This document shows positions 1-64,000 of a stretch of 64,000 nt of DNA, in pieces. A program made the position numbers and the translations under genes. The notes beneath the pieces were generated by a model. That model was not told the origin of the DNA, did not search any database, and saw only the letters and a list, made by a program, of their open reading frames with translations. The DNA lies in the IMG/VR virus record IMGVR_UViG_3300010334_000023, positions 152,499 to 216,498 of that record; one strand, given 5' to 3'. How positions within the stretch are numbered: position 1 is the first letter of the stretch; the number at the start of each line of letters is the position of its first letter.

Positions 1-2
1 AT

Positions 3-653
3 GCGGCAGACAGCAGCTGGAAGCTGGAGAACGAGTGGAAGTCCATATACATGACGCCCTATGAAGAGACTATCAAGCTGGACTGTGACATGCTGTTTTT
101 CACAGATCTCGGTAGGATCTGGGATCAGCTGAGCCAAAGAGATTTCGTGATATGTAACCAAGTGTTGAACTACAAGTCAGACGTAATAACCAGCGACGTC
201 TATCGCAAGGTATTCACAGACAACCAGCTACCAAATGTCTACACGGCATTCATGTATTTCAAGAAGACCACAGAGACACATGAGATATTTGACTTAGCTA
301 AGTTCGTTTTCAGGAACTGGGAAACCATGTTCCTGGAGACCATGAAACCAGAAAATCGGCCTAACTATGTCAGCACTGACGTGGTTTTTGCTCTGGTGCT
401 CAAGCTGTTGGACCTGGACCAACACTGCTATACAGCACGAGCAATACCTACCTTCACGCACATGAAGAGCCAACTGCAGGGATGGGGCACAGGTATCACA
501 GAAGACTGGACCAAGCACATGCCAGTGTTTTTCAATCCTAGATTGGAATGCAAGATAGGAAATCATCTGCAGTTCCATCCACTGCACTACCATATCAAGG
601 GATTCGTAACCGACGAGATATTGGAATATTATGAGCGAGCAGCAGGAAGATAA
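3..653 (+). CDS. Glycosyltransferase, GT-A/GT8-like (5'-truncated by window)
   Basis: Frame is open upstream of the listed ATG (AADSSWKLENEWKSIYMTPYEETIKLDCDMLF). The TPY-x2-TI-x-LD-x-DML DxD motif is typical of GT8-like enzymes. Confidence 0.65.
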   Translation, partial: AADSSWKLENEWKSIYMTPYEETIKLDCDMLFFTDLGRIWDQLSQRDFVICNQVLNYKSDVITSDVYRKVFTDNQLPNVYTAFMYFKKTTETHEIFDLAKFVFRNWETMFLETMKPENRPNYVSTDVVFALVLKLLDLDQHCYTARAIPTFTHMKSQLQGWGTGITEDWTKHMPVFFNPRLECKIGNHLQFHPLHYHIKGFVTDEILEYYERAAGR

Positions 654-1188
654 ACAGGCCTGGGTTTGGTATGACAGGGTTACCCTGCAGCTGAAGCATG
701 TGAGCTTCAATCTGAATGGTCACCAAGGCAATGATCTGGAAAAGATGCCGATGCACTATGACAGCGCATTGGACATCGCCAACGGCAAGAGCAGGCTTTT
801 TGAATACGAGCTGGTTGATGCGCAGGGAGAGCTAACTGTGCGTTACAAGAGGCACAAGATTCCTTTCAAGAAGTTCTGGCAACTGGTTGATCTCAATATA
901 GAGAACAAGTTTGATGGATATTTCAACGACGCTGAATCTGCTCGCAGTCCAGTGCAGATATCAGATCTTTCTCCTGCTGGCTTTACCGTTGGTGTGCGTG
1001 ATATGGTACGCAACATAGTGTTCTATATCACCATGAAGAACGATCCAAACTATCTCATCAAAAAGATCGATCTCTATCCACTTGCCGAGGATGCTGCTAG
1101 CACCACTGGTATCTTCGTGCCAGTTGATCTTGATGAGCCGTATAGCATATATGTGAAGTATGACGAAGTGAGGTACGATGCTACATGA
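631..1188 (+). CDS. Hypothetical protein
   Basis: 185 aa ORF overlapping both neighbours in a coupled operon; no recognised motif. Confidence 0.75.
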   Translation: MSEQQEDKQAWVWYDRVTLQLKHVSFNLNGHQGNDLEKMPMHYDSALDIANGKSRLFEYELVDAQGELTVRYKRHKIPFKKFWQLVDLNIENKFDGYFNDAESARSPVQISDLSPAGFTVGVRDMVRNIVFYITMKNDPNYLIKKIDLYPLAEDAASTTGIFVPVDLDEPYSIYVKYDEVRYDAT

Positions 1189-1189
1189 G

Positions 1190-2083
1190 ATGAACGAATT
1201 CGACTTTGTGTTCCTAAGCTATGATGAACCCAATGCCGAGATTCTCTATGCTGAGTTGGTGAACAAGGTACCGTGGGCCAAGCGAGTTCATGGTGTGCGC
1301 GGTTTTGACTCAGCACACAGGGCCTGTGCTGACATAGCTGATACTGATTTCTTCGTGACTGTGGACGGCGATAATCGCGTGCATGACAGCTTCCTCAACA
1401 CCAAGATAGAGATAAACAATGGGCAAGAAGACCATGCATGGACATGGGCAGGTCGCAATCACGTTAATGGTTTGGTCTATGGCAATGGTGGACTGAAGCT
1501 GTGGAGCAAACAGTTTGTGCGCAGCATGAACAGCCACGAGAACAGCAACAGTGATGCTGGCAAGGTTGACTTCTGTTGGAACATGAGATACCACGAAGTG
1601 TTTGGCACACACAGCACCAGCATGATCAATGCCAGCCCCTATCAGGCCTGGCGAGCTGGTTATCGCGAAGGCGTGAAGATGAGCCTAGAGACTGGACGCA
1701 AGGTTCCATATCAGGATTTTAGCAGGAAGATCTGGATCTATAATCTCCACAAGCTGCTGATCTGGTGCAGTGTTGGAGCTGACGTGGAGAACGGCATATG
1801 GAGCATGCTGGGTGCTAGGCAGGGCGCACACGACTGCAATCTCACAGATGACGATCACACCAAGATCAGTGACTATGGTTGGTTTGAAGAGAAATGGCAC
1901 AGCACCAAGGACTGTGATCCGCAAGCACAGTGCCTCATGCTAGGGCAGCTGCTGAGGCAGAAACTTGGCATAGAGATAGCTGACTTAGATGCTGATCAAA
2001 GCAGATTCCACAAGCGCATATACATAAATCCACCCAGGCCCATGGTCAGCTATGAGCAGATCAAACATCTATCGGCAGTCTGA
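1190..2083 (+). CDS. Phage GT-A-like glycosyltransferase, paralogue 1
   Basis: FLSYDEPN...KRVHGVRGFDSAH..CA...FVTVDGD (DxD); C-terminal AWRAGYREGVKM motif shared with three downstream paralogues. ATG 1190 follows the previous TGA by 1 nt. Confidence 0.65.
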   Translation: MNEFDFVFLSYDEPNAEILYAELVNKVPWAKRVHGVRGFDSAHRACADIADTDFFVTVDGDNRVHDSFLNTKIEINNGQEDHAWTWAGRNHVNGLVYGNGGLKLWSKQFVRSMNSHENSNSDAGKVDFCWNMRYHEVFGTHSTSMINASPYQAWRAGYREGVKMSLETGRKVPYQDFSRKIWIYNLHKLLIWCSVGADVENGIWSMLGARQGAHDCNLTDDDHTKISDYGWFEEKWHSTKDCDPQAQCLMLGQLLRQKLGIEIADLDADQSRFHKRIYINPPRPMVSYEQIKHLSAV

Positions 2084-3930
2084 TGTTTGACATCTTTTTC
2101 GTGAGCCGACATCCCAGCGATCGTTCACTTCACTCTGAGTTCTGCAGGCGTTTTCCGGCTGCTATGCTGCTGCGAGGTCAGGACAACGTCTGTGATGTGA
2201 TCAACTCTGCGAGGACTCGCAGCCTAACCAGCATGTATTGGTTGGTAACTGATGATGCGATTCTGCCAGATGAAATGGATCTAACTTGGAAACCAGAAAC
2301 CTGGGACAGCCACTATCCGCACCATTGGCCAACAGCAGACCAACTTGACGAGTCTGGTAAAGAATTCTCTGGGGCCTATCTCATGCCAAGGTCTTATAGA
2401 CCAACCGCTGAAGAGCTATCATCTGGCATACTGCGCGAAGTCAAACATATGACAGGTCATCTGACAGTCAGACCCTATGACATTGTCTTAGCCAGCCGGC
2501 ATAGCAAGAACTATCAGGCATTTGAGGATTTTGCTCTGCGATATCCCAAAGCCAACTATCTGCCAGACCAGACCAGCATTGAATCAGCAGTGGCTGAAAG
2601 CAAGGAGATCTGCCGTACACGCATGTATTGGTTGATCACCGATGATGTGTTCCTACCTGATGAGCTTGATCTCAGCTGGAGACCTCCGGTCTGGGATCGG
2701 ATCTATACACATGTTTGGCCAACGCAGCCTACTTCGGATCCGCAATCATGCGGGTCGTCTGGTGTTTACCTCATTCCATGCAGCGTTGAACGAGATTTCC
2801 TCGATCAGTGCAAGCATGTACCAGCTCCGAGCTGTTCAGTGATACCCTATGATCGCATCATGAGCCTCAGCACCACATCTGATCCCTGTGACAAGGTAGT
2901 GCATAACAACGATCTTTTTGATGCATGCGTACAAGCCAAGGAGCTAGCTGTCACGGAGATGCATTGGCTGGCGCTGGGAGACATAAACATATTGCCAGAT
3001 TTTGATCTCAGCTGGAGACCAGCAGAATGGGACCGTGACTATGTTCACATATGGCCAACCATAGGTCTGGACGGTCAGATAACCTATGAACAGGAAGGTA
3101 TCTATCTCATACCAGGTGATCACACGCCTCGAGCTTCTAGGTCTGGAAGCTATCTAGGTCGCAGCAAGACCATGGATCAGCCTGCTGCTATACAGCTGCC
3201 ATTTGACATATTCTTCATCAGCTACGACGAAAGCTATGCTGAAGAAAACTGGCAGGATCTGGTTGAGCGATATCCTAGGGCCAAGAGGGTCCATGGAATC
3301 AAGGGTATACACAACGCACATCGATGCTGCGCCGGTCAGTCGCGTACCAGCATGTTCTATACCGTTGATGCAGACACGGTGTGCAGTTCCGGCTGGGATT
3401 TCAGCTATCGTCCTCCAAGGCACGACAGGGATTATCTACATGTTTGGTACAGTGAGAATCCCGTGAATGGTCTCTGCTATGGCTGGGGCAGCATCAAGCT
3501 GTGGCCCAAGATGGCAGTGCTGGAGTTTGATCAAAACTGGTTGGATTTCACTACTACAGTGGGCAACATCAAGGTAATACCAGAGACCGTAGCCGAGACC
3601 AGATATAACAGGGATCAGCTCACTACTTGGCGCAGCGCCTTCCGTGAGAGCGTGAAGCTATGCCAGAACGTGGCCATGGGTGAAACTGGAGAAAGCCTGG
3701 ATAGGCTGCTGGTATGGCTGAACGCTGACAGTGCCGCAGACTGGTCTGATGACAGCAGGCAGGGTGCTGCCGATGGCCTGAGATTCTATCAGGAGTCGCA
3801 GGACTCGTCTGACACACCTCTGACACTGATCAATGATTTTGATTGGCTCGCAGATAGATTCAATAATCGCATTAGAGACCTGGACGACTTTGATCGAGAT
3901 GATCTGCTGGACCTGCTGGGAACGGATTGA
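2083..3930 (+). CDS. Multi-module GT-A-like protein, paralogue 2 (three degenerate modules plus one complete module)
   Basis: Repeated MYW-x2-(T/G)DD...DL(S/T)W-x-P-x2-WD-x2-Y-x-H-x-WP blocks; the last module has FFISYDE, KRVHG, VDAD and TWRSAFRE. Confidence 0.6.
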   Translation: MFDIFFVSRHPSDRSLHSEFCRRFPAAMLLRGQDNVCDVINSARTRSLTSMYWLVTDDAILPDEMDLTWKPETWDSHYPHHWPTADQLDESGKEFSGAYLMPRSYRPTAEELSSGILREVKHMTGHLTVRPYDIVLASRHSKNYQAFEDFALRYPKANYLPDQTSIESAVAESKEICRTRMYWLITDDVFLPDELDLSWRPPVWDRIYTHVWPTQPTSDPQSCGSSGVYLIPCSVERDFLDQCKHVPAPSCSVIPYDRIMSLSTTSDPCDKVVHNNDLFDACVQAKELAVTEMHWLALGDINILPDFDLSWRPAEWDRDYVHIWPTIGLDGQITYEQEGIYLIPGDHTPRASRSGSYLGRSKTMDQPAAIQLPFDIFFISYDESYAEENWQDLVERYPRAKRVHGIKGIHNAHRCCAGQSRTSMFYTVDADTVCSSGWDFSYRPPRHDRDYLHVWYSENPVNGLCYGWGSIKLWPKMAVLEFDQNWLDFTTTVGNIKVIPETVAETRYNRDQLTTWRSAFRESVKLCQNVAMGETGESLDRLLVWLNADSAADWSDDSRQGAADGLRFYQESQDSSDTPLTLINDFDWLADRFNNRIRDLDDFDRDDLLDLLGTD

Positions 3931-3931
3931 G

Positions 3932-4621
3932 ATGTATGACATAGTTTTTATCAGCTACGAAGAATCAAATGCTGCTGCTAATTGGCAGCTGCTCAAGGAC
4001 AGATTTCCTGCTGCCAAGAGGTTGCATGGCATCACAGGGCTTCATCAAGCACACATCACGGCTGCTAACATGGCCCAGACTGACATGTTTTATGTGGTAG
4101 ATGGTGATGCTGTGATTGAACCCGACTTTGTTTTTGACCACGTGGTTCCGGAACATCAACTGGATCATGTGCATGTGTTCCGTGCTAGGAATCCAATCAA
4201 TGACCTAGTCTACGGCTACGGTGCTGTAAAGCTACTGCCAGTGGCCGAGGTCAAGCGATTGGTGGAGAGAGACTTCAAACCGGACATGACCAGCAGCATC
4301 AATCGCAAGTACAAGATCATACATCAGCTATCAAATGTCACAGCGTTTAACACTGATCCCTACAACACTTGGCGCAGCGCTTTCAGAGAATGTGCCAAGC
4401 TGGCCAGCGGCGTCATAGATGGGCAGGTTAACATCGAGACAGAGCAGAGACTAGAGATTTGGTGCACCAAAGGCAGTGGCAGGGACTATGGCTATTGGTG
4501 TCTGCTTGGTGCGCAGGCCGGCAGGCAGTTTGGCCTGGACAGCCGAGGCACTGATCAGCTGATGAAGATCAACGATTGGACATGGCTTCGCCAGAGATAC
4601 GAGGAGAGCGGACTGAAATGA
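3932..4621 (+). CDS. Phage GT-A-like glycosyltransferase, paralogue 3
   Basis: MYDIVFISYEE...KRLHG...FYVVDGD...TWRSAFRECAKL. Start reassigned to ATG 3932, 1 nt after the previous stop. Confidence 0.65.
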   Translation: MYDIVFISYEESNAAANWQLLKDRFPAAKRLHGITGLHQAHITAANMAQTDMFYVVDGDAVIEPDFVFDHVVPEHQLDHVHVFRARNPINDLVYGYGAVKLLPVAEVKRLVERDFKPDMTSSINRKYKIIHQLSNVTAFNTDPYNTWRSAFRECAKLASGVIDGQVNIETEQRLEIWCTKGSGRDYGYWCLLGAQAGRQFGLDSRGTDQLMKINDWTWLRQRYEESGLK

Positions 4622-5487
4622 GCGAGTATTGGCCCAGAGATATAGATGCTTTCTACATCAGCTATGACGAACCAAACTGCGAAGACAACTGGGCCAGGGT
4701 GCTGGACATGCTACCTCAAGCCAAGCGCACGCACGGAGTCAAGGGATTTGATGCTGCACACAAGGCCTGTGCCGAGGCCAGCCAGACAGAGAGATTCCTC
4801 ACCATTGATGGTGATAACTGGCTGTTGGCTGACGGATTAGACACAAAGCTAGACGACACTGGAATGGAAGACGTGGTCTTCAGCTTCAAGAGCAGGAATG
4901 CGGTCAATGGTCTTGAATATGGTAACGGAGGTCTAAAATGCTGGCGCAGAGATGTGTTGCTGGCTAGCAACACACATGAGAGCAGCGACAACACAGACTT
5001 CTGCTGGGATCTGCGCTACTATCAAGTTGATGTGTTGAGCAGCATTGGCGTTAACAACGCCACGCCTTACCAGGCTTGGCGAGCCGGTTATCGCGAAGGC
5101 GTGAAGATGAGCTATGTGAATGGCAAACCCATGTCTGATCCAATCGCCGATCGCAAGCTGATAGCTCACAGTAACCATAGCAAGCTGCAGATATGGATGA
5201 CCTTGGGCAGGGACGTGACCAACGGAGCATGGGCCATGCTGGGAGCAAGGCAAGGCTTCTGCGATCTCTATAGCGGTACCATAGGCAACACTGTGATCAA
5301 TGACTATGATTGGTTCGCAGAGAAATGGAAGAAGATCCAACACCTCAACACAGATGCTGCGCTATCTCAGCATGCTCGCAGACTTCGAGACGAGTTTGAT
5401 TTTTTCGTTCCGGAACTTGATCAACTGACCAGCCAGTGGTTCAAGAAAACCTATGTGCATCCGCAGCGACGAGGTCTGATGCTATGA
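4618..5487 (+). CDS. Phage GT-A-like glycosyltransferase, paralogue 4
   Basis: FYISYDEPN...KRTHGVKGFDAAH...TIDGD...AWRAGYREGVKM; ATGA overlap at 4618-4621. Confidence 0.65.
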   Translation: MSEYWPRDIDAFYISYDEPNCEDNWARVLDMLPQAKRTHGVKGFDAAHKACAEASQTERFLTIDGDNWLLADGLDTKLDDTGMEDVVFSFKSRNAVNGLEYGNGGLKCWRRDVLLASNTHESSDNTDFCWDLRYYQVDVLSSIGVNNATPYQAWRAGYREGVKMSYVNGKPMSDPIADRKLIAHSNHSKLQIWMTLGRDVTNGAWAMLGARQGFCDLYSGTIGNTVINDYDWFAEKWKKIQHLNTDAALSQHARRLRDEFDFFVPELDQLTSQWFKKTYVHPQRRGLML

Positions 5488-6245
5488 TCAAGTCTCCTCC
5501 TAGGAGATTGATACGATCGCTGCTGGGACACCTAGACCAGGAGGGTCTGTCTCTGCCTCTGTTGCGGTTCATGCTAGGCAACTTTGACAGCTATGATGAT
5601 CACTTGGTCATGCTCAAGCAGGTCATGGCAGTGTCGCAGCTGGATACTGAGCTGGTTGGCAAAGATGCATGGAGCGAAGGTCAGCTGCTGAGCAAGCATT
5701 GGCTGTGCGAACAGCTATCAAACCTGGACAAGAACCTCGGAGAGATATGGATAGCCTGTGGATGGATAGGATCTCTGGCTTTGATGATCGACTGTTATAG
5801 ACCACATCTGCGTTTCAAGAGCCTGCGCAGCTTTGATATTGACAGTCGCTGCGCTGATCTAGCTGACGCGCTTAACAAGCGCATGCTGCTGGATGATTGG
5901 CGTTTCAAGGCCAGCACTGCTGACGTGAACGATCTCACCTACGATGACCACCTGTGGCTCACCAGCAGGTCACAGAATAGGACTGAGCGCATGGTTGGAA
6001 CCGCAGACACCGTGATCAATACCAGCTGTGAACATCTAGCTGATTTTGACTTTTGGTTTGGTCGCATACCAACCGGAAAGCTCGTGGTGCTTCAATGTAG
6101 CAATCACGACAGCTATGCCGGACATGTCAATCACATGGACAGCATGACTGAGCTGGCCATGAGAGCTCGATGCCGCCGCATCATGTACAAGGGCACGCTG
6201 GACTGCGGGCCCTACCAGCGCCACATGTTGATAGGAGTGAAATGA
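5484..6245 (+). CDS. SAM-dependent methyltransferase-like protein
   Basis: DAWSEGQLLSKHWL, IACGWIGSL (motif-I-like), RSFDID (acidic end of beta2), INTSCEH; ATGA-coupled. Confidence 0.55.
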   Translation: MIKSPPRRLIRSLLGHLDQEGLSLPLLRFMLGNFDSYDDHLVMLKQVMAVSQLDTELVGKDAWSEGQLLSKHWLCEQLSNLDKNLGEIWIACGWIGSLALMIDCYRPHLRFKSLRSFDIDSRCADLADALNKRMLLDDWRFKASTADVNDLTYDDHLWLTSRSQNRTERMVGTADTVINTSCEHLADFDFWFGRIPTGKLVVLQCSNHDSYAGHVNHMDSMTELAMRARCRRIMYKGTLDCGPYQRHMLIGVK

Positions 6246-7522
6246 ACATGCGATTGAACGACAAGGAACTGCTGGTCAAGATCAAGAACGATAACCGTTT
6301 GCTTGAATTTAGGCATCTACTGACAGCTGAGGACCGAGCAACATTTGCAGACGTGTACAAGTGGTCGCCTGCTCTCATCGGCATATTAGCCAGTGACCAT
6401 AGCTTCTTCGCACTGCTCAACAGGTTAAATCCAAACGATCGCAAAGCGATTGGGTTAGTCTGCGTTTGGTCTCCAGAGTTGATAGGAATATTGGCCAGCG
6501 ACCAGAGCGGAATCTTTGCGCTGCTGAAAAGGTTAGATCAGACCGATCGCAAAGCGGTTGGGTCAGTCTGTGCTTGGTCTCCGGAGTTGATAGGAATATT
6601 AGCCAGCGATTACAGCATCTTTGTGCTGCTTAACAAGCTAGATCAGACCGATCGCAGAGCTCTAGCGTCAGTCTGTGATTGGTCTTCCGCACTAATTGGT
6701 ATCATGACCAAGAACGAACATGCACCGCTATCTTGGTTGAATAAGCTCAGCCGAAGCGAACTTGATGGTTGCCGAGATGTCTGGAACTGGCCCATTTATA
6801 TTCTAGACAGGCTCTATGTTGAACCTCAGCACATCTTGCCCTTCTATTACATGTGGGACCTAGTTGCTGATCATGCCGAGTTCATCAAGAACTATTTCCA
6901 AATAAACGATAACCAACTATATGACAAAAACCACATGATAGATGCTTGGTCGCGAGGACAGGTCAACAGCAAGGCTTGGCTATGCGCCACGGCTGCTATA
7001 CTTGGCATCAAACTTGGCAAAACCTGGGTACTCTGCGGATGGCTAGGAACGTTGAGCTATTTTATGTTGGTACGTAGGCAACAGCTGGGAATCACACACA
7101 TACGTAGCTTTGACATAAACCCCGATTGCTGCCAACTAGCTGATATACTAAACAAGAATTTTGTCAAGGATGGGTGGAAGTTCAAAGCCACAACACTTGA
7201 TGTCAACAGTCTGTCATATGACAATTTTTGTTATCAGACAGTGAAGCACGACGGTACCTTGATAAATGCTCTCGGATCAGCTGATACCATCATTAACACC
7301 AGCTGCGATCACATGGGAGAAGATAAGACCTGGTGGGATCGCATACCAAATGGTAAGTTGGTAATACTACAGAACAATGATTGGCATGAGAATGACCAAC
7401 ACAACAATAGCGTGAAGGATTTAAGTGAGTTCAAGAGACATTATCCAATGAGCGAATTGCTTTATGAAGGGGAACTAGACTGTATATTGTATACGAGATT
7501 CATGCTCATAGGACGCAAATGA
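6242..7522 (+). CDS. SAM-dependent methyltransferase-like paralogue with an N-terminal tandem-repeat domain
   Basis: C-terminal half has DAWSRGQVNSKAWL, LCGWLGTL, RSFDIN and INTSCDH, like 5484-6245. N-terminal half has 35/36-aa repeats. Confidence 0.6.
   Translation: MNMRLNDKELLVKIKNDNRLLEFRHLLTAEDRATFADVYKWSPALIGILASDHSFFALLNRLNPNDRKAIGLVCVWSPELIGILASDQSGIFALLKRLDQTDRKAVGSVCAWSPELIGILASDYSIFVLLNKLDQTDRRALASVCDWSSALIGIMTKNEHAPLSWLNKLSRSELDGCRDVWNWPIYILDRLYVEPQHILPFYYMWDLVADHAEFIKNYFQINDNQLYDKNHMIDAWSRGQVNSKAWLCATAAILGIKLGKTWVLCGWLGTLSYFMLVRRQQLGITHIRSFDINPDCCQLADILNKNFVKDGWKFKATTLDVNSLSYDNFCYQTVKHDGTLINALGSADTIINTSCDHMGEDKTWWDRIPNGKLVILQNNDWHENDQHNNSVKDLSEFKRHYPMSELLYEGELDCILYTRFMLIGRK
6362..6790 (+). 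repeat. Four in-frame 105/108-bp tandem repeats (WSPxLIGILASDxSxFxLLxxLxxxDRxAxxxVCx)
   Basis: Trp codons at 6362, 6467, 6575, 6680 and 6788. Near-identical DNA tggtctcc(a/g)gagttgataggaatatt(g/a)gccagcga at 6467 and 6575. Confidence 0.9.
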
Positions 7523-7764
7523 TCACAGACCTAACTCTGCTATCAACAAGACAGCTGCAGACCGAAGCAGCTCGTGCCCTGTCAGCTGGTGATGGTTTTG
7601 GGAATCATGACTTGGTGAGATTCAACAAGGCAGCACATCATGACAGCCATGCTTGGTATCGCGCGGTGATAGAATGGTACGTGAGCGTTCACGGTGATCT
7701 GCCCAGCAGGGTTGGTCCAGGCATGACAGTGAAGCTGCTGGTGGAGGATGAACATGATCTATGA
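7519..7764 (+). CDS. Hypothetical protein
   Basis: 81 aa, ATGA-coupled to the upstream gene. Confidence 0.7.
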   Translation: MITDLTLLSTRQLQTEAARALSAGDGFGNHDLVRFNKAAHHDSHAWYRAVIEWYVSVHGDLPSRVGPGMTVKLLVEDEHDL

Positions 7765-8854
7765 TTACTCTGAGATTACTAGCGTGCACCTCGAACTTAC
7801 CAGCAAGTGCAATGCCAGCTGTCCCATGTGCGCACGCAACAAGTTTGGCGGGCCAGAGAATGAGTTCCTGCCTCAAGCAGAACTGAGCCTGACTGATATA
7901 CAGCGCATCATGCCCGAGGCATTCGTGAGGCAGCTGAGCAGGCTCTACATGTGCGGCAACTATGGAGATCCCATCGTGGCCAATGACATGCTGGAAGTCT
8001 ATCAGTGGCTGCGCAAGGTCAATCCCAGCATCAAGCTGGGACTGCACACCAATGGTGGTGCCAGGACTCCCACATGGTGGAGCAATCTGGGCATTGTGCT
8101 CAGTGCCAAGGGCGATTACGTGAAGTTTGGCATAGATGGCTTGGAGGATACCAACCACATCTATAGGCGCGGTACCAACTGGTCCAAGATCATGGACAAT
8201 GCCAAGGCCTTCATAGCTGCAGGCGGTATTGCCCAGTGGGAATACATCGTGTTCAAGCACAACGAACATCAGGTGGATGAAGCCCGTGCGCTGAGCGAGC
8301 AGCTGGGCTTCGCACAGTTCCGCACCAAGAAGACAGGTCGCTTCTTCAGCAACACTAGGTTACAAGGCAAGGACAGCCAAGAGGTATGGAACCGCAATGG
8401 CATGGTGGAGTATCTCTTGGAGAAACCAACCAACGAGCTCTATCACAATGACAGCTTGATCAAGGAACAGAGCCTGGTGGACCGCTTTGGCAGCATGCAG
8501 GCCTACGTGGATCAAACCTGCGTGAAGTGCAAGGTTGGCGAGGAAAAGAGCCTGTACATCTCAGCAGAAGGTCTGGCATTTCCTTGCTGTTGGACGGCTA
8601 ACCAGCTGTATGTTTGGTATTGGCCCCACAAGCAGAGCGAGATGTGGACGCTGCTGGATCATGACACTCACAACGTGAACGCCCTGGAAAACACACTAGA
8701 ATCTATAATAAATGGTCCATATTTCAATAAGATAGCTGATAGCTGGTCAAAACCCAGCATCAGTGATGGCAAGCTGAGAGTATGTGCCAAAACCTGCGGA
8801 ACTGGGTTCGATCAGTTCGCTAGCCAATTCACGGAAGCTGTAAATAGATCATGA
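7748..8854 (+). CDS. Radical SAM protein with C-terminal SPASM/twitch-like Cys cluster
   Basis: CNASCPMC (CX3CX2C), MCGNYGDP, HTNGG, FGIDGL; C-terminal C...LYISAEGLAFPCCW...C-x2-TCG. Confidence 0.9.
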   Translation: MNMIYDYSEITSVHLELTSKCNASCPMCARNKFGGPENEFLPQAELSLTDIQRIMPEAFVRQLSRLYMCGNYGDPIVANDMLEVYQWLRKVNPSIKLGLHTNGGARTPTWWSNLGIVLSAKGDYVKFGIDGLEDTNHIYRRGTNWSKIMDNAKAFIAAGGIAQWEYIVFKHNEHQVDEARALSEQLGFAQFRTKKTGRFFSNTRLQGKDSQEVWNRNGMVEYLLEKPTNELYHNDSLIKEQSLVDRFGSMQAYVDQTCVKCKVGEEKSLYISAEGLAFPCCWTANQLYVWYWPHKQSEMWTLLDHDTHNVNALENTLESIINGPYFNKIADSWSKPSISDGKLRVCAKTCGTGFDQFASQFTEAVNRS

Positions 8855-10245
8855 CCAACCAATTACCAAGTGACACTTTCTGCGCTCTACCCTGGGTGCA
8901 TCTCAGCAGCCGACCAGATGGAACCATGCGCGTCTGCTGCACAGCCAACGCCAGCAGCGTGCAGGATCCAGACAGCACCAAGAAGCTGAGCGGTGGACAG
9001 ATAGGCGTGCTGCGCACTGCTGATGGCACTCCTGCTAACCTCAACAACACCACGCTGATGGACGCATGGAACAATGATTACATGCGCAACGTGCGCAAGA
9101 TGATGCTCAGGGGCGAACAGCCTCCCAGCTGTGTGAAATGCTACAAGGAAGAATCTTCTGGTGTGCAGAGCAAGCGCAACTGGGAGACTCGCTACTGGGT
9201 TGAGCAGCTGGGATTGGATGACATCATAGGTGATACCACCGAGGATGGCGAAGTCAGCCCGAGAATACGCTATCTTGATCTGCGCCTGGGCAGCAAGTGC
9301 CAGCTGGCCTGCGTGATGTGTAGCCCGCATGACAGCAGCGGTTGGATCAAGGAATGGACAGAAATCTATCCACAGATAACCAATGACCGACTCAAGCAGA
9401 GCTGGGGCTGGGCTGACAAAGGCAAGCAGCACGGCGCTAGCTACAACTGGCATCTCAACAATCCTGTTTTCTGGGATCAGCTCTACGATCAGATACCTCA
9501 CATGAAGCAGCTGTATTTCGCAGGCGGTGAGAGCACCATCATCGAAGAACACTACACGCTGCTGGAGGAGGTCATACGCCGCGGCTATGCCCCGCAGATA
9601 GAGCTTAGGTACAACAGCAATGCAGTTGAGCTGCCACAGCGTCTGTTCGACTGCTGGAGCCAGTTCCGAGAAGTCAAGTTCCACTTCAGCGTGGACTGCA
9701 TAGGTGCCAAGAATGAATATATTCGCTATCCCAGCAACTGGGATAACATGGTCACTCACATGCATCTGTTGGATCAGACTCCCAACATCATAGTGACCAC
9801 TGCTGTCACGGTAATGGCACTCAACATCTATTACCTGCCAGACGTGATCAAGTGGAAGCTCACGCAAGGGTTCGTGAAGTTCAACGAATGGCCCAGCGGC
9901 GGTGGCATGATCAACTGGCATCTAGCCTATTGGCCTCCTCAGCTCAACGTCAAGGTGCTGCCCAAGTGGGCCAAACAGATGGTGCGAGCCAAGTTTGAAG
10001 AGCTGTTCGTTTGGTTGGAAGATAATTGGCAGCTGTGCACCGGACTGCCAGAAGGCATGGACAAACACACCGTGCTGAACACTGGATACGGTATAAAGAG
10101 ATTACGCAGCCTATTGGATTTCATGGACAAGGAAGATTGGAGCGAGCGCATGCCTGAGCTCAGGGAATGGATACGAGTCCTTGACAAGACACGCGGATTG
10201 GATTTCAAAGCCACTTTCCCTGAGATGAGTGGGCTCTTAGATTGA
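8851..10245 (+). CDS. Radical SAM protein with N-terminal twitch/SPASM-like domain
   Basis: N-terminal CALPWVHL...RVCC...CVKC; CQLACVMC (CX3CX2C); YFAGGE; YNSNA; FSVD. Confidence 0.9.
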   Translation: MTNQLPSDTFCALPWVHLSSRPDGTMRVCCTANASSVQDPDSTKKLSGGQIGVLRTADGTPANLNNTTLMDAWNNDYMRNVRKMMLRGEQPPSCVKCYKEESSGVQSKRNWETRYWVEQLGLDDIIGDTTEDGEVSPRIRYLDLRLGSKCQLACVMCSPHDSSGWIKEWTEIYPQITNDRLKQSWGWADKGKQHGASYNWHLNNPVFWDQLYDQIPHMKQLYFAGGESTIIEEHYTLLEEVIRRGYAPQIELRYNSNAVELPQRLFDCWSQFREVKFHFSVDCIGAKNEYIRYPSNWDNMVTHMHLLDQTPNIIVTTAVTVMALNIYYLPDVIKWKLTQGFVKFNEWPSGGGMINWHLAYWPPQLNVKVLPKWAKQMVRAKFEELFVWLEDNWQLCTGLPEGMDKHTVLNTGYGIKRLRSLLDFMDKEDWSERMPELREWIRVLDKTRGLDFKATFPEMSGLLD

Positions 10246-10280
10246 GGTAAACGATCATGCAATTTGGACTGCCTGGAACC

Positions 10281-10287
10281 ATAAATA
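10281..10287 (+). promoter_or_regulatory. T4-like late promoter motif ATAAATA
   Basis: Intergenic, 29 nt upstream of ATG 10317; one of 13 similar sites. Confidence 0.55.
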
Positions 10288-10316
10288 GTAGCGTAAGTTC
10301 ACATGGGATCACTGTA

Positions 10317-10685
10317 ATGGCAAGTTCCCCCAAGAAGCCAGTTGATAAAGCCGCTGATGCGGTCTGGGAAGACATATTCAACAATCTTACCATTGAGAAC
10401 GAACCTCCCACTAGATACATCAAGAGCGTGATCATACAGACCAAAGACGGGTCAGTGCTCAAGGTAAGTGGTCGAAGCTTTGCTGAGATCATAGAGCAAG
10501 AACGCCATCTCTCTCCTGGACAGAGCGAGATATACAGCTGCAGGATGACCATCAATTTTCCCAAGCTGCGTGCGGATGTGGAAACATGGTGCGGTGATCT
10601 GTTTACCGAGTTAAACACATCTGACAGCTACAAGGTGACGGTTAAATCCAAGCGCAAAGCTGCCAAGAAGACAAAGCATGATTGA
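10317..10685 (+). CDS. Hypothetical protein with basic C-terminus
   Basis: 122 aa from ATG 10317, downstream of an ATAAATA motif. Confidence 0.7.
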   Translation: MASSPKKPVDKAADAVWEDIFNNLTIENEPPTRYIKSVIIQTKDGSVLKVSGRSFAEIIEQERHLSPGQSEIYSCRMTINFPKLRADVETWCGDLFTELNTSDSYKVTVKSKRKAAKKTKHD

Positions 10686-10710
10686 CTAGTTTCTACGGAT
10701 TAGTCATACT
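10682..10710 (+). promoter_or_regulatory. Sigma70-like promoter TTGACT-N17-CATACT (thyX, probably leaderless)
   Basis: ATG lies 5 nt after the -10 box with no SD. A TGACTA...TAGTCA inverted repeat overlaps the promoter. Confidence 0.55.
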
Positions 10711-10715
10711 ATATC

Positions 10716-11366
10716 ATGACAGTCAAGCTCATAGCCATATCACAACCGACCATTGACGAATGCACCACAGCTGAAGAGCTGGTGGCATACTGTGCCAGGG
10801 TCTCAAACCCAGCCAACCAAGACAACCATGGTACCAGCGCCAAGCTGATACGATACCTCATAAAAAACGCACATTGGTCTCCCTTGGAGATGGTACACAT
10901 GACCATGGAGATCAACACCACACGTGACATAGCAAGGCAGATACTGCGACATCGCAGCTTCAGCTTCCAGGAGTTCAGCCAGCGCTATGCCGACCCTACC
11001 AAGAGCCTGGGTTTCGTAACCAGAGAAGCACGCCTGCAGGATGCCAAGAACCGGCAAAACAGCATCGAAGTTGACGATGCTGAACTGGCTGATCTGTGGA
11101 CTGGCATGCAGGAGTTAGCCATAGAAAATGCGCAGAGGCAGTATACCAAAGCAATCAACATGGGTATTGCCAAGGAACAGGCCCGTGCGCTGCTGCCAGA
11201 AGGTCTAACAGAGAGCCGTATCTATATGGCAGGCAGCCTCCGCAGCTGGGTACACTACTGTGATCTGCGCCGTGCTAACGGTACCCAGAAAGAACATCGC
11301 GAGATAGCAGAAGCCTGCTGGAGCATCGTGGTTGATCAATTCCCCATGCTAGGACAAGGAGATTGA
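10716..11366 (+). CDS. thyX: FAD-dependent thymidylate synthase
   Basis: ThyX signature RHRSFSFQEFSQRY; HWSPLEM; LLPEG; HAQKE-like GTQKEHR. Confidence 0.95.
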   Translation: MTVKLIAISQPTIDECTTAEELVAYCARVSNPANQDNHGTSAKLIRYLIKNAHWSPLEMVHMTMEINTTRDIARQILRHRSFSFQEFSQRYADPTKSLGFVTREARLQDAKNRQNSIEVDDAELADLWTGMQELAIENAQRQYTKAINMGIAKEQARALLPEGLTESRIYMAGSLRSWVHYCDLRRANGTQKEHREIAEACWSIVVDQFPMLGQGD

Positions 11367-11367
11367 C

Positions 11368-11841
11368 ATGAAGATATTGATAATGGGTTTGCCTGGTAGC
11401 GGTAAGACAACCTTGGCCAGGGCTCTGGCACCGAGGCTAAAGGCCGTGCATTGGAACGCAGATGCCGTGCGAGGCAACCTCAATGCTCATCTGGGTTTCA
11501 GTGAGGATGATCGCATCGAACAAGCACGCAGGATGGGATGGTTATGCGATCAGGTAACCGCAGCTGGACAGGTAGCTGTGGCAGACTTCGTGTGTCCTAC
11601 ACCAGCTACTCGAGCAGCTTTTGGCAGAGCCGACTGCACCATCTGGCTTGACACCATCAAAGAAGGCCGCTTTGCTGACACAAACAAGTTATTCGTAGCA
11701 CCCGAGGTGACCGGGGGCGACTATCGCGTGGACACTCAGGACTGCGAGTTCTGGAGCAAGATGATATTTGAAGATCTGGATTATCGACTGCGCCCAAGCT
11801 GGGGCAAGGCTTTCATGCTGGGACTGAGAAACACGCTATGA
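11368..11841 (+). CDS. P-loop kinase, adenylylsulfate-kinase (CysC)-like
   Basis: MGLPGSGKTT Walker A; NADAVR; LGFSEDDRIEQARR; ADFVCP; F-x-APE. Confidence 0.75.
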   Translation: MKILIMGLPGSGKTTLARALAPRLKAVHWNADAVRGNLNAHLGFSEDDRIEQARRMGWLCDQVTAAGQVAVADFVCPTPATRAAFGRADCTIWLDTIKEGRFADTNKLFVAPEVTGGDYRVDTQDCEFWSKMIFEDLDYRLRPSWGKAFMLGLRNTL

Positions 11842-12257
11842 AGATTGGACTTAGCTTCAGCCGTTGCCTGCGAGATATAGTGGATGGTAAGGTCAACATG
11901 GATGATGTGCTGGTAATAATCGCGCGCACAGATTTTGATCCAACCAACGACGAAGAGTGGAACAACATCTGGAACGGATACTATCATGGAACCGGACTGT
12001 CACATCCAGAATGGCAGGATTATCCGCATGATGCTGAGGCACTGTTTAGGAACGTAGCCACGCAGCTTTGGCAGGATGGCAAGCTGCACCAACCTCGACG
12101 GTTCGGAGCTCGAGTGCTGCGCAGACCTGAGATATGGCTTGAAACTGTGCTGCTGGATGATGATCTGGATAACAAGCCCTTGGCCAAAGAGGCCTGGGAG
12201 GGATTCAAGATGGCAGCAGCTCTCACAGGCTGCAAAATTGACAGGGAATATCACTGA
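11838..12257 (+). CDS. Hypothetical protein
   Basis: 139 aa, coupled on both sides. Confidence 0.75.
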   Translation: MKIGLSFSRCLRDIVDGKVNMDDVLVIIARTDFDPTNDEEWNNIWNGYYHGTGLSHPEWQDYPHDAEALFRNVATQLWQDGKLHQPRRFGARVLRRPEIWLETVLLDDDLDNKPLAKEAWEGFKMAAALTGCKIDREYH

Positions 12258-12646
12258 TGACCAAGAAATGGGAAAACAACAAGCCAACTGTGCAGATGTT
12301 GGGCCGCTGGCAGCCATGGCACGATGGACACTTCGCTCTGTTCGAACGAGCAGTGGCCAAGACCGGACAGGTTGCTATCATGGTCAGAGACACAGGTGGT
12401 ACAGACGAGAAGAATCCATTCTACTACGATGTTGTGCGCGATCGCATCATATCTGAGCTGGGCAAGAAGGGCTACATGCATGGCAGTGACTATGTTGTCA
12501 TGCTGATGCCAAACATCGTAAATATCACATACGGGCGCGATGTGGGTTACAAGATTGAGCAGGAAGTGTTTGACGAAGAAATACATGCCATATCTGCCAC
12601 AAAGATTCGTGAAGAGATGAAACTCAAAGGAACAGACAATGAATAA
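12257..12646 (+). CDS. Cytidylyltransferase-like (HxGH) nucleotidyltransferase
   Basis: LGRWQPWHDGH (GRFQPxHxGH-type), NPF, ISATKIRE. Confidence 0.75.
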   Translation: MTKKWENNKPTVQMLGRWQPWHDGHFALFERAVAKTGQVAIMVRDTGGTDEKNPFYYDVVRDRIISELGKKGYMHGSDYVVMLMPNIVNITYGRDVGYKIEQEVFDEEIHAISATKIREEMKLKGTDNE

Positions 12647-13655
12647 GATTGGAACCATAGCAGCACTGCTGGCAGTGATGTTTGTAGGCTCAGCTCATGC
12701 TGAGGAAGTGACTACATTGAAGAACAGTGCTGCGGATTTGAATCCCTACGTGGCACAGCGAGACGGCATCTTTCTTGGACTGCTGTTTGAAGCTGTGATG
12801 GGTGGTCCTCAGACCAAGCTCAAGACCAGCACAGAATCCTGGATGGATTCCAGCAACAACACCATAGTGCTCAGCAAAGTACCCTATGTCAGCGGCACGG
12901 TATATGCCAAGGACATTGATGCTGCTGGCAGCGTGTTCTCAGTCACCAAAGATGCGCACTATCGCTATTTCAAAGGCAACGGTCTCCCCAGCACTCCCAT
13001 GGGCAAGTTCCCAGTTGAACAGGGCACAGCTGCCTATAGCTATTATTCTGCTGCACCCGCTGGACACGATCCTAGGACTGGCATACCAGGATCGGATTAC
13101 AGCAGCGCTGCTGCTATCGGTGTGAGCCCATACAATCTTGACGTGATGGTACCACTGCATCCGCGATACAGCAAGATTCCAAATCCCATTGATTCACTGG
13201 TTACCGGAGTGGCGCTAACTGGCACTGTATGGCATGTTGAGGTAGCCAATGCCAGCAGCACAGATTGGTACAACCCACTGTCAATCCTGCCATTGGATGA
13301 CTGCTTTGGACATCCCTACAGCCAGCAGTATCATCTGCACAGCTATTCATGGAAGTGTTTCCCTAATCAGGGTACCACAGGCCCCAGCCCGCTGGTTGGT
13401 TACGCTCTGGATGGATTTGGCATCTATGGCCCACGCGGCGAAGATGGCAAGATGATAACCAATGCACAGCTTGATGAATGCCATGGCATGATCAGCAAGG
13501 TAATGTGGGAAGGCAAGCTTACCAAGATCTATCATTACGTGCTGAACAACGAATATCCCTACAGCATTGGCTGCTTCAGGGGCGTGGTCAATACCAGCTT
13601 GGCTCTGCTGAAGACTACCAAGCATTCGCATGGTATGTTAAAGAGCATGCACTGA
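12639..13655 (+). CDS. Secreted YHYH-domain protein
   Basis: Signal peptide MNKIGTIAALLAVMFVGSAHA; LDDCFGH..QYHLH; SPLVGYALDGFGIYGP; LDECHG; YHYVLNNEYPYSIGCFRG. Confidence 0.7.
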   Translation: MNKIGTIAALLAVMFVGSAHAEEVTTLKNSAADLNPYVAQRDGIFLGLLFEAVMGGPQTKLKTSTESWMDSSNNTIVLSKVPYVSGTVYAKDIDAAGSVFSVTKDAHYRYFKGNGLPSTPMGKFPVEQGTAAYSYYSAAPAGHDPRTGIPGSDYSSAAAIGVSPYNLDVMVPLHPRYSKIPNPIDSLVTGVALTGTVWHVEVANASSTDWYNPLSILPLDDCFGHPYSQQYHLHSYSWKCFPNQGTTGPSPLVGYALDGFGIYGPRGEDGKMITNAQLDECHGMISKVMWEGKLTKIYHYVLNNEYPYSIGCFRGVVNTSLALLKTTKHSHGMLKSMH

Positions 13656-13678
13656 CGGTTACGAGAATACCGATAATG

Positions 13679-13708
13679 AAAAAGGACGGATTGCTCCGTC
13701 CTTTTTTT
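13679..13708. terminator. Bidirectional intrinsic terminator
   Basis: aaaaaggacgga-ttgc-tccgtccttttttt between convergent genes. Confidence 0.9.
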
Positions 13709-13729
13709 GTATCTAATTATCAGTTTAAT

Positions 13730-14446
13730 TCACTTCTTGGCAGCAGTCTTCTTGGCTGCTGGTTTCTTGGCAGCGGCCTTGGGTGCTGCTATCTTGGCAG
13801 TCGGAGCTGCTGCTTCTTCCAACCACGAACCACCATTGGCCTTGGCTTTGTGGCCAGGGTTTAGCGTGGGATCGATAGCATAGGCCTGTGCGCGGCGTGC
13901 TGTAGCATCAGCTTCAAGCATCTCTGCCATGCGGATCAAGTCTCGTGCTTCCTGTGCTCGGCCATCAGCAGTGGTGCCTTCCAAGTTGCTCTGATGCACG
14001 TTGAATTTGCCCATCTCTGCTAGCACTGCTGCGCGAGTGGCTGGATCCAGATCATTGAGGTCTGGCGGAGTAGCGTCGTCAACAGTTTTCATGGCAGCCA
14101 GGATCTGGCGCAGAGGAAACTTCATGCCGCGAGCCGGTGTCATGTGTACGAGATCAACAGGAACCTTGTCCAAGCGCTGGGCAGCATGCAGCTTCTGGAG
14201 CATGGTAGCGCCAGTGCCATCCGGAGCAGGGCGGCGGCCCAGTAGTTCGCCTAGGTCCTTGCTCTGTTGACCTTCCACGCTTTCTACTATCTTGCGGAGT
14301 GCTTCGTTGTACTGATCAGGCAGCGCATCTGTGTCTATGACCAGTGCATGTTCATCATCGCCTGGCAGGCTCATGAATACCACTACTACCTGCTTGCCAG
14401 TGTTCTCCAACTGGCCTATGTGCTTCATCATATCAGCCATTGGCAT
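13730..14446 (-). CDS. Hypothetical protein with Ala/Lys-rich (PKAAAKK) histone-like tail
   Basis: 238 aa; ends AAPKAAAKKPAAKKTAAKK. Start may be 14440. Confidence 0.75.
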   Translation of the reverse strand: MPMADMMKHIGQLENTGKQVVVVFMSLPGDDEHALVIDTDALPDQYNEALRKIVESVEGQQSKDLGELLGRRPAPDGTGATMLQKLHAAQRLDKVPVDLVHMTPARGMKFPLRQILAAMKTVDDATPPDLNDLDPATRAAVLAEMGKFNVHQSNLEGTTADGRAQEARDLIRMAEMLEADATARRAQAYAIDPTLNPGHKAKANGGSWLEEAAAPTAKIAAPKAAAKKPAAKKTAAKK

Positions 14447-14654
14447 TACCTGCTGGTTGATCGCCGCTGGTCTGTTGTGCTGCGGCTGCGTCTACGAATT
14501 TCTTGAACTTGTTGTATAGCTGGCCAACTGGCTCAAGCTCTGCACCACGGAACGCACCGCGGCTGCTAGCGAGATCCAGCACAGTCAGGATGTTCTGTAG
14601 ATCTGCAAGATTGATTGTACTATCTTGCTGTGGTTGTGTAACTTGATCGTTCAC
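14433..14654 (-). CDS. Small hypothetical protein
   Basis: GTG start with GGAGG SD; 73 aa. Confidence 0.8.
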   Translation of the reverse strand: MNDQVTQPQQDSTINLADLQNILTVLDLASSRGAFRGAELEPVGQLYNKFKKFVDAAAAQQTSGDQPAGNANG

Positions 14655-14684
14655 GGTTTTGCCTCCTCATGGACATGGTAACAT

Positions 14685-14712
14685 ATATTAACCATGGCGA
14701 CTGGGAGATCAA
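14685..14712 (-). promoter_or_regulatory. Sigma70-like promoter TTGATC-N16-TAATAT
   Basis: Upstream of the GTG at 14654; 16-bp spacer as in six other sites. Confidence 0.45.
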
Positions 14713-14723
14713 ATATCTTTTTG

Positions 14724-14900
14724 CTAGGTTATGGCATTCCAGATGCGCAGCACGGTGATGCTCATGGTACCAAAGCTGGTTATGAAGGCTCCCGTGCTGA
14801 ACGCAAGATCGTTGTGCAGAGTCTCGCATGACAGTCCTACCAACCCTGCTGCTACGAAAGCGGCAAACAGCAATACTGCGATGCAGATAGTCTTGATCAT
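14724..14900 (-). CDS. Small two-TM membrane protein (58 aa, absent from ORF track)
   Basis: MIKTICIAVLLFAAFVAAGLVGLSCETLHNDLAFSTGAFITSFGTMSITVLRIWNAIT*; GGAG SD and TATAAATA upstream. Confidence 0.65.
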   Translation of the reverse strand: MIKTICIAVLLFAAFVAAGLVGLSCETLHNDLAFSTGAFITSFGTMSITVLRIWNAIT

Positions 14901-14930
14901 GCTGCTACGACTCCGGTTAGATACCAGAAC

Positions 14931-14938
14931 TATTTATA
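14931..14938 (-). promoter_or_regulatory. T4-type late promoter TATAAATA (perfect consensus)
   Basis: tatttata on the + strand, intergenic. Confidence 0.65.
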
Positions 14939-14951
14939 GTAGCATGCCTGA

Positions 14952-15152
14952 TCAGCGTTTCTGCAGGGCCTTGATAGCATCTAGAACCACCATGCGATCC
15001 TTGGCCTGCATATCAAAGAAGGTCTTGGGCATCTTGGGTGTACCAAGCTGTGTAAGCATCTGCCCTATGCGAGCCCATTCGCAGCACTGTTTGTCATCCT
15101 TGAGATCGCCGCTGCGTGACATCATCTCACGTCCAAGTTCCATGGCATCCAT
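14952..15152 (-). CDS. Hypothetical protein
   Basis: 66 aa, fills the gap in the minus-strand run. Confidence 0.65.
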   Translation of the reverse strand: MDAMELGREMMSRSGDLKDDKQCCEWARIGQMLTQLGTPKMPKTFFDMQAKDRMVVLDAIKALQKR

Positions 15153-15161
15153 CTGTGTGTC

Positions 15162-15413
15162 CTATTGTTCGTGTCTCAGGTGAAAGTCTATAGCATCTTC
15201 TCTGTTGTTGAATTTTATCTCTACCATGTTAGTGCGGTATTCATCCAACAGTATCTTGCGATCTATCTTGGCAGTGGGCCAATCTATCATCAGCTGCTGT
15301 TCCAGCAAGCTGACGTTGAAGTCAAAGCTGGCAGGATTCAGTTCAGCTACTATGAGATTTCCCAACAGCTGAGTGCGACGTATCAGTCTTTGCCTATGAA
15401 CTTCTTGGCCCAT
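15162..15413 (-). CDS. Hypothetical protein
   Basis: 83 aa; start uncertain. Confidence 0.55.
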   Translation of the reverse strand: MGQEVHRQRLIRRTQLLGNLIVAELNPASFDFNVSLLEQQLMIDWPTAKIDRKILLDEYRTNMVEIKFNNREDAIDFHLRHEQ

Positions 15414-15661
15414 GTGTCAGCCCATTCCTCCAAGTGCTCTTCTAGATAGGCCACACCCTGCGCACTGTGCAGGCTAGCTGTCTTTTCTATGCTGTTGGTC
15501 ACCACCACAGGCAGCTTGTCTTCGATCATGTCGATGATCTTCTGTCGCTCCTGCGGGGGCATGTCCCTGGTCCACATAGCCAATCGTTCGGCTACCATGG
15601 CACACAGCTGGGCACTAAGCTGAGCCAGCTGTGGTCGAAATTCTCCTGGTGTACCTTCCAT
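15383..15661 (-). CDS. Hypothetical protein
   Basis: TAATG overlap with the upstream gene. Confidence 0.65.
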   Translation of the reverse strand: MEGTPGEFRPQLAQLSAQLCAMVAERLAMWTRDMPPQERQKIIDMIEDKLPVVVTNSIEKTASLHSAQGVAYLEEHLEEWADTWAKKFIGKD

Positions 15662-15852
15662 TACTCGCTTGCCTTCTTGTGCTGATTATCTGCACTAAGT
15701 TTAGCGATCTCATCCTTGAGAGCCAACTTCTTCTTTTTGAGTTGGTGTATAGCATCGTCGTCGTATCGACCTGTGCGTTCCCTGCGATCAATCTCATGGT
15801 CCAAGGCTTGATGTTCTGTTACCAAACGATTGATGTGATTCTCTAGGCTCAT
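15661..15852 (-). CDS. DUF465/YdcH-like small coiled-coil protein
   Basis: L-x2-EH-x2-LD-x2-I...I-x2-LKKKKLALKDEIA pattern. Confidence 0.75.
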   Translation of the reverse strand: MSLENHINRLVTEHQALDHEIDRRERTGRYDDDAIHQLKKKKLALKDEIAKLSADNQHKKASE

Positions 15853-15879
15853 GCTGTGCTCCTGTTGGTGACAGGCTGC

Positions 15880-17154
15880 TCAAGCAGCCTGTCCGATCTC
15901 TTCCACACCCGTGTCGTGATCATAGTAGGCATACTGACCAAACGGTGGCTTCACGCGAGTCTTGTGACCCTCTGTGATGATCCACAGCGTGTCGCAGTAG
16001 CTCTCTGGGCCCCAAGTACCAAACGGATAACCGTCTGTGAACACCACTGCTTTCTTGGGCTCGATCTGCTCACTCATCCAATAGTTCCAGAACGCCATGA
16101 AATCTGTACCGCCGCCACCCTTGCATTCATAGTTCAGCAGGTCGTCTGCGCTGTCCTTGGTGAACTTCTGGAAGTTATAGACCTGTGTGTCAAAGCAAAG
16201 GATGCTGATGGTGAAGTCATTGTACATGCTCATGATGCCATAGACTTCACTGAGAAAGTCCTTGGCCATGCTGTCGCTGATGGAACCACTCATGTCGATA
16301 GCAATGGCAATGTCAATGGTATCGTCCTTGTCCAGTGTTGGCAGGAAGATGCCACCATACATGTGCTTGCGATTGGGGCGCATCCAGGTAAAGTCATCAG
16401 TGATGCAGCTCTGGATGTTCTGCTGCAGGAGATCGCGCCAGTTGATCTTTGGCTCTACCAGATCATCAATGATGCGCTGTAGGCTAGCTGGCATCTTGCC
16501 AGCACTAGCCTGCGCTGCCTGCAGCACCTTGTTCTTCATCTCTTCGCGGATCTTCTTGAGATCTTCTTCGCTGACCTTGATTGGATTGCCATCCTTGTCC
16601 ACGGCCTGTCGACCCTTGCCATCCTTGCCGTTGCTGTCACCGCCAAGCTCCAGATGCACGTCCATGGTCAGCTGCTTCTTGACCTTGCGCTTTTCGAGAT
16701 CATCATAGACTGCCTCAGAAGTCCAACCCAGATACTTCTCATCATACAAGCCCACACGCTGGTTGGTCTCGCCCTTGTCGTCAACCTCGGTGACCTTCTT
16801 GGTAGGCATCTTGCCGATCTTATCTGAGGTAAGCATGCCGTTGATCACATAGTCGTTGGCCATGTTCCACCAGCTGGGGTCGCGGTGCGTGCGGCGACCA
16901 AAATGGTCCAGAGCCACGTGCAGCACCTCGTGGCACAGCACGAACTTGATCTCGTCGATGTCAAGGTCCTTGAAGAAGTCTCGATTGTAATAGATGTTGC
17001 GGCCGTCCACGGCTGCAGTGCTGCACCAACCTGCGTCAGTGGCATCTACCAAAGGCAGCTGCATGGTCAGCGTGCCAAAGAACGGCGTCTTGAACAGCAG
17101 TTCCAGTCGCGCTTGGCTGATCTTCTTGGTGATTGGATCTCGTTGAATTGACAT
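15880..17154 (-). CDS. Putative metallopeptidase (HExxH) fused to a VWA domain (DUF2201 type)
   Basis: LCHEVLHVAL; WNMANDYVIN; IAIDMSGSIS (MIDAS DxSxS); GGGGTDF; VFTDGY. Start 17154 has a GGAGG SD. Confidence 0.85.
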   Translation of the reverse strand: MSIQRDPITKKISQARLELLFKTPFFGTLTMQLPLVDATDAGWCSTAAVDGRNIYYNRDFFKDLDIDEIKFVLCHEVLHVALDHFGRRTHRDPSWWNMANDYVINGMLTSDKIGKMPTKKVTEVDDKGETNQRVGLYDEKYLGWTSEAVYDDLEKRKVKKQLTMDVHLELGGDSNGKDGKGRQAVDKDGNPIKVSEEDLKKIREEMKNKVLQAAQASAGKMPASLQRIIDDLVEPKINWRDLLQQNIQSCITDDFTWMRPNRKHMYGGIFLPTLDKDDTIDIAIAIDMSGSISDSMAKDFLSEVYGIMSMYNDFTISILCFDTQVYNFQKFTKDSADDLLNYECKGGGGTDFMAFWNYWMSEQIEPKKAVVFTDGYPFGTWGPESYCDTLWIITEGHKTRVKPPFGQYAYYDHDTGVEEIGQAA

Positions 17155-17173
17155 TGTGTACCTCCAATGAACC

Positions 17174-17201
17174 ATGATAGCACATATTACCAGGGCGTCA
17201 A
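17174..17201 (-). promoter_or_regulatory. Sigma70-like promoter TTGACG-N16-TATCAT with extended TG
   Basis: Upstream of ATG 17154. Confidence 0.6.
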
Positions 17202-17228
17202 CCACTAAGCTGACGCCCTGTGAGTTAT

Positions 17229-18422
17229 TTAGATGCTAGGGATGAGATCGCTGTAACGCTTGCAGAACTCTACCCAGTTCTTCAGCTTTGGCGCCTGCAG
17301 AGGCAGCTTGTAGGTACCCATGATGGTCTTGGCACCCATCACAGCCAGCTCGTCTTCAAAGTTGTCCATGATGAAGCGGAAGAACGTGTCTACCTTGGCT
17401 TGGAAGGCGTCATTCTTCTTGTTGTCTTCCTTGACACCTTTGCTGGCATCAGTGAGCTCGTAGCACAGCGCAGTGGTCAACGCATACATCACGTCGATCT
17501 GCTTGGTGTTGAGCTTGGTGACCTTGCCTTCCAAGATGTCCTTGGCATTGGGCAAGTTAGCAGCCTGCTTGCGATAGGTCATGAACTTGATTCCGGGACC
17601 TTCGCCCACTGTGCCCTTGATGAGATCACCCAGAGACTCGTCTGTCAAGCGCACGTCTACCATGTCGCCGTCCTTGTTAGGCTCCTGCAGCAGCTCGCTA
17701 GCAAAGAACCATGAACGAGGCGTGGCGAACGCATAGCTGTCCGCGCTGGGTTGGAAGTTCATCAAGTCGTTGGGCTGGAAGCTGAGATAACCAACCACGT
17801 CCTTGTGCACGCGGTTCAGCAGAGCCCATTCTTTCCAGTCGTCAATGCTGACATCCAAAGTTACGTGCGTGAAGCGGTTAGCCAGAGGCATGGGCATGTT
17901 GTAGGCCACGCCCTTGTCCTTGACACGGTTGCCTGCGGCAACGATCACCACATCCTTGGGCAGCTCGTAGGTACCAATCTTGCGATTGAGGATCACCTGA
18001 TAGGTAGCTGCCTGCACGCTGGGAGGCGCTGCGCTCATCTCGTCAAAGAACACCAATGCGCGGCTGTTGGGGTCTGTGGGCAAATCGCTGGGATTGCTCC
18101 ACTTAAAGACCTTCTCTGTCAGCGGCACGTTGGCTTCGTCGCGCACCAAGTTTCCTTGTGCGTCGTATACCTTGACCTCAGCGAGATAAGGGATACCGCG
18201 CACGTCTGTGGGCTCCATCAGAGGCAGTCGGATGTCGATAAGTGGGCGATTCTGTTCGCGTGCTACCTCAGCAACGATATCAGATTTGCCAATGCCCGGT
18301 GGACCCCAAACGAAGATAGGACGCTTGCGGTTGATGCTGTGGGTCAGCGCAGTCTTGAGGCGTGATGGGGAAATGCCAGTGTTTTCCAGCATGCGAGTCT
18401 TGGTAGCAGAAGCGTTAGCCAT
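17229..18422 (-). CDS. MoxR-like AAA+ ATPase
   Basis: WGPPGIGKS Walker A; FFDE Walker B; AAGNR; PLANRF. Start 18422 has a GGAGA SD. Confidence 0.9.
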   Translation of the reverse strand: MANASATKTRMLENTGISPSRLKTALTHSINRKRPIFVWGPPGIGKSDIVAEVAREQNRPLIDIRLPLMEPTDVRGIPYLAEVKVYDAQGNLVRDEANVPLTEKVFKWSNPSDLPTDPNSRALVFFDEMSAAPPSVQAATYQVILNRKIGTYELPKDVVIVAAGNRVKDKGVAYNMPMPLANRFTHVTLDVSIDDWKEWALLNRVHKDVVGYLSFQPNDLMNFQPSADSYAFATPRSWFFASELLQEPNKDGDMVDVRLTDESLGDLIKGTVGEGPGIKFMTYRKQAANLPNAKDILEGKVTKLNTKQIDVMYALTTALCYELTDASKGVKEDNKKNDAFQAKVDTFFRFIMDNFEDELAVMGAKTIMGTYKLPLQAPKLKNWVEFCKRYSDLIPSI

Positions 18423-18450
18423 TGTATGTGGTCTCCGTTGTTGTGATCTT

Positions 18451-18478
18451 ACACTAGCATGTTTTGTATACCTGTCAA
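18451..18478 (-). promoter_or_regulatory. Sigma70-like promoter TTGACA-N16-TAGTGT with extended TG
   Basis: Intergenic, upstream of the MoxR gene. Confidence 0.6.
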
Positions 18479-18487
18479 CCAGAAAAA

Positions 18488-18763
18488 TCAAGAGCTCCAG
18501 TAGCTCTCGCTTCTGGGACTGGCATGATAGGGAGTGTCGTAACGTTCGTGGAATTCCCTGCCAGTGATGATGTTCTTGCGCATCACCATGGTCTCATGTA
18601 TCTCAAAGCTGAAGCCCTGGGCCGAGGGATAGAGATGCAGCAGCTCGCGCACTTCGCGCGTCATTGCCGCGAGATCGGGCCTATCGTAGTCATACTTGCC
18701 GCAGAGCCGCTTTCCGCTCTTTTGGCGCTTGTCGACCTTCCAGATTTCCATGGTGTAAAGCAT
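18488..18763 (-). CDS. Hypothetical protein
   Basis: 91 aa; GGAG SD; has its own promoter. Confidence 0.75.
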   Translation of the reverse strand: MLYTMEIWKVDKRQKSGKRLCGKYDYDRPDLAAMTREVRELLHLYPSAQGFSFEIHETMVMRKNIITGREFHERYDTPYHASPRSESYWSS

Positions 18764-18788
18764 ATGCCTGCTCCCTGTTATCTATGCT

Positions 18789-18816
18789 ACATTAGCATGT
18801 ATCTAGGGACTGTCAA
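18789..18816 (-). promoter_or_regulatory. Sigma70-like promoter TTGACA-N16-TAATGT with extended TG
   Basis: Upstream of 18763. Confidence 0.6.
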
Positions 18817-19213
18817 CCGGTATTTTTGCCTTTGATTTCAAGTAGCTAAGCGTCATGCTGACAGCAAAAATAGCTTGAAAATAACGTTTTCCTGTGGCCA
18901 TTGCCCAGCATTCTCTGGTGTATCTGTCCGCAGTTTCTGCTAGTATCTCGTCCAATTTAGCAGCCCAATATTCGCGGACTGCACAGCCTGTGGCAATGTC
19001 ATCTGCTGTGATCTTGCTGAGATCGCGCTGTTCTATCACGCGCCCAAGCACGTCGCCGTAGAGCTCATCAGAGTGAGGAACATCTATGGTAGTCCTATAC
19101 AGATGAGCTGCCCAACCCCAGTCACGATCACTGCTCAACTGGAACCTCGTGATCCATCCACTGTGCGCAGAAGGCTTCGGTATAGATTGGCTTCTCAGCT
19201 GGGCCAAATCCAA
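18803..19213 (-). CDS. Hypothetical protein (start uncertain)
   Basis: ORF fills the gap. The listed TTG start overlaps the upstream gene by about 85 nt, so the true start is likely near 19138. Confidence 0.5.
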   Translation of the reverse strand: MDLAQLRSQSIPKPSAHSGWITRFQLSSDRDWGWAAHLYRTTIDVPHSDELYGDVLGRVIEQRDLSKITADDIATGCAVREYWAAKLDEILAETADRYTRECWAMATGKRYFQAIFAVSMTLSYLKSKAKIPVDSP

Positions 19214-19319
19214 ACCTTGACCTAAAGCTGTCTCGGAATGCTGACCAGAGATCTGGATTGACCACGTAGCAGGGATTGTCGCTTGGTAACGCAGGGCTCT
19301 GTGTGTGTTTCCATTTCAT
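19128..19319 (-). CDS. Hypothetical protein, probably leaderless
   Basis: ATG lies 6 nt downstream of the -10 box TATTGT. Confidence 0.6.
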   Translation of the reverse strand: MKWKHTQSPALPSDNPCYVVNPDLWSAFRDSFRSRFGFGPAEKPIYTEAFCAQWMDHEVPVEQ

Positions 19320-19325
19320 AGTCAC

Positions 19326-19353
19326 ACAATAACAGATTATCTGAGACTGTCAA
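19326..19353 (-). promoter_or_regulatory. Sigma70-like promoter TTGACA-N16-TATTGT with extended TG
   Basis: Directly upstream of ATG 19319. Confidence 0.6.
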
Positions 19354-19769
19354 GCGTGTTTTTTGAAGTTCACGAACTGTTGTGCGCTGCCATCCACCAT
19401 CTGTAGCTCAAAGTGTAACATTGGCTCAAACACTATCAGGCTCTTGCCTCGCACCGCCCATGGTCCTCGCAGAGCATCTTCTAAGCCCAGCAGCACTCGT
19501 CCTGTCATGATGTTGTTGTCGTCGCTGTTGGCCACGTAGCTGTTGTATCTCTCTCCAAGCAGCTTGAGACCAGCTGACGTGAGCCGCCATCCTTGATTAA
19601 CAAACAGTGCTTTTCGCAGCCTGGCTATAGCATGGTCAGTCAAGGGATCTTCCGGATCGATGAGCCTGGCTTGATAGCAGATATCGATGCCGTGTTTGGT
19701 CAACCAAACATAGGGACCCTGAGGTCCGAGATCGCGGAGATCACCATGGGGCCAATCTGTCTTTTCCAC
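19350..19769 (-). CDS. Hypothetical protein
   Basis: 139 aa; GTG 4 nt after TAAATA. Confidence 0.7.
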   Translation of the reverse strand: MEKTDWPHGDLRDLGPQGPYVWLTKHGIDICYQARLIDPEDPLTDHAIARLRKALFVNQGWRLTSAGLKLLGERYNSYVANSDDNNIMTGRVLLGLEDALRGPWAVRGKSLIVFEPMLHFELQMVDGSAQQFVNFKKHA

Positions 19770-19773
19770 CCAT

Positions 19774-19779
19774 TATTTA
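19774..19779 (-). promoter_or_regulatory. Late promoter motif TAAATA
   Basis: In a 16-nt intergenic gap. Confidence 0.5.
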
Positions 19780-19785
19780 ATGGGA

Positions 19786-20007
19786 TTAGAACCTGCCGCC
19801 GTCCTGTTTTACCTCAGCAGTGAGGATCTGCTGCTGTAGATCGATGATCTTTTGGTTCATCTCGTTCTCACGCGACAGCATCACAGCAATGCTTGCGCTG
19901 AGGAGATCAGCTTCGTGCATGGTCAACCGGATCTCTCTGCTGTTGCTGATCTTGGCTACTCTGTGCTTTTCAAGGAAAGATCTAACTTGGTTCTTTTCGT
20001 CCGTCAT
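19786..20007 (-). CDS. Hypothetical protein
   Basis: 73 aa, ATGA-coupled. Confidence 0.75.
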   Translation of the reverse strand: MTDEKNQVRSFLEKHRVAKISNSREIRLTMHEADLLSASIAVMLSRENEMNQKIIDLQQQILTAEVKQDGGRF

Positions 20008-20483
20008 GCTTTGCTGATCCTTTTCTTTTGGCTCATGGCATTCTGCATCTCCAGCTTGGTGCGGAACGGGCCTATGAACTCATTCTCTTCCAAGGTCTGT
20101 GTGCGCGGGCAGTAGCTGCCAGTCCAGCCATGTTCAAAATCCAACGCATAGTATCCCGCAGCGAATCTGGCCTTGCCCTTGGCGGTCTTAGCATAGGTAA
20201 CTATAGCACCTTCTTCCACATCAAACACTGCCTTGTGCTTGATTGGATAGCCGTTGATCTGGCCAATCTCATCGTCCTTGTCGTCATCAGTTTCACGTGC
20301 TTCTATCTGCAGGTTACCACCTAGAAAAGCAGTTAGCTCGTCGGCGTCTGCGAACAGCTTGCGATCAAACGGACCAATGACCTTGAAGCCTTCCACAGTT
20401 ACAGTGACCAACCCAGCATTGCTGCCATCCTTTTCAAGGATGTAGCTGGCTTCCGTGATTTCCTTTAGCTTGTAGCTGCTCAT
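20004..20483 (-). CDS. Hypothetical protein
   Basis: 159 aa, ATGA-coupled to the RNase H gene. Confidence 0.8.
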   Translation of the reverse strand: MSSYKLKEITEASYILEKDGSNAGLVTVTVEGFKVIGPFDRKLFADADELTAFLGGNLQIEARETDDDKDDEIGQINGYPIKHKAVFDVEEGAIVTYAKTAKGKARFAAGYYALDFEHGWTGSYCPRTQTLEENEFIGPFRTKLEMQNAMSQKKRISKA

Positions 20484-21469
20484 GCTGTTTCCATCCTCAG
20501 TTGCCCATCGTATTGTGCACTGAAACAGGGTGCGAAGTCATTCACGTTCTTTTCGATCCTGACCAAGCCGTTGATGTTGCAGTAGCGCATGAGGGCCAGT
20601 CCGATCTGCTTCTTGACTGATTGGTTGACTTCGTCGATGATCAGCCTGTCAAACTTGTCTATGAGATCCAACGGCTGTTGAGTTAGGTCGATCAACATGC
20701 GATTTCTCTCGTAGTCGTCCCGCACTCTGTGTTCTACATTCTCGTGATCTAACCACTTGCTAAGCATGAGGTTATTCCACGCATATCCGCGATTATGTCG
20801 GTCTTCGTAGGCAGCTTCTAGCTTGGTCTTGCGCACACCTGGGAACGCACTCATCACGTTGTCGCTGTCATCCCCGCGCATGCACTTTTCAAACAGTATC
20901 CATTCTGGATTTGGCACAGGCATTGGCTTGCCTTGCTTGTTGATTGCCAGCTTGCCATCTTGATCATAGATGCCTGTGTGAGTGTATAGCAGGCTAGCTA
21001 TGCCATTGTATAGTATGACATTTTCTGCGATCAGCTGCTGGAAATCACTGTCGCTGCTGATGATCACGTGCTTGTCATCTGGATGCAGCTGTATCCAGCG
21101 TGCGATCATGTCGTCTGCTTCAGCGTTTGGATGGCGCAGCACCGTGCAGTTGGTCTTGTTCTTGATGAATTCCACGAATCCATCCATGCTTTCGAAAAAC
21201 AGCTGGTCTTCTTCGATTTCTCGTTCTGTGCGTTTGGCAGCTGCTACCTTGCGGTTTGCCTTGTATGGCGTATACACATCCTTGCGCCAGCTTCGTCCTT
21301 CCAAGCAGAAAACGGTATGGCTGCCACTGAATTCTGTCCATACCTTCTTGATGCTGTTGAATATTATGTGCTGCGCCATGCCCAACTGAAGTTCAGTGCT
21401 AGGAGCTCTCACACCATGGCGCACTCTCATGAATAGGTTCTGAGTATCAATTATTAGATAAGTTGCCAT
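20480..21469 (-). CDS. rnh: T4 RNase H-like 5'-3' exonuclease (FEN family)
   Basis: LIIDTQN; WRKDVYTPYKANR; EADDMIA; IISSDSDFQQL; GDDSDNV. GGAGG SD before ATG 21469. Confidence 0.85.
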   Translation of the reverse strand: MATYLIIDTQNLFMRVRHGVRAPSTELQLGMAQHIIFNSIKKVWTEFSGSHTVFCLEGRSWRKDVYTPYKANRKVAAAKRTEREIEEDQLFFESMDGFVEFIKNKTNCTVLRHPNAEADDMIARWIQLHPDDKHVIISSDSDFQQLIAENVILYNGIASLLYTHTGIYDQDGKLAINKQGKPMPVPNPEWILFEKCMRGDDSDNVMSAFPGVRKTKLEAAYEDRHNRGYAWNNLMLSKWLDHENVEHRVRDDYERNRMLIDLTQQPLDLIDKFDRLIIDEVNQSVKKQIGLALMRYCNINGLVRIEKNVNDFAPCFSAQYDGQLRMETA

Positions 21470-21485
21470 GCTCGCCTCCATCCTG

Positions 21486-21513
21486 AGTATAGCACAGCTG
21501 CGATCTATGTCAA
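21486..21513 (-). promoter_or_regulatory. Sigma70-like promoter TTGACA-N16-TATACT with extended TG
   Basis: Upstream of the RNase H gene. Confidence 0.65.
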
Positions 21514-21516
21514 CTG

Positions 21517-22098
21517 TTAGTTCTTGCGCCAGTACCAACCATCGTTGGCAACCATGCGCACCTGCTTGCTGGGTATACCCTGGGCTTTGGCCCAGCTGGT
21601 AACTGCGAAATTAACTGAAAACAGGTTAGCATCATGTCCAGCGACCAATCCGCCTGGGCGCACTTTTGGTACCCAGCTGTCCAAATCGGTTAGAACCTGC
21701 TTCATGCTGTGACCACCATCTATGAACACGAAATCATATGCTTGGTCTTCCAGCAGTGCTGCGGCTTTTTGGCTGTCTTCGCGTATGAAGTTGAACCTGT
21801 CGCCCATCAGAGGTAGGTTGGCCTGCAGTATGGCATAGTTGGCTTCTGCTTCCATCCTGCTCACTGGTTTGTCCCAGTCGTGATAGGGTGCGTAATGATC
21901 AATGCCTGTCAGCATGGCTATGTTTGGACATTCGTTGAGCATGAACCAGCTGTTGATACCAAGACCCACACCTATCTCGATGCCTATAGCAGGATAGGGC
22001 ATGCTCTTTAGCTCGTCCAGGATGCCTCTGCTGGCCTGCTGCCTATAGATGCGAGGCCAATCCGGGCTGTCAAACAGTGTTGTAAGTGTCTGGTTCAC
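21517..22098 (-). CDS. Class I SAM-dependent methyltransferase (Methyltransf_24-like)
   Basis: IEIGVGLG; GIDHY; YDFVFIDGGHS; VRPGGLVAGHD. Confidence 0.85.
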   Translation of the reverse strand: MNQTLTTLFDSPDWPRIYRQQASRGILDELKSMPYPAIGIEIGVGLGINSWFMLNECPNIAMLTGIDHYAPYHDWDKPVSRMEAEANYAILQANLPLMGDRFNFIREDSQKAAALLEDQAYDFVFIDGGHSMKQVLTDLDSWVPKVRPGGLVAGHDANLFSVNFAVTSWAKAQGIPSKQVRMVANDGWYWRKN

Positions 22099-22102
22099 CC
22101 TG

Positions 22103-22109
22103 TATTTAT
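22103..22109 (-). promoter_or_regulatory. Late promoter motif ATAAATA
   Basis: 4 nt before GTG 22098. Confidence 0.55.
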
Positions 22110-22113
22110 GGTA

Positions 22114-22707
22114 TTAGCTATGCTCGGTCTTACCATCCTCTCGCCGAATGCGACGAACATTGCTGACAAACTCTGGATCAGTGGGGGCCATCTCTGCTAG
22201 TATGCTGTTACAGACATCGTTTAGCCAGCGGTTGATCACGTCCTCGTCGCTGCCCTGATAGTTATTAGCTCGCAGAGACTGCACGAATGCATCGTTGTAA
22301 TCTAGCTCAAAGAAGGTCTTGCTGGGATCAACCGGGTCCCAGCTGATCTTGGGCATGGCCATGTAGGGTTCGTTCTTGATGTCTGCGGCCTTGCGTTCGT
22401 GTTCTGGTGCGCTTATGCGATTGTGCTTGAGTTCCACATCCAGCTTGGCCAGTGCCAACGCAGTCTCGTCAGAGTTGTCTAGTTCTGCCAATCTGCTATC
22501 GCGATCATAGGCGCTGATCTTGCCGTAAGCCAGATCGATGTCCAACACGCTCTTGGTAAAGGCCGGGCTATCTAGCCCGTGGCCGATCCGGGCCTTGGCA
22601 ATGTCTAGATCATAGCCTGTGAGATAGTATTCAGCTTCTGCCAGTTCTCGGCTCTTGCCTTTTAGTCCCCAGGCAGCTGGTAACCAACCAAACGGTATCT
22701 TGCTCAT
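22114..22707 (-). CDS. Hypothetical protein
   Basis: 197 aa from ATG 22707, 2 nt after the queE stop. Confidence 0.75.
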   Translation of the reverse strand: MSKIPFGWLPAAWGLKGKSRELAEAEYYLTGYDLDIAKARIGHGLDSPAFTKSVLDIDLAYGKISAYDRDSRLAELDNSDETALALAKLDVELKHNRISAPEHERKAADIKNEPYMAMPKISWDPVDPSKTFFELDYNDAFVQSLRANNYQGSDEDVINRWLNDVCNSILAEMAPTDPEFVSNVRRIRREDGKTEHS

Positions 22708-22709
22708 GC

Positions 22710-23621
22710 TTATCTTCCTATCACGTTGCTGAAGATCCAGCAGTGTATGCGAGCTGCTACGTTGTAGCCGCGCTTGAGCGCTTCTTCCGTGACCCACATC
22801 TGCACGTCTTCCTGTTCTTCTCGAGTAGCCCCCACAGGCATGACCCACACTGGCCAGTTCACGTCTGCTGCGCGGAAAGCATCAACTGCTCGCTCTAGTT
22901 CATCCCAGGTCAGTGGATTCTTGTCAAGCACGAACTTCAGCTGTCCGTGATTGCTGATCAGCCTGTATTCGCGCACGATCTCTGGCTTGATAGCATCTGT
23001 CCAGCTCTCGCCTGAAGTGCCCAGCTTGGGGCTCACGCTCCAGAACAGCTCGCCATTGTACATGCCGCGATTGTTAAAGAACTCATCAAAGTTCTTGCGC
23101 ACAGCCTGCGTGCCGTTGGTCTCTATGGTGATGTGGCGAGGCATGTCCATCTGCATGCGAAGCGTCTGCATGATGTCCACGATGCCTGTCTGGCTCATCA
23201 TGGGTTCGCCGCCGGTGAATGCTAGATGCACGTCCTGTCCGCTGCGAGGATGCACAAATGATCCTCCCTGCAGCCTGCTGCGAAAATCTGCGCAGATCTC
23301 TTCTGCTGTGCTCTGATGTGCCAGATGGCCATACTTGGTGCTCCAGCTGTAGCTGCTATCGCAGCCAGTTGTCCACACCGGCAGATCATCCATCTTGGTG
23401 ATGCCGTTGGCCTGAGGGTCGTATTCCTGATAATCTAGCTTGTAGGTGCTGCGATCTCTGGGATTAGCCTGTCCAAATCCGTCACAGTTGAAGTTGCAGC
23501 CCCAGAAGCGTATCCAAACTGTGGGATGACCAGCATACCTGCCTTCGCCCTGTATGGTAGGAGTAGGACCAGCGTTGCCTCCAAAGGTCTCGCTGTAACG
23601 GTACTTCTTGGCAGTGCTCAT
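22710..23621 (-). CDS. queE: 7-carboxy-7-deazaguanine synthase (radical SAM)
   Basis: TIQGEGRYAGHPTVWIRFWGCNFNC...GCDS; FTGGEP; IETNGT; SVSPKL; LKFV; VMPVG; RIH; near queD and folE. Confidence 0.9.
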   Translation of the reverse strand: MSTAKKYRYSETFGGNAGPTPTIQGEGRYAGHPTVWIRFWGCNFNCDGFGQANPRDRSTYKLDYQEYDPQANGITKMDDLPVWTTGCDSSYSWSTKYGHLAHQSTAEEICADFRSRLQGGSFVHPRSGQDVHLAFTGGEPMMSQTGIVDIMQTLRMQMDMPRHITIETNGTQAVRKNFDEFFNNRGMYNGELFWSVSPKLGTSGESWTDAIKPEIVREYRLISNHGQLKFVLDKNPLTWDELERAVDAFRAADVNWPVWVMPVGATREEQEDVQMWVTEEALKRGYNVAARIHCWIFSNVIGR

Positions 23622-23839
23622 GGTTGCTCCTTGCTCAGCTTATAGATCATTATAGCTTGATCCAGCACTTCGCGCAAGGCTGGATTATCTTTGGCTGCGT
23701 GCTTCATGTCATGCCATAGATATAGGTTTTGATAGTAGGGATCTGAAGGATCGCGCTTGACTAGCCAGCGATCCATGTGTCCAAGCTCCCTGGCATACAC
23801 AGTCTTACCATCATCTGGGCTTTCAAAGATCAGCGGCAT
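23618..23839 (-). CDS. Hypothetical protein
   Basis: 73 aa, ATGA-coupled to queE. Confidence 0.75.
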   Translation of the reverse strand: MPLIFESPDDGKTVYARELGHMDRWLVKRDPSDPYYQNLYLWHDMKHAAKDNPALREVLDQAIMIYKLSKEQP

Positions 23840-24033
23840 CAGGGGCCCGCGGGAGCTTCTGGTTCAACTTTGCGCACTATCACATGGCCAGTGGTCTCGT
23901 CTGTTTCCCAGTTGATGGTATCGCCTTCCTTCCAACCAAGCTCTGCCATGAGGTCTTCTGGAAACTGCAGGAACAGCTCACCGTTTTCGTCCTGCTGCAC
24001 GTCAACGACCATGCTGCGTTTGGTATCAGTCAT
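23839..24033 (-). CDS. AbrB/SpoVT-like small DNA-binding protein
   Basis: GELFLQFPEDLMAELGWKEGDTINW pattern; start reassigned to 24033. Confidence 0.6.
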   Translation of the reverse strand: MTDTKRSMVVDVQQDENGELFLQFPEDLMAELGWKEGDTINWETDETTGHVIVRKVEPEAPAGP

Positions 24034-24259
24034 TCTTTTCTCCAATGCCCAGTGTTGCAGGCGAATGATCCAGGTATGGTTCGCCATTCTTGCTAGTGTA
24101 GAAATACGCATCCTCATCGTTGATGGTAACCATGAGATCGCTGTGATAGATGTCGTAGTCTGTGAACATGCCGTCTGGCTCATAGACTCTGAACACCATT
24201 GATCCACCTATGGGCAGCAGCACACCTGACATACCGTTGGCATTCTGTGGTTTGGTCAT
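24026..24259 (-). CDS. Hypothetical protein
   Basis: 77 aa, TGATG-coupled. Confidence 0.7.
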   Translation of the reverse strand: MTKPQNANGMSGVLLPIGGSMVFRVYEPDGMFTDYDIYHSDLMVTINDEDAYFYTSKNGEPYLDHSPATLGIGEKND

Positions 24260-24849
24260 CAGTCATCCTTGCTCAGCGCACGCCATACCTTGGCCTGTTC
24301 GCGCATGCTTTCGTACTCTTGTTCCATGTGTTGGAGCTTGTGCAGCGTGACATCCATGATGGTCTGGATAGCAGCATCCACAGCATCGTCGTAGTCATCA
24401 CCCAGCTTGCGCATTGGTTCGTAATCACGTTCCAAGTTGCGATCCCGCTTCATGATGCCCATGAGACGTTCCAAGCGTTCCAAGCGTGCGAACAGTCCGT
24501 CGTCGCTATTCGTGGCACCACCTTGGAAGATGTCACCGTTGGCACTGATGCTTATGGTCTCGCGACCACCAATGGTGGTCCAAGTGTTAGTGCCTCCCGT
24601 GTTAGTCGTTAGCACTTGGTTAGGGTAGCCTGTTCCAACGCCACCGCCTCCACCTGTCACGGTTATGTAGGGTGTTGTCGCACTGGTATAACCGGTACCT
24701 GCGGACGCCATGGTTATGGAACTGATACCACCATGCGCACCGAGGTGTGCGATAGTAGATTTTGTACCAGTGCCGGTGTAGGTAATAGATGTAAATCCAC
24801 CATTGTTAACCACGGTACCGTTAGCGAGAGTGGCAGTTGTTGTGGTCAT
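24259..24849 (-). CDS. Hypothetical protein with Thr/Gly-rich N-terminus and helical C-terminus
   Basis: MTTTTATL...ITMASAGTGYTSATTPYITVTGGGGG...; C-terminal coiled-coil-like. Confidence 0.7.
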   Translation of the reverse strand: MTTTTATLANGTVVNNGGFTSITYTGTGTKSTIAHLGAHGGISSITMASAGTGYTSATTPYITVTGGGGGVGTGYPNQVLTTNTGGTNTWTTIGGRETISISANGDIFQGGATNSDDGLFARLERLERLMGIMKRDRNLERDYEPMRKLGDDYDDAVDAAIQTIMDVTLHKLQHMEQEYESMREQAKVWRALSKDD

Positions 24850-24851
24850 GA

Positions 24852-25145
24852 TCAGCGCCTCAGACTATGCTGCATGATGATGCTGGTCAGCTCTGGACCG
24901 AGCTCGGTATCATCATGTACTATATATAGATCGCGTTCATGTTCACCCCTGCGTTCGTCCCAGTGGCTGATCTCTATGACCCTACCGCCGTGCGCAGCAT
25001 GTATGCGTATGGTAGCTGCTCCTCGCGTGTCCAGTTCATGAGGGGATCGCATTGGCTTAGCAGTTGTAGATATGACATTGTATTCATGGACCGACTCCCA
25101 GGCTTTCTTGGCTTGCCGTTGGAACCATCTGTCAAACCATTTCAT
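24852..25145 (-). CDS. Hypothetical protein
   Basis: 97 aa with an AGGTG SD. Confidence 0.75.
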   Translation of the reverse strand: MKWFDRWFQRQAKKAWESVHEYNVISTTAKPMRSPHELDTRGAATIRIHAAHGGRVIEISHWDERRGEHERDLYIVHDDTELGPELTSIIMQHSLRR

Positions 25146-25246
25146 TTGGTCACCTTTTTTTTGATATCGTGTATCCGGGGTGGATCATTGCTGCTGCGTC
25201 GCATGATCAAACATAGCTATCATGTTTTGAAAATCTGTTTCAGTGT

Positions 25247-25741
25247 TCATATCAGTTCCTCGTTCCACTCCCTGTGTCCTTCTCTAAAGGCCATGTTAGC
25301 TTGCGTTTCGCGCACTTCTACGCGATAGCACCATAGGCGTTCTGACTCGCCTTGGCCCCAGAGATCTGGGATGTATACACTGTTAATATAATTGTATAAC
25401 ATGTCAGCTAGGCCTTCGCAACCAAGCCGGGGTAGGATAGTGAGCTTGGCTAGACGCTTGCTTTGTAGCAACTTAAACGTTTCCAGTTCCGGATCATCTT
25501 CTGCTACCAGCAGCGTGTGATCAAACTGGTCTTCCAGGGTCTTCTTGAGTTCCTTGAGACCGCCATAGTCAGCTGCCCAGTTGCGCACATCCAGATCGTT
25601 GGTGCCAAAGTAGAACTTCATGCTGAACGCATAGCCGTGGATCATGTTGCAGTGGCTGTCAGCACGCCACTGGCGATATGCGCAGGGAAATGCATCCACG
25701 TATTCCTTGGTGCTGGTGTACTTGTAGGTGATTGGTGTCAT
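25247..25741 (-). CDS. queD: 6-carboxy-5,6,7,8-tetrahydropterin synthase
   Basis: SHCNMIHGY (CxxxHG); FDHTLL; CEGLA; VRET; AGGAG SD. Confidence 0.85.
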   Translation of the reverse strand: MTPITYKYTSTKEYVDAFPCAYRQWRADSHCNMIHGYAFSMKFYFGTNDLDVRNWAADYGGLKELKKTLEDQFDHTLLVAEDDPELETFKLLQSKRLAKLTILPRLGCEGLADMLYNYINSVYIPDLWGQGESERLWCYRVEVRETQANMAFREGHREWNEELI

Positions 25742-25819
25742 GTTTGTGCTCCTATGTTGTTATACCATAGGCTGCAGAATTTGTATAGCGGGAATGAAGC
25801 CAAGCGCCGCTTGTCATAC
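25742..25819 (-). ncRNA. Candidate cis-regulatory RNA (preQ1-I-like pseudoknot plus SD-occluding hairpin) in the queD leader
   Basis: mRNA: AGCGG-cgcuuggcuucauuc-CCGCU-AUACAAA-uucugc-AGCC/CCUAUG-guauaacaa-CAUAGG-AG. P1 is 5 bp; loop GGCU can pair with AGCC. No covariation test was possible. Confidence 0.4.
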
Positions 25820-26506
25820 TTATCTTGGTGCGAAATCTTGCTGAAGCTTGACATTGTCGAAGAACTCTTTTTTAGTGCTCTGATCGTTAAAGAACGCGCC
25901 TCGCAACACCGTGGTCTGTGTTAAGCTGCTGTGTGCCATGATGCCGCGATTCTCGCAGCAGCCATGAGAAGCTTGTATGTACACAGCCACGTTCTCGCTG
26001 TCTGTGGCTCTTTGTATCTCTCTGGCTATGTCGTTGCAGAGCTCTTCCTGCAGAGTCCCACGCCTAGCGCACCACTGAGCAATGCGAGTATACTTAGACA
26101 GTCCGATAAGCTTACCAGCGGCAATGATCCCAATATAAGCAACACCGTGAACGGGTTGGTGATGATGGCTACAAACACTACGCAGCTCGCTGCGAACCAC
26201 AAGCATACCTTGGTAACGATCTTCGCTGTCATTGGGAAAAGCTGTAGCAGCTGGGATTGGGTCATATCTACCTCGCATCAGTTCCTTGACATACATCTTG
26301 GCCAGGCGTCGGCCCGTGTCATGGCTGTTTGGATCATTCTCGCGATCGATGATCAAGCTGTCTAACACCGCGTCGAACCGTGCATTGAGCTCGTCGATTA
26401 GCTGATCTTGTTCTCCTGGTTCTATGTATGCGCTGATGTTGTCGTTGGCATTGAATCTAGCACCGGCGGCTTTGATACGCTGGCGAATGGTTTCACTTAC
26501 TGTCAA
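25820..26506 (-). CDS. folE: GTP cyclohydrolase I
   Basis: SVCSHHHQP; GKLIGLSK; LQEEL; HGCCENRG; TTG start with GGGAGA SD. Confidence 0.95.
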   Translation of the reverse strand: MTVSETIRQRIKAAGARFNANDNISAYIEPGEQDQLIDELNARFDAVLDSLIIDRENDPNSHDTGRRLAKMYVKELMRGRYDPIPAATAFPNDSEDRYQGMLVVRSELRSVCSHHHQPVHGVAYIGIIAAGKLIGLSKYTRIAQWCARRGTLQEELCNDIAREIQRATDSENVAVYIQASHGCCENRGIMAHSSLTQTTVLRGAFFNDQSTKKEFFDNVKLQQDFAPR

Positions 26507-26555
26507 CTGTTGTCTCCCGATGTTGTCGCAGTGGGTTGCGTGCGTTATTGTAGTC

Positions 26556-26561
26556 TATTTA
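26556..26561 (-). promoter_or_regulatory. Late promoter motif TAAATA upstream of folE-queD
   Basis: Intergenic, about 50 nt before the folE start. Confidence 0.45.
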
Positions 26562-26575
26562 GGCGGTGTGCGCAA

Positions 26576-27148
26576 CTAGAGTTCTGCGCTAGCCGTCCAT
26601 GATCCGGTAGTCATGTCATCGGCTGTGACCCCTGGATGATTGTACATAGGCGGAACCGCTCCGTAGCCTTGCTGATAACCACCGTTGGGACCCATGCTAG
26701 TCGATCCTTGGGCTCCTGTAGCGACAGCAGCACCATGCGGAATTTGAATGGCTGGATTGAGCTGCAGAGTGGAAGTGATCTGATTGATATTTGGCAAGGT
26801 AATAGTGCCGATGCGCTTTGTGATGTCATCTTGGCTCATGCCAAATCTATCATTTATCCTTTCATTGTCACGCTGCTCCCAGATGCTGGACTGGTGATCA
26901 TCTTCGTTCATCACCAGTCCAGCCATGACTGGATCACAGCCTTCGTCTATCATCTTGGTGATGACCTGTCGCATGTTGCTTAACTCGCGGGTTATGCGTG
27001 TGCGTTCGTTTGACAGGTCCAACCTTGACTGTTCGTACTTTTCGCGCAGGTCCTGGCTGTCCTGCTCGTTTTGTTTGAGCTTGTTTAGTGTCTTGCGATA
27101 GCGATAGAAATAGCTATCCATGGCTTCTAGGCGCTGAGTGTCGTTCAT
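26576..27148 (-). CDS. Hypothetical protein (N-terminal coiled coil, low-complexity C-terminus)
   Basis: ATGA-coupled at 27145-27148. Confidence 0.7.
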   Translation of the reverse strand: MNDTQRLEAMDSYFYRYRKTLNKLKQNEQDSQDLREKYEQSRLDLSNERTRITRELSNMRQVITKMIDEGCDPVMAGLVMNEDDHQSSIWEQRDNERINDRFGMSQDDITKRIGTITLPNINQITSTLQLNPAIQIPHGAAVATGAQGSTSMGPNGGYQQGYGAVPPMYNHPGVTADDMTTGSWTASAEL

Positions 27149-27672
27149 GCTACGGTATCCTGACCATATGCCGTCCACGGTGTGAAAGTCTTTCGATCCA
27201 TGAGATCATGCAGGCTATGCACCCAGACTCCTGGATTGGATGCTTTGAAGCCCGTGTCATCGATCTTCACGCAGGTGTTGTAGTTGGCCAAGCCTGCGTA
27301 TGGTAATTTCACAGAGATCTGCGGTATGAACTGGCTGTGGCTGATAGCACTCATCTCAGCAACACCCAGCCAATGTTCGAGATCAAAGTCCAATGTGACC
27401 CAGTAACCTCGATCCAGCAGTGCTACACAGAGGTCATCCCAGCTCTTCCAGGCATCGTAATCTTCGTAACCACTCACTTTGAAGCTTTGGTTAGCACCCA
27501 GATAGATGTGCTTGCAGACCCTGTATCGAGCCGTGTCAGCAACGTCGTCCACATCCTGCCGACCAACCACGAACAGCGTGTGTGCGCCCTTCATCGGAGT
27601 GTTTTCTACTTCGTAGCCCGTGAAGTACTTCACGTCTGTCTTTACGCCATCAATGTAATCTCGTTCCATCAC
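27145..27672 (-). CDS. Hypothetical protein translationally coupled to the dpdA-like gene
   Basis: 175 aa; start overlaps the dpdA stop; alternating beta/alpha pattern (TLFVVG, HIYLGANQSF, WVTLDFD). Confidence 0.75.
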   Translation of the reverse strand: MMERDYIDGVKTDVKYFTGYEVENTPMKGAHTLFVVGRQDVDDVADTARYRVCKHIYLGANQSFKVSGYEDYDAWKSWDDLCVALLDRGYWVTLDFDLEHWLGVAEMSAISHSQFIPQISVKLPYAGLANYNTCVKIDDTGFKASNPGVWVHSLHDLMDRKTFTPWTAYGQDTVA

Positions 27673-29327
27673 ATGTCCTCCACGCTCATTGACACATCGT
27701 TGTTGGCATCCATGCCTGTGATGCTCTGCAGCATCTTCTCATGCTTCATTATCAGATCCATGGGGCGTTCACTGGTAAAGATGTCCTCTACTAGATCCTT
27801 GAACTCCAGCAGATCTGGTGTCAGCAGTTCCTTGGCTTCGCTGATTGGTCTGTCCTGTGCCATGTTGGCTGCCTGTATGGCATTGACATGCAGTTCAGTG
27901 TTGTGGTTCATGGCCAATAGGTAGCTGAAACCATCCATGCTGCTAGGCCACTTCTCTTGATACTTGCTGTGGCTGTCAGCAAAGCGTGCTGTGCCGAGAT
28001 CAAACACGCCGCCGTTCTCGTGGCTGTGTATGGCGTACTCCTTGTAGGCTTTGGTCCACTTGAACGGATCATTGGCCTTGCCTTCGGGAGTTGAAGCCCA
28101 GTAGCCGCTTTCGATTTCTTTCTTGGTAAAAGCTACCTTCTTGCTTTCAAGGTCATCATAGCCCCTGCAGCAGATGTCTCCCACGCTGACCTGATCGCCT
28201 ATCCTGCTGCGCACTGGCGTTAGCTTCTTGGGCAGGTTGTTGGCAATCCAATCGTTGAGCAGCTGTGGGTTGTTCTTCAGCTCTTTCTTGTCCACGATTG
28301 GACCGCCCTTGAAGCCAACATTGTCCGCGCTGAGCTCATGTCCGTAGTACATCTGTCCCTTAGCAGTCATCACAAACGGGCTGGCTGCGTCGAAGCTGAT
28401 GGTCAGCTGTGGATCCACATGCTTCCGCAGCGCACGCTGCAGGGATGTGAGAGCACAGCCAGCCTTGATCTTACCGTTACCCAGATAGTGCAGCCACTCA
28501 CGTCCTGAGAGATAGTTTTCATCTCTCATGATGATCAGTCTGCGCAGATTAATGGTGAAGTTACTTGCCTGCACGTTGGAGAACGCCCAGCTCTCAAAGG
28601 GCAGGTCCTTGGTGTGCTCCCACCACACGTCACCTTCTTCCATGTTGCGTCCCTGTAGGACGTTGAGGAACTTGGTGGCACCCTCCCTGCGATTCTTGAT
28701 GAAGAAGTTGTGGTTGTCCAGGCTGCCAGTCAAGCAATCGCTGAAGCTCTTGAGGCTGGGATGCAGACTCTCGCCTGTGACTGGATCAAGACCATATTTG
28801 ACCAATGCGTAGGTAGGCCAGTCCAATACCATGCTATAGTCTGCCGTGGCTTCTAGCCAACGCAGCAGCTTCATTCGCACATCGTCCTTGTCGTTCTGAT
28901 GTTCTTCCGGTGTCTGCTTGGGCTTGGCATGCCATGGATACTTGAGCACACCGGTAGCAGCTTGGAACCCACCTGAATCGCCTAGCAGCACAGTGTTAGC
29001 GCGATCGCGCTGCTGCACCATGCTCTCCTGCACCCAGCTATCCTGCGGATCCAGTATGGCATGTCCAGCTGAATACAGTGCTACTGGATAGTAGAAAAGG
29101 CTGTTAGCGGGATCGAGGAAGTTGAGATCCTTGAGTCCCTGTGGCAAGCCCTCGGGCATGGTGTCGCGCATGTTGTACTGAACCATGCTGACGATCTTGG
29201 CATAGATCATGCTGATGCTGGGCAAGAACAGGGCATAGTCATTCTGCGTAGCGGCCATGTTCCTGCACTTTGCGTTGAAAGTGAGGTGGTCAGTGTCAAA
29301 GCTGAATCTCTGGAAATCTTTTTTCAT
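27669..29327 (-). CDS. dpdA: tRNA-guanine-transglycosylase-like protein, probable DNA 7-deazaguanine transglycosylase (DpdA family)
   Basis: TGT catalytic motifs GDSGGFQ, MVLDWP, NVLQG, HYLG and SFDAASP; no CxCxxC Zn site; clustered with folE/queD/queE. Confidence 0.75.
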   Translation of the reverse strand: MKKDFQRFSFDTDHLTFNAKCRNMAATQNDYALFLPSISMIYAKIVSMVQYNMRDTMPEGLPQGLKDLNFLDPANSLFYYPVALYSAGHAILDPQDSWVQESMVQQRDRANTVLLGDSGGFQAATGVLKYPWHAKPKQTPEEHQNDKDDVRMKLLRWLEATADYSMVLDWPTYALVKYGLDPVTGESLHPSLKSFSDCLTGSLDNHNFFIKNRREGATKFLNVLQGRNMEEGDVWWEHTKDLPFESWAFSNVQASNFTINLRRLIIMRDENYLSGREWLHYLGNGKIKAGCALTSLQRALRKHVDPQLTISFDAASPFVMTAKGQMYYGHELSADNVGFKGGPIVDKKELKNNPQLLNDWIANNLPKKLTPVRSRIGDQVSVGDICCRGYDDLESKKVAFTKKEIESGYWASTPEGKANDPFKWTKAYKEYAIHSHENGGVFDLGTARFADSHSKYQEKWPSSMDGFSYLLAMNHNTELHVNAIQAANMAQDRPISEAKELLTPDLLEFKDLVEDIFTSERPMDLIMKHEKMLQSITGMDANNDVSMSVEDM

Positions 29328-29332
29328 GTTTC

Positions 29333-29361
29333 AGTATGGCCTATGGCGGTGATCTTGTCAA
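29333..29361 (-). promoter_or_regulatory. Sigma70-like promoter TTGACA-N17-CATACT (dpdA, probably leaderless)
   Basis: ATG 5 nt after the -10 box; no SD. Confidence 0.55.
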
Positions 29362-30455
29362 GCACGAACCAGCTCTTGGATCAAGGGAGTTGCGGTGAAG
29401 AACTTGGTACTAACCTGCTCAGCTTCTGAGCTAGCATGGCTTGACAAGCTGTTGCGGTTCATGAGGTAGCGTATGTGAGTGATCAGCTTGTCCTTGTTGG
29501 CTTGATAGCTGTCCCAGTTCTTGGTCCATTCGCTGGGATAGCATTCGCTCCACATCTCTGAGTAGCTGAGTCGGTCTGGCACCATGGGATAGGTTCCAAC
29601 CAACGCTGCTTCATACATTGAGATGCCCAGAGTTTCTTGCAGGTTAGCGCTGAAAGCGATCTTGCTCTCTGCGAGATGCTGATGGTATTCGTCCTTGGAG
29701 AGCTTCTGTTCCTGTGCCACAAACCATTCATATTCTGGCATGGCTTCGGCCAAGTCCTTGAAGATCTCCAGCTGCTTCTCTGGTGCCAGACGATGCGGGA
29801 ATATGATCTTGTCTCGCTTGGCTGTGGTAGCATAAGGAGCTAGCAGTGGCTGCATGTATTCCATGGGCCAGCCGGTGAGCTTGAGCCGGTTGATCTCAGA
29901 GTCTGGGAAACCAACGATGAACTCTTCGGTCTCATCCTCGGCAAATAATGTCTCTACGCCCAGCAGCTGTCTCAGGAACAGGTTGCTGTGGAATCGCGTG
30001 GCAAACCAGTTGGTGTCATAGGTGTAGAACATGCTGCATTCAGCATTGCGTACCCAGGGTTTATCGCCAACCAGACGTCCCAGGAAGTCCTGTGGATCAT
30101 AGCTGCCAGCGTGCCAAAGACCGTGTATCTCAATCTTTTTGCCAAGCAATTCAGCCATGTAGCGCAGCTGGATCACTGTGGGATTCCACGCATCTGTGTA
30201 AAGGAACTTGTCGCCGTCTTGTATCTTGCCATCCCTGAACAGCTGTGCTATCACGCTCAGCTGTGATGATTTGTAGATGTTGGTAGCACCAAAATCCAAG
30301 AACGCACCTGGCGTTGGTGTGGCAGGTACCTCGTCTCCCTCGATGATGGCCACGGTGTCCACGCCTGCCCCATCCAGCAGGATAGGGATGTGATCATACC
30401 ATTGGCGAGTGTAGCGCGTGTCAATTGGTTCGATGGGGACAACGTACACTGTCAT
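29358..30455 (-). CDS. GT-B (GT4-like) glycosyltransferase
   Basis: IIFPHRLAPEKQ; ANLQETLGISMYEA (E-x7-E); TAATG-coupled to the upstream T-fold gene. Confidence 0.8.
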   Translation of the reverse strand: MTVYVVPIEPIDTRYTRQWYDHIPILLDGAGVDTVAIIEGDEVPATPTPGAFLDFGATNIYKSSQLSVIAQLFRDGKIQDGDKFLYTDAWNPTVIQLRYMAELLGKKIEIHGLWHAGSYDPQDFLGRLVGDKPWVRNAECSMFYTYDTNWFATRFHSNLFLRQLLGVETLFAEDETEEFIVGFPDSEINRLKLTGWPMEYMQPLLAPYATTAKRDKIIFPHRLAPEKQLEIFKDLAEAMPEYEWFVAQEQKLSKDEYHQHLAESKIAFSANLQETLGISMYEAALVGTYPMVPDRLSYSEMWSECYPSEWTKNWDSYQANKDKLITHIRYLMNRNSLSSHASSEAEQVSTKFFTATPLIQELVRA

Positions 30456-30841
30456 TATTCTGCATCCCACTTCAAGATGGCACCGTTCTCTCCATCTTCT
30501 GAGACTTCAATCCACACTTCGCGTCCTGGCCACTTATCTATTATCTTCTCATATAGTTCTTCACTAATCATCTCACAGCTGCGATAGTTTAGCTGTAAGG
30601 TTTTTTGATCATATAGCTTCTCAAGCCATCTTTTTGCCTGTAAAAATTCCACATCACGGTCATTATGCGTGACAGAGATCCAAACTTGGAAGTGGAAGAT
30701 GTGGCGATGCGGATAGCCCAAGAAGCTGACATCGTACTCGTCGCCTGTGGCCAGAGCTGGATCTGTGAGTGCTGCGGGATACTTGTGGATGCCTTCTTTC
30801 TGGAACTTTACCCAGATCATTCTCTTGCGTGGATCTGCCAT
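30455..30841 (-). CDS. dpdL: QueD-like T-fold protein, DpdL-like (predicted 7-carboxy-7-deazaguanine decarboxylase)
   Basis: LGYPHRHIF fits the LxxxHRHxF motif I recall for DpdL; SCEM and VSEDGENG T-fold motifs; lacks the QueD catalytic Cys; GGAGA SD. Confidence 0.6.
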   Translation of the reverse strand: MADPRKRMIWVKFQKEGIHKYPAALTDPALATGDEYDVSFLGYPHRHIFHFQVWISVTHNDRDVEFLQAKRWLEKLYDQKTLQLNYRSCEMISEELYEKIIDKWPGREVWIEVSEDGENGAILKWDAE

Positions 30842-30866
30842 GTGATATCTCCTATGATGATATAAG

Positions 30867-30895
30867 ATGATAACACAGGTCAGAGATTTTCACAA
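30867..30895 (-). promoter_or_regulatory. Sigma70-like promoter TTGTGA-N17-TATCAT
   Basis: Upstream of the dpdL-like gene. Confidence 0.45.
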
Positions 30896-30898
30896 GTG

Positions 30899-33800
30899 CT
30901 AGAGATCCAAAGCAGTCCTAACCACCTTTATCACCATGTTTTGGCTGGTATTCGGGGTGAACAGCAGCTCAACTATGCCTCCCACGATGTCAGCAGACCA
31001 GATGCCGAGGCTGGTGCTGGTATAGATGTCAGCATATTCAGTGAAAAACACATCTGTACCATCTTGGATCAGCATCAGTTGGCTGCTCTGATAGCTGCTG
31101 GTAGCAGTGTTGGTTATCTGCAGCAGATAGTGCGCTGTGCGGAACTGAGTGGTTGGCCACGAATCAACCACAGATTGGAAGGTGCTGTTGCTGGTATAAG
31201 CATTACCGTCTAAGACCCAGGTGTTGCCGCTAACATAGCCGTTGCTCTGCAGCACCTGTACGTTGGCAAAGCCAATGCTGTTGATCTGGTTGAAGCTGCC
31301 TATGTTGGCATAGCTAGCAGCAACATCGTTGGTGACCGTGAGATTGCCCAATACTGACAGGTTGTTGTTGAAAATAGTGCTGTTGCTGACTGTGAGATTG
31401 CCTAGCACAGCAAGGTTAGACGCAAAGGTGCTGTCCTTGCTCACTGTGATGTTGCCCAGCACTGATAGATTGCTGTTGAAGAGGCTGTCCTTGCTCACTG
31501 TGATGTTGCCCAGCACTGATAGATTACTGCTGAAACTGCTGTCAGTGAGAACAGTGATGTTGCCTAGCACAGCAAGGTTAGACGCAAAGGTGCTGTCCTT
31601 GCTCACTGTGATGTTGCCCAGCACTGATAGATTGCTGTTGAAGAGGCTGTCCTTGCTCACTGTGATGTTGTTCTGGAACACAGCAGCATTGGACACGCTT
31701 AGTGCACCGCCCACTGAGAGATCGCTGCTTATGTTGGCAGCATAAGCATATAGTGCTCCGTACACAGCTAGATTGCTGCTGACATTCACGTTGCTGGCTA
31801 TGAGGCTTAGATTACCTAAGCCATTGCTGGTGCTGCCGCCGCTGGCCAAAATCCTCGCATCATAGTCGTTGCCAAATATGCTGCTATGGAAATCCACGTA
31901 TGGTGTGCCAGCTGTGATCCTATTCTGCTGTCCCAGCTCTATGCTGCCATTGGTATCACCACCGATGATCACAGTGCCTGTGGTACCTGAGCTGGCAGTT
32001 AGGCTGCCACCAACCAGCGCATCCAATCCTATGGCAGCCCCGCCCTTGGTCACAAAGCTAGCTGAGCTTAGACTGCTGCTGTTAACTGTGCTGTTGATCA
32101 GCAGCCCTTGTCCATAGATGAACCTTGCCACTTGATTAGCAGCCGCATTGCCACCTTGGGCAAACACGATGTCGTTGTTGAGCATGGTGCCGAGCACGAG
32201 ATTACCACCGCCCGTGACAGCGTTACCGTACATCAATAGGTAACCATCGTTTGCATGGTCAATGGTAGCTTGGTTCCATCCGCTGCTGTTGATGCCCAGA
32301 TCTATGTAGGTGTTGACAGCAGTGCCATTATCCGCTGTGACCACTATGTCTGCGCTGGCGCTGTCACCTGAGCTGTCATTGTGCACGTTTATCTGTGAGC
32401 TGGCATTTACGTTGCCTGCGAACAGTGCTACGGTATTTGGTTGGTAATTGGTATAGTCCTGCACACCAGCGTAGAGCGCAGCAAAGCCGCCGGCTCCGCC
32501 TGTAAACGTGCCGGTCTTGCCACTGATTATGCTGGTATTGCTACCGTTTAAGTTTCCACCTAGCCTGATGTTTAGTCCAACATCCAGGCTGGACACGTTG
32601 GCAGTATTAAGAACAGCGAGATTAGCAGTGTTCAGGCTGACGTTGCCGGCATCCCAGAACAGGCTAGCACTGTTGCCACTGAAGGTATTGCTGTTGCCGG
32701 CAAACTGTATGGTATATTGTGGACCAAAGCTTGGTGTATAGGATGCTGCTGTAACCTGGAAGCTGCCATCTGGGAACAGTATGCCACTGGTAGTTGATGC
32801 TGTGTTACCTATGTGTAGGTTACCATAGACATCCAGTGGATATCTAGCAGTGCTGGTGCCGATACCTATGTTCGAGTTGCTGATCAGCGTGTTAGCAACA
32901 AAGTTTGGCGCAGATATCAGTCCTGTAGCTAGTACATTCTGAGTGAACAGCGTGTTCACGCCTATGATGTTGCCTCCTGATCCAGTAGTAGTGATAGTAC
33001 CGCTGGTAACAAGATTACCAACCGTGGCGTTGCCCGTGGACTGTATGGTAGTGTTGCTGATCAGACCATTGACGGTGGCTGTACCGGCGCTCTGTATGCT
33101 GCTGTTGCTGACCAAGCTGCTTCCGATAATAGCACCGTTGGCCTGTATGGTTGTGTTGCTTAGCAAGCTGTTAGCAGTGATGGTATCTGCTGCCTGTATG
33201 CTGGTGTTGCTGATCACTGTGTTGAACAGACCGGTACCAGGTGCCTGGACGTTGCTGCCGCTCACTATGTCATAGAGCTGTGCCAGTCCCAACGACTGTA
33301 TGGTAGTGTTGCTGAACAGGCTGTTGCCTGTGATCGATCCGTTGGCCTGTATGTATGTGTCGCTGGCAATGCTGCCTGCGATCACCGCACCGTTGCTGAT
33401 CATGCTCTGACCAGTTATGGTACCATTGGCCTGTATGAAGCTGTTGCTGATAAGATGTGCAGCTCTGACAAAGCCCACAGATTGTACATAGATATTGGTT
33501 TCCAGCAGCTGTCCGTACATGCCAAAGGTTGAGTAGATCTGGGTATTGCTGGTGATTATCTCAGCAACCAAACGCCTGCCGGCTGTGATATTGTCTGCTG
33601 AAACGTTACCGCTGACATCCAGCCTGCCACCGATGAGCACGTTGCCATATACTTCCAGATTGGCCTCTAACAGCGCACCATTGCCCACCACCAGATTATC
33701 TGTGAACACGGTGTTATCGGCAGTGATGTTGCCGTTGCTGTTGAAGCTGTTGGCTCTGATCTTTCTGCTAGCAGTGAGAAATTCTGTGGTGATGTTGCCG

Positions 33801-36800
33801 CTGTTTACTATGATGTTTGAATAAACTGTATCGATGGTAGCAGCGTCGCTGACTGTGAGATCTGTGGTAGTGATGCTGGTGTTGCTGACTATGCTGTTGG
33901 CAGTTAGCAATGACGACGCGGTGATATCTGGGCTGGTAATGCTGAGATTACCCACGATCACATCTGCCACTAGATTATTGCTCACCGTGACATTGGTCAC
34001 GTCCAAAGAAACGTTGGCAGCGATAACATTGGCAGATATCTTGTTGACTGCGCTGATATCAGTGGCACTGATATTGGTATTGCTGTTTAGCGAGTTGACC
34101 TGTGCCAAACCGCCAGTGATCAGCGTGGTAGTTACTATTGTGCTGTTGGCCACCACGTTCTGTGCAGAAACCAACACAGTAGCTTGGACATTTGGCGTGA
34201 TAACAGCTAGATTACCAACCAGCAGGTTACCAGTTATGTTGTTGAGAGCAGTGATACCTGCTGAGGTCACGCTGGTGTTAGCAGCGATTAGATCCCCGCT
34301 GACTCTGTTGGTCACGCTGATGTTGGTGCCGCTTATCTCGTTGTTGGCATGTATGTTGGAACCAATCACCAATCCCACAGCTGAGATAGCAGTGTTGGAA
34401 TTCAGTTGATTAGCTAATAGATCTTGACCAAAACGTCCCTGTCCTGTGGTAGCTATCTGGCCTAGGGCATTGACAGCACCGCCTATGCCCACACCGCCAT
34501 TTACTACCAGCGCGCCGCTGGTGCTGTTGATGCTGATGGTAGCATTGCTAAGCAGCAGGTCACCAAACTGAGCAGCACCATAAACGTATCCTGGTACGCT
34601 GGTAAAAGGATTTACCACATTGCTGATACCTGGCTGCACGTTGGTTAGGTAAACGAACCTACCAGTGCTGTTCTGGAAGCCCATGAATGCGTTGTTGTCG
34701 TTGAGGATGAAATAGTTCATCACAACGCCGCGATCATAACCGTCGTTGTACGTGAGAATATTGCCTTCGCCGTTATCAGATCCGACTTTTATGGTAGGAC
34801 CTGTCACGCTGATGCTATTGCTGTTGACGATGGTGCTGTTGCCGCGAACGATGAAGTTACCGCTGACTACCAGATTGCCGGTGAACAGGCTCTGCTGCCC
34901 CCCTACATTGAGATTGCCACCTATGCCCACACCACCTGTGACTATCAGCGCGCCGGATCCGGTGCTACCGCTGGCTGTGTTGTTGGTAATTGTTACAACG
35001 CCGCTGGCAGCGATGTTAGCCGCTGTGATACCCACATTGCTGACTATGGTGTTGCTGCTTAATTGGTTAAGAGCATTGATAGCAGGTGACGTAATACTGA
35101 GATTGCTGTTGATGGTGTTGGCTAGGATACCTTGTGCTGCTTGTATGCTAGTGTTGCTGGTTATGGTCTGCACCACAGCATTGGTGATGATGTTCAGCGT
35201 GCTAGCAGTGGCTTCTGTGTTGCTGATCAACTGATTGACCACAGCGATGCCAGTGGTCTTTAGTGTCTGGCCTTCTATGAAGCTGTTGCTGCGGACCTGC
35301 TGGCCTGATACAAGCCCGTTGGCACTTACCGCAGCATTGCTGCTGAGAGTGCCTACCTGTGCACCGTTCTCGACTACCAGCGTGCTGGTGGTGCTGTTGT
35401 TGTTGACGATCAGACTGTTTACGTTAGCTAGACCACTGCTCTGCAGGGAAGCACCGAAAACATTGTTGTTGCCTATCAAGCTACTGATCTGTGCCACGCC
35501 TGCTATGTTTAGGTTAGCACCATAGATATTGGCATTGCTGATCAGTGCGTTAACTGTGGCAGTTCCAGCAGCCTGCATGGTGCTATTGCTGTTGACCGAG
35601 CCAGCAACCACTTCGCCTATGGCATGCACGAATGTGTTGCTCTTGATAGCATTACCAGTGATGGTACCAATGGCATGTATGTTGAGATTGCTATAGATCT
35701 CACCAAACGTTGCTACGCCCAGAGACTGCATGGTGCTGTTGCTGGTCATGCTCCTAGCAACGATATCTCCTACGGCCTGTATGGTAGAGTTGCTGTTGAG
35801 GCTACCAACGAGCACGTTGCCAGTGACCTGTATGCTGCTGTTGCTGTAGAGACTGCCTACCTGTGCCGAACCTGAGATGTTTAGATTGGCACCACTGATG
35901 TTGGTATTGGCTATCAAGCTGTTGGTCGTGGTGACACCAGCTGTCTGCGTGAACCCATTGCTGTAGATGTTGCCCAGATGGGCAGTACCAGCTATGCCGA
36001 GATTGGCACCGTAGATGCTGGTATTGGCTATCAGAGAGTTAGTGGTGGTCAGGCCAGCTGTCTGGGTGAACCCATTGCTGTATGAGTTTCCTAACCAAGC
36101 AGTGCCAGATATGTTGATACCACTGCCACTGATGTTGGTGTTGGTTATCAGAGAATTGGTAGTGGTCAGTCCTGCGGTCTGCACAGAGCCGTTGCTGTAC
36201 ACGCTACCAAGTACGGCTGGTCCTTGTACGTTTAGGCTACCACCGTATATGTTTGTGTTGGCTATCAAGCTGTTGGTAGTGGTGACACCAGCGGTCTGAG
36301 TGAACCCGTTGCTGTAGACATTGCCTGCCAACGCAGTGCCTGAGATGTTGAGATTTGCGCCGCTGATGTTGGCATTGGCTATGAGCTGGTTGGTAACTGT
36401 CAAACCAGCGGTCTGAGTGAACCCGTTGCTGTAGATGTTGCCAATCCAGGCATTGCCACTGACATTAAGGTTGGCAGTGTAGACGTTAGTATTGCTCAGC
36501 AGCTGATTGGCCAGGATCAAACCGCTGGCATTGATGCTGATGTCTCCGTTGAGGCTTGGTCCGAGACTGGGCAGAGCCTGTCCCAGTGATCCAGGCGCTA
36601 GCACAGTGATCTGGCCGCTCACAGCTAGGTTGTTGTTGACGTTAAGCACGCCGCCGATACCAACGCCGCCGGCCACAGTCAACGCACCTGTGACAGCACT
36701 GTTGCTGGCTGTGAGTGTCTCTATCTTCAGACCAACGCCGTTTACGAAGCGTGCTATCTCGTTGCTTGGGTCGGCGCCGCCTGTGGCAAAAACTATATCA

Positions 36801-37930
36801 TTGGCAGCTAGCGTGCCTAGCACCAAGTTGCCGCCACCGGTGATGCTATTGCCTGCCACGTACAGATAGCCGTCGTTGGCAGCATCTATGGTGCCTTGGT
36901 CAAAGGTGCCGCTGTTGATGCCAAGATCTATGTAGGTATCATTGTTAGTTCCATTGTCTGCAGTGATGACCATGTCGCCGCTGGCCGCAGCACCTGGATT
37001 GATGTTCTGCAGGTTCAGTTGGCTGTAATCGTCTATGTTTGAGCTGAGCTGTAGCACAGTGTTTGGCTGGTACACATAACCATAGGGTATGCCACCATAG
37101 ATCGCACCAAAGCCATAGCTGTCTCCATAGAACACACCGCTGTTGCCAGTGATCTGGTTGACATTGCCTATGATGTTGATGTTACCGCTGACGTTTAGAT
37201 TGCCGCTGATGCCAACACCGCCATGCACAACCAGCGCACCATCCTGAGACGTGGTGCTGTTGATGTTGCTGGTTATGAACATGCTGCTGCTGATCAGCGT
37301 GGCATTGCTGGCGCTGTAGAATAGGTTGCCGCTGTCGCCGCTGAATGCGTTACCAGCACCAGCAAACTGCATGGTGCCTGGAACTCCATAGCTGGGTGTG
37401 TTGGCCGCAGCAGTGTCTTGGAAGCTACCATCAGGGAACACGATACCGCGGATGCGACCAGCAGTGTTGCTGATGGTGATGTTGCCCAGCACATGCAGCT
37501 TGCTCACTGGCACAGCAGTGCCTATGCCCAACCTCACGTTGCTATTGTCAAAGGCAAACAGGCTGTTGCCGGCAAAAAGGTCGTTTTGGTTGAACTGGAC
37601 TGCGCCGTTACCGCCACCAGGCGGTGTACCATAGGCTGCAGTGGTCTGATAGGTACCATCTGGCCATATGATGCCGCTGGTGGTTGTTGCAGTGTTGGCA
37701 ATATGGATGTTACCCCAGACGTCCACGGGATAGCGCACGGTGCTGGTACCAACACCAAGATTAGCAAAGAATCCTTGGTTTACCGTGATGTTACCGGGTT
37801 GGCCGTCAAAGGTAACGAACTCTACCGCGCCGTTGCTGTTTAGTATGCGTGGTCCGTTCTTGCCCAGGGCGAGATCAACAGAAACACCGCTAAGAGCAAA
37901 ATCAAATCTTGGATTGTTTGGCAGCGTCAT
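30899..37930 (-). CDS. Giant virion fibre / tail-associated protein (2343 aa, beta-solenoid repeats)
   Basis: Asn/Ser/Thr/Gly-rich with about 18-aa periodicity; duplicated module; C-terminal FRTAHYLLQ...EYADI...VELLFTP domain of a type common in T4-like phage fibres. Confidence 0.75.
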   Translation of the reverse strand: MTLPNNPRFDFALSGVSVDLALGKNGPRILNSNGAVEFVTFDGQPGNITVNQGFFANLGVGTSTVRYPVDVWGNIHIANTATTTSGIIWPDGTYQTTAAYGTPPGGGNGAVQFNQNDLFAGNSLFAFDNSNVRLGIGTAVPVSKLHVLGNITISNTAGRIRGIVFPDGSFQDTAAANTPSYGVPGTMQFAGAGNAFSGDSGNLFYSASNATLISSSMFITSNINSTTSQDGALVVHGGVGISGNLNVSGNINIIGNVNQITGNSGVFYGDSYGFGAIYGGIPYGYVYQPNTVLQLSSNIDDYSQLNLQNINPGAAASGDMVITADNGTNNDTYIDLGINSGTFDQGTIDAANDGYLYVAGNSITGGGNLVLGTLAANDIVFATGGADPSNEIARFVNGVGLKIETLTASNSAVTGALTVAGGVGIGGVLNVNNNLAVSGQITVLAPGSLGQALPSLGPSLNGDISINASGLILANQLLSNTNVYTANLNVSGNAWIGNIYSNGFTQTAGLTVTNQLIANANISGANLNISGTALAGNVYSNGFTQTAGVTTTNSLIANTNIYGGSLNVQGPAVLGSVYSNGSVQTAGLTTTNSLITNTNISGSGINISGTAWLGNSYSNGFTQTAGLTTTNSLIANTSIYGANLGIAGTAHLGNIYSNGFTQTAGVTTTNSLIANTNISGANLNISGSAQVGSLYSNSSIQVTGNVLVGSLNSNSTIQAVGDIVARSMTSNSTMQSLGVATFGEIYSNLNIHAIGTITGNAIKSNTFVHAIGEVVAGSVNSNSTMQAAGTATVNALISNANIYGANLNIAGVAQISSLIGNNNVFGASLQSSGLANVNSLIVNNNSTTSTLVVENGAQVGTLSSNAAVSANGLVSGQQVRSNSFIEGQTLKTTGIAVVNQLISNTEATASTLNIITNAVVQTITSNTSIQAAQGILANTINSNLSITSPAINALNQLSSNTIVSNVGITAANIAASGVVTITNNTASGSTGSGALIVTGGVGIGGNLNVGGQQSLFTGNLVVSGNFIVRGNSTIVNSNSISVTGPTIKVGSDNGEGNILTYNDGYDRGVVMNYFILNDNNAFMGFQNSTGRFVYLTNVQPGISNVVNPFTSVPGYVYGAAQFGDLLLSNATISINSTSGALVVNGGVGIGGAVNALGQIATTGQGRFGQDLLANQLNSNTAISAVGLVIGSNIHANNEISGTNISVTNRVSGDLIAANTSVTSAGITALNNITGNLLVGNLAVITPNVQATVLVSAQNVVANSTIVTTTLITGGLAQVNSLNSNTNISATDISAVNKISANVIAANVSLDVTNVTVSNNLVADVIVGNLSITSPDITASSLLTANSIVSNTSITTTDLTVSDAATIDTVYSNIIVNSGNITTEFLTASRKIRANSFNSNGNITADNTVFTDNLVVGNGALLEANLEVYGNVLIGGRLDVSGNVSADNITAGRRLVAEIITSNTQIYSTFGMYGQLLETNIYVQSVGFVRAAHLISNSFIQANGTITGQSMISNGAVIAGSIASDTYIQANGSITGNSLFSNTTIQSLGLAQLYDIVSGSNVQAPGTGLFNTVISNTSIQAADTITANSLLSNTTIQANGAIIGSSLVSNSSIQSAGTATVNGLISNTTIQSTGNATVGNLVTSGTITTTGSGGNIIGVNTLFTQNVLATGLISAPNFVANTLISNSNIGIGTSTARYPLDVYGNLHIGNTASTTSGILFPDGSFQVTAASYTPSFGPQYTIQFAGNSNTFSGNSASLFWDAGNVSLNTANLAVLNTANVSSLDVGLNIRLGGNLNGSNTSIISGKTGTFTGGAGGFAALYAGVQDYTNYQPNTVALFAGNVNASSQINVHNDSSGDSASADIVVTADNGTAVNTYIDLGINSSGWNQATIDHANDGYLLMYGNAVTGGGNLVLGTMLNNDIVFAQGGNAAANQVARFIYGQGLLINSTVNSSSLSSASFVTKGGAAIGLDALVGGSLTASSGTTGTVIIGGDTNGSIELGQQNRITAGTPYVDFHSSIFGNDYDARILASGGSTSNGLGNLSLIASNVNVSSNLAVYGALYAYAANISSDLSVGGALSVSNAAVFQNNITVSKDSLFNSNLSVLGNITVSKDSTFASNLAVLGNITVLTDSSFSSNLSVLGNITVSKDSLFNSNLSVLGNITVSKDSTFASNLAVLGNLTVSNSTIFNNNLSVLGNLTVTNDVAASYANIGSFNQINSIGFANVQVLQSNGYVSGNTWVLDGNAYTSNSTFQSVVDSWPTTQFRTAHYLLQITNTATSSYQSSQLMLIQDGTDVFFTEYADIYTSTSLGIWSADIVGGIVELLFTPNTSQNMVIKVVRTALDL
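31329..31690 (-). repeat. 54-bp (18-aa) tandem repeats with an exact 110-bp duplication
   Basis: NLSVLGNITVSKDSLF(N)S units; 31399-31508 is identical to 31561-31670 (offset 162 = 3 x 54). Confidence 0.95.
35834..36535 (-). repeat. Six 117-bp (39-aa) tandem repeats
   Basis: Aligned gaacccrttgctgt anchors at 35834, 35951, 36068, 36185, 36302 and 36419; GNxYSNGFTQTAGxTTTNSLIANTNISGxNLNIS. Confidence 0.9.
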
Positions 37931-37969
37931 CCCGTTCCCAGCTCAAATCATGGCCAATACAGCTGGCAG

Positions 37970-37975
37970 TATTTA
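37970..37975 (-). promoter_or_regulatory. Late promoter motif TAAATA
   Basis: Intergenic, upstream of the 2343-aa fibre gene. Confidence 0.55.
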
Positions 37976-37995
37976 GTTTAGCCGGATCGCGGCAC

Positions 37996-40212
37996 TCAGC
38001 TGTACTTCATGGTGATGCGCCACGACCCCTGTGTGCTGGTGCCTATGCCCACGTAGGCATTGATAGTGGTGATCTGCGTGACTGGATAGCTGAGAGCTGC
38101 TGTGTAGTTGCCCACGGTCGAAGCATTTATCTGCGTGTTGGCCATCAGCAGGCTATGGTCGGCCGCACTGCCCACGGTGAACGTGGTGTTGCTGTCGTTG
38201 AAAGCAGTGATTATGGCGACGTCGAGATCGGTTACCGTGACACCCGCTGTCATGGTACCAACTGTCACAGTGTTGCTGCTGGAGTAGTTGCCAACAGCTG
38301 TGAACTGATAGCTCAAGCTCTGAGTGCCACTGGTTGTGTTGCCCACGTTCTGTCCATCGAGATTGAGGCCAACTGGTACCCAGACCGTGGGACCAAGCTG
38401 CGCGGCCAAGTAGGCTTGGTTATGACCACTGCCGTCGTCGTAGACATAGACTATGGTGCCCAGAGTTACCGTGAGGCTGTTACGCACTGCGATGTTGCTG
38501 ACGAAATAACCAACTGCTACACCAGTGGGACCCGTGGGACCCGTGAGCTGGCTGACGCTGCTGATGTTCCACGCCACGATGTCCACGGTATCGCCGGCCA
38601 CACAGGGTGCGTTCAGTATTACCTGAGTGCCATTGGTAGCTATGTATTCATAGGGAGTAAGCTTGACACCGTTGACGAAAACTTCAACATATGGGGCTAC
38701 ATAATCGCAGGTGAACACTGTCTGGCCGCTGCTGGCATTGAAGTTATATTCTTGGAAGCTGCCAACTGACCTAGGACCGGTTGGACCAGTTGGTCCTGAA
38801 CCGGTTGGACCAGTGGCACCCGTGGGATTTACTCCGGCTATCTGCCATGCCACTATGGTTACAGGATCACCGCCTATGGCAGCATTGGCCAGCGTCACTG
38901 TGCTACCGTTGGTAGCTGTGTACAGATCTGGAGCTAACAGCACTCCGTCATAGTAGACATCAACGTAGCCAGGATAATAGCTGGCAGCAAACACTGTCTG
39001 GCCGGTGGTCGCTGTGAGATCAAAACGCGCATAAGCGCCTAGCGCAGCAGGACCAGTTGGACCAGCAGCACCTGTTGGACCAGTTGAACCAGTAGCGCCT
39101 GTGTTGGCAGCAGTGCCTGGAGTACCTGTTGGACCGGTTGGACCCTGCGCACCAGTTGCACCAGTAGCGCCCTGTGATCCTGCGCCTATGACCTGCCAGT
39201 TGGCATTGTTCAGGGTTGGATTTAGGCAGATGTAGGCTACATTAGTAGCCCTGTTGATCCACATGCTGCCTACAGCATAGCCCTGTGACTGATCGTTGGA
39301 TCTGGTAGGCGGAACCACGGCATCATAGTTGTCCAATGGCTGCACGAAGCCAGCTTGTGCTAGCTTGACAGCACGGTTGCCGTTGATCTTGATGTAGACA
39401 GGCATGGCCAGGCTGTCAGGACGCACGCTGGTCAATCCACCCGGGGTGCTAGGGCTCAACCACAGCACATCACCTGGCAGTCCTGGTAATGGACTGAGGT
39501 TGTTAAGCACCTTGCCTCGCGGCTCCCACTGGAACCAATCTACACCGGGTATGCCTATGGTGCGCACGGTGCCTATGACGTTGCTGCTGGCCAGAGAATT
39601 AGCCTGGGCTAGATAATAATTGCCATTGCTAGAGAGATAAATCAGATCATTTATGTTAAATCCGTGCCCTGGCTGCTCCACACCGATGCGGTTCTGCACT
39701 GGATTCTTGGCTATGAACTTGGCATTTACGTCGGATAGCCAACCTGGATAGGGCTGTATGAAGCTGTTGTAGAGGCTAAGAGTGTTTATGGCTGGCACTC
39801 CGTCTTCGTAGATTTTGAAAACGAAGCCAGGTTGACCAGTTATGGCCACGCCATCGCTGCAGCTGAATGCTTCGTAGCGATTGGTGTCTTCTACCACGCA
39901 GGTGATGCTGTCCACTGACGCAGAGATTATCTGCACTATCTGCACGCACTTGCCTGTGGCTGCTTCACCGTAGTACATTCCGGAGGTTATATCTAGGCCG
40001 TTATAAACGTAGATCTGCGGAGTGCTGAAGCTGCTGTGATTGTATTGAGTGACCGACGCTGTCATGGTCCACTGATAGGGCTGCGGCGCCGGGCCGCCTG
40101 CCCACCATTGATCCTCGCCATATACGGGACCTTCGTCAAATGGCCAATAGCTGAGCGGTGTCAGTGAGATATTGTCTATGTACAGCGTGATGACTGGATT
40201 GATAGATACCAC
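37996..40212 (-). CDS. Virion structural protein with short Gly-Pro-Thr collagen linkers
   Basis: GPTGPTG runs; two FxATxGQTVF...YVxVxxxG...VxIVAW modules; GTG start with GGAG SD. Confidence 0.7.
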   Translation of the reverse strand: MVSINPVITLYIDNISLTPLSYWPFDEGPVYGEDQWWAGGPAPQPYQWTMTASVTQYNHSSFSTPQIYVYNGLDITSGMYYGEAATGKCVQIVQIISASVDSITCVVEDTNRYEAFSCSDGVAITGQPGFVFKIYEDGVPAINTLSLYNSFIQPYPGWLSDVNAKFIAKNPVQNRIGVEQPGHGFNINDLIYLSSNGNYYLAQANSLASSNVIGTVRTIGIPGVDWFQWEPRGKVLNNLSPLPGLPGDVLWLSPSTPGGLTSVRPDSLAMPVYIKINGNRAVKLAQAGFVQPLDNYDAVVPPTRSNDQSQGYAVGSMWINRATNVAYICLNPTLNNANWQVIGAGSQGATGATGAQGPTGPTGTPGTAANTGATGSTGPTGAAGPTGPAALGAYARFDLTATTGQTVFAASYYPGYVDVYYDGVLLAPDLYTATNGSTVTLANAAIGGDPVTIVAWQIAGVNPTGATGPTGSGPTGPTGPRSVGSFQEYNFNASSGQTVFTCDYVAPYVEVFVNGVKLTPYEYIATNGTQVILNAPCVAGDTVDIVAWNISSVSQLTGPTGPTGVAVGYFVSNIAVRNSLTVTLGTIVYVYDDGSGHNQAYLAAQLGPTVWVPVGLNLDGQNVGNTTSGTQSLSYQFTAVGNYSSSNTVTVGTMTAGVTVTDLDVAIITAFNDSNTTFTVGSAADHSLLMANTQINASTVGNYTAALSYPVTQITTINAYVGIGTSTQGSWRITMKYS

Positions 40213-40224
40213 GTTATCGCTCCA

Positions 40225-41553
40225 TCAACCTGTGAATATCATGGTTACCCAGAGATATCCGTCTCCGCTAGCCGGCACGCCGGTGTTACCGGGGCTCAGC
40301 GCGAACAAGCTGGTGGTATTGATATCGAGGCTGAGGCAAGAATAGCTGCCGCCTGTTGCATTGCTGGGCACTGTTTGCCTATAGGCCCCAGCTGGTTGTA
40401 CCAATGGACCACCTTGGCAGGTTACTATGCCTGGATAGGCATTCATGCCATGCACTATGGTTATCTGTGTGTCACCTGCTCTAGTGATCTGGGGTGCTGT
40501 GATGTTTGAGAGATTGTCAACGTAGCCATTTGGCAGCAGTATGCCGCTGTTGAACAGCAGCCTAAAGCTGATGAGGCTGGTAGCTGTGGCGCCCGTAGGT
40601 CCAAGCGGCCCGCTTGGACCAGTCACTCCTGTGGCACCTGTGGGACCTGTGGTAGTGCTGGTTGGACCTGTTGGCCCGGTCACTGTTGATGCAGGACCTG
40701 TGGGGCCTATGGGACCGCCGCTTGGACCAGTGGGACCAGTCATCTGGCTGACCGTGGCTATCTCCCAGGCTATGATGCTGACAGGATCTCCGCCCAGTGC
40801 CTGCTGAGTTAGCACCACGGTGTTACCGTCTGTGGCTATATATTCACTGTTTGGTACCAGCAGCAATCCATTATAGTAAACGTCTACGAAATCTGGTGTG
40901 TAGGTAGCATAGAACACTGTCTGGCCAGATGTAGCATAGCTGTCGTAGCGCTGAAAAGCACCGCTGGCAGCCGGACCAGTGGGACCTGCTGCGCCAGTGG
41001 GACCAGTGCTGATAGGACCAGTTGGACCAGGAGGTCCTGGAGGACCCTGTGCGCCACCTGTGTTGGTAGCCTGTGGTTGATTGCTGCCGCCTGCTATGGC
41101 TCCATAGTTCAGCAGAATCTGGTTGACTGATCCCACGAAATAGGCATCAGTTGGAGGCGGTACCAGATACTTCCTGTCCACCACTGCTCGCAGCCACACA
41201 TAGTTGCCGCTGAAGCTGTAGGCAAAGATGCCCGTGTCCCCCTGAGTGATGTTGGGATATTGGTTGGCAGGCCACTGCAGCAGAGCTGGATCAAATCCGG
41301 TTGGCAGCGCGGGATCCAGCGGGAACTGCACATATGGCGTGCCGTTGCCTATGGGTATGTTAAACCAATCACTGTCGGCATTGGGGTCGGTAGCCAAGCT
41401 GCCTTGTATGTAGATCCGGCCTGTGAAATTGTCCAGATTGATGCTCACGGTATGGTTATTACCAACCATGTTGTTGTATCCGGCACCCTTTTGCTTGATG
41501 CCGATCACGTTGATCTGGTTATTGGTGGTACCTAGAAGTGTGACGCTGATCAT
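40225..41553 (-). CDS. Virion structural protein with collagen linkers
   Basis: GPPGPPGPTG and GPTGPT runs; one ATSGQTVF...FVDVYYNG...IIAW module. Confidence 0.7.
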   Translation of the reverse strand: MISVTLLGTTNNQINVIGIKQKGAGYNNMVGNNHTVSINLDNFTGRIYIQGSLATDPNADSDWFNIPIGNGTPYVQFPLDPALPTGFDPALLQWPANQYPNITQGDTGIFAYSFSGNYVWLRAVVDRKYLVPPPTDAYFVGSVNQILLNYGAIAGGSNQPQATNTGGAQGPPGPPGPTGPISTGPTGAAGPTGPAASGAFQRYDSYATSGQTVFYATYTPDFVDVYYNGLLLVPNSEYIATDGNTVVLTQQALGGDPVSIIAWEIATVSQMTGPTGPSGGPIGPTGPASTVTGPTGPTSTTTGPTGATGVTGPSGPLGPTGATATSLISFRLLFNSGILLPNGYVDNLSNITAPQITRAGDTQITIVHGMNAYPGIVTCQGGPLVQPAGAYRQTVPSNATGGSYSCLSLDINTTSLFALSPGNTGVPASGDGYLWVTMIFTG

Positions 41554-41574
41554 TTTGCCGCCTAATCCCCTGGT

Positions 41575-41580
41575 TATTTA
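41575..41580 (-). promoter_or_regulatory. Late promoter motif TAAATA
   Basis: Intergenic, 21 nt upstream of 41553. Confidence 0.55.
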
Positions 41581-41591
41581 GCGGCAGCTGT

Positions 41592-41774
41592 TTAGTCTAG
41601 ATCAGCTAGCTCCACCACCACCGTGCTGTCATTGAGCACTTCTTCTACCAGTGCTGGTGCTGTGGCTGCTAGGATGGCTTTTTGCTCGTCTGTGAGCACC
41701 GATGCTGCGTCGCTGCTGTCCTTGACCATGCGGCTCAGCTTGATAACAACCAATTCTTCAATTAACTTGGCCAT
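41592..41774 (-). CDS. Small hypothetical protein
   Basis: 60 aa with a GGGAGA SD. Confidence 0.75.
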   Translation of the reverse strand: MAKLIEELVVIKLSRMVKDSSDAASVLTDEQKAILAATAPALVEEVLNDSTVVVELADLD

Positions 41775-41822
41775 GTGTGATCTCCCTGTTGGATCTGATA
41801 CTTATGGCTCAAATCGACTGAG

Positions 41823-42152
41823 TCATCTGATCTTTGGTTTGCGACCGCGCTTGCGACCAGTGCTGCGAGTAGTGCCGTCTGGATTGATGTTGAATATCTC
41901 GGCATACCTCTGCACGCTCATGCCATCTATGGCAGTAATGTCATCGCTGCTCACTGTCAACTGTCCCTGCCCGTTTGCTTCCTTGAGAGTGAGAGCGAAA
42001 GATCCGCTGTTTTCGACCACGCTGATCAGATGGTAATCATCAGAAGCCTGCTGTGGCCAACCAAATGCGTTCCTGCGACTGATCCTGGCAGTGACCATGC
42101 TGTCCTCACCTAGCTTGCCCTGTGCGATAAGCTCGCTCACGAGGTTGATCAT
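41823..42152 (-). CDS. Hypothetical protein with basic C-terminal tail
   Basis: ATGA-coupled to clpA; ends TGRKRGRKPKIR. Confidence 0.75.
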   Translation of the reverse strand: MINLVSELIAQGKLGEDSMVTARISRRNAFGWPQQASDDYHLISVVENSGSFALTLKEANGQGQLTVSSDDITAIDGMSVQRYAEIFNINPDGTTRSTGRKRGRKPKIR

Positions 42153-44437
42153 TGCGAGACCTCCTGAACCAACTGCAGGTCCTGCGGCTGTGCCGTGTCT
42201 GGCGCAGGTTCTGGATTGCTGAGATATTCAAACTCTAGCTTGTCTTCCTTGACAGTGATCATCACAGCTCCGCCGTGTCGCAGCTTGCCAAACAGCATCT
42301 CTCTGCTCAGTGGCTTCTTGATGTGATCGGCGATCACTCTGGCCAAGGGACGCGCACCCATGTTGGTGTCAAATCCCTTGTCGATCAGCCACTGCTTGGC
42401 AGAAGCATCGCAGACTATCTTGACGTTCTTGCGAGCACTCAGACCATTGAGCTCGCCGAGGAACTTGTCAACGATGCTGTCCATGTTGTCCTTGTTCAGC
42501 TTGTTGAACTTGATGATGGCATCCAGCCTGTTGCGGAACTCTGGTGTGAAGAAACGGTTGATGGCCTGCGTGTCCTCGTCTCGCACAGTGCTCTTGGTGA
42601 AGCCGATCAGTTCCTTTTCCATGTCAGCTGCACCCAGATTGCTGGTGAAGATCACGATGGCATTGCGTGCGCTGGCTGATTTTCCTTGGCTGCTGGTCAC
42701 TGTGCCATGATCCATCAGCGCAAGGAAGATGTTGTAGACGTCGGGATGTGCTTTTTCGATCTCGTCGAACAGCAGCACGCAGTGAGGATGCGTGTCAAGC
42801 TCATTGATCAGCACGCCGCCGCCGGCACCACCGTCACCGTAACCAACGTAACCCGGAGGTGATCCGATGAACTTGCTGACTGTGTGACGCTCTTGGTACT
42901 CGCTCATGTCAAATCTGGCAAAATGCACGCCTAGGCTCTTGGCCAACTGCTTGGCAACTTCGGTCTTGCCCACACCACTGGGCCCTGAGAACAGGAAGCT
43001 GCCCACGGTCTTGTCGCTCTCGCGCAGTCCGCTCCTGCTCATGTAGATGGCGTTGACCACTCCGTCGATGGCATCGATCTGTCCAAATATCTTGGCTTTG
43101 AGATCAGTCTCTAGCTGTTCTAGCTTGTCAGCTTCCTTGCTCTTTACCGTGGTCACAGGTACCTTGGCTACTCTGCTGACTTCGGCTTCGATCATTTCCT
43201 TGGTCAATAGCTTGGCACGTTCTGATGCTGGTTTGATCCTCTGCCATGCTGCTGCGCTGTCCACGATGTCGATGGCCTTGTCAGGCAAGCATCTGTCGTG
43301 TATGTGCTTGGTAGTGAGTTCCACTGCAGCATCCAAGGCTTCTGGTTCAAACTCGATACCATGGTACTCTTCGTAGTGCTTGGCGATACCTCTGAGTATG
43401 CGCTTGCTGTCCTCAACGCTGGGTTCGAACACGTCCAGCTTTTGGAATCGCCGCACCAGCGCACGGTCCTTTTCAAAGTGCTTGCGATATTCCTCGTTGG
43501 TGGTGCTGCCGATGCAGCAGATCTCGCCGCGGCTCAGCGCAGGCTTTAGCATGTTAGCTGCGTCGATGCTGCCACCGCCTCCGCCATTGCCTGCACCCAT
43601 GATCATGTGTATCTCGTCGATGAACATGATGGTCTTTGGCAGCGCTGAGAACGCTGCGATGATCTGCTTGAGACGCTCTTCAAAATCACCTCTGAACTTG
43701 GTACCTGCTACCAACGTGGCCACATCAAGGTTCCAGATGGTGTGATCGGCTAAGCTGTCTGGTACATCCCCTTCGATGATGCGCCGAGCCAAGCCTTCTA
43801 CTATGATGGTCTTGCCCACACCGGGATCGCCGGTCATGATCACGTTATGCTTGTTGCGGCGTGCCATGATCTGGCAGATCTGTTCAACTTCCTTCTCACG
43901 GCCGATCAGAGGATCTATGCGGCCTGCCTGTGCCTTGGCATTGAGATTGATGCAGTATTCCTCGAGTATCTCAAGAGCTGCTTTGCTGTCCATGGCCGAA
44001 TCTGGGCTGTTATCGGTGCGATTGGCTAGCTCGACTAGCTTTTCCTTGGTTGGACCATGCTTCTCCAAAAACCAACTAGCTGGGCTGTCTGGTATGTGAT
44101 ACAGTGCTAGCAACACGTCCACCGCACCTATGTCACCGCGACCGCTGAACAGGCTCTGTGTCTTGGCCTTCTTGATCACGTTGCTGAGCAGCGCTGTATG
44201 CCGAGGCTGGAAGCTGCCTGCCTTGACCACGACATGGTTGCGCTCGTTGTTCAACCACTCGCTGGTCAGAGTGATCAGCTTTTCCAGATCGCCCCCACCT
44301 TGTACCATGAGATCCTGTATGGGTTCCATCTCCAGCAGTCCTGCCAGCAGATGCTCAAGCGTTACCAGCTCGTGGTTAAGGCTAGCAGCCAGTTGATAAG
44401 CACGCTGCAGTGGTTGTTCAAAAGCCTGCATGCTCAT
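42149..44437 (-). CDS. clpA: ATP-dependent Clp protease ATP-binding subunit ClpA
   Basis: Clp-N (TLEHLL); AAA1 GDPGVGKT, FIDEIH, LVRRFQ, LPDKAID; AAA2 GPSGVGKTE, RFDMSEY, LFDEIEKAHPD, FTPEFRNRLD, MGARPL; no ClpB M-domain; 762 aa. Confidence 0.9.
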   Translation of the reverse strand: MSMQAFEQPLQRAYQLAASLNHELVTLEHLLAGLLEMEPIQDLMVQGGGDLEKLITLTSEWLNNERNHVVVKAGSFQPRHTALLSNVIKKAKTQSLFSGRGDIGAVDVLLALYHIPDSPASWFLEKHGPTKEKLVELANRTDNSPDSAMDSKAALEILEEYCINLNAKAQAGRIDPLIGREKEVEQICQIMARRNKHNVIMTGDPGVGKTIIVEGLARRIIEGDVPDSLADHTIWNLDVATLVAGTKFRGDFEERLKQIIAAFSALPKTIMFIDEIHMIMGAGNGGGGGSIDAANMLKPALSRGEICCIGSTTNEEYRKHFEKDRALVRRFQKLDVFEPSVEDSKRILRGIAKHYEEYHGIEFEPEALDAAVELTTKHIHDRCLPDKAIDIVDSAAAWQRIKPASERAKLLTKEMIEAEVSRVAKVPVTTVKSKEADKLEQLETDLKAKIFGQIDAIDGVVNAIYMSRSGLRESDKTVGSFLFSGPSGVGKTEVAKQLAKSLGVHFARFDMSEYQERHTVSKFIGSPPGYVGYGDGGAGGGVLINELDTHPHCVLLFDEIEKAHPDVYNIFLALMDHGTVTSSQGKSASARNAIVIFTSNLGAADMEKELIGFTKSTVRDEDTQAINRFFTPEFRNRLDAIIKFNKLNKDNMDSIVDKFLGELNGLSARKNVKIVCDASAKQWLIDKGFDTNMGARPLARVIADHIKKPLSREMLFGKLRHGGAVMITVKEDKLEFEYLSNPEPAPDTAQPQDLQLVQEVSQ

Positions 44438-44940
44438 GCTGTGACTCCCTGGCGCTTGACCTTCTTGGCCAGCTTGCGCCGTGCTAGATCCAAGCGCAGC
44501 TTGCTTACCCTGTCGTCGATCATGATGCCCTGTAGATGATCAAACTCATGCAGGAATATCCTGCTCCATCCAAAGCCCATGTCAGTGATCTGCTGGTTGC
44601 CAGTGATATCTCTGAACATGACCTTGATCTGCTTGCTGCGCTTGACCTTGAGAACCAAACCTGGCAGGCTAAGGCAGCCTTCATCATGTTCATCAGTCTC
44701 GTCGCTGGCACTGAGCACCACGGGATTGATGAACACTGCGTCCTGGCCTTCCACGCTGACCACGAACAGGTTGATGCTGTGCCCTACCTGTGGCGCAGCC
44801 AACCCAACTCCTCCGTGCGCCCGCAGCGTGTCAAACATGTCTTGGATCAGTGGACCCAGAGATGGAATCTCACTGGGTTCTATCAAGCGTGCTTGCTGCC
44901 GCAGCAGTGCTGCTGGACTGGTCACTAAGGGTAGTATCAT
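44434..44940 (-). CDS. def: Peptide deformylase
   Basis: GVGLAAPQVG, EGCLS and HEFDH all present. Confidence 0.95.
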   Translation of the reverse strand: MILPLVTSPAALLRQQARLIEPSEIPSLGPLIQDMFDTLRAHGGVGLAAPQVGHSINLFVVSVEGQDAVFINPVVLSASDETDEHDEGCLSLPGLVLKVKRSKQIKVMFRDITGNQQITDMGFGWSRIFLHEFDHLQGIMIDDRVSKLRLDLARRKLAKKVKRQGVTA

Positions 44941-44944
44941 TGTT

Positions 44945-45829
44945 TTACTGGCTCCTCTGGCTCTGCACTTGCTTGAGCAGATCCCTTTGTTGAGTGGTTA
45001 GATTCCTGCATATCTCTACGTTGAGCCTGAGGAACAGGTCTCCTCTGTGGCGTGCGTTGTTGTGAGCAGGCATGCCTTGGCCTTGAACACGCAGCATGGT
45101 ACCGTGCTGCGTGCCAGCTGGTACGTTTACGCTGAGCTTTTGGCCATCTATGCCCGTGACTTCTTGGTCGGTGCCCAGCATGGCTGCTATGGCATCCACG
45201 TTCAGCACAGCATGCAGATGCGGACCATCTCTGTTGAACAACGCATGCTCGCTGATTGACACGGTGACATAGAGATCACCTGGGGGCAGATTGCCCATGC
45301 TGCGGTCGCCGTGACCTTGGAACTTGAGCCTGGTGCCATTCTGCACGCCAGCAGGTATTGAGACATTGATGCTGGTCTGCTGCCCGTTGGCATCAAACTG
45401 CACGGGCACGGTCTTGCCAACAAAGGCATCTTCCAGGGTGATGTTGAGAGTGAACTGCCAATCTCTGTTACGAGGCGGCTGCGGTCTGCCAAAGCCCTGC
45501 CCGAACACCTGGCTCATGATGTCATCGAATGGATTGCCACCTCCGCCAAAGCTGAAACTGAAATCCGCACCAGGAAATCCGTGGTTGAAGTTTTGATGGA
45601 AGGGATTGCCTCCCTGTCCAAACCTGCGCTGTTGATCGTACTGCGCACGTTTCTGGGCATCGCCCAGCGTGTCATTGGCCTCGTTGATCTTCTTGAACAG
45701 GGCCTCTGAATCCTTGTTGCCCTGGTTGAGATCAGGGTGATGCTGCTTGGCTAATCGCCTATAAGCAGCTCTGATTTCGTCTGGACTGGCGTTTTCGCCT
45801 ATTTCGAGTATCTTGTAATAATCTTCCAT
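44945..45829 (-). CDS. dnaJ: DnaJ-class (type II / CbpA-like) co-chaperone
   Basis: DYYKILE...HHPD J-domain; G/F-rich linker; C-terminal PGDLYV...GDL; no Zn finger. Start reassigned to 45829. Confidence 0.9.
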   Translation of the reverse strand: MEDYYKILEIGENASPDEIRAAYRRLAKQHHPDLNQGNKDSEALFKKINEANDTLGDAQKRAQYDQQRRFGQGGNPFHQNFNHGFPGADFSFSFGGGGNPFDDIMSQVFGQGFGRPQPPRNRDWQFTLNITLEDAFVGKTVPVQFDANGQQTSINVSIPAGVQNGTRLKFQGHGDRSMGNLPPGDLYVTVSISEHALFNRDGPHLHAVLNVDAIAAMLGTDQEVTGIDGQKLSVNVPAGTQHGTMLRVQGQGMPAHNNARHRGDLFLRLNVEICRNLTTQQRDLLKQVQSQRSQ

Positions 45830-45834
45830 GACAG

Positions 45835-45864
45835 AGTGTAACCTATTGAGCACCATGGTGTCAA
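45835..45864 (-). promoter_or_regulatory. Sigma70-like promoter TTGACA-N18-TACACT (dnaJ-def-clpA, probably leaderless)
   Basis: ATG 5 nt after the -10 box; no SD. Confidence 0.45.
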
Positions 45865-45879
45865 TGCCAGCGGCATACC

Positions 45880-45886
45880 ATAAATA
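45880..45886 (+). promoter_or_regulatory. Late promoter motif ATAAATA
   Basis: Upstream of the holin-like gene, divergent from dnaJ. Confidence 0.55.
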
Positions 45887-45921
45887 ATCAAATATCACCA
45901 ACTAGCAAGGGGTGCAGTGTC

Positions 45922-46611
45922 TTGGATGAAGAAAAACAGGCTACGTTGGCGCAGATAGCTGTTAACTATCTAACCAACACTCGTCCGATCATGCTAGCAG
46001 TGCATTTCATTTATATTGCCATGATAACGCTGGTATTTTCAGCGTCTTACGTGATTGCTTTCCATTTTACCAGCTTGGTCACGGTTTACGAAGAAGCCCA
46101 CAGCATCAGCAGCTTCAGCTTGAATCTCAAGACATCTTTGGAGAACGATAACGCTATCTATGCCAATCTTAACAGGCTGCTCGGCGACAACGGTGGTATG
46201 AGAGCCTATGTGTACAGATACCACAACGGATTGGCAGCAATCAGTGGTGTGCCATTCTTCTTCCAGACCATGACACATGAAGTGATCAGCCCTGGTACTT
46301 CTCGCATCATGAACTTTGAGCAGCGCATACCAGCCAGCATACACATGGCCATCAACAACCACTTTGTCAATGACAAGTGTGCAGTGATCAAGAACGCTGA
46401 CAAGGACAGGGAAAACCAAGATTACTATTTCTGGATGAGCAGAAACGCCAAACATCTCATACGCTGTCCGATCTACATGAGCAACGGCGATCTGTTTGGA
46501 TTCGTTGGTGTGGATTTCGCCACAGACATCAGCGAACTGGATACCAGCATCAAGCGCATCAGGGACGCAACGTCTGACATCGCCAAGATATTCCAAAGCA
46601 TCAAGCGCTGA
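45922..46611 (+). CDS. Single-TM membrane protein with GAF-like C-terminal domain; T4 holin T-like candidate
   Basis: One TM at about residues 25-52; RAYVYRYHNG and LIRCPIYMSNGDLFGFVGVDF resemble T4 T (AVYSF, MYSCPYFNLDNIYAGTITM) as recalled; 229 aa; late promoter. Confidence 0.5.
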   Translation: MDEEKQATLAQIAVNYLTNTRPIMLAVHFIYIAMITLVFSASYVIAFHFTSLVTVYEEAHSISSFSLNLKTSLENDNAIYANLNRLLGDNGGMRAYVYRYHNGLAAISGVPFFFQTMTHEVISPGTSRIMNFEQRIPASIHMAINNHFVNDKCAVIKNADKDRENQDYYFWMSRNAKHLIRCPIYMSNGDLFGFVGVDFATDISELDTSIKRIRDATSDIAKIFQSIKR

Positions 46612-46670
46612 TATATTTAGGCAAAGCTGGATCGTGATCCATAAAATAACACAGTCAAGGGATCACATGC

Positions 46671-47381
46671 ATGCACATACTCATACCCATGAGCGGGCGA
46701 GGTTCTAGGTTCGCCCAGCAGGGTTACGCAAAACCCAAACCTCTGATAGAATTCTTCGGCAAGCCAATGGTCCAGCATGTGCTGGAGAACCTTGGACTGC
46801 ACAATACATTTACACTATGCGTGCTGCGCGAGCACTATGATGCAGATCCTGTGCTGTTTGAACAGCTAGGTCGCATGACTGATCTCAATTTAGTGTTTGT
46901 GGACCAGGTCACACAGGGTGCTGCTGAGACCTGCTTGCTGGCCAAGCAACATATAAAACCCAATGATACTCTGTTCATTGCCAACTGCGATCAGATCATG
47001 GCCTGGGACCAAGATCACTTTGAAGAATGGTTAGCAGCTGAGCGACTGGATGGTGCCATGCTGACCTTCTTCAAGGACAGTCCAGCCTACAGCTATGTGG
47101 AAGTCGACCAAGGCGGCATAGCCATACGCACGGCTGAAAAGCAGGTCATAAGCCCGCATGCTACCACTGGCATCTACGTGTGGACCCAAGGCAAGGATTT
47201 CGTGTGGGCAGCAGAACAGATGATAGCAGACAACGTGCGTGTCAATAATGAATTCTATGTTTGCCCTGTGTATAATTGGAACATCGCACGCGGCGACCGC
47301 ATAGGCATATATCCACCCCAGGCTCACTGGCCCATAGGCACACCAGAAGACTTGGACATCTACATAGAGGCGCACCAATGA
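46671..47381 (+). CDS. Sugar-phosphate nucleotidyltransferase (NTP_transferase family)
   Basis: LIPMSGRGSRF...PKPL; TQGAAET; IANCDQ; AEK; NEFYV; GTPEDL. Confidence 0.85.
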   Translation: MHILIPMSGRGSRFAQQGYAKPKPLIEFFGKPMVQHVLENLGLHNTFTLCVLREHYDADPVLFEQLGRMTDLNLVFVDQVTQGAAETCLLAKQHIKPNDTLFIANCDQIMAWDQDHFEEWLAAERLDGAMLTFFKDSPAYSYVEVDQGGIAIRTAEKQVISPHATTGIYVWTQGKDFVWAAEQMIADNVRVNNEFYVCPVYNWNIARGDRIGIYPPQAHWPIGTPEDLDIYIEAHQ

Positions 47382-47710
47382 AAGTATTTGATCCCACGCT
47401 GTTCACAGGTGGTTGGTTCGTTGGAGACTTCCAACCCAGCATCTGGAACACCAAGGACTTTGAAGTAGGTTACAAGTATCATCAGGCCGGCGAACCATGG
47501 CCAGCTCACTATCATGAGCACATGGACGAGATCACCGTTTTGGTAGATGGCGTGATGAGGATACAGGACCAGATCCTGGTTGGCCCGACCATATTCCTGC
47601 TGAAAAAGGGCGAGATAGCAGATCCAGAATTCCTAGCAGATTGCCAAGTGGTGGTGATCAAGACTCCCAGCGTGCCTGGCGACAAGATAGAGGTGAAAAA
47701 AGAATCATGA
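47378..47710 (+). CDS. Cupin-fold protein (putative sugar isomerase/epimerase)
   Basis: GWFVGDF; PAHYHEHMDEIT (H-x-H-x4-E cupin motif 1); ATGA-coupled on both sides. Confidence 0.75.
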   Translation: MKVFDPTLFTGGWFVGDFQPSIWNTKDFEVGYKYHQAGEPWPAHYHEHMDEITVLVDGVMRIQDQILVGPTIFLLKKGEIADPEFLADCQVVVIKTPSVPGDKIEVKKES

Positions 47711-48849
47711 GCATAGACATCGTCAGAGACCAAAAGGAACTGGGTACCTATTTCTACGTTACCTACGACGTAGAAAGCACCAGCACGCTGTTTGACGCAG
47801 CATGGGCCATAGCAGTGGGCCAGAGCATTGGCAATCCCAACACACGGTCAGTCTGGGAGACACCAGAGATGATCGAAGCACACTGTGCCAAGATCCTGCG
47901 CAGCAACAACTTTGACAAGAAGAAGGGTTTGGTCACCATTGGTTACCCAGCTGCCAACATCAACTGGGACAACGATGGCATCGCTCAGCTGCTGTGCATC
48001 ATCCAGGGCGGCCAGACTGACATTGACATCATCAAGAAGTGTCGCGTGGTTGATCTTGAGATACATCCCCAGACCATAGACAGCCACTTCAACAAGCCAC
48101 GCTATGGCATCAGTGGCATGAGGGCCTACACTGGCTGCTTTGGCAAACCGTTCTTTGGAGGCATCATCAAGCCCAAGACCGGCGTAACACCTCATCAGCT
48201 GCTAGACATGGTCAAGGAACTGGTTGATGGCGGCGTTAACTTCATCAAGGAAGACGAGATCCTCAGCAATCCAGACATCTGCAGGCTGGAAGATCGCGTG
48301 AGCTTGATCAGTGATTACATCAGCGACAAGAGCGTGGTATATACCTTCTGCATCAACAGCGATCCTCTGCATGTGCTGGATCGCGCACGTTTCGTGGCCA
48401 GCAATGGCGGCACAGGGGTGCACGTGAACGTGTGGAGCGGTCTTGGCGTGTACAAGAGCATACGCGATCTGGATCTGGATCTGTTCATACACTATCAGAA
48501 GAGCGGTGACAAGGTCATCACGCATAAGAAGAATCCTTTTGGCATAGAGTGGACTGTGCTGTGCCAGCTGGCAGCTATCAGCGGTGTTGACACCATACAC
48601 GCAGGCATGTGGGGTGGCTACCTATCGGATCCCGAAGACGAGATCACTGCGTACATGAAAGTTCTCAGAAGCGGCAACGTGGTTCCTGCGCTAAGCTGCG
48701 GTATGACAGCAGAGCTGATCCCACCAATCGTGGAAAAGTTTGGTGTGGACTGGATGGCCAACGTGGGCGGCGCCATACACGGTCATCCAGATGGCACGCT
48801 GGCAGGTGCACAGAAGATACGCCGAGCCATAGACAGCTTGAAGGTGTGA
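47707..48849 (+). CDS. RuBisCO-like protein (form IV RLP)
   Basis: GGIIKPKTG (K175/K177); NFIKEDE (K201, D203, E204); IHYQKSG (H294); IHAGMWGGYL; ALSCG; VGGAIHGHP. Lacks E60, R295 and K334 equivalents. Confidence 0.9.
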   Translation: MSIDIVRDQKELGTYFYVTYDVESTSTLFDAAWAIAVGQSIGNPNTRSVWETPEMIEAHCAKILRSNNFDKKKGLVTIGYPAANINWDNDGIAQLLCIIQGGQTDIDIIKKCRVVDLEIHPQTIDSHFNKPRYGISGMRAYTGCFGKPFFGGIIKPKTGVTPHQLLDMVKELVDGGVNFIKEDEILSNPDICRLEDRVSLISDYISDKSVVYTFCINSDPLHVLDRARFVASNGGTGVHVNVWSGLGVYKSIRDLDLDLFIHYQKSGDKVITHKKNPFGIEWTVLCQLAAISGVDTIHAGMWGGYLSDPEDEITAYMKVLRSGNVVPALSCGMTAELIPPIVEKFGVDWMANVGGAIHGHPDGTLAGAQKIRRAIDSLKV

Positions 48850-48850
48850 C

Positions 48851-49324
48851 ATGAAGTTCATAGCACACCGAGGATTGATGGACGGTCCTGATGAGCGCAT
48901 GCAGAACCGCCCTGATCAGATCGTCAAGGCACTGGACCATGGATTCGAAGCAGAGATAGACCTGTGGCATATAGATGGCAAGTGGGTGCTGGGACATGAT
49001 GGTCCTGAGCATGACATCGAATTTGATTACCTCAGGCAGAAGGGCCTGTGGATTCACTGCAAGAACCTCGATGCGCTGTTTGCTCTCAGAGCACAGAAAC
49101 ATCACTACAACTTCTTTTGGCACGAAAGTGATCTAGTGACGCTGACCAGCACCAACATGGTCTGGACTTACTTTGGCAAGCCAGAGACCGTGAGCCCCAT
49201 GAGCATCTGCGTGATGCCGGAAGCTACCTATGAATGGACAGACATAGAGCAGATGGTGCGCAGCTGGAACTGGTATGGCTTCTGCAGCGACTATGTGAAC
49301 CGGCTGCGGGCATGGCAACACTAG
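48851..49324 (+). CDS. Minimal glycerophosphodiester-phosphodiesterase (PLC-like) protein
   Basis: FIAHRG; EAEID; LGHD; WIHCKN; GFCSDY. Confidence 0.7.
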   Translation: MKFIAHRGLMDGPDERMQNRPDQIVKALDHGFEAEIDLWHIDGKWVLGHDGPEHDIEFDYLRQKGLWIHCKNLDALFALRAQKHHYNFFWHESDLVTLTSTNMVWTYFGKPETVSPMSICVMPEATYEWTDIEQMVRSWNWYGFCSDYVNRLRAWQH

Positions 49325-49971
49325 CACTATGCTTTGCGGGATTACCTCGCATAACTGACGTCAGCACTGCTAGCTGGCGTCGCCTCATTGATCAACACGA
49401 CACTGATGTATTCGTGCATGCGTGGAGCAACGATGCTGAACTGTCTCGCAACTGGATCAGCAGTGCGTATGCTCCCACAGAGATGATAATAGAATCTCAG
49501 CGAGAGTTTGATACCAGCATCTACAAGGATCGCATCTGGGCCTATAGGTCGCAGCCACGAAACGTGCTCAGCATGTGGTACAGCATAGCTCAGAGCCTTC
49601 AGCTGGCAGACCGGCACGCACGGAAACAGCGCAAGACCTATGACTTTGTTGCCCGTGCACGATTTGATTGGCACTGTGATCAGTTTGTGCTGGAACAGTA
49701 CGATGGCCTCACAGTGCCAGATGATCCCGGTCTGAGCGGTCACAATTTCCAGCATCGCGGAACATGGCACGTGGCACACAACGATCAGTTTGGATATGGC
49801 AGCATGACTGTGATGCGAGACTACGGAGAGACATTTGCTCGCATACCTTGGCTGTATTCTGTAGATGGTGTCGACTTCTGCAGCGAATTATTCCTCACCA
49901 CTAACATGATGACCAAGCAAATTCCGGTTAAATTACAGAAGGGCATGCGCTATCGCATGGTAAGGGACTAA
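49312..49971 (+). CDS. Putative glycosyltransferase
   Basis: ALCFAGLPR; TDVFVHAW; SMWYS; YDFVARARFD; NDQFGYG; start reassigned to 49312. Confidence 0.6.
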   Translation: MATLALCFAGLPRITDVSTASWRRLIDQHDTDVFVHAWSNDAELSRNWISSAYAPTEMIIESQREFDTSIYKDRIWAYRSQPRNVLSMWYSIAQSLQLADRHARKQRKTYDFVARARFDWHCDQFVLEQYDGLTVPDDPGLSGHNFQHRGTWHVAHNDQFGYGSMTVMRDYGETFARIPWLYSVDGVDFCSELFLTTNMMTKQIPVKLQKGMRYRMVRD

Positions 49972-49972
49972 C

Positions 49973-51043
49973 ATGAAGATAGGTGTATATACGATCGCGT
50001 TAAACGAGCTACAGCACTGCGAACGCTGGGCTCAGAGCGTGGCAGATGCTGACTATCGTGTTGTGCTAGACACGGGTAGCACAGATGGCACGGTTGAGAA
50101 GCTGCGCGAGCTGGGTGTCACTGTGTTTGAACAACGTTTTGATCCATGGCGCTTTGATCATGCTCGCAACGCTGCGCTGGCCTGCTTGCCCACAGACACT
50201 GACATCTGCATCAGCCAGGACATGGACGAGTTCCTTGCTGAAGGTTGGCGACCCAAGATGGAAGCAGCTTGGCGCATGAACGAGACCACACGCTTGGCCT
50301 ATACCTATGTGTTTGATTATCGTGTTGGTGGACCAAATGATGGTTACCGCATGGACAAGATACACGCTAGGATAGGCTATCAATGGAAGCGCCCAGTGCA
50401 TGAGACAGTGTTCAGCACAGTGGGTCTTGAGAATGTTGCCGAAGATCTCAGCATAGTGCTGAACCAGATACAGGATCGCAGCAAGGACACTCGAGGGCGT
50501 TACTTGCCACTGCTGAAGATGGCAGCCGAGGAAGACAGCGACGACAGCCAGATCAGCTTTTGGTATGGCCGCGAGCTGATGTATGCGAACCAACATACCG
50601 AGTCAGTGACAGAGCTTGAGAGATATCTCAGCCTTGAGACCAGTAGGTGGCCCATAGAGCGTTCAGAAGCCATGATATACATCAGCAGGATGAGCGACAG
50701 CCGCAAGCTGGAATATCTGCAGCGAGCACTGATATGTTCGCCTGAACGCAGGCAGGTGTGGTTAGAGATGGCTCGCTACTATTACAACAACCAGGACTGG
50801 CACGGTCTGCTGTGGGCAGCTGGCAGCGGCATGGAAAAGAGCCGCAGGGATCACAGCTATCTGGACAGTGCAGATGCCTGGGGCAATCAGCTGCTGGACT
50901 TTGGCAGCATAGCTGCTGCTAACCTTGGATGGTACAGCAAGGCAGCTGATTGGTGCCGACAGGCACTGGACATGAGCCCCAGTGACGATAGATTGAAAAC
51001 CAACCTGCAGTGGATGCAGGATAAGATCAAGGGACAAGCATGA
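49973..51043 (+). CDS. GT2 glycosyltransferase with C-terminal TPR repeats
   Basis: VLDTGSTDGT; SQDMDE; WKRPVHE; TPR helices (FWYGRELMY, ALDMSPSD). Confidence 0.85.
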   Translation: MKIGVYTIALNELQHCERWAQSVADADYRVVLDTGSTDGTVEKLRELGVTVFEQRFDPWRFDHARNAALACLPTDTDICISQDMDEFLAEGWRPKMEAAWRMNETTRLAYTYVFDYRVGGPNDGYRMDKIHARIGYQWKRPVHETVFSTVGLENVAEDLSIVLNQIQDRSKDTRGRYLPLLKMAAEEDSDDSQISFWYGRELMYANQHTESVTELERYLSLETSRWPIERSEAMIYISRMSDSRKLEYLQRALICSPERRQVWLEMARYYYNNQDWHGLLWAAGSGMEKSRRDHSYLDSADAWGNQLLDFGSIAAANLGWYSKAADWCRQALDMSPSDDRLKTNLQWMQDKIKGQA

Positions 51044-52104
51044 TGCGCATAGCGATTTACGGACCAACCAAGAACCAAGCTCACCATGTGCAGGCATGGT
51101 ATGATAGCTGCAAGGATGCTGATGTTATCTGCATCGCAGACACTGGCAGCACAGACGGAACCAAGGAAGCCATGTTGGCACTGGGAGTGCAGGTCACGGA
51201 TGTCCGCATCATACCTTGGCGCTTTGACGATGCGTTCAACACTGCGATGTATCTAGTACCAGATGACATAGATGTGTGCATACGCCTGGACACCGATGAG
51301 AGACTGACACCAGGTTGGCGCGACAAGCTGGAAGCAGCTTGGAAGCCAGAAACCACGAGGCTGCGCTATCCCTACATCTGGAACTGGAACGCTGACGGCA
51401 CGCCAGGTCGCCAGTGGTACGGCGATCGCATACACAGCCGCAAAGGCTACCGCTGGATGGGAGCCACGCACGAAGGACTGGTCAGCAGATTACCAGAAAT
51501 ACATACTTTCACAGATGATTTCCAGATACATCACTTCCCAGATCCCAAGAGCAAGAGCGGTGATCTCAGCCTGCTGGAAGAAAGCGTGAGAGAGTGGCCG
51601 CATGATAGCCGCATCAAGGCCTACCTGGGCCGCGAGTATGCTTATCAAAAGATCTGGGACAAGTGCGCAGCTACCTACAAGGAATTCCTCGGTATGAGCT
51701 TTGACACGGTTGAGCGCTGCCAGGCTCTGACCACTCTGGCACAGGCTGAACCCGAGAACAAGCTGTTTTGGCTCAAGCAGGCTGCCTATGAAGTACCCAC
51801 TCATCGCGAACCTTTAGTAGCATTGGCACAGCACTACTATGAAGCAGCAGACTGGAAGAACTGCTACGACTATTCTCATCGCGCTCTCAAGATCACCAAG
51901 CATCCCATGGACTACACCTGCACACCTGAGGCATGGGGATGGCAACCGCATGATCTGCTGAGCATCGCAGCATGGAACCTAAGGCTCTATGACGAATGCT
52001 TGGAACAGGCCAAGACAGCTCTGGAAAAATCTCCAGATGACACGCGACTGAAAAACAATCTCAAGCTGATAGAGGATTTCATAGCCAAGAATCTACGTGG
52101 TTGA
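51040..52104 (+). CDS. GT2 glycosyltransferase with C-terminal TPR repeats (paralogue)
   Basis: IADTGSTDGT; RLDTDE; WMGATHE; YLGREY; ALEKSPDD. Confidence 0.85.
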   Translation: MMRIAIYGPTKNQAHHVQAWYDSCKDADVICIADTGSTDGTKEAMLALGVQVTDVRIIPWRFDDAFNTAMYLVPDDIDVCIRLDTDERLTPGWRDKLEAAWKPETTRLRYPYIWNWNADGTPGRQWYGDRIHSRKGYRWMGATHEGLVSRLPEIHTFTDDFQIHHFPDPKSKSGDLSLLEESVREWPHDSRIKAYLGREYAYQKIWDKCAATYKEFLGMSFDTVERCQALTTLAQAEPENKLFWLKQAAYEVPTHREPLVALAQHYYEAADWKNCYDYSHRALKITKHPMDYTCTPEAWGWQPHDLLSIAAWNLRLYDECLEQAKTALEKSPDDTRLKNNLKLIEDFIAKNLRG

Positions 52105-52110
52105 TACCAC

Positions 52111-52116
52111 TAAATA
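52111..52116 (+). promoter_or_regulatory. Late promoter motif TAAATA
   Basis: 5 nt before ATG 52122. Confidence 0.55.
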
Positions 52117-52121
52117 CCCCC

Positions 52122-52352
52122 ATGAGGCTACAGTACCTAGACCATAAACCAATCATAACTCTGCGAGAAGACACTTCGGTGTTTGCCTTCTTCACAGAAG
52201 CAGGGGTGGGTAAGATAGTCAAGGGCGTGAACACCACGCCTGACGTTGGTGTGGATGAGATACCTCGTCAGGCTGCTAAGTTCAAGATCAAGGTTGATCG
52301 CAACGGCTATCCGCCTGTGGCACGCAGCGACGGCAAGATTCCCAAGCTATAG
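52122..52352 (+). CDS. Small hypothetical protein
   Basis: 76 aa from an in-frame ATG; probably leaderless. Confidence 0.65.
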   Translation: MRLQYLDHKPIITLREDTSVFAFFTEAGVGKIVKGVNTTPDVGVDEIPRQAAKFKIKVDRNGYPPVARSDGKIPKL

Positions 52353-52357
52353 TCATG

Positions 52358-52383
52358 AAAAGAGGTGGGACTGGCCCACCTCT
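52358..52383 (-). terminator. Intrinsic terminator
   Basis: agaggtggg-actgg-cccacctct 9-bp stem with an A4 run on the left (U4 on the minus strand), between convergent genes. Confidence 0.75.
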
Positions 52384-52395
52384 GACAGTTAGATA

Positions 52396-52674
52396 TTAGA
52401 TACGGCTACGTCGGCTAGCTGCCTTGGCATCTTCTTCAGTGGACTCAACTGCGATAGGCACCCAGCGCTGTGGGATTGGTAACCCGCTCTTGCGATAATA
52501 GTCCAAGTCTGCTTCTGGATCATCTACTTGAGTCCATACCACCCATTTACCATCAAGTTCGCGTTTCTTGATATCGTGTCTCTTATCCATCTCTGGTCTC
52601 TTTATGCTATTAAGGGTTACCGGAACATCCCGGCTCTCAAGTTTAGCAGCAACTATAGCTGCTGCCAAATTCAT
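52396..52674 (-). CDS. Hypothetical protein
   Basis: 92 aa, ATGA-coupled to the PRT gene. Confidence 0.7.
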   Translation of the reverse strand: MNLAAAIVAAKLESRDVPVTLNSIKRPEMDKRHDIKKRELDGKWVVWTQVDDPEADLDYYRKSGLPIPQRWVPIAVESTEEDAKAASRRSRI

Positions 52675-53219
52675 TGTGAAGATGCACCTAACCACCAGTT
52701 CTCATAAGGAAACTCGATCCACATATCTTGCTCAGCCTTGTTGATTTCCATGGCTGCGTAATCTACCTTGGTAGTGCTAGCTAGATTGTTAACCAACACA
52801 GCAAAGCGCACGTTGTGGTGCCAGATATTATCCCAGTGTGAGCTGTCTGGTAAGCAGGTACTGCGCCAATCGCGTTTGATCCATTCCAGAGTGGCACCTG
52901 TGTCATTGATGTCGTCTACGATCAAGATCTGCTTTGGAGGATTACCCTCAGTTGGAAACTTCTCATCATAGCCAAACGCATCTTCTGCCATCCACCAATT
53001 GCTTTCATTGTCAGCACCATTGTCGCGCAAGCTCACTCGCAGTGTATGGCAAGGCACAGCAAACCAATGGCTTAGCAGCACAGCAGGCAGCAACCCACCT
53101 CGAGTAAGTCCAACGATGTAGTCTGGACGCCAGCGATCAATAGTTACCTGTCGAGCTATTGATAACACTTGCGAATTTACGTCTTTATAGCTGAGATATC
53201 GCTTGTTGATCATAGGCAT
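52671..53219 (-). CDS. Type I phosphoribosyltransferase (Gpt/Hpt-like)
   Basis: IVGLTRGGLLPA; ILIVDDINDTGATL PRPP-binding motif; WIEFPYE. Start is 53213-53234 (uncertain). Confidence 0.85.
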   Translation of the reverse strand: MPMINKRYLSYKDVNSQVLSIARQVTIDRWRPDYIVGLTRGGLLPAVLLSHWFAVPCHTLRVSLRDNGADNESNWWMAEDAFGYDEKFPTEGNPPKQILIVDDINDTGATLEWIKRDWRSTCLPDSSHWDNIWHHNVRFAVLVNNLASTTKVDYAAMEINKAEQDMWIEFPYENWWLGASSQ

Positions 53220-53237
53220 GTTTCCCATTACCATGCC

Positions 53238-53265
53238 AGTATAGCAGGATTTGGCTAGGCGTCAA
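53238..53265 (-). promoter_or_regulatory. Sigma70-like promoter TTGACG-N16-TATACT with extended TG
   Basis: Upstream of the PRT gene. Confidence 0.6.
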
Positions 53266-54076
53266 CCGCTAAGATAAGATGGTTTTCACCATCTGATATG
53301 GTCACATGCTCATCTGCGCAGTCCACATGATAGTGTGTGCCCAGCATGGTCTGTAGGGCGATGCTCTCGCGCAGCACAGGACTGCCTATGTCCAGACCAA
53401 ACACTGGCATGGCAGCATAGGCACCCTCTTTGTAGCCTGTGATCTTGTACACACGCTGCTGTCCAGCGTTGGTTATGCGCAGCCACTGGCCTCGCACTTC
53501 CACATGCTCTACCAGGCTGTTGGCCAAGAACGCCCCGATGCCTTCGGCTGTGGGTTCTGCTACCTGAGCGGGTTTTTGTTTTTCTTGGCTGGGTTTTGGC
53601 TCGCTCACCGTGGCTGGAGCCTGAGCCTTGGTGTCGATGGGTTCGTCCTTGACTTCTACCTTGCCTGGGTCCAGGTTCACGTTGGCTCTGACATGATCTT
53701 CAGACAGCGTTTCAAACTTGCCCTCGGGCATGTCGTAAGCATGGAACTGCCACTCCTTATTAGCGGTTAGGTTGCTGACCTGCTTACACATCTCTACCAG
53801 TCTGTTTGGATATTCGTCGTTGCGTGTCATTTCCACGAATACCAAGTAATAACCATCGTCTGTGGGAGCCGGGCTCACGTCTGTGTCCAGTGGGCGTATG
53901 CTGCTCTTTTCTATGAATATGCTGAGATCTATTGCAGGATCGTGGTCAACCACGTAGAATCCAGTGACTATCACCCTGCGATCATCGATCTTGCTCTCAT
54001 ATTCATCGATGGTGACCAGTGGCATGACCAGATGCTCCAAGGCGTGGCGAGTTAGTCCTTCGCTGAGCTTGCTCAT
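53255..54076 (-). CDS. Hypothetical protein
   Basis: 273 aa, ATGA-coupled. Confidence 0.8.
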   Translation of the reverse strand: MSKLSEGLTRHALEHLVMPLVTIDEYESKIDDRRVIVTGFYVVDHDPAIDLSIFIEKSSIRPLDTDVSPAPTDDGYYLVFVEMTRNDEYPNRLVEMCKQVSNLTANKEWQFHAYDMPEGKFETLSEDHVRANVNLDPGKVEVKDEPIDTKAQAPATVSEPKPSQEKQKPAQVAEPTAEGIGAFLANSLVEHVEVRGQWLRITNAGQQRVYKITGYKEGAYAAMPVFGLDIGSPVLRESIALQTMLGTHYHVDCADEHVTISDGENHLILAVDA

Positions 54077-54585
54077 CCCTGTTTCACTGCCTTTTCGCTA
54101 TCAATGCCCTCGGCTTCCGCATCGTCAACGGTTTCGGTATCAACTTCCTCTTCGTACTGATCCATGACTTCCTTGTCGAGGTTGCGCACAAACTTGCGCG
54201 GTATCAGCATGTCAATCAGCCAGATCCTAACCTTCTTCATCTTGGGCTTCTTGGTGCCTGGCTGATAATCGCTCTCGGATTTGACCTTGATGGGTACCAG
54301 TTCTTCGGCCTTGCTATAGGATATCTTGGTGCCGTGCTGCAGAAGCCTCAGGCCACCCTCGGGGTCCGGCATCTTCTTGTATGGATACTTGAGCGTGATC
54401 TTGATCCAGTAGGGCCTGGTGAAAGGTCCTGCTACCACTTCACCTAGCTCCCAGTTCTTGTAGACATAGAGATTGTTGCTGTCTAGATAGTTTTCAATGT
54501 CAATGAGGATGTCGATCAGGTCCTCGTTGTCTGAGATCCTGTTTACTACTTCCTGTGCGGATTTGCTGTCATGTTGATGCGGCAT
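54073..54585 (-). CDS. Hypothetical protein
   Basis: 170 aa; ATG 5 nt after ATAAATA. Confidence 0.8.
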   Translation of the reverse strand: MPHQHDSKSAQEVVNRISDNEDLIDILIDIENYLDSNNLYVYKNWELGEVVAGPFTRPYWIKITLKYPYKKMPDPEGGLRLLQHGTKISYSKAEELVPIKVKSESDYQPGTKKPKMKKVRIWLIDMLIPRKFVRNLDKEVMDQYEEEVDTETVDDAEAEGIDSEKAVKQG

Positions 54586-54590
54586 GGAAA

Positions 54591-54597
54591 TATTTAT
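54591..54597 (-). promoter_or_regulatory. Late promoter motif ATAAATA
   Basis: Intergenic. Confidence 0.55.
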
Positions 54598-54618
54598 CCA
54601 TGCCGCAACAGTGAGTGT

Positions 54619-55377
54619 TTATTCTTCGCCGTACATGCGCAATATGTCAGTGATCACAGGATGGCGTTCCACGCTGTCCTTGTCAAAGTGGCAGACTGCT
54701 ATGCTGGGAGTGCCGTCAAAGCGAGCGATAAAGTCAGTTAAGCCGTTATCCTTGCCACGATCACTCTGGCGTACGTCGCCGGTTATGATCATCTTGGTGC
54801 CCTCACCTATGCGTGTGAGAGCGCTGAGCATGCTGTTGCGGGTGGTGTTCTGAGCTTCGTCCAGTATCACTATGGCGTTCTTGAAGGTCCGTCCGCGCAG
54901 ATAGGCCACTGGTACCAGTTCTATGGTACCTTCCTCTATCATGTGAGCGATCTCTTTCATGCCAAAGTGTTCTTCGAACACGTCTAGCACAGGTTTGGTC
55001 CAAGGGGCCATCTTTTTCAGTATGTCACCCGGTAAGAAACCTATGTCCTTGTCATCAACTGCGATGTTGGGTCTGGTTATGACCACCTTGCTCACTGCTC
55101 GTGACTGCAGCTGCTGTATGGCATATAACGTCGCGAGGTAGGTCTTGCCGCTGCCGGCGTAACCAAGTGCGAATACCATGTTGATTGAGGGATCTTGCAG
55201 GGCTTCTATGTAAGCTTCCTGCGCTATGTTCTTGGGTAGCAGCCGTATTCGCTGCCGTTGGGGACTTCGATGGAACTGTTCTATCCTTACCACGTTCCCA
55301 TGTTGTGTTTCAGTGTGCTTGTAGAAATCATTCTCATTGTTCGCTCGATACGCAGAGCGACGCGCACGTTTAGCCAA
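54619..55377 (-). CDS. phoH: PhoH-like ATPase
   Basis: GYAGSGKT; ITRP; GFLPGD; AYLRGRTF; LDEAQN; TRIGE; ITGD..Q.D; VERHP. TTG start with GGAGGAG SD. Confidence 0.95.
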   Translation of the reverse strand: MAKRARRSAYRANNENDFYKHTETQHGNVVRIEQFHRSPQRQRIRLLPKNIAQEAYIEALQDPSINMVFALGYAGSGKTYLATLYAIQQLQSRAVSKVVITRPNIAVDDKDIGFLPGDILKKMAPWTKPVLDVFEEHFGMKEIAHMIEEGTIELVPVAYLRGRTFKNAIVILDEAQNTTRNSMLSALTRIGEGTKMIITGDVRQSDRGKDNGLTDFIARFDGTPSIAVCHFDKDSVERHPVITDILRMYGEE

Positions 55378-55405
55378 AGGCTCCTCCTGGGTTCTTGACC
55401 AACAA

Positions 55406-55412
55406 TATTTAT
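55406..55412 (-). promoter_or_regulatory. Late promoter motif ATAAATA
   Basis: Upstream of phoH. Confidence 0.5.
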
Positions 55413-55460
55413 GGTTGATGTTCGATATCACAGCGCAAAGGTCCGTGCCTGTGCTAGAGC

Positions 55461-55466
55461 TAAATA
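55461..55466 (+). promoter_or_regulatory. Late promoter motif TAAATA
   Basis: Upstream of the 1391-aa virion gene. Confidence 0.55.
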
Positions 55467-55493
55467 AGCAGAGTTTTTGGATCATCCGCAGCC

Positions 55494-58400
55494 ATGGCAA
55501 TAGACCCTAATACCATCGATACCCAGTTTCCTGTCGCTAATCAAGACAATGATAGCCAGGGATTTAGGAACAATTTCTCGGCTATCCAAGAGAACTTCAT
55601 ACAGGCCAACGCAGCAATAAGCAGCCTGCAGGCCACCACGATAGGTTTAGCCGGACCGGTATACACGCCAATAGCCAGCAATCTAACATCTGGATCAGTC
55701 ACGCTGATCACGGAATTCCAGACCAGCTCAGGCAATTCTACCCTGACCTTCCCTGGTACCAGTGCTGTGGTGTTGCCTGTGGGCAACAGCAGCCAACGTC
55801 CAAACCCAGTGATAGGTCAGATACGCTATAACACTGACACCAATCAGATCGAATATTACAACAGCACCAACTGGTATCCAGTGGGTCCAACAGGTCCCAC
55901 AGGTGCTGACAGTGTCGTAACTGGTCCAACTGGTCCGGCCAATGGTCCTACCGGACCTACTGGTCCGCTGGGCCTGCAGGGTGTGCCTGGACAGCAAGGG
56001 TTCCCAGGCATACCAGGACCAACTGGTCCAACTTCCGTGATCACTGGACCAACTGGTTACACAGGTCCCACATCTAACATATCTGGACCAACTGGCCCAA
56101 CTGGCATCACCGGACCAACAGGTCCCACTGGTGCAACAGGCCCTACTGGCTACACTGGTCCCACAGGTCCCACAGGTGAGACTGGTCCAACTGGACCAAC
56201 TGGTATCACTGGACCCACGGGCATAGGCATACCAGCTCCGCCCGTGCGCAGCGTGCAGTTCAATGCTGGTAGCAATGTGTTTGGTGGCAGCAGCCTCTTT
56301 ACCTGGGGCACCGACAATGTGCTCAACGTCAACAGCATACTGAGCCAGAACACCCAGATCGTTAATGATGTGATACGCAATAGGTTGGCCTCGGCTAATC
56401 TCGTGCTACAGACACCTGTTGACGGCGGCGTCTACGTGAGCAACGATTTCTATGTGCAGGGCATATCACACAGGACAGCACCACACGTCACTGGCGTGAT
56501 GTACGTGACCGTGGACGGTGACGATGCCAACACTGGCTTGGCAGAAGATCGCGCCAAGCGTACCATAGCCAGCGCTTGCTCAGCAGCAGCACAGCTCATA
56601 GCCAATCCCAGCACGCCTTGGATATACTGCACTATATATGTGCGGGCGGGTGTGTATACCGAGCCAAATCCCATATTGGTTCACAGCGGCATCACGGTGT
56701 TTGGCGATAACCTACGTTCTGTTACCGTGACTCCGCTCAATCCAACATTGGACATATTCTGGCTCAACCCCAAGACATATCTCTATGGCATGACATTCCG
56801 TGGCCATCAGTATCCTGCTGCAGCTGTGCAGTTTCCAGAGAATGGAACCACTGTTATACATGAACTGCATGACTGGGCGTCTCCATACGTGCAGAACTGC
56901 TCAAGCATCACCCTGGGCAAGTATCAAGGCAACGTGCAGATAAGCGAAGCTGGCACTGGTATGATCGTGGACGGTGTTCGTGGTCGCAAGCTCAGTGCGC
57001 CAGATTTTGGCAACGTGATAGTACCGACCATGACCACATGGACCAGCGGCAACACCGCAGTGTTCTATCAAGCCTACGCACCAACCTGGAGTGGTAACGT
57101 GGCAGTGGGTTGGCTAGCTCAGAGCGGCATCGAAGGCAGCCCTGCGGTGGTGACCAGCGTTGGTACAACTACCATTGACGGCAACCCAGCCTACACTTAC
57201 TCGCTAGACGAGTTTGACTACAATACCGTAGACATATATACCTTTGACAACGTGCTGACCAGCACTAGTGCTATCATACTCAACAACACCAGCCCGGGAT
57301 TTGGTGACACGGTGGTTGGGGGATGGTATATGCAGAGTCCTGCCTATCCAGGCTTTGTCAACGCATACACGCTGTTGCGAGCCAACATACCATTCATACA
57401 GGCACAGGTAGTAGCCTACATGCAGGCTGAATTTGGCTATCCTGCCACCAGCACTAGTGCCAGAGATATCGGATACATAACCGATGCAGTTTGCCGCGAT
57501 CTCCTTGCCAGCAACTATGACCTAGCGCTGCAGGCAGGAGAATATTTCTGGACTGAGACAGCAAATGGTCCGGTCAGCGTGCTACCTCCCAGCAGCATAG
57601 CTATCTGCCTAGCTGGCATACAGTTTGCTAGCCAAATAGCACAGACCGCGATTACCAATACCAGCTTCGCTCCTGTATATGATCCCGGAACTCCGCAGGT
57701 TTTCTACGTCTATCTAGGCGACAGCGGTAGAATAGCTGTGACCACCGTGGCTACCAACTACAACATAGTGCTTGAAATCATTCAGAACGGCCCATATAAC
57801 AATCCGCTTGCCAACGGCCAGAGGCTCATGGAGAGCAACAGGCTATTCGCACAGAACGAAGTGGTAGCATACGTAAACACCCTGTATCCGGACACGTTAT
57901 ATAACGCTACTCTGCAGGCTCAGTGCTATCGTGATGTTGGTTATCTCTGGGATGCTATTACCTATGATACCTATCATCTAGGCAATGCTCAGAGCGTGAC
58001 AGATGCGCTGTTCTACTGGGATGGCGCCACATCGCGCATACCAGGCGAGATACCACAGACTGTGAATGCTTTTATCTATGCCAATCAATTGGCCATTAAC
58101 GTGCTCAACAACACACAGACTGCTCCGTTATATCAGAGCAACATAGCTCAGGTCATAGACAACACGCTGGTTGGTGGCAACGTGGTGGTACAGTATGTGA
58201 ATCAACTGTTTGCCTACGTTGAAGACATCGTGGCCAATGGGGCAGGAGCTGCACCCGTGATGTATAACACCACGGGACCTGGCACGCCAATAAGCAGCGT
58301 GACCTATCAGCCAGGTTACGATAGCATGAACGGTAACAATGCTTGGCTCATAGAGTTCGCTGGCCCCATACCCGGCACAAGCTGGCCATATCCGCTGAGC

Positions 58401-59669
58401 AATCCAAACCTCACATATCCGATCTACAACCTGGTGTTCACCAGCCAGGGTGGACCATTTACCTTCGTGCCATTCAAGAGCACGCTGCCCTATCGCGGAC
58501 AGGGCCTGAACAGCATGGTGCTTGATGCATTCACTCAATACAACGAGATAGGCTACACTCCCGTGCCAGTGCCTCTGGGAACCGTTGACAACAACGCTCT
58601 GAACCATGGTGGTAACGGCATAGTGATCAAGAACGGTGGCTACGCTCAGCTGGTTTCGATCTTTGAGATCTGCTGCAACATCGGAGTCATCTGCCAAAGC
58701 GGTGGCACCTGTTCCATAACCAACTCAAACACTGACTTTGGCAACTATGGCCTCTGGGCCGATGGTATGAGCGATGAACAATACGTCTGCAACATAGATA
58801 ACACAGCAGTACCTGCGGGATTCACTAATGGTACCGCAGGGCTGTGGTACGTGAACAACCTACCTCTGTTCAATGCCGCAGCACCTAACCAGGGCTATGT
58901 GCGACCCTATGTGGGGCAGGTGTGCTATGTTGGTCAGCTCTACTATTACATACAAGCAGCTAACGTCACCGTGGGTGGCAGTGGGTACATAGCACCGCCC
59001 AGCATATCAATAAACCTAGACAGCACACAATATCAGGCTTTCATATTGGCAGGTGGTACCATTGCGCAGGCGCAGCCAATAATGGCCCTAGACGGTGGCA
59101 GCTATCTGGGTTCTCCTACCTATTACGTTGAACAGGTCAGCATCATAGTAAGCGGTAGCCAATACACGGCTTTGGACCTAGCTAAACCTGACTTCTTTGT
59201 GTTCAGCGCGCCAGAGAACCCAGGTGGTACAACCGCAGCAGCAACGCCAATAGGCTACCCGATCTACTACACGATTACCTACGGCACAAGCACAGGTAGC
59301 GGACAAGGCACTGTAGTGCTCGATGAGAACTTACCATATGTTCCGGTCAACGGTGCTCCCATGCACATGTTCCAAGTCAGCAGGATCATCACCAGCAGCC
59401 ACTGCATGGAATACGTGGGATCGGGTACTGATATCGCCAAGTGCATACCGGCAAGAACCAGCAGCCTAGCAGGCAATGCACCTGATCAAACACATGAAGT
59501 GGTGATGACCAACGGCGGCAGGGTAGCATATACCACTACTGACCACCTTGGTAACTTCAGGATCGGACCCGAATTGGTGATAAATCAAAACACAGGTACG
59601 CTGTCTGGACGCACGTTCCAGAAGAGCCTGTTCGCAATTATGACGCCATATATACTGGCGCTACAATGA
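55494..59669 (+). CDS. Virion fibre/tailspike-like protein: N-terminal anchor, Gly-Pro-Thr collagen stalk, pectate-lyase-like beta-helix
   Basis: About 110 aa of GPT repeats (55880-56220); [22 protein letters not shown] and GDNLRSVTV resemble beta-helix entry motifs; late promoter. Confidence 0.7.
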
Positions 59670-59684
59670 TGAGGATAGAGTGAC

Positions 59685-60137
59685 ATGGCCGGTATTCCAT
59701 TAAACACGTTCAAGACGGTAACCAGCTACCTACAGTATCTGGCGCCAAACACTGCCCAACCGCCTGGCACACCAACTCCTCCCAGCGGCAGTCCTGCCAA
59801 CACTTACTGGGTATACACAGCCCCTCCTGGCACCACGGGCATCGTGCTATACATGCAGGTAGCCAACATCAGTGCCAACACCACATATTATGCCAGCGCT
59901 TGGCACTATAGGGCAGTTACCAACTATCTCGTTGATCCTCCGGTGACTAGCCAGATCTTCACCACAATAGTGAACGATGTCAGCTGTCCTGTAAATGATG
60001 CCAGGGTCATGCTGGGCGGCAAGCTGGTGTTAGAAACAGGTGATCAGCTGTATGTGGCAGGCTCAGACAACACAGCAACATCAACCAGCGGATACCTGCA
60101 GCTATTAGTGAGCATCCTGGAATCGGCTAATCAGTGA
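59685..60137 (+). CDS. Small putative virion protein
   Basis: 150 aa beta-rich; YTAP...IVL..QVANI...KLVLETGD; lies between two fibre genes. Confidence 0.7.
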   Translation: MAGIPLNTFKTVTSYLQYLAPNTAQPPGTPTPPSGSPANTYWVYTAPPGTTGIVLYMQVANISANTTYYASAWHYRAVTNYLVDPPVTSQIFTTIVNDVSCPVNDARVMLGGKLVLETGDQLYVAGSDNTATSTSGYLQLLVSILESANQ

Positions 60138-60152
60138 TGGGCAGCAACAACC

Positions 60153-60159
60153 ATAAATA
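60153..60159 (+). promoter_or_regulatory. Late promoter motif ATAAATA
   Basis: Upstream of ATG 60184. Confidence 0.55.
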
Positions 60160-60168
60160 TCTGGCTAA

Positions 60169-64000
<3,832 letters not shown>

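Follow-up and report, generated by a model that had tools for sequence, protein, structure and literature searches.

A predicted glycosyltransferase (GT) is encoded within the 7-deazaguanine DNA-modification gene cluster of a jumbo phage, and the same association recurs in hundreds of phage loci and in bacterial mobile islands, suggesting that these genomes may carry a sugar-decorated deazaguanine base. The window analyzed here is a 64-kb stretch forming the end of a 216-kb IMG/VR virus contig, which CheckV rates as approximately 42% complete, so it comes from a jumbo phage. Between 20 and 31 kb of this window, every gene is encoded on the minus strand. The initial annotation had described a GT-B gene overlapping a dpdL-like gene in TAATG, ending 30 nt before dpdA and lying well away from two glycan operons, and this observation was confirmed. 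Its interpretation, that the GT may hypermodify the DpdA-inserted base or the product of the T-fold enzyme to give a new DNA base, was only partly supported, because the association with the deazaguanine genes is strong whereas the acceptor remains inferred.

Organization of the deazaguanine gene cluster

The features of the cluster are summarized in Table 1. The GT ORF starts at the ATG at 30455–30453, a start that agrees with the N-termini of its homologues (consensus MTxYxVDIEPxDTRY), whereas an alternative GTG start at 30470 is not supported; the ORF stops at the TGA at 29360–29358. The upstream DpdL gene ends in the TAA at 30457–30455, so that the two genes share one base, and 30 nt (29328–29357) separate the GT gene from the ATG of the DpdA gene. 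The ORF downstream of QueE can be opened from a GTG at 22848, but this would overlap QueE, and the likely start is therefore the ATG at 22710. The distance from glycan operons was checked only in part: an NTP-transferase and two GT2 genes lie at 46.7–52.1 kb, and among the ten ORFs scanned between 1.2 and 13.7 kb, Pfam models found radical-SAM/SPASM, ThyX, and YHYH but no glycan genes.

Table 1. Genes of the deazaguanine cluster, with positions in the 64-kb window
Position	Strand	Length	Assignment	Family matches
30455..30841	-	128 aa	DpdL, QueD-like T-fold protein, proposed 7-carboxy-7-deazaguanine (CDG) decarboxylase	phrog_17812, E 2.5e-31; phiST DpdL by tblastn, E 6e-11
29358..30455	-	365 aa	Predicted GT-B (GT4-like, probably retaining) glycosyltransferase	
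27669..29327	-	552 aa	DpdA-type guanine transglycosylase, long form	
27145..27672	-	175 aa	Conserved protein of unknown function (p175)	
25820..26506	-		FolE, GTP cyclohydrolase I	Pfam PF01227, E 2.7e-38
25247..25741	-		QueD, 6-carboxy-tetrahydropterin synthase	Pfam PTPS, E 2.9e-16; phrog_2389, E 9e-36
22710..23621	-		QueE, 7-carboxy-7-deazaguanine synthase (radical SAM)	phrog_2076, E 4.7e-50; Fer4_12
22114..22710	-	198 aa	Conserved protein downstream of QueE, function unknown (p198)	

The 128-aa protein carries the motif LGYPHRHIF, which fits the LxxxHRHxF signature that distinguishes DpdL from QueD, in which CxxxHGH occurs instead (PMC10516641). The motif is conserved in 29 homologues, and the invariant residues are H19, H45, R46, H47, S88-C89-E90, and E115/D116/E118/N119/G120. 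The protein is homologous to CGPG_00067, the DpdL of Cellulophaga phage phiST. The 552-aa protein has no Pfam TGT hit, its profile did not reach TGT among PDB sequences, and an hhalign comparison with the DpdA of phage BUDD was insignificant. However, all 50 best PDB matches of its AF2 model (pLDDT 86.4) were tRNA-guanine transglycosylases, and both GDSGGFQ (residues 116–122) and the FD313AAS motif are invariant, so that it is identified at the fold level as a long DpdA-type transglycosylase. The homologue in PA5oct is 31% identical. FolE, QueD, and QueE are encoded downstream, and no QueC was found in the 216 kb of the contig, which represents only about 42% of the genome. This composition corresponds to the DpdL branch of the pathway, which yields 2'-deoxy-7-deazaguanosine (dDG) in phiST.

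Of the two conserved proteins of unknown function, p175 had no Pfam or PDB profile match, its ESM-feature hits to GH/DUF5696 families scored under 0.9, and it showed no similarity to phiST CGPG_00066, which is an AAA-type kinase-like protein. A counterpart of p175 is present as gp122 of Acidovorax phage ACP17. No family was found for p198, which is also present in Phosso and PA5oct.

Predicted structure and conserved residues of the glycosyltransferase

Single-sequence searches with the GT gave no usable match in Pfam, NCBIfam, PHROGs, PADLOC, or PDB. The Pfam Glycos_transf_1 and Glyco_transf_4 models did not detect it, the only Pfam hit being RXYLT1_C at E 0.0057, which is below the cut-off, although some homologues showed faint PF00534 hits. 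In contrast, the family profile matched the C-terminal domains of GT1-family chains among PDB sequences at E 1e−5. The family is very large, with more than 8000 relatives in the 90% clusters, 1117 clusters at 50% identity, and at least 594 IMG/VR loci. An AF2 model built on 68 representatives (pLDDT 94.8) showed two Rossmann-like domains with an inter-domain cleft, that is, a GT-B fold, and its closest structures, according to Foldseek (probability 1.00) and VIA, were retaining GT4-type enzymes: sucrose-phosphate synthase (Z 25.4), BshA (Z 23.9), MshA, LmbT, glycogen synthase, and the tetrahydrobiopterin glucosyltransferase. In the 68 representatives, the EX7E motif (E274-x7-E282) and R222/K227, together with K254/Y257, are near-invariant to invariant (at least 90% of sequences), and the roles of the motif and of R222 and K227, the latter two in binding the donor diphosphate, are assigned by analogy. 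The enzyme therefore looks like an active NDP-sugar transferase, as judged from sequence and predicted structure.

Conservation of the association with DpdL and DpdA

Whether the dpdL-GT-dpdA synteny is conserved had been proposed in advance as a criterion that could refute the interpretation, and the outcome was strongly in its favor. Among the 80 best IMG/VR loci, with GTs of 51–100% identity, DpdL lies immediately upstream on the same strand in all 77 that have upstream DNA, with a median gap of 239 bp; the other three start within 380 bp of a contig end. DpdA and p175 occur in 69 of these loci, FolE in 65, QueE in 49, and p198 in 46. Because most of these loci come from related phages, they are not 80 independent observations, and the stronger evidence is provided by divergent cases. 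The GT lies next to DpdA or DpdL, in different gene orders, in six unrelated groups of isolated phages: Sinorhizobium phage Phosso (DpdL-GT), the PA5oct group (DpdA-GT-DpdL), Acidovorax phage ACP17 (p175-DpdA-GT-DpdL-QueE), Xanthomonas phages BUDD and X1 (GT-DpdA-DpdL-QueE), Burkholderia phage BCSR5 (GT-DpdA), and the T4-like cyanophage Synechococcus phage BUCT-ZZ01 (DpdL-GT). Furthermore, three family members of only 34–37% identity, on contigs of smaller phages, again sit beside a DpdL carrying the HRH motif.

The GT was also found in 21 chromosomal loci of Alphaproteobacteria, including Shimia, Sulfitobacter, Pseudooctadecabacter, Pelagibacterium, Devosia, Ochrobactrum, Methylobacterium, and Azospirillum. 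It is directly adjacent to the same long DpdA in 20 of the 21 loci, and in 19 it is adjacent to a multi-pass membrane protein of the Vut_1/YhhQ family, the family of the preQ0 transporter; the GT thus sits between this YhhQ-like protein and DpdA. These loci lie on islands with integrase or resolvase genes and defense genes. A DpdL lies 8–10 kb away in two of five genomes checked and is absent from the other three. The signature residues of both GT domains are kept in the bacterial copies, so the chemistry is presumably the same. These results indicate that the linkage is far beyond chance and that the GT very probably belongs to the deazaguanine module.

Functions argued against by the genomic and structural evidence

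The GT is not needed to make dDG, because phiST DNA is completely dDG by mass spectrometry (PMC10516641) and phiST has no member of this GT family. The DpdL phages RHph_I1_18, Ahp1, and D479 also lack the GT, and those three also lack the long DpdA type. Therefore, the GT is an add-on to the module.

The initial annotation had invoked the T4 alpha- and beta-glucosyltransferases as precedents, but this analogy is weak, and a T4-type hydroxymethyl-pyrimidine glucosyltransferase was rejected. In the structural comparison, T4 alpha-GT (1y6f) was only at rank 35 (Z 18.2), below many generic GT4 enzymes, and beta-GT was not among the top 50; in BFVD, a "DNA alpha-GT" entry was at rank 42. No ThyA-family hydroxymethylase, which would supply the acceptor, was found in four of five complete GT-carrying phage genomes (ACP17, BUDD, BCSR5, and BUCT-ZZ01) or in the 216-kb contig, and the window contains only ThyX. 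The analogy with glycosylated tRNA queuosine, also raised in the initial annotation, does not apply either, and a tRNA-queuosine glycosyltransferase was likewise rejected, since nothing found here could build the cyclopentenediol side chain, in a search of the 216 kb that covered QueC but not models of QueF, QueA, and QueG.

Proposed function of the glycosyltransferase

The most likely function, to which we assign a probability of about 0.5, is glycosylation of the 7-deazaguanine nucleobase by a dedicated, optional tailoring enzyme of the module. In this view, FolE, QueD, and QueE would make 7-carboxy-7-deazaguanine, DpdL would remove the carboxyl group to give 7-deazaguanine, the TGT-fold DpdA would exchange this base for guanine in phage DNA, and the GT would add a sugar either to the free base before insertion or, more likely, to the base once it is in DNA. 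The virion DNA would then carry a glycosyl-7-deazaguanine instead of plain dDG. Our analysis establishes the predicted fold and catalytic motifs of the GT, the identities of DpdL and DpdA, and the very strong genetic linkage, whereas the activity itself, the acceptor, the modified atom (N2, as with the glycosyltransferase HuiG, or C7), the sugar, the product, and the order of steps are inferred, there being no chemical data for any GT-carrying phage. The sugar is most plausibly GlcNAc or glucose taken from a host UDP-sugar. Two observations hint at UDP-GlcNAc as the donor: the top structural matches BshA and MshA both use it, and a remote homologue in Xanthomonas phage PhiXhv-12 lies next to GlmS and an LmbE-type deacetylase.

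A chemical difficulty, not raised in the initial annotation, is that 7-deazaguanine has no OH or NH on C7. Glycosylation at N2 or O6 would sit on the pairing edge or in the minor groove and could hinder polymerases, N2 itself lying in the minor groove. A C7 C-glycoside would be the natural major-groove analogue of glucosyl-hydroxymethylcytosine, but C-glycosylation by a GT4-type enzyme has no precedent. The protein is also acidic (pI 4.9; N-terminal domain 4.6), unlike what might be expected of a DNA-binding GT; however, every protein of the cluster, including DpdA, is acidic, and charge was therefore not used as a test of DNA binding. A more speculative possibility, which we consider somewhat less likely than not, is that the sugar is placed on the DpdA-inserted 7-deazaguanine, creating a glycosylated purine analogue in DNA as the purine counterpart of glucosyl-hydroxymethylcytosine. 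The link could be at C7 in the major groove, with decarboxylation by DpdL freeing that carbon, and the same GT-DpdA pair, fed by a YhhQ-like transporter, would mark the DNA of mobile islands in Alphaproteobacteria.

Alternatively, the GT may glycosylate a small molecule of the pathway that does not end up in DNA, such as the released guanine, surplus 7-deazaguanine or CDG, or a pterin by-product of FolE and QueD, in order to control pools, detoxify, or pull the base exchange forward. This reading is less likely but has some support. The nearest structures (BshA, MshA, LmbT, SenB, and the tetrahydrobiopterin glucosyltransferase 5zer/9v0l) use small-molecule acceptors, which fits a free base or other metabolite as well as it fits DNA; the acceptor domain is acidic and rich in aromatic residues; HuiG acts on a free base (PMC7439116); and the GT is most tightly linked to DpdL, which is predicted to act on the free base. 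However, in the bacterial islands the GT is paired with DpdA and a transporter without pterin or CDG genes nearby, and three such genomes lack DpdL altogether. Moreover, TGT-type exchange with 7-deaza bases is regarded as irreversible, so no pull is needed.

It is also possible, though unlikely, that the GT acts at the DNA or protein level but not on deazaguanine itself, by glycosylating another DNA position, by modifying or activating DpdA or another protein, or as a non-catalytic helper of base insertion comparable to DpdB in the bacterial Dpd system. GT-DpdA is the near-constant pair in bacteria (20 of 21 loci), the two genes overlap start to stop in PA5oct, ACP17, and BUDD, and expression of ACP17 dpdL and dpdA without the GT gave no dDG in E. 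coli (PMC10516641). In contrast, the conservation of the catalytic and donor-binding residues argues against a purely structural role, and the occurrence of the GT with DpdA proteins too divergent to match each other by HMM argues against a fixed protein-protein fit. The phiST dpdL-dpdA pair also failed in E. coli, although phiST has no GT. An ordinary glycan, envelope, or virion-protein function, with the position inherited by descent without any functional link, appears very unlikely. Phages often carry GT4 genes, Pfam gives no specific family, and the PhiXhv-12 homologue lies about 100 kb from the deazaguanine genes of that phage. Nevertheless, adjacency is kept through several gene orders, in unrelated phage types, down to 26–37% identity, and in bacterial islands, and the GT is absent from four DpdL phages that have other DpdA types.

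Significance and comparison with known systems

The eight 7-deazaguanine derivatives catalogued in DNA all carry small C7 groups and none carries a sugar (PMC10516641), so a glycosylated deazaguanine would be a new class of natural DNA base. In the literature searched, no report of a glycosylated deazaguanine in DNA was found, in agreement with the statement of the initial annotation that none was known. If correct, the proposed function would bear on why dpdL plus dpdA alone could not be reconstituted from ACP17, and on which modifications defense nucleases such as the END family encounter in nature. It would also bear on the therapeutic jumbo phage PA5oct, which carries the module: a 2025 preprint shows that its DNA resists restriction enzymes with G in their recognition sites and infers a modified G, although we found no chemical identification of that base there (PMC12191111). 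The family includes phages already in culture, and the transporter-GT-DpdA islands hint at a cellular epigenetic or self-marking use.

The vertebrate enzymes QTMAN and QTGAL also add a sugar to a 7-deazaguanine derivative in a nucleic acid, but their acceptor is the cyclopentenediol of queuosine in tRNA. The T4 alpha- and beta-glucosyltransferases are likewise phage-encoded GT-B enzymes that decorate a modified base after replication, and T4 alpha-GT shares the retaining GT-B fold, but they are no closer to the GT than generic GT4 enzymes are. The phiST system (FolE-QueD-QueE-DpdL-DpdA3) shares the CDG pathway lacking QueC, a DpdL with the same LxxxHRHxF motif, and a TGT-superfamily DpdA, but its DpdA3 is short (259 aa) and it has no GT; here, a long DpdA is present and the GT, p175, and p198 are added. 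The paper describing the phiST system does not mention any glycosyltransferase (PMC10516641), and the GT is a widespread, previously unremarked component of deazaguanine DNA-modification modules in phages and in bacterial islands. A closer precedent for the chemistry is HuiG of the huimycin cluster of Kutzneria albida, a GT4-type GT-B enzyme encoded next to FolE, QueD, and QueE homologues, which attaches GlcNAc to N2 of a free 7-deazaguanine-derived base (PMC7439116; bioRxiv 10.64898/2026.04.15.718813). The parallel rests on the shared GT4 class and this genomic association; HuiG belongs to secondary metabolism and acts on free O6-methyl-preQ0, with no DpdA and no DNA involved. Finally, DpdC, DpdM, and DpdN are, like the proposed role of the GT, extra enzymes clustered with DpdA that change the inserted base, but they use amidation, methylation, or formylation chemistry at the C7 side chain and have different folds.

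Genes accompanying the deazaguanine cluster in the window

Two proteins of unknown function, of 175 aa and 198 aa, were found to travel with the cluster in most related phages; the 175-aa protein is also ACP17 gp122, and the 198-aa protein is also found in Phosso and PA5oct, but no family or fold could be assigned to either. Directly downstream of the deazaguanine cluster, we observed a methyltransferase of the Methyltransf_24 type and a 5'-3' exonuclease; the methyltransferase recurred in only 4 of 80 related loci. Directly upstream of DpdL lies a 2,343-aa protein full of SN/TN-rich repeats, which is probably a fibre or surface protein. Elsewhere in the window, the phage encodes a RuBisCO large-subunit-like protein (Pfam RuBisCO_large, E 8e-37), which lies next to a sugar-nucleotidyltransferase and upstream of two GT2 genes. 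In addition, a radical-SAM protein is followed by a SPASM-domain protein, suggesting a pair resembling a peptide or cofactor maturase, and genes for ThyX and a YHYH protein were also detected.

Coordinates of the additional features in the window and in related phage and bacterial loci (locus handles L002–L127 denote the individual extracted loci)
Sequence	Position	Strand	Feature
Window	7748-10245	+	Radical-SAM protein and SPASM-domain protein
Window	10716-11366		ThyX
Window	12639-13655		YHYH protein
Window	20480-21538	-	5'-3' exonuclease
Window	21517-22098	-	Methyltransferase
Window	22114-22710	-	198-aa protein
Window	27145-27672	-	175-aa protein
Window	30455-30841		DpdL (alignment A6)
Window	30899-37930	-	Repeat-rich protein
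Window	46671-47381		Sugar-nucleotidyltransferase
Window	47641-48849	+	RuBisCO large-subunit-like protein
Window	49973-52104		Two GT2 genes
L002, Pseudomonas phage PAC2 (PA5oct group)	9806-10764		Small phosphoribosyltransferase gene next to QueE
L092, phage BUCT-ZZ01	3453-3914		Small phosphoribosyltransferase gene next to QueE
L088, Xanthomonas phage PhiXhv-12	4756-7990		Remote GT family member, GlmS and deacetylase
L116, Shimia ponticola	7492-12318		Island core (also in loci L107-L127)

Related gene arrangements in bacterial islands and other phages

Alphaproteobacterial chromosomes carry a conserved island core composed of a YhhQ/Vut_1-like membrane protein, the GT, and a long DpdA, to which a 586-aa unknown protein is added in Rhodobacterales. 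The core is flanked by a LuxR-type response regulator, a MASE1 histidine kinase, ABC-3C defence genes, and an integrase, and it may constitute a cellular deazaguanine DNA-marking system. In phage PhiXhv-12, a remote member of the GT family (HMM E 9e-38) occurs beside GlmS and an LmbE/BshB-type deacetylase, which is the gene pattern expected for GlcNAc transfer followed by deacetylation; this phage also has FolE and a weak DpdA-like ORF elsewhere in its genome. A small phosphoribosyltransferase gene sits next to QueE in the clusters of both PAC2 and BUCT-ZZ01, and in PA5oct a truncated NAD-epimerase-like gene is also present; this hints that part of the pathway may run at the nucleotide level in some phages.

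Finally, the alignment of DpdL homologues showed an invariant Ser-Cys-Glu motif (S88-C89-E90) in addition to the HRH motif. The published description stresses the loss of the QueD cysteine, so this other conserved cysteine may matter for the mechanism.

What the first reader, a model, noticed from the sequence alone, without database searches (positions are those of the whole stretch)
46671..52104. Sugar-nucleotide operon built around a RuBisCO-like protein in a phage-type genome
Seen: seven tightly coupled genes (ATGA overlaps or 1-nt gaps) in the order nucleotidyltransferase, cupin, RLP, mini-GDPD, putative GT, GT2-TPR, GT2-TPR. Established: characterised RLPs act in methionine salvage or in catabolism of branched sugars such as apiose, through enediolate chemistry on ketose phosphates. 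I know of none placed in an anabolic sugar-activation/transfer operon. Inference: the cupin and RLP isomerise or rearrange a sugar phosphate into an unusual (possibly branched or shortened) monosaccharide or polyol phosphate. The NTP transferase would then activate it and the GTs transfer it, with the GDPD recycling a phosphodiester. This is the best candidate in the window for an undescribed pathway.
Basis: partly seen in the sequence, partly recalled or inferred. Interest (0 to 1): 0.9.

Follow-up and report, generated by a model that had tools for sequence, protein, structure and literature searches.

The report
RuBisCO-like enzyme in phage sugar-activation operon
A large phage carries a seven-gene operon in which a distinct RuBisCO-like enzyme sits next to a sugar-activating enzyme. 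The same enzyme pairing recurs in hundreds of phages and in SAR11, Legionella and tiny archaea, pointing to an undescribed sugar-building pathway whose chemistry has not been tested.

Summary
Seven translationally coupled + strand genes at 46671-52104 encode an NTP-transferase, a small metal cupin, a RuBisCO-like protein (RLP), a minimal GDPD-fold protein, a GT-A-fold protein and two GT2-TPR proteins. They lie on a 216-kb IMG/VR phage contig.

The conserved unit is the first four genes, not all seven. In 59 dereplicated viral loci with this RLP, the NTase lies within 3 kb in 56, the cupin in 52 and the mini-GDPD in 50. In 41 cellular loci (SAR11, Legionella, Nonomuraea, DPANN, CPR) the NTase is adjacent in 39. 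NTase-cupin and RLP-NTase fusions exist.

All 100 RLPs form one clade. They share one active-site pattern: the Mg-carbamate, enolisation and P1 residues are kept, and the carboxylation residues are uniformly replaced. This RLP is therefore neither a carboxylase nor an MtnW enolase.

In cultured cyanophages the same NTase and mini-GDPD occur without the RLP. There the NTase is fused to HAD, RpiB or RibB, so the RLP fills a sugar-phosphate supply slot.

Phage RLPs were reported in 2019 with no function assigned. I found no description of this gene context. The substrate and product remain unknown.

The parts
46618..46647 (+). Weak sigma-70-like promoter match in the 59-nt spacer upstream of g1
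   Evidence: TAGGCA-18-TAAAAT, 9 of 12. This is a consensus match only. No terminator-like site lies on the + strand inside 46671-52104.
46671..47381 (+). g1: sugar-phosphate nucleotidyltransferase (236 aa), the most constant partner of the RLP
   Evidence: Pfam PF00483 at 41.7 bits, above the cutoff of 21.2. PHROG 3980 at 1e-59. The family profile's best PDB hit is 4evw at 4.7e-34, followed by GDP-Man PPases, RmlA, GlmU and HddC. It lies within 3 kb of the RLP in 56 of 59 viral and 39 of 41 cellular dereplicated loci.
47378..47710 (+). g2: small metal-type cupin (110 aa)
   Evidence: No Pfam hit. PHROG 24762 at 2.9e-25. The family profile hits cupins in PDB at 5e-6 to 4e-4, including a 113-aa 'mannose-6-phosphate isomerase'. 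H44, H46 and E51 are invariant. It is fused to the C-terminus of the NTase in about 20 loci. An Atlas cluster holds 196 viral fusions of 350 aa.
47707..48849 (+). g3: RuBisCO-like protein (380 aa) of a distinct NTase-linked clade
   Evidence: Pfam PF00016 at 8.6e-37 and PF02788 at 9.1e-6. No PHROG. Below every NCBIfam cutoff. Clade support is 100 on a branch of 0.91. Kept: K175, K177, K201, D203, E204, H327, S379, G381, G403, G404. Changed in all or nearly all of 100 sequences: N123G, H294Q, R295K, H298D, K334Y, G380C.
48851..49324 (+). g4: minimal GDPD-fold (PLC-like phosphodiesterase) protein (157 aa)
   Evidence: No Pfam hit. PHROG 34507 at 1.5e-21. The profile hits P. furiosus GDPD 7e0v at 8.6e-4 over the HRG..EN..ExD..HD segment. 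AF2 pLDDT 96.6. The Foldseek top hits are GDPDs with prob 1.0 and TMq 0.5-0.62. Invariant: H6, R7, N19, E35, D37, H49, H69, K71, H91.
49312..49971 (+). g5: GT-A-fold putative glycosyltransferase (219 aa; weak DUF7796 match)
   Evidence: DUF7796 at 3.7e-4, below the cutoff. PHROG 13607 at 2.4e-15. AF2 pLDDT 84.7. Foldseek prob 1.0 to retaining GT-A enzymes, namely BoGT6a, GTA/GTB and glycogenin, with TM 0.45-0.51. Present in 15 of 59 viral loci, in the SAR11 islands and in cyanophage islands. Fused to g4 in L039.
49973..51043 (+). g6: GT2 domain plus C-terminal TPR (356 aa)
   Evidence: Pfam GT2 at 23.6 bits (cutoff 23.3) plus TPR hits. PHROG 13126 'beta-1,4-glycosyltransferase' at 4.2e-83. Weak SunS-family hit. 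Found only in the closest relatives of this phage.
51040..52104 (+). g7: paralogue of g6, GT2 plus TPR (354 aa)
   Evidence: Pfam GT2 at 21.7 bits, below the cutoff of 23.3, plus TPR hits. PHROG 13126 at 1.6e-88. Same narrow distribution as g6.

Best explanation
The operon is a phage-borne glycan-building cassette. Its first four genes form a widespread, conserved module.

Proposed working, all inferred:
1. The RLP uses its retained Mg2+-carbamate site, K175 and its P1 phosphate site to enolise a phosphorylated ketose, most likely a pentulose phosphate or bisphosphate related to ribulose-5-P or RuBP. It isomerises or epimerises this substrate and does not carboxylate it.
2. The small metal cupin, which is often fused to the NTase as in bifunctional PMI/GDP-mannose pyrophosphorylases, carries out a further isomerisation.
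3. The NTase joins the product to an NMP, giving an NDP-activated sugar or keto-sugar phosphate.
4. The GT-A-fold g5 protein, and in this phage lineage the two GT2-TPR proteins, transfer it to a glycan or a protein of the infected cell or the virion.

The mini-GDPD handles a phosphodiester or phosphate step tied to the NTase reaction rather than to the RLP, because it accompanies this NTase family with or without the RLP.

Shown: gene identities and folds, the conserved linkage, the fusions, the clade, the active-site pattern, the glycan-locus contexts and the alternative enzymes in the RLP's slot. Inferred: the substrate, the order of steps, the nucleotide and the acceptor.
For: Linkage. In 80 viral loci the NTase is present in 79, the cupin in 72 and g4 in 71, with varying order and orientation. 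After dereplication at 90% identity and within 3 kb, the viral counts are 56, 52 and 50 of 59, and the cellular counts are 39, 15 and 17 of 41.

Fusions. NTase-cupin fusions occur in about 20 loci. An RLP-NTase fusion, P0122 of 667 aa, exists, and an Atlas cluster holds 82 such fusions.

One activity. There is a single clade, and ten catalytic and phosphate-binding residues are conserved (nine invariant, G404 in 98 of 100) while six positions are uniformly replaced across 35-100% identity.

Anabolic glycan context. Neighbours include SDR epimerase/dehydratases, a DegT aminotransferase, sugar O-methyltransferases and GT2; a Wzx flippase, WavE and GT2 in DPANN and CPR; LicD in Legionella; and GT9 plus a CMP-sugar-type cytidylyltransferase in a complete Pelagibacter genome.

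Supply role of the RLP. In cultured cyanophages the same NTase family is fused to RpiB, to RibB/DHBP synthase or to HAD_2. HAD_2 and the RLP are close to mutually exclusive: HAD_2 occurs in 74 of 77 loci without the RLP and in 7 of 83 with it.

NTase type. Its nearest relatives are sugar-1-phosphate NTases.
Against: No biochemical data exist for any member. In Legionella and SAR11 the cupin, and in Legionella also the mini-GDPD, are absent, so they are not obligatory. The RLP could act after the NTase, on an NDP-linked substrate, instead of before it. The RibB fusion, the LicD neighbour and the GDPD fold favour a phosphodiester-type (NDP-alcohol) donor over a glycosyl donor, whereas the NTase's nearest solved relatives favour sugar-1-phosphates. 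The inference of a pentulose substrate rests on analogy with the RpiB, RibB and RuBisCO substrates. The loci were sampled by similarity, so related sequences inflate the counts. Some 'cellular' MAG contigs may be phage DNA.
Confidence: 0.55

Rival explanations
1. The chemistry is the same, but the product is an NDP-alcohol-type donor (NDP-ketose or NDP-polyol phosphate, like CDP-ribitol, CDP-xylulose or CDP-choline). Its phospho-sugar is installed as a phosphodiester-linked decoration, and the mini-GDPD acts on that phosphodiester by transfer, trimming or cyclisation.
For: A g1-type NTase is fused to DHBP synthase in phage S-SKS1, and the DHBP synthase product carries a non-anomeric phosphate. 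A LicD-family phosphotransferase lies directly beside the RLP and NTase in four Legionellaceae. The GDPD fold, with its His/Arg/Glu/Asp/His set conserved, is the most constant companion of the NTase.
Against: At E of 1e-4 or better, the NTase profile finds sugar-1-phosphate NTases in PDB and no LicC, TarI or IspD-type enzymes. The GT-A and GT2 partners are ordinary glycosyl-transfer folds. LicD is confined to the Legionellaceae loci.
Confidence: 0.25
2. The RLP and cupin form a methionine/MTA-salvage unit, unrelated to the flanking sugar genes. This would be either an MTRu-1-P isomerase with a cupin methylsulfurylase, as in Rhodospirillum, or an MtnW enolase with an ARD-like cupin. It would be an ordinary auxiliary metabolic gene pair.
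For: An RLP-cupin gene pair is established in the MTA-isoprenoid shunt (PMC5893883). The Atlas lists RLP-Cupin_2 fusions in Pseudomonadota.
Against: The scores fall far below the MtnW model cutoffs (120.5 against 409, and 95.3 against 513). The partner that is always present is the NTase, not the cupin. Legionella and SAR11 loci lack the cupin. No mtn genes were seen in any surveyed locus. The clade stands apart from its 34 nearest relatives. The position equivalent to N123 is Gly in all members.
Confidence: 0.07
3. The NTase, RLP and mini-GDPD make a soluble small molecule rather than a glycan precursor. In the logic of IspD followed by IspF, NDP activation would be followed by cyclising phosphodiester cleavage. 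The product would serve in takeover, signalling or counter-defence.
For: In most phages the core is only the NTase and a phosphodiesterase-fold protein. The SAR11 islands are small and carry only one GT-like gene.
Against: Across phyla the module is embedded among flippases, GTs, sugar-modifying SDRs, aminotransferases and methyltransferases. A GT-A-fold partner recurs and is fused to g4 in one locus.
Confidence: 0.08
4. The cassette glycosylates phage DNA (a hypermodified base), not a glycan or a protein.
For: Some phages carry NDP-sugar synthesis genes for DNA glycosylation (from general knowledge, not tested here).
Against: The same module occurs in cellular polysaccharide and LPS-type loci. 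No base-hydroxymethylase or DNA-glycosyltransferase neighbour was seen. The TPR-bearing GT2s look like protein- or glycan-directed enzymes.
Confidence: 0.04

Closest known systems
Phage-encoded form IV-like RLP clade of Jaffe et al. 2019 (Mol Biol Evol, PMC6389311)
   Same: Divergent RLPs on large phage contigs from IMG/VR that group with Beckwithbacteria (CPR). In my tree a Beckwithbacteria sequence (L092) sits inside the clade. This is almost certainly the same clade.
   Different: That paper left the function open and does not mention nucleotidyltransferase, glycosyl or neighbourhood context. Found here: the four-gene module, its fusions, its presence in SAR11, Legionella, Nonomuraea, Azospirillum and DPANN genomes, and its RLP-less variants.
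MTA-isoprenoid shunt: DeepYkr RLP (MTRu-1-P 1,3-isomerase) plus cupin MTXu-5-P methylsulfurylase (Rhodospirillum and Rhodopseudomonas; PMC5893883)
   Same: An RLP and a small cupin are encoded side by side. The RLP performs enediolate isomerisation of a pentulose phosphate, and the cupin works on its product.
   Different: That pathway is catabolic salvage with no NTase, GDPD or GTs. Here the NTase is the obligatory partner and the cupin is dispensable. Orthology could not be tested because no reference sequences were available.
Form III RuBisCO of the archaeal/CPR nucleotide-salvage (pentose bisphosphate) pathway
   Same: These are the best sequence matches: P. horikoshii 2cwx at 1.3e-36 and TIGR03326 at 172.6 bits. 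The Mg-carbamate triad, K175, K177, H327 and the P1 glycines are identical.
   Different: N123, H294, R295, H298 and K334 are replaced in all or nearly all members. E60, T65 and W66 are replaced in the window's RLP, and the segment that takes their place (GQSxGNPxxR) is invariant in 39 members. The score is far below the family cutoff of 497. The partners are an NTase, cupin and GDPD rather than AMP phosphorylase and R15P isomerase.
Bifunctional mannose-6-P isomerase / GDP-mannose pyrophosphorylase (ManC/AlgA type; from general knowledge)
   Same: The architecture is an N-terminal NTP_transferase followed by a C-terminal cupin isomerase, as in the g1-g2 fusions. GDP-Man pyrophosphorylases are among the NTase's best solved relatives.
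   Different: The g2 cupin gives no hit to any Pfam family, including the MannoseP_isomer family. It keeps only the H-x-H...E part of the metal motif.
Sugar-nucleotide islands of cultured T4-like cyanophages (S-CAM9, S-8S55, B3/B23, S-SM2, Bellamy, SynMITS9220M01, S-SKS1)
   Same: They carry the same NTase family (26-44% identity), the same mini-GDPD (31-41%), the g2 cupin (35-37%) and g5-like proteins, set among GTs and SDRs.
   Different: They have no RLP. The NTase is instead fused to HAD_2, RpiB or DHBP synthase, or sits with SIS isomerase and class II aldolase genes.

Membership tests
RuBisCO large-subunit superfamily | Significant match to both the N-terminal and the catalytic TIM-barrel domains | tested here: met
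   PF00016 at 127.4 bits (cutoff 30.1) and PF02788 at 26.3 bits (cutoff 20.7). 99 PDB RuBisCO/RLP sequences match at E of 1e-3 or better.
Bona fide RuBisCO (forms I-III, carboxylase) | Full set of catalytic and substrate-binding residues (E60, T65, W66, N123, K175, K177, K201, D203, E204, H294, R295, H298, H327, K334, S379, G380, G381, G403, G404) | tested here: not met
   N123G, H294Q, R295K, H298D, K334Y and G380C hold in the window and in 90-100 of 100 clade members. E60, T65 and W66 are also replaced in the alignment to 2cwx. The TIGR03326 score of 172.6 is below the cutoff of 497.
Bona fide RuBisCO (forms I-III, carboxylase) | Carbamylatable Lys plus Asp/Glu Mg2+ ligands, and the P1 phosphate site | tested here: met
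   K181, D183, E184 (= K201, D203, E204), K155, K157, H298 (= H327), S330, G332 and G354 are invariant, and G355 is kept in 98 of 100. This is why an enolisation-type activity is proposed.
DK-MTP-1-P enolase (MtnW/YkrW RLP) | Score above the curated equivalog cutoffs, and a methionine-salvage gene context | tested here: not met
   NF007095 scores 120.5 against 409, and TIGR03332 scores 95.3 against 513.6. No mtn genes were seen in any locus surveyed.
3-oxo-isoapionate-4-P decarboxylase/transcarboxylase RLPs (OiaC/OiaX, apiose catabolism) | Score above the curated equivalog cutoff | tested here: not met
   NF042437 scores 130 against 700.
DeepYkr RLP (MTRu-1-P 1,3-isomerase) with cupin methylsulfurylase | Orthology to the R. 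rubrum / R. palustris RLP1 and cupin | not testable with these tools
   No reference sequences could be fetched. The adjacency to a cupin is similar. The clade is separated from its 34 nearest unlabelled relatives by a long branch with support 100.
Phage RLP clade (Jaffe et al. 2019) | Phage-borne, divergent from form IV, grouping with Beckwithbacteria sequences | tested here: met
   The window is an IMG/VR phage contig. Beckwithbacteria L092 and Patescibacteria L085 fall inside the viral-rich subclade. The description in the paper matches.
Glycerophosphodiester phosphodiesterase (GDPD, PF03009) for g4 | GDPD fold with the catalytic His/Arg, metal-binding Glu/Asp and second His | tested here: inconclusive
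   The fold is met: Foldseek prob 1.0 to eight or more GDPD structures. The N-terminal HRG..EN..ExD..HD motif is conserved. However, there is no Pfam hit. The protein is about 90 residues shorter than GDPDs, and only the first 50 residues align by sequence. No substrate is known.
Cupin superfamily for g2 | Beta-barrel with the H-x-H-(x)n-E metal motif | tested here: met
   The profile hits PDB cupins at 4.7e-6 to 4e-4. H44, H46 and E51 are invariant in 37 sequences. The structure-based Atlas neighbours are Cupin_2 clusters.
Sugar-phosphate nucleotidyltransferase (PF00483) for g1 | Pfam gathering score and the G-x-G-x-R signature | tested here: met
   41.7 bits against a cutoff of 21.2. G9, G11 and R13 are invariant. 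No NCBIfam equivalog cutoff is reached, so the specificity is unknown.
GT2 glycosyltransferases for g6 and g7 | Pfam PF00535 gathering score | tested here: inconclusive
   g6 scores 23.6 against 23.3, which is marginal. g7 scores 21.7 against 23.3, below the cutoff. Both match PHROG 13126 strongly.
GT-A-fold glycosyltransferase for g5 | GT-A Rossmann-like fold and an acidic metal/nucleotide-binding motif | tested here: inconclusive
   Foldseek prob 1.0 but TM only 0.45-0.51 to GT6 and GT8 enzymes. R117-x-D119 and D111 are invariant. The Pfam DUF7796 hit is below its cutoff.

The most novel reading that the evidence does not exclude
This RLP clade is the committed enzyme of an undescribed nucleotide-sugar (or NDP-keto-sugar-phosphate) pathway. 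The pathway would start from a pentulose phosphate and use only the enolisation half of RuBisCO chemistry. That would be the first anabolic, glycan-building role for the RuBisCO superfamily. The pathway would be shared by SAR11, Legionellaceae, DPANN and CPR organisms and hundreds of large aquatic phages, and would yield a so far unidentified surface or virion sugar.
Probability: 0.4. Interest if true: 0.85.

Novelty: new variant of a known kind. Interest (0 to 1): 0.78.

Why it matters
RuBisCO-like proteins are a classic source of unexpected chemistry, yet only a few functions are known, all in salvage or catabolism. In this clade the genomic evidence (adjacency, fusions, a uniform active site) ties the RLP to a nucleotidyltransferase in glycan loci. 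The function is therefore directly testable with four small soluble proteins. The carriers include SAR11, among the most abundant marine bacteria, and many large aquatic phages. An unknown RLP-dependent surface sugar could matter for phage-host recognition in the ocean and in freshwater. The alternative supply enzymes (RpiB, RibB, HAD_2) beside the same NTase and mini-GDPD also provide natural comparison sets for working out the pathway.

Tried and rejected
- Megablast of the operon against GenBank phages found no match.
- tblastn of the RLP against GenBank phages found no match. The RLP variant is therefore absent from cultured or deposited phages in that collection.
- Single-sequence PDB searches gave nothing useful for g4 and only a marginal hit for g2. 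Family profiles and AF2 models were needed.
- The contig of the RLP-NTase fusion P0122 is only 2.5 kb and gave no context.
- Seven literature searches found the 2019 report of phage RLPs and the RLP-cupin salvage pair. None described an RLP with an NTase, cupin or GDPD.
- I considered and set aside a true carboxylase, an MtnW enolase and OiaX, on residues and model cutoffs.
- I considered and set aside DNA hypermodification and a vestigial, non-catalytic RLP. The latter is contradicted by more than 70 invariant positions.
- I could not fetch labelled reference RLPs, so the tree's outgroups are unlabelled cluster representatives.

Full report
**1. Observation**

The junctions, read from the sequence, are ATGA overlaps at g1/g2, g2/g3 and g6/g7, 1-nt gaps at g3/g4 and g5/g6, and a 13-nt overlap at g4/g5. 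A 59-nt spacer with a weak promoter-like match precedes g1. No + strand terminator-like site lies inside the block.

The window is identical to IMG/VR contig 3300010334_000023, which is 216 kb long. The operon is flanked by tail-fibre genes, a ClpB-like ATPase (PHROG 4871, 1e-246), a peptide deformylase and a DnaJ-like gene. The phage setting is therefore sound.

**2. Gene identities**

| Gene | Identity | Main evidence |
|---|---|---|
| g1 | NTP_transferase | Above the Pfam cutoff. The family profile best matches the uncharacterised V. cholerae NDP-sugar pyrophosphorylase 4evw (4.7e-34), then GDP-mannose pyrophosphorylases, RmlA, GlmU and HddC. |
| g2 | Small metal cupin | No Pfam hit. The family profile finds cupins in PDB. 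H44, H46 and E51 are invariant. |
| g3 | RuBisCO-like protein | Both RuBisCO domains. |
| g4 | Minimal GDPD fold | No Pfam hit. Modelled with pLDDT 96.6. Foldseek returns almost only glycerophosphodiester phosphodiesterases (prob 1.0, TMq 0.5-0.62). The HRG..EN..ExD..HD motif is conserved. |
| g5 | GT-A glycosyltransferase fold | pLDDT 84.7. |
| g6, g7 | GT2 + TPR paralogues |. |

**3. The RLP**

Its best solved relatives are form III RuBisCOs (2cwx, 1.3e-36). It falls far below every curated NCBIfam cutoff: form III 172.6 against 497, OiaX 130 against 700, and MtnW 120.5 against 409.

I aligned 100 dereplicated clade members and used an outgroup that carries all the canonical motifs as the ruler. 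The result:

- Kept: K175, K177, K201, D203, E204, H327, S379, G381 and G403 are invariant, and G404 is kept in 98 of 100.
- Replaced in all 100: N123 to G, H294 to Q, K334 to Y, G380 to C.
- Replaced in most: R295 to K in 98, H298 to D in 90.

My script placed G403 and G404 one column too far. The correct equivalents are G354 and G355.

E60, T65 and W66 are also lost in the window's RLP. The segment that replaces them, GQSxGNPxxR, is invariant in 39 members. So the metal-carbamate and enolisation apparatus and the P1 phosphate site survive, the CO2-addition residues do not, and the distal phosphate site is remodelled.

Such a uniform pattern across 35-100% identity argues for a single conserved activity. 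It is neither carboxylation nor the MtnW reaction.

**4. Neighbourhood in viruses**

At least 106 IMG/VR stretches encode relatives at 48-100% identity. In the 80 loci fetched, the counts are NTase 79, cupin 72, g4 71, g5 21, and the GT2-TPR genes 6. After dereplication at 90% identity and within 3 kb, the counts out of 59 are 56, 52, 50, 15 and 3.

Gene order and orientation vary. The NTase and cupin are fused in about 20 loci, and g4 and g5 are fused in one. Methyltransferase genes (CmcI-, FkbM- and TylF-like) are often inserted between the RLP and g4. SDR epimerase/dehydratases occur in 34 loci, and DegT aminotransferases and GT2 genes also surround the module.

The conserved unit is therefore the four genes g1-g4. 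g5 is a frequent addition. g6 and g7 are specific to this phage lineage.

**5. Cellular genomes**

A scan of GTDB representatives found 50 loci. They include:

- a complete Pelagibacter genome and many SAR11 single-cell genomes;
- Legionella nautarum, L. drozanskii, L. maceachernii and Tatlockia;
- Nonomuraea rosea and Azospirillum oleiclasticum;
- Elusimicrobia;
- DPANN archaea and CPR bacteria, including Beckwithbacteria.

The NTase is adjacent in 46 of the 50 loci.

Contexts are glycan loci:

- DPANN and CPR loci carry a Wzx flippase, GT2, a WavE-like gene, SDRs and methyltransferases.
- Four Legionellaceae loci have a LicD-family phosphotransferase directly upstream of the RLP and NTase.
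- The Pelagibacter chromosome carries a GT9 heptosyltransferase-like gene, a HAD_2-NTase fusion, a 2-hydroxyacid dehydrogenase, g4, the NTase, the RLP and a CTP_transf_3 cytidylyltransferase.
- A second group of SAR11 genomes has a compact island: g4, NTase, RLP, a second NTase and a g5-like gene, flanked upstream by thyX in four of the six and, in four, followed downstream by an Mrp-like ATPase gene.

**6. Phylogeny**

All 100 NTase-linked RLPs (59 viral, 41 cellular) form one clade. SH-aLRT support is 100 on a stem branch of 0.91, apart from the 34 nearest cluster representatives.

With that rooting the deepest branches are cellular: first Legionellaceae, Francisellaceae, Azospirillum, Nonomuraea, Elusimicrobia and Turneriella, then SAR11 with DPANN. 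The viral sequences are nested among them, with CPR and a second SAR11 type mixed in. This suggests that phages acquired the module from cells, followed by further exchange. The root is not secured, and some MAG contigs may be viral.

**7. Fusions**

- RLP-NTase: P0122, 667 aa, scores 588 bits to the clade profile. An Atlas cluster holds 82 such proteins.
- NTase-cupin: an Atlas cluster of 196 viral proteins.

**8. The RLP-less variants**

The RLP has no PHROG and no tblastn match in GenBank phages, but g1, g2, g4 and g5 do. In cultured T4-like cyanophages the same NTase family appears in these forms:

- fused to HAD_2, next to g4 (S-CAM9, S-8S55, B3/B23);
- fused to RpiB and followed by the g2 cupin and a g5-like gene, with g4 directly after in SynMITS9220M01 and about 4 kb downstream in Bellamy;
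- fused to DHBP synthase/RibB, next to a g5-like gene (S-SKS1);
- beside a class II aldolase and a gene annotated as phosphoheptose isomerase, together with g4 (S-SM2).

An NTase-centred scan found at least 587 viral stretches. Of the 80 nearest loci, 74 carry HAD_2, 63 carry g4, 9 carry the cupin and 3 carry the RLP. Of the 80 RLP loci, only 7 carry HAD_2.

The NTase and mini-GDPD pair is therefore the broader core. The RLP (with its cupin), HAD_2, RpiB and RibB are alternative partners. RpiB and RibB use ribulose-5-phosphate, and RuBisCO-family enzymes use pentulose phosphates. From this I infer that the RLP supplies or transforms a pentulose-derived sugar phosphate for the NTase.

**9. Mechanism**

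Best reading, with confidence about 0.55: the RLP performs enediolate isomerisation or epimerisation of a phosphorylated ketose, the cupin performs a further isomerisation, the NTase activates the product, and g5 and the GT2-TPR enzymes transfer it.

The main open alternative is that the donor is of the NDP-alcohol type and the product is phosphodiester-linked. The RibB fusion, the LicD neighbour and the GDPD fold favour this. The NTase's sugar-1-phosphate relatives argue against it.

The salvage reading (RLP plus cupin as in the MTA-isoprenoid shunt) is unlikely. The NTase is the constant partner rather than the cupin, and no mtn genes occur nearby.

The role of the mini-GDPD is unresolved. 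It tracks the NTase rather than the RLP.

**10. Novelty**

Phage RLPs were reported by Jaffe et al. in 2019: about 80 sequences, function unclear, grouping with Beckwithbacteria. Their text contains no mention of nucleotidyltransferase, glycosyl or neighbourhood context for these proteins. Seven full-text searches found no description of the module.

The RLP clade itself is therefore known. New as far as I can tell are its conserved NTase/cupin/mini-GDPD module, its presence in SAR11, Legionella and other genomes, its fusions, and its interchange with RpiB, RibB and HAD_2. No member has been studied biochemically.

**11. Limits**

- Loci were sampled by similarity, so the counts are not phylogenetically independent.
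- The outgroups are unlabelled.
- No RLP structure was modelled.
- The substrate, nucleotide, acceptor and order of steps are all inferred.

Noticed in passing
window 60200-64000 (+ strand): G+C rises to 0.60 here. The region consists of 9-nt-period repeats encoding Gly-X-Thr/Gly-Pro-Thr collagen-like triplets. It probably belongs to a long fibre gene that runs off the window end, directly after the 1391-aa tail-fibre gene at 55494-59669, which has a shorter stretch of the same kind.
   Followed up: partly
window 42149-45901 (- strand): A phage-encoded protein-quality-control cluster lies directly upstream of the operon on the opposite strand. It comprises a ClpB/ClpA-like ATPase (762 aa, 41-49% identical to those of jumbo phages such as Sinorhizobium Phosso and Agrobacterium Atu_ph07), a peptide deformylase and a DnaJ-like protein.
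   Followed up: partly
window 30899-37930 (- strand): A 2343-aa ORF has only weak PHROG hits near its C-terminus. It lies next to tail-fibre genes and is presumably a giant virion or fibre protein.
   Followed up: no
protein P0206: A 583-aa protein joins an N-terminal TIR domain (PF13676, 3.3e-13) to a complete RuBisCO-family protein. This combination is unusual and may relate to defence. It lies outside the clade studied here.
   Followed up: no
proteins P0155 and P0164: Fusions of IF-2B-family isomerase to RuBisCO (726 and 742 aa). They match the isomerase-form III-c fusions already described by Jaffe et al. 2019.
   Followed up: no
L137:6001-7428 (Synechococcus phage S-SKS1, SWZG_00042): This gene is annotated only as DHBP synthase, but it is a fusion of a g1-type nucleotidyltransferase with DHBP synthase. 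That implies an NDP-activated 4-carbon keto-sugar phosphate in a cultured cyanophage. A sugar C-methyltransferase-like gene lies nearby.
   Followed up: partly
L132:3775-4932 and L133:2172-3329 (phages SynMITS9220M01 and Bellamy): These genes are annotated 'phosphatase' but are fusions of an NTP_transferase with RpiB. In SynMITS9220M01 the g2-type cupin that follows is only partly annotated, as a 46-aa ORF.
   Followed up: partly
L048, L049, L055, L061, L064, L065, L067, L072, L076: Nine RLP-module contigs are labelled as giant-virus MAGs (GVMAG) in IMG/VR. All carry the fused NTase-cupin form. Whether they are truly Nucleocytoviricota or mis-binned large phages was not checked.
   Followed up: no
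window 52671-53234 (- strand) and 8851-10245 (+ strand): A phosphoribosyltransferase-like gene (PHROG 8995) lies just downstream of the operon. A radical-SAM-like gene lies elsewhere in the window. Neither is conserved beside the RLP outside the closest relatives.
   Followed up: partly
L118:10876-12908 (Nonomuraea rosea): Downstream of the RLP, cupin, NTase and a GT2 gene lie an S-adenosylhomocysteine-hydrolase-like NAD-binding protein and a deoxynucleoside-kinase-like protein. A phage-type integrase lies upstream. This suggests a mobile island and a possible link to nucleosides.
   Followed up: no

What the first reader, a model, noticed from the sequence alone, without database searches (positions are those of the whole stretch)
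47707..48849. RLP active site keeps the Mg/carbamate core but has lost the carboxylation residues
Seen: K175/K177 (IIKPKTG), K201-D203-E204 (as KEDE rather than KDDE), H294, H327, S379 and the GG-x3-GHP phosphate loop are kept. The E60 position reads Q (GQSIG), R295 reads Y (HYQKS), and loop-6 K334 reads Y (GGYL). Established: K334 and R295 are needed for RuBP carboxylation and P2 binding. Inference: not a CO2-fixing auxiliary gene, but an enolase/isomerase-type enzyme on a mono-phosphorylated substrate. At 380 aa it is very compact. Residue equivalences were aligned by eye.
Basis: partly seen in the sequence, partly recalled or inferred. Interest (0 to 1): 0.7.

Follow-up and report, generated by a model that had tools for sequence, protein, structure and literature searches.

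The report
Phage RuBisCO-like enzyme in glycan cluster
This jumbo-phage gene encodes a RuBisCO look-alike that cannot fix CO2; it always sits beside a nucleotidyltransferase in sugar-decoration gene clusters, so it probably helps build an unusual activated sugar, not capture carbon.

Summary
The ORF at 47707-48849 (+) is a real, intact 380-aa homologue of the RuBisCO large chain. Pfam scores it at 127 bits, the AF2 model has pLDDT 96.5, and it matches form III RuBisCO at TM 0.88.

- E60 is G (Q is position 61).
- 'IHYQKS' is H292-Y-Q294-K295, so H294 is lost (invariant Q) and R295 is kept as K/R.
- Also lost: N123 to G and K334 to Y.
- Kept: K175, K177, K201, D203, E204, H327, S379, G381 and G403/404.

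It is therefore not a carboxylase. The 'mono-phosphate' argument loses its basis.

The gene lies on a freshwater Atu_ph07-like jumbo myovirus. It belongs to the divergent 'form IV-like' phage clade already reported by Jaffe et al. 2019, with function unknown.

What this work adds:
- The clade is also chromosomal in Pelagibacter, Verrucomicrobiae, Legionella, Nonomuraea, DPANN and CPR.
- In 130 of 138 loci it lies by an NTP-transferase. One relative is an RLP-NTP-transferase fusion.
- A small cupin (95/138) and a compact GDPD-like phosphodiesterase (87/138) usually accompany it.
- The surroundings are glycosyltransferase, epimerase and methyltransferase clusters.

Best reading: a Mg/carbamate enolising enzyme that makes a sugar-phosphate precursor for a nucleotide-activated glycan building block. 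The substrate is unknown.

The parts
45922..46611 (+). 229-aa ORF, first gene of the co-directional cluster. It is conserved at this position in the related jumbo-phage contigs. Function unknown.
   Evidence: ORF list. Neighbour cluster 11 is present in 11 viral loci. Only a weak GAF hit, in the L013 homologue. No significant Pfam hit here.
46671..47381 (+). Nucleotidyltransferase, 236 aa, NDP-sugar pyrophosphorylase type. It is the near-universal partner of this RLP clade.
   Evidence: PF00483 E 1.4e-10 and PF12804 E 7e-9. PDB 4evw E 3e-15, RmlA about 1e-7. 44% identical to cyanophage S-CAM9/S-PRM1 pyrophosphorylases. A homologue lies within 6 kb of the RLP in 130/138 loci. Fused to the RLP in P0124. 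The stop overlaps the next start as ATGA.
47378..47710 (+). Small cupin, 110 aa, with a metal-binding H-x-H-x4-E motif. It is translationally coupled to the RLP.
   Evidence: phrog_24762 E 3e-25. Atlas neighbours are Cupin_2 clusters. The family profile hits small cupins (7zvm M6P isomerase, KdgF, quercetinase motif). Invariant H44 and E51, near-invariant H46. Found in 95/138 loci, 91 of them within 300 bp of the RLP. ATGA overlap with the RLP start.
47707..48849 (+). RuBisCO-like protein (P0001, 380 aa): the finding itself.
47818..47847 (+). N-domain loop G38-Q-S-I-G-N-P-N-T-R47, which replaces the E60...T65-W66 motif. G38, Q39 and S40 are invariant; N43, P44 and R47 are near-invariant in the family.
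48169..48258 (+). Retained catalytic core: K155 and K157 (K175/K177), then K181-E-D183-E184 (K201 carbamate site and the Mg ligands D203/E204).
   Evidence: Invariant in 48/48 family sequences. Aligned to the KPK and KDDE motifs of form III structures.
48490..48510 (+). End of beta5, H262-Y-Q264-K265-S-G-D268. This equals H292, I293, H294 to Q, R295 to K, and H298 to D.
48598..48621 (+). H298 (H327, kept) and loop 6 G-M-W-G-G-Y305 (K334 to Y, invariant).
48694..48792 (+). S330-C-G332 (S379, G380 to C, G381) and G354-G355...G-H-P (G403/G404), the retained P1-phosphate cradle.
48851..49324 (+). Compact GDPD-like phosphodiesterase, 157 aa.
   Evidence: Invariant H6, R7, N19, E35, D37 and H49 match the GDPD catalytic motifs. 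The profile hits GDPD 7e0v at E 5.5e-5 across HRG...EN...ExD...HD. AF2 pLDDT 95.7. All top Foldseek hits are GDPDs, TM 0.5-0.6. Found in 87/138 loci. Fused to an NTP-transferase in L036.
49234..49971 (+). 245-aa ORF, weak DUF7796 match. The start is uncertain, because the listed ATG overlaps the previous gene by 91 nt.
   Evidence: PF25072 E 4.7e-4, below cut-off. phrog_13607 E 4e-15. Found in 59/138 loci.
49973..51043 (+). Glycosyltransferase family 2 domain plus C-terminal TPR, 356 aa.
   Evidence: PF00535 and TPR hits. phrog_13126 'beta-1,4-glycosyltransferase' E 4e-83.
51040..52104 (+). Paralogous GT2-TPR glycosyltransferase, 354 aa.
   Evidence: phrog_13126 E 1.6e-88. PF00535, weak.
52101..52352 (+). 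83-aa ORF that closes the co-directional cluster. Function unknown.
   Evidence: ORF list. No PHROG or Pfam hit.

Best explanation
The gene encodes a non-carboxylating member of the RuBisCO superfamily (an RLP, 'form IV-like'). It belongs to a distinct, monophyletic clade found in phages and in cellular surface-glycan loci.

Shown:
- It keeps the Mg2+/carbamylated-lysine enolisation core and the P1-phosphate cradle.
- It has family-invariant replacements at the residues that position and add CO2.
- It is almost always encoded next to, and once fused with, a nucleotidyltransferase. A small cupin and a GDPD-like phosphodiesterase usually accompany it, inside clusters of glycosyltransferases and sugar-modifying enzymes.

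Inferred:
- The RLP enolises a keto-sugar phosphate and converts it by isomerisation, epimerisation or a related proton- or carbonyl-shift reaction into an unusual sugar or polyol phosphate.
- The cupin performs an adjoining isomerisation.
- The nucleotidyltransferase activates the product as an NDP- or CDP-linked donor.
- Glycosyl- or phospho-transferases place that donor on a glycan. Here these are two GT2-TPR proteins; in Legionellaceae it is a LicD-family enzyme.
- In this phage the target is probably the collagen-like or fibre proteins encoded on both sides of the cluster, or the host envelope.

The substrate and the exact reaction are not known.
For: Fold and homology.

Residue pattern and its invariance across 48 diverse family members.

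The family is monophyletic (100/100) against other RuBisCO/RLP sequences. There is also a clear E-value gap (1e-68 down to about 1e-36).

Neighbourhood:
- An NTP-transferase is present in 130/138 loci. Seven of the eight exceptions are truncated contigs.
- Cupin 95/138 and GDPD-like 87/138.
- The same pairing is seen in phage contigs, complete Pelagibacter and Verrucomicrobiae chromosomes, Legionella spp., Nonomuraea, Francisellaceae, Turneriella, DPANN and CPR.

Fusions centred on the NTP-transferase:
- RLP+NTP.
- HAD+NTP in 12 RLP loci listed; the HAD domain was shown by Pfam in three of them, L099, L089 and L130.
- NTP+GDPD in L036.

Recurrent neighbours are SDR epimerase/dehydratases, GT2/GT4/GT11, DegT aminotransferase, methyltransferases, WavE, Wzz and LicD.

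Overlapping ATGA start/stop codons link NTP, cupin and RLP.

The cluster is flanked by tail-fibre-like and collagen-repeat proteins.

Lake metatranscriptomes hold identical fragments of these genes. This is weak evidence.
Against: - No biochemical datum exists for any member of the clade.
- Gene neighbourhood shows association, not reaction order. The RLP could act on the NDP-linked sugar instead of before activation.
- The RLP-NTP fusion is a single 2.5-kb metagenomic contig.
- Some 'cellular' MAG/SAG contigs may be phage DNA, and some IMG/VR contigs may be cellular.
- One well-flanked locus (L027) has no NTP-transferase within 6 kb.
- My ORF calling for the neighbourhood census was crude.
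- Transcription is not proven, because DNA carry-over in the RNA libraries is possible.
Confidence: 0.6

Rival explanations
1. A methionine/MTA-salvage RLP. It would be either an MtnW-type DK-MTP-1-P enolase, or a DeepYkr-type 5-methylthioribulose-1-P 1,3-isomerase working with a cupin methylsulfurylase, carried by the phage to recycle sulfur or SAM by-products.
For: - An adjacent RLP+cupin gene pair is exactly the arrangement of the R. rubrum / R. palustris MTA-isoprenoid shunt (PMC5893883).
- MtnW models give partial hits (NF007095 120 bits).
- Radical-SAM genes, which produce 5'-deoxyadenosine, occur elsewhere in the window and in some related clusters.
Against: - MtnW equivalog scores are far below cut-off (120 against 409 bits; 95 against 514).
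- No MtnA/IF-2B gene occurs among 1911 neighbour ORFs or in the phage record.
- The complete Pelagibacter and Verrucomicrobiae genomes that carry the module have no MtnA at all.
- The constant partner is a nucleotidyltransferase in glycan clusters, which has no role in methionine salvage.
- A third of loci lack the cupin.
Confidence: 0.1
2. The RLP acts after activation, on an NDP-linked keto-sugar made by the NTP-transferase plus a dehydratase. It would serve as an unusual keto-isomerase or epimerase, with its open, tail-less active site accommodating the nucleotide.
For: - SDR epimerase/dehydratase genes are the commonest further neighbour, in 42 loci.
- Small cupins typically act on NDP-4-keto-sugars.
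- The protein lacks the C-terminal tail that closes the RuBisCO active site. Its alignment to 2cwx ends at residue 377 of 380.
Against: - Most loci have no dehydratase nearby. The minimal Legionella module is RLP + NTP-transferase + LicD.
- The conserved G381/G403/G404 cradle binds a terminal phosphate monoester in all solved family members.
- No precedent exists in the superfamily.
Confidence: 0.15
3. A bona fide or residual RuBP carboxylase/oxygenase, or a form III-like enzyme of a nucleotide (AMP/R15P) salvage pathway that boosts host carbon or nucleotide metabolism.
For: The closest sequence and structure matches are archaeal form III RuBisCOs: 2cwx E 1e-36, TM 0.88, and TIGR03326 as the best NCBIfam hit. 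Position 295 stays basic and H327 is kept.
Against: - E60, N123, H294 and K334 are all replaced, invariantly.
- TIGR03326 scores 172.6 against a 497.45 cut-off.
- The record has no PRK, RbcS or R15P isomerase, and none lies near any family member.
Confidence: 0.02
4. A catalytically dead scaffold or regulatory pseudo-enzyme retained in glycan clusters.
For: Several canonical catalytic residues are lost, and no activity is known.
Against: 26 positions are invariant across members only 32-55% identical. These include the whole Mg/carbamate triad, K175, K177 and S379, together with new family-specific invariant residues on barrel strands (H239, N241, Q264, Y305). This pattern is typical of an active site under selection.
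Confidence: 0.03

Closest known systems
Phage 'form IV-like' RuBisCO-like proteins of Jaffe, Castelle, Dupont & Banfield 2019 (Mol Biol Evol 36:435; PMC6389311)
   Same: These are divergent RLPs on large Myoviridae-type phage contigs from IMG/VR and groundwater. They group with Beckwithbacteria sequences, branch outside the classical RLP clades and have divergent key residues. My tree likewise places a Beckwithbacteria sequence (L030) inside the clade. This gene is almost certainly a member.
   Different: That paper left the function open and discussed the genes as possible vehicles of RuBisCO transfer. It did not report the nucleotidyltransferase/cupin/GDPD partnership, the glycan-cluster context, or the chromosomal copies in Pelagibacter, Legionella, Verrucomicrobiae, Nonomuraea and many DPANN lineages. 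Their sequences are not held here, so identity of the clades is inferred.
Archaeal form III RuBisCO (P. horikoshii 2cwx/2d69, T. kodakarensis 3a12/3a13)
   Same: This is the best sequence and structure match (27% identity, TM 0.88). It shares the two-domain fold and the residues K175, K177, K201, D203, E204, H327, S379, G381 and G403/404.
   Different: The phage protein lacks E60, T65/W66, N123, H294, H298 and K334. It is about 45-60 aa shorter, with no C-terminal tail. It has no AMP phosphorylase or R15P isomerase partners. It scores 172.6 against the 497.45-bit cut-off of TIGR03326.
DeepYkr RLP (5-methylthioribulose-1-P 1,3-isomerase) with its adjacent cupin methylsulfurylase, R. rubrum / R. 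palustris MTA-isoprenoid shunt (PMC5893883)
   Same: An RLP gene lies next to a small cupin gene whose product acts on the RLP's product. The chemistry needs only the enolisation core.
   Different: The family's neighbourhoods hold no MtnP/MtnA context. The constant partner is a nucleotidyltransferase. Some carrier genomes lack MtnA altogether. Homology between the two cupins was not tested.
MtnW/YkrW 2,3-diketo-5-methylthiopentyl-1-phosphate enolase (G. kaustophilus 2oek, B. subtilis 2zvi)
   Same: It is a non-carboxylating RLP that uses the Mg/carbamate core to enolise a mono-phosphorylated keto substrate.
   Different: It is only a distant match (E 1e-24, against 1e-36 for form III). It scores far below the equivalog cut-offs and has a different gene context.
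Bifunctional type II phosphomannose isomerase / GDP-mannose pyrophosphorylase (AlgA/ManC architecture; from my own knowledge)
   Same: An NTP-transferase is followed by a small metal-binding cupin. This is the same order as the NTP-transferase and cupin genes here, and small M6P-isomerase cupins are among the cupin profile's PDB hits (7zvm).
   Different: Here the two are separate proteins and are joined by an RLP, which the GDP-mannose pathway does not use. The resemblance is a lead and was not tested.

Membership tests
Bona fide RuBisCO (forms I-III) | Two-domain large-chain fold (N-terminal alpha/beta domain plus C-terminal TIM barrel) | tested here: met
   PF02788 and PF00016 hits. AF2 pLDDT 96.5. 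Foldseek TM 0.88 to 2d69/2cwx.
Bona fide RuBisCO (forms I-III) | Activation and enolisation core K175, K177, K201, D203, E204 | tested here: met
   K155, K157, K181, D183 and E184 are invariant in 48/48 family members.
Bona fide RuBisCO (forms I-III) | Carboxylation residues E60, N123, H294, K334 | tested here: not met
   These read G38, G102, Q264 and Y305. G38, Q264 and Y305 are invariant and G102 is near-invariant in the family.
Bona fide RuBisCO (forms I-III) | P2-phosphate ligands R295, H298, H327 | tested here: inconclusive
   K265 (K or R in the family) and H298 are kept. The H298 position is D268 and varies.
Bona fide RuBisCO (forms I-III) | Curated model score (TIGR03326 type III; PRK04208) | tested here: not met
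   172.6 against 497.45 bits; 161.9 against 438 bits.
Bona fide RuBisCO (forms I-III) | Pathway partners (PRK, small subunit, or R15P isomerase/AMP phosphorylase) | tested here: not met
   None is present in the 216-kb record, which is estimated 42% complete. No IF-2B gene lies near any of the 138 family loci.
RuBisCO-like proteins (form IV in the broad sense) | Large-chain homologue lacking residues essential for carboxylation | tested here: met
MtnW/YkrW DK-MTP-1-P enolase | Equivalog model score | tested here: not met
   NF007095 scores 120.5 against 409 bits. TIGR03332 scores 95.3 against 513.6 bits.
MtnW/YkrW DK-MTP-1-P enolase | Methionine-salvage gene context (MtnA, MtnB, MtnX, MtnD) | tested here: not met
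   No MtnA-family ORF near any locus. The annotated recurrent neighbours are glycan genes. MtnB and MtnX were not searched for specifically.
DeepYkr RLP (MTRu-1-P 1,3-isomerase) | Adjacent cupin acting on the product | tested here: inconclusive
   A cupin adjoins the RLP in 91/138 loci. Its relation to the methylsulfurylase cupin was not tested because no reference sequence is held.
DeepYkr RLP (MTRu-1-P 1,3-isomerase) | Supply of MTRu-1-P by MtnP/MtnA in the same organism | tested here: not met
   The complete Pelagibacter and Verrucomicrobiae carrier genomes have no IF-2B family gene.
OiaX/OiaT apiose-catabolic RLPs | Equivalog model score | tested here: not met
   NF042437 scores 130 against 700 bits.
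Phage 'form IV-like' clade (Jaffe et al. 2019) | Encoded on large myovirus-type phage contigs | tested here: met
   The record carries a T4-type tail sheath, baseplate wedge, topoisomerase II and RNR. The sheath is 41-47% identical to Atu_ph07 and Phosso.
Phage 'form IV-like' clade (Jaffe et al. 2019) | Clusters with Beckwithbacteria sequences, apart from the classical forms | tested here: met
   The Beckwithbacteria locus L030 falls inside the clade. The clade has 100/100 support against 16 outgroup RuBisCO/RLP sequences.
Phage 'form IV-like' clade (Jaffe et al. 2019) | Direct sequence identity with their set | not testable with these tools

The most novel reading that the evidence does not exclude
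This clade would be the first RuBisCO-superfamily enzyme with an anabolic role. It would make the committed, unusual sugar- or polyol-phosphate of a previously unrecognised nucleotide-activated glycan building block. The four-part module (RLP, nucleotidyltransferase, cupin, GDPD-like phosphodiesterase) is shared by jumbo phages, SAR11, Legionella, Verrucomicrobia, actinomycetes, CPR bacteria and DPANN archaea. Phages would use it to decorate their fibres or remodel the host surface.
Probability: 0.45. Interest if true: 0.8.

Novelty: new variant of a known kind. Interest (0 to 1): 0.62.

Why it matters
Every RLP function assigned so far is catabolic or salvage: methionine/MTA salvage, or apiose and acid-sugar catabolism. 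Phage RLPs, known since 2019, have been discussed mostly as possible carbon-metabolism auxiliary genes or as vehicles of RuBisCO transfer.

The census here points somewhere else. It shows a near-obligate partnership with a nucleotidyltransferase inside surface-glycan clusters, across viruses and all three kinds of cellular carriers.

If that holds, three things follow:
- The known chemistry of the RuBisCO scaffold widens.
- An abundant 'rbcL-like' viral gene would no longer be counted as carbon fixation in AMG surveys.
- A new sugar donor would be exposed in very abundant aquatic organisms (SAR11 and their phages, freshwater jumbo phages).

It also makes the question testable, because culturable carriers exist (Azospirillum oleiclasticum, Nonomuraea rosea, Legionella nautarum).

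Tried and rejected
- tblastn of the RLP against 50,697 deposited phage genomes found nothing, and PHROGs has no family for it. No cultured phage in that collection therefore carries it. The neighbours do have PHROG families.
- Complex prediction with RLP x2 plus the NTP-transferase returned 'no answer' (score 0.00). This is not evidence either way.
- Tabita et al. 2007 (PMC2168653) is not held, so I could not check whether this clade equals their 'IV-GOS' group. Searches for 'IV-GOS', for RLP with nucleotidyltransferase, and for RLP with glycosyltransferase/polysaccharide found nothing relevant.
- The LicD-family neighbour is confined to Legionellaceae loci. The CDP-alcohol/phosphotransferase reading therefore cannot be generalised.
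- HAD-NTP fusion and the GDPD-like gene are not mutually exclusive. They are not simple alternatives.
- The cupin and p157 gave no Pfam or NCBIfam hit as single sequences. Only family profiles, motifs and the fold identified them.
I could not measure distances from Q264, K265 or Y305 to the metal site. Their placement rests on alignments and on strand boundaries.
- The bona fide carboxylase reading was considered and rejected on residues, scores and context.
Full report
**The object**

The window holds an ORF at 47641-48849 (+). Its biologically supported start is the ATG at 47707. That start gives a 380-aa protein, P0001. Metagenomic homologues of 98-64% identity have the same length and the same N-terminus. 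The ATG overlaps the stop of the upstream gene as ATGA, and AGAGGTG lies 11 nt upstream.

Pfam finds both RuBisCO large-chain domains: PF00016 at E 8.6e-37 and PF02788 at E 9e-6. The best solved relatives are archaeal form III enzymes, 2cwx at E 1.3e-36. An AlphaFold2 model built on 112 homologues is very confident, with pLDDT 96.5 and pTM 0.93. It superposes on 2d69/2cwx at TM 0.88.

**Residue check**

I mapped the canonical spinach-numbered motifs in three ways. The first was three phmmer alignments to form III structures, whose motifs are unmistakable. The second was a 230-sequence MAFFT alignment of family and outgroup sequences. The third was the model's strand boundaries.

Kept:
- K175 and K177 (K155, K157).
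- K201, D203 and E204 (K181, D183, E184, with D202 changed to E).
- H327 (H298).
- S379 and G381 (S330, G332).
- G403 and G404 (G354, G355).

Lost:
- E60 to G38.
- T65 and W66 to N43 and P44.
- N123 to G102.
- H294 to Q264.
- H298 to D268.
- K334 to Y305.
- G380 to C331.

The H of IHYQKS is H292. Q264 is the last residue of beta5 and falls in the column where 75 of 88 outgroup sequences have H. K265 falls in the R295 column and is K or R throughout the family.

Across 48 family members that are only 32-90% identical to the query, 26 positions are invariant. They include the whole core, Q264, Y305 and S330, together with family-specific H239 and N241 on beta4. This looks like a live active site, but not a carboxylase's.

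NCBIfam scores agree. Every curated model is missed by a wide margin: type III 172.6 against 497 bits, OiaX 130 against 700, MtnW 120 against 409.

**Where it lives**

The window is the last 64 kb of a 216,498-bp IMG/VR virus record, which CheckV estimates to be 42% complete. The record encodes a T4-type tail sheath, a baseplate wedge and hub, topoisomerase II and RNR. The sheath is 41-47% identical to those of the 470-490-kb jumbo phages Phosso and Atu_ph07.

Contigs of 485-519 kb carry syntenic copies of the same region. The DNA recurs in freshwater and lake metagenomes from 2017 to 2023. Two lake metatranscriptomes contain 100%-identical fragments of the NTP-transferase, cupin, RLP and glycosyltransferase genes at low depth. 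That is weak evidence of expression, because DNA carry-over cannot be excluded.

**Prior knowledge**

Jaffe et al. 2019 (PMC6389311) already described about 80 divergent 'form IV-like' RLPs on Myoviridae-type phage contigs, together with Beckwithbacteria sequences. They noted divergent key residues and left the function open. The gene as such is therefore not new. I found no paper linking any RLP to nucleotidyltransferases or glycan clusters.

**The family**

An exhaustive HMMER search shows a sharp shell. About 25 clusters at the 50% level score E below 1e-68 (41-56% identity). A few lie near 1e-50. Then comes the generic RuBisCO/RLP background at about 30% identity.

IMG/VR holds at least 409 viral contigs with a member. 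The clade is also present in cellular genomes:
- A complete Pelagibacter chromosome and many SAR11 SAGs.
- A complete Verrucomicrobiae chromosome.
- Legionella nautarum, L. drozanskii and L. maceachernii.
- Francisellaceae, Turneriella, Nonomuraea rosea and Azospirillum oleiclasticum.
- Many DPANN and CPR MAGs.

A careful ML tree (LG+C20+F+G4) supports the following:
- The clade has 100/100 support against 16 outgroup sequences.
- The deepest branches are cellular (Azospirillum, Legionella/Francisellaceae, Nonomuraea, Elusimicrobia, Turneriella; 99/93).
- Next comes a clade of DPANN-archaeal records, which also holds one contig labelled Pelagibacteraceae (100/98).
- Last is a crown in which phage, SAR11, Bacteroidota and CPR sequences interleave (100/97).
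- The window sits in a jumbo-phage subclade (97/98).

With outgroup rooting, this suggests that phages acquired the gene from cellular glycan loci. It does not suggest that phages seeded cells with RuBisCO.

**Context, the main new result**

I called ORFs in 138 family loci (the window, assemblies, 50 GTDB records and 80 IMG/VR contigs). I clustered them and re-checked the result by tblastn.

- A homologue of the upstream nucleotidyltransferase lies within 6 kb in 130 of 138 loci. In 61 of these it lies within 300 bp of the RLP.
- Seven of the eight exceptions are contigs that end next to the RLP. Only L027 truly lacks it.
- The pairing holds in every lineage, including the basal cellular ones. 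There the order is RLP then NTP-transferase.
- A relative 50% identical to the query (P0124, 667 aa) is an RLP-NTP-transferase fusion.

Two further partners are frequent.

The first is a cupin of about 108 aa with an H-x-H-x4-E motif. It occurs in 95 of 138 loci, and in 91 of them it lies within 300 bp of the RLP.

The second is a protein of about 157 aa that I identify as a compact GDPD-type phosphodiesterase (87 of 138 loci). The evidence is as follows:
- It has invariant HR...EN...ExD...HD motifs.
- Its profile hits GDPD 7e0v at E 5.5e-5.
- Its AF2 model has pLDDT 95.7.
- All top Foldseek hits are GDPDs.

The NTP-transferase is a fusion hub. HAD_2-NTP fusions occur in 12 RLP loci and in cyanophage S-CAM9. 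An NTP-GDPD fusion occurs in a Micrarchaeota record.

Other recurrent neighbours:
- SDR epimerase/dehydratases, in 42 loci.
- GT2, GT4 and GT11 glycosyltransferases.
- DegT aminotransferase.
- FkbM and other methyltransferases.
- WavE and CTP_transf_like proteins.
- A Wzz-like protein in Francisellaceae.
- A LicD-family phosphotransferase in Legionellaceae.

In the window itself the NTP-transferase, cupin and RLP genes overlap by ATGA, and the GDPD-like gene starts one base after the RLP stop. A DUF7796-like ORF and two GT2-TPR glycosyltransferases follow. Tail-fibre-like and collagen-repeat proteins flank the cluster.

**What it is not**

- No PRK, small subunit or IF-2B-family (R15P/MTR-1-P) isomerase is present in the record.
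- No IF-2B gene occurs among the 1911 neighbour ORFs.
- The complete Pelagibacter and Verrucomicrobiae carrier genomes have no IF-2B gene at all.

RuBP made via R15P isomerase, and MTRu-1-P, are therefore unlikely general substrates. This weakens both the methionine-salvage and the AMP-pathway readings. It does so despite the suggestive precedent of adjacent RLP and cupin genes in the R. rubrum / R. palustris MTA-isoprenoid shunt (PMC5893883).

**Mechanism proposed**

Shown: the enolisation core and the P1-phosphate cradle are kept, the carboxylation residues are lost, and the gene is coupled to a nucleotidyltransferase in glycan clusters.

Inferred: the RLP binds a keto-sugar phosphate. It abstracts the alpha-proton with the Mg-bound carbamate and K175 system. 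It then reprotonates elsewhere, giving isomerisation, epimerisation or carbonyl migration as in the R. rubrum RLP, and so produces an uncommon sugar or polyol phosphate. The cupin catalyses a neighbouring isomerisation. The nucleotidyltransferase activates the product. GT2 or LicD-type transferases install it on a glycan. The GDPD-like enzyme handles a phosphodiester somewhere in this scheme.

K265 and H298 leave room for a second phosphate or another anion. The HAD-NTP fusions would fit a bisphosphate intermediate that is trimmed before activation, as in heptose activation. That last comparison is my inference from general knowledge.

The reaction order (before or after nucleotide activation), the substrate and the acceptor are all unknown.

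**Verdict**

The conclusion 'not a CO2-fixing gene' stands. The 'mono-phosphate' argument does not.

The gene belongs to an already reported phage RLP clade. Its near-obligate nucleotidyltransferase partnership, its wide cellular distribution and its glycan context appear to be unreported, and they point to a new, anabolic use of the RuBisCO fold.

Noticed in passing
P0221 (metagenomic protein, 583 aa): A TIR domain is fused to the N-terminus of a complete RuBisCO-like protein, outside the clade studied here. A TIR-RLP fusion suggests a defence or signalling role for an RLP.
   Followed up: no
P0161, P0164 (726 and 742 aa): Fusions of an IF-2B-family isomerase (R15P/MTR-1-P isomerase type) with a full RuBisCO large chain. 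Two steps of the AMP/nucleoside pathway sit in one polypeptide.
   Followed up: no
window 55494-59669 (+) and 60184-64000 (+, runs off the end); also 37996-40212 (-): Very large proteins with collagen triple-helix repeats. The 3'-open ORF scores 339 bits over 4 stretches. They explain the rise in GC to 60% after 60 kb. They are candidate fibre proteins and possible acceptors of the glycan cluster's product.
   Followed up: partly
window 42149-45901 (-): A ClpA/ClpB-like two-AAA chaperone (762 aa), a peptide deformylase (168 aa) and a DnaJ-like protein (318 aa) lie in a row, divergent from the glycan cluster. The arrangement is conserved in the 485-493-kb relatives.
   Followed up: partly
window 30899-37930 (-): A 2343-aa ORF with no Pfam hit. 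It lies next to tail-fibre-like genes.
   Followed up: no
window 7748-10245 (+): Two adjacent ORFs with radical-SAM family or SPASM matches (phrog_21308 and phrog_14086; PF13186). Radical-SAM genes also recur in related RLP clusters (cluster 13, 11 loci).
   Followed up: no
L013 / L014 (485-kb and 61-kb relatives): The related jumbo-phage contigs encode a ribosomal protein L33-like ORF (weak Pfam hit) and an IF1 (eIF-1a fold) homologue near the RLP cluster.
   Followed up: no
L136, L133, L147 (IMG/VR contigs): In 8 viral loci the RLP is followed directly by an APH/fructosamine-kinase-like kinase and a 3-dehydroquinate-synthase-like sugar-phosphate cyclase. This hints at cyclitol-type or heptose-derived chemistry in some versions of the module.
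   Followed up: no
L036:7980-9497 (-) (Micrarchaeota MAG): A single 505-aa protein combines the NTP-transferase and a GDPD domain. It ties the GDPD-like partner to the nucleotidyltransferase independently of the RLP.
   Followed up: partly
L015 (Synechococcus phage S-CAM9, gp067 and neighbours): Cyanophages carry a HAD_2-NTP-transferase fusion 44% identical to the window's transferase. It lies inside a glycosyltransferase/epimerase cluster but has no RLP. The transferase module therefore exists without the RLP in cultured phages.
   Followed up: partly
window 49234-49324: The listed start of the 245-aa DUF7796-like ORF overlaps the GDPD-like gene by 91 nt. The true start is probably further downstream.
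   Followed up: no
window 15880-17205 (-): A 441-aa ORF matching phrog_1314, annotated HNH endonuclease (E 4.5e-116). It is a possible mobile element in the phage genome.
   Followed up: no
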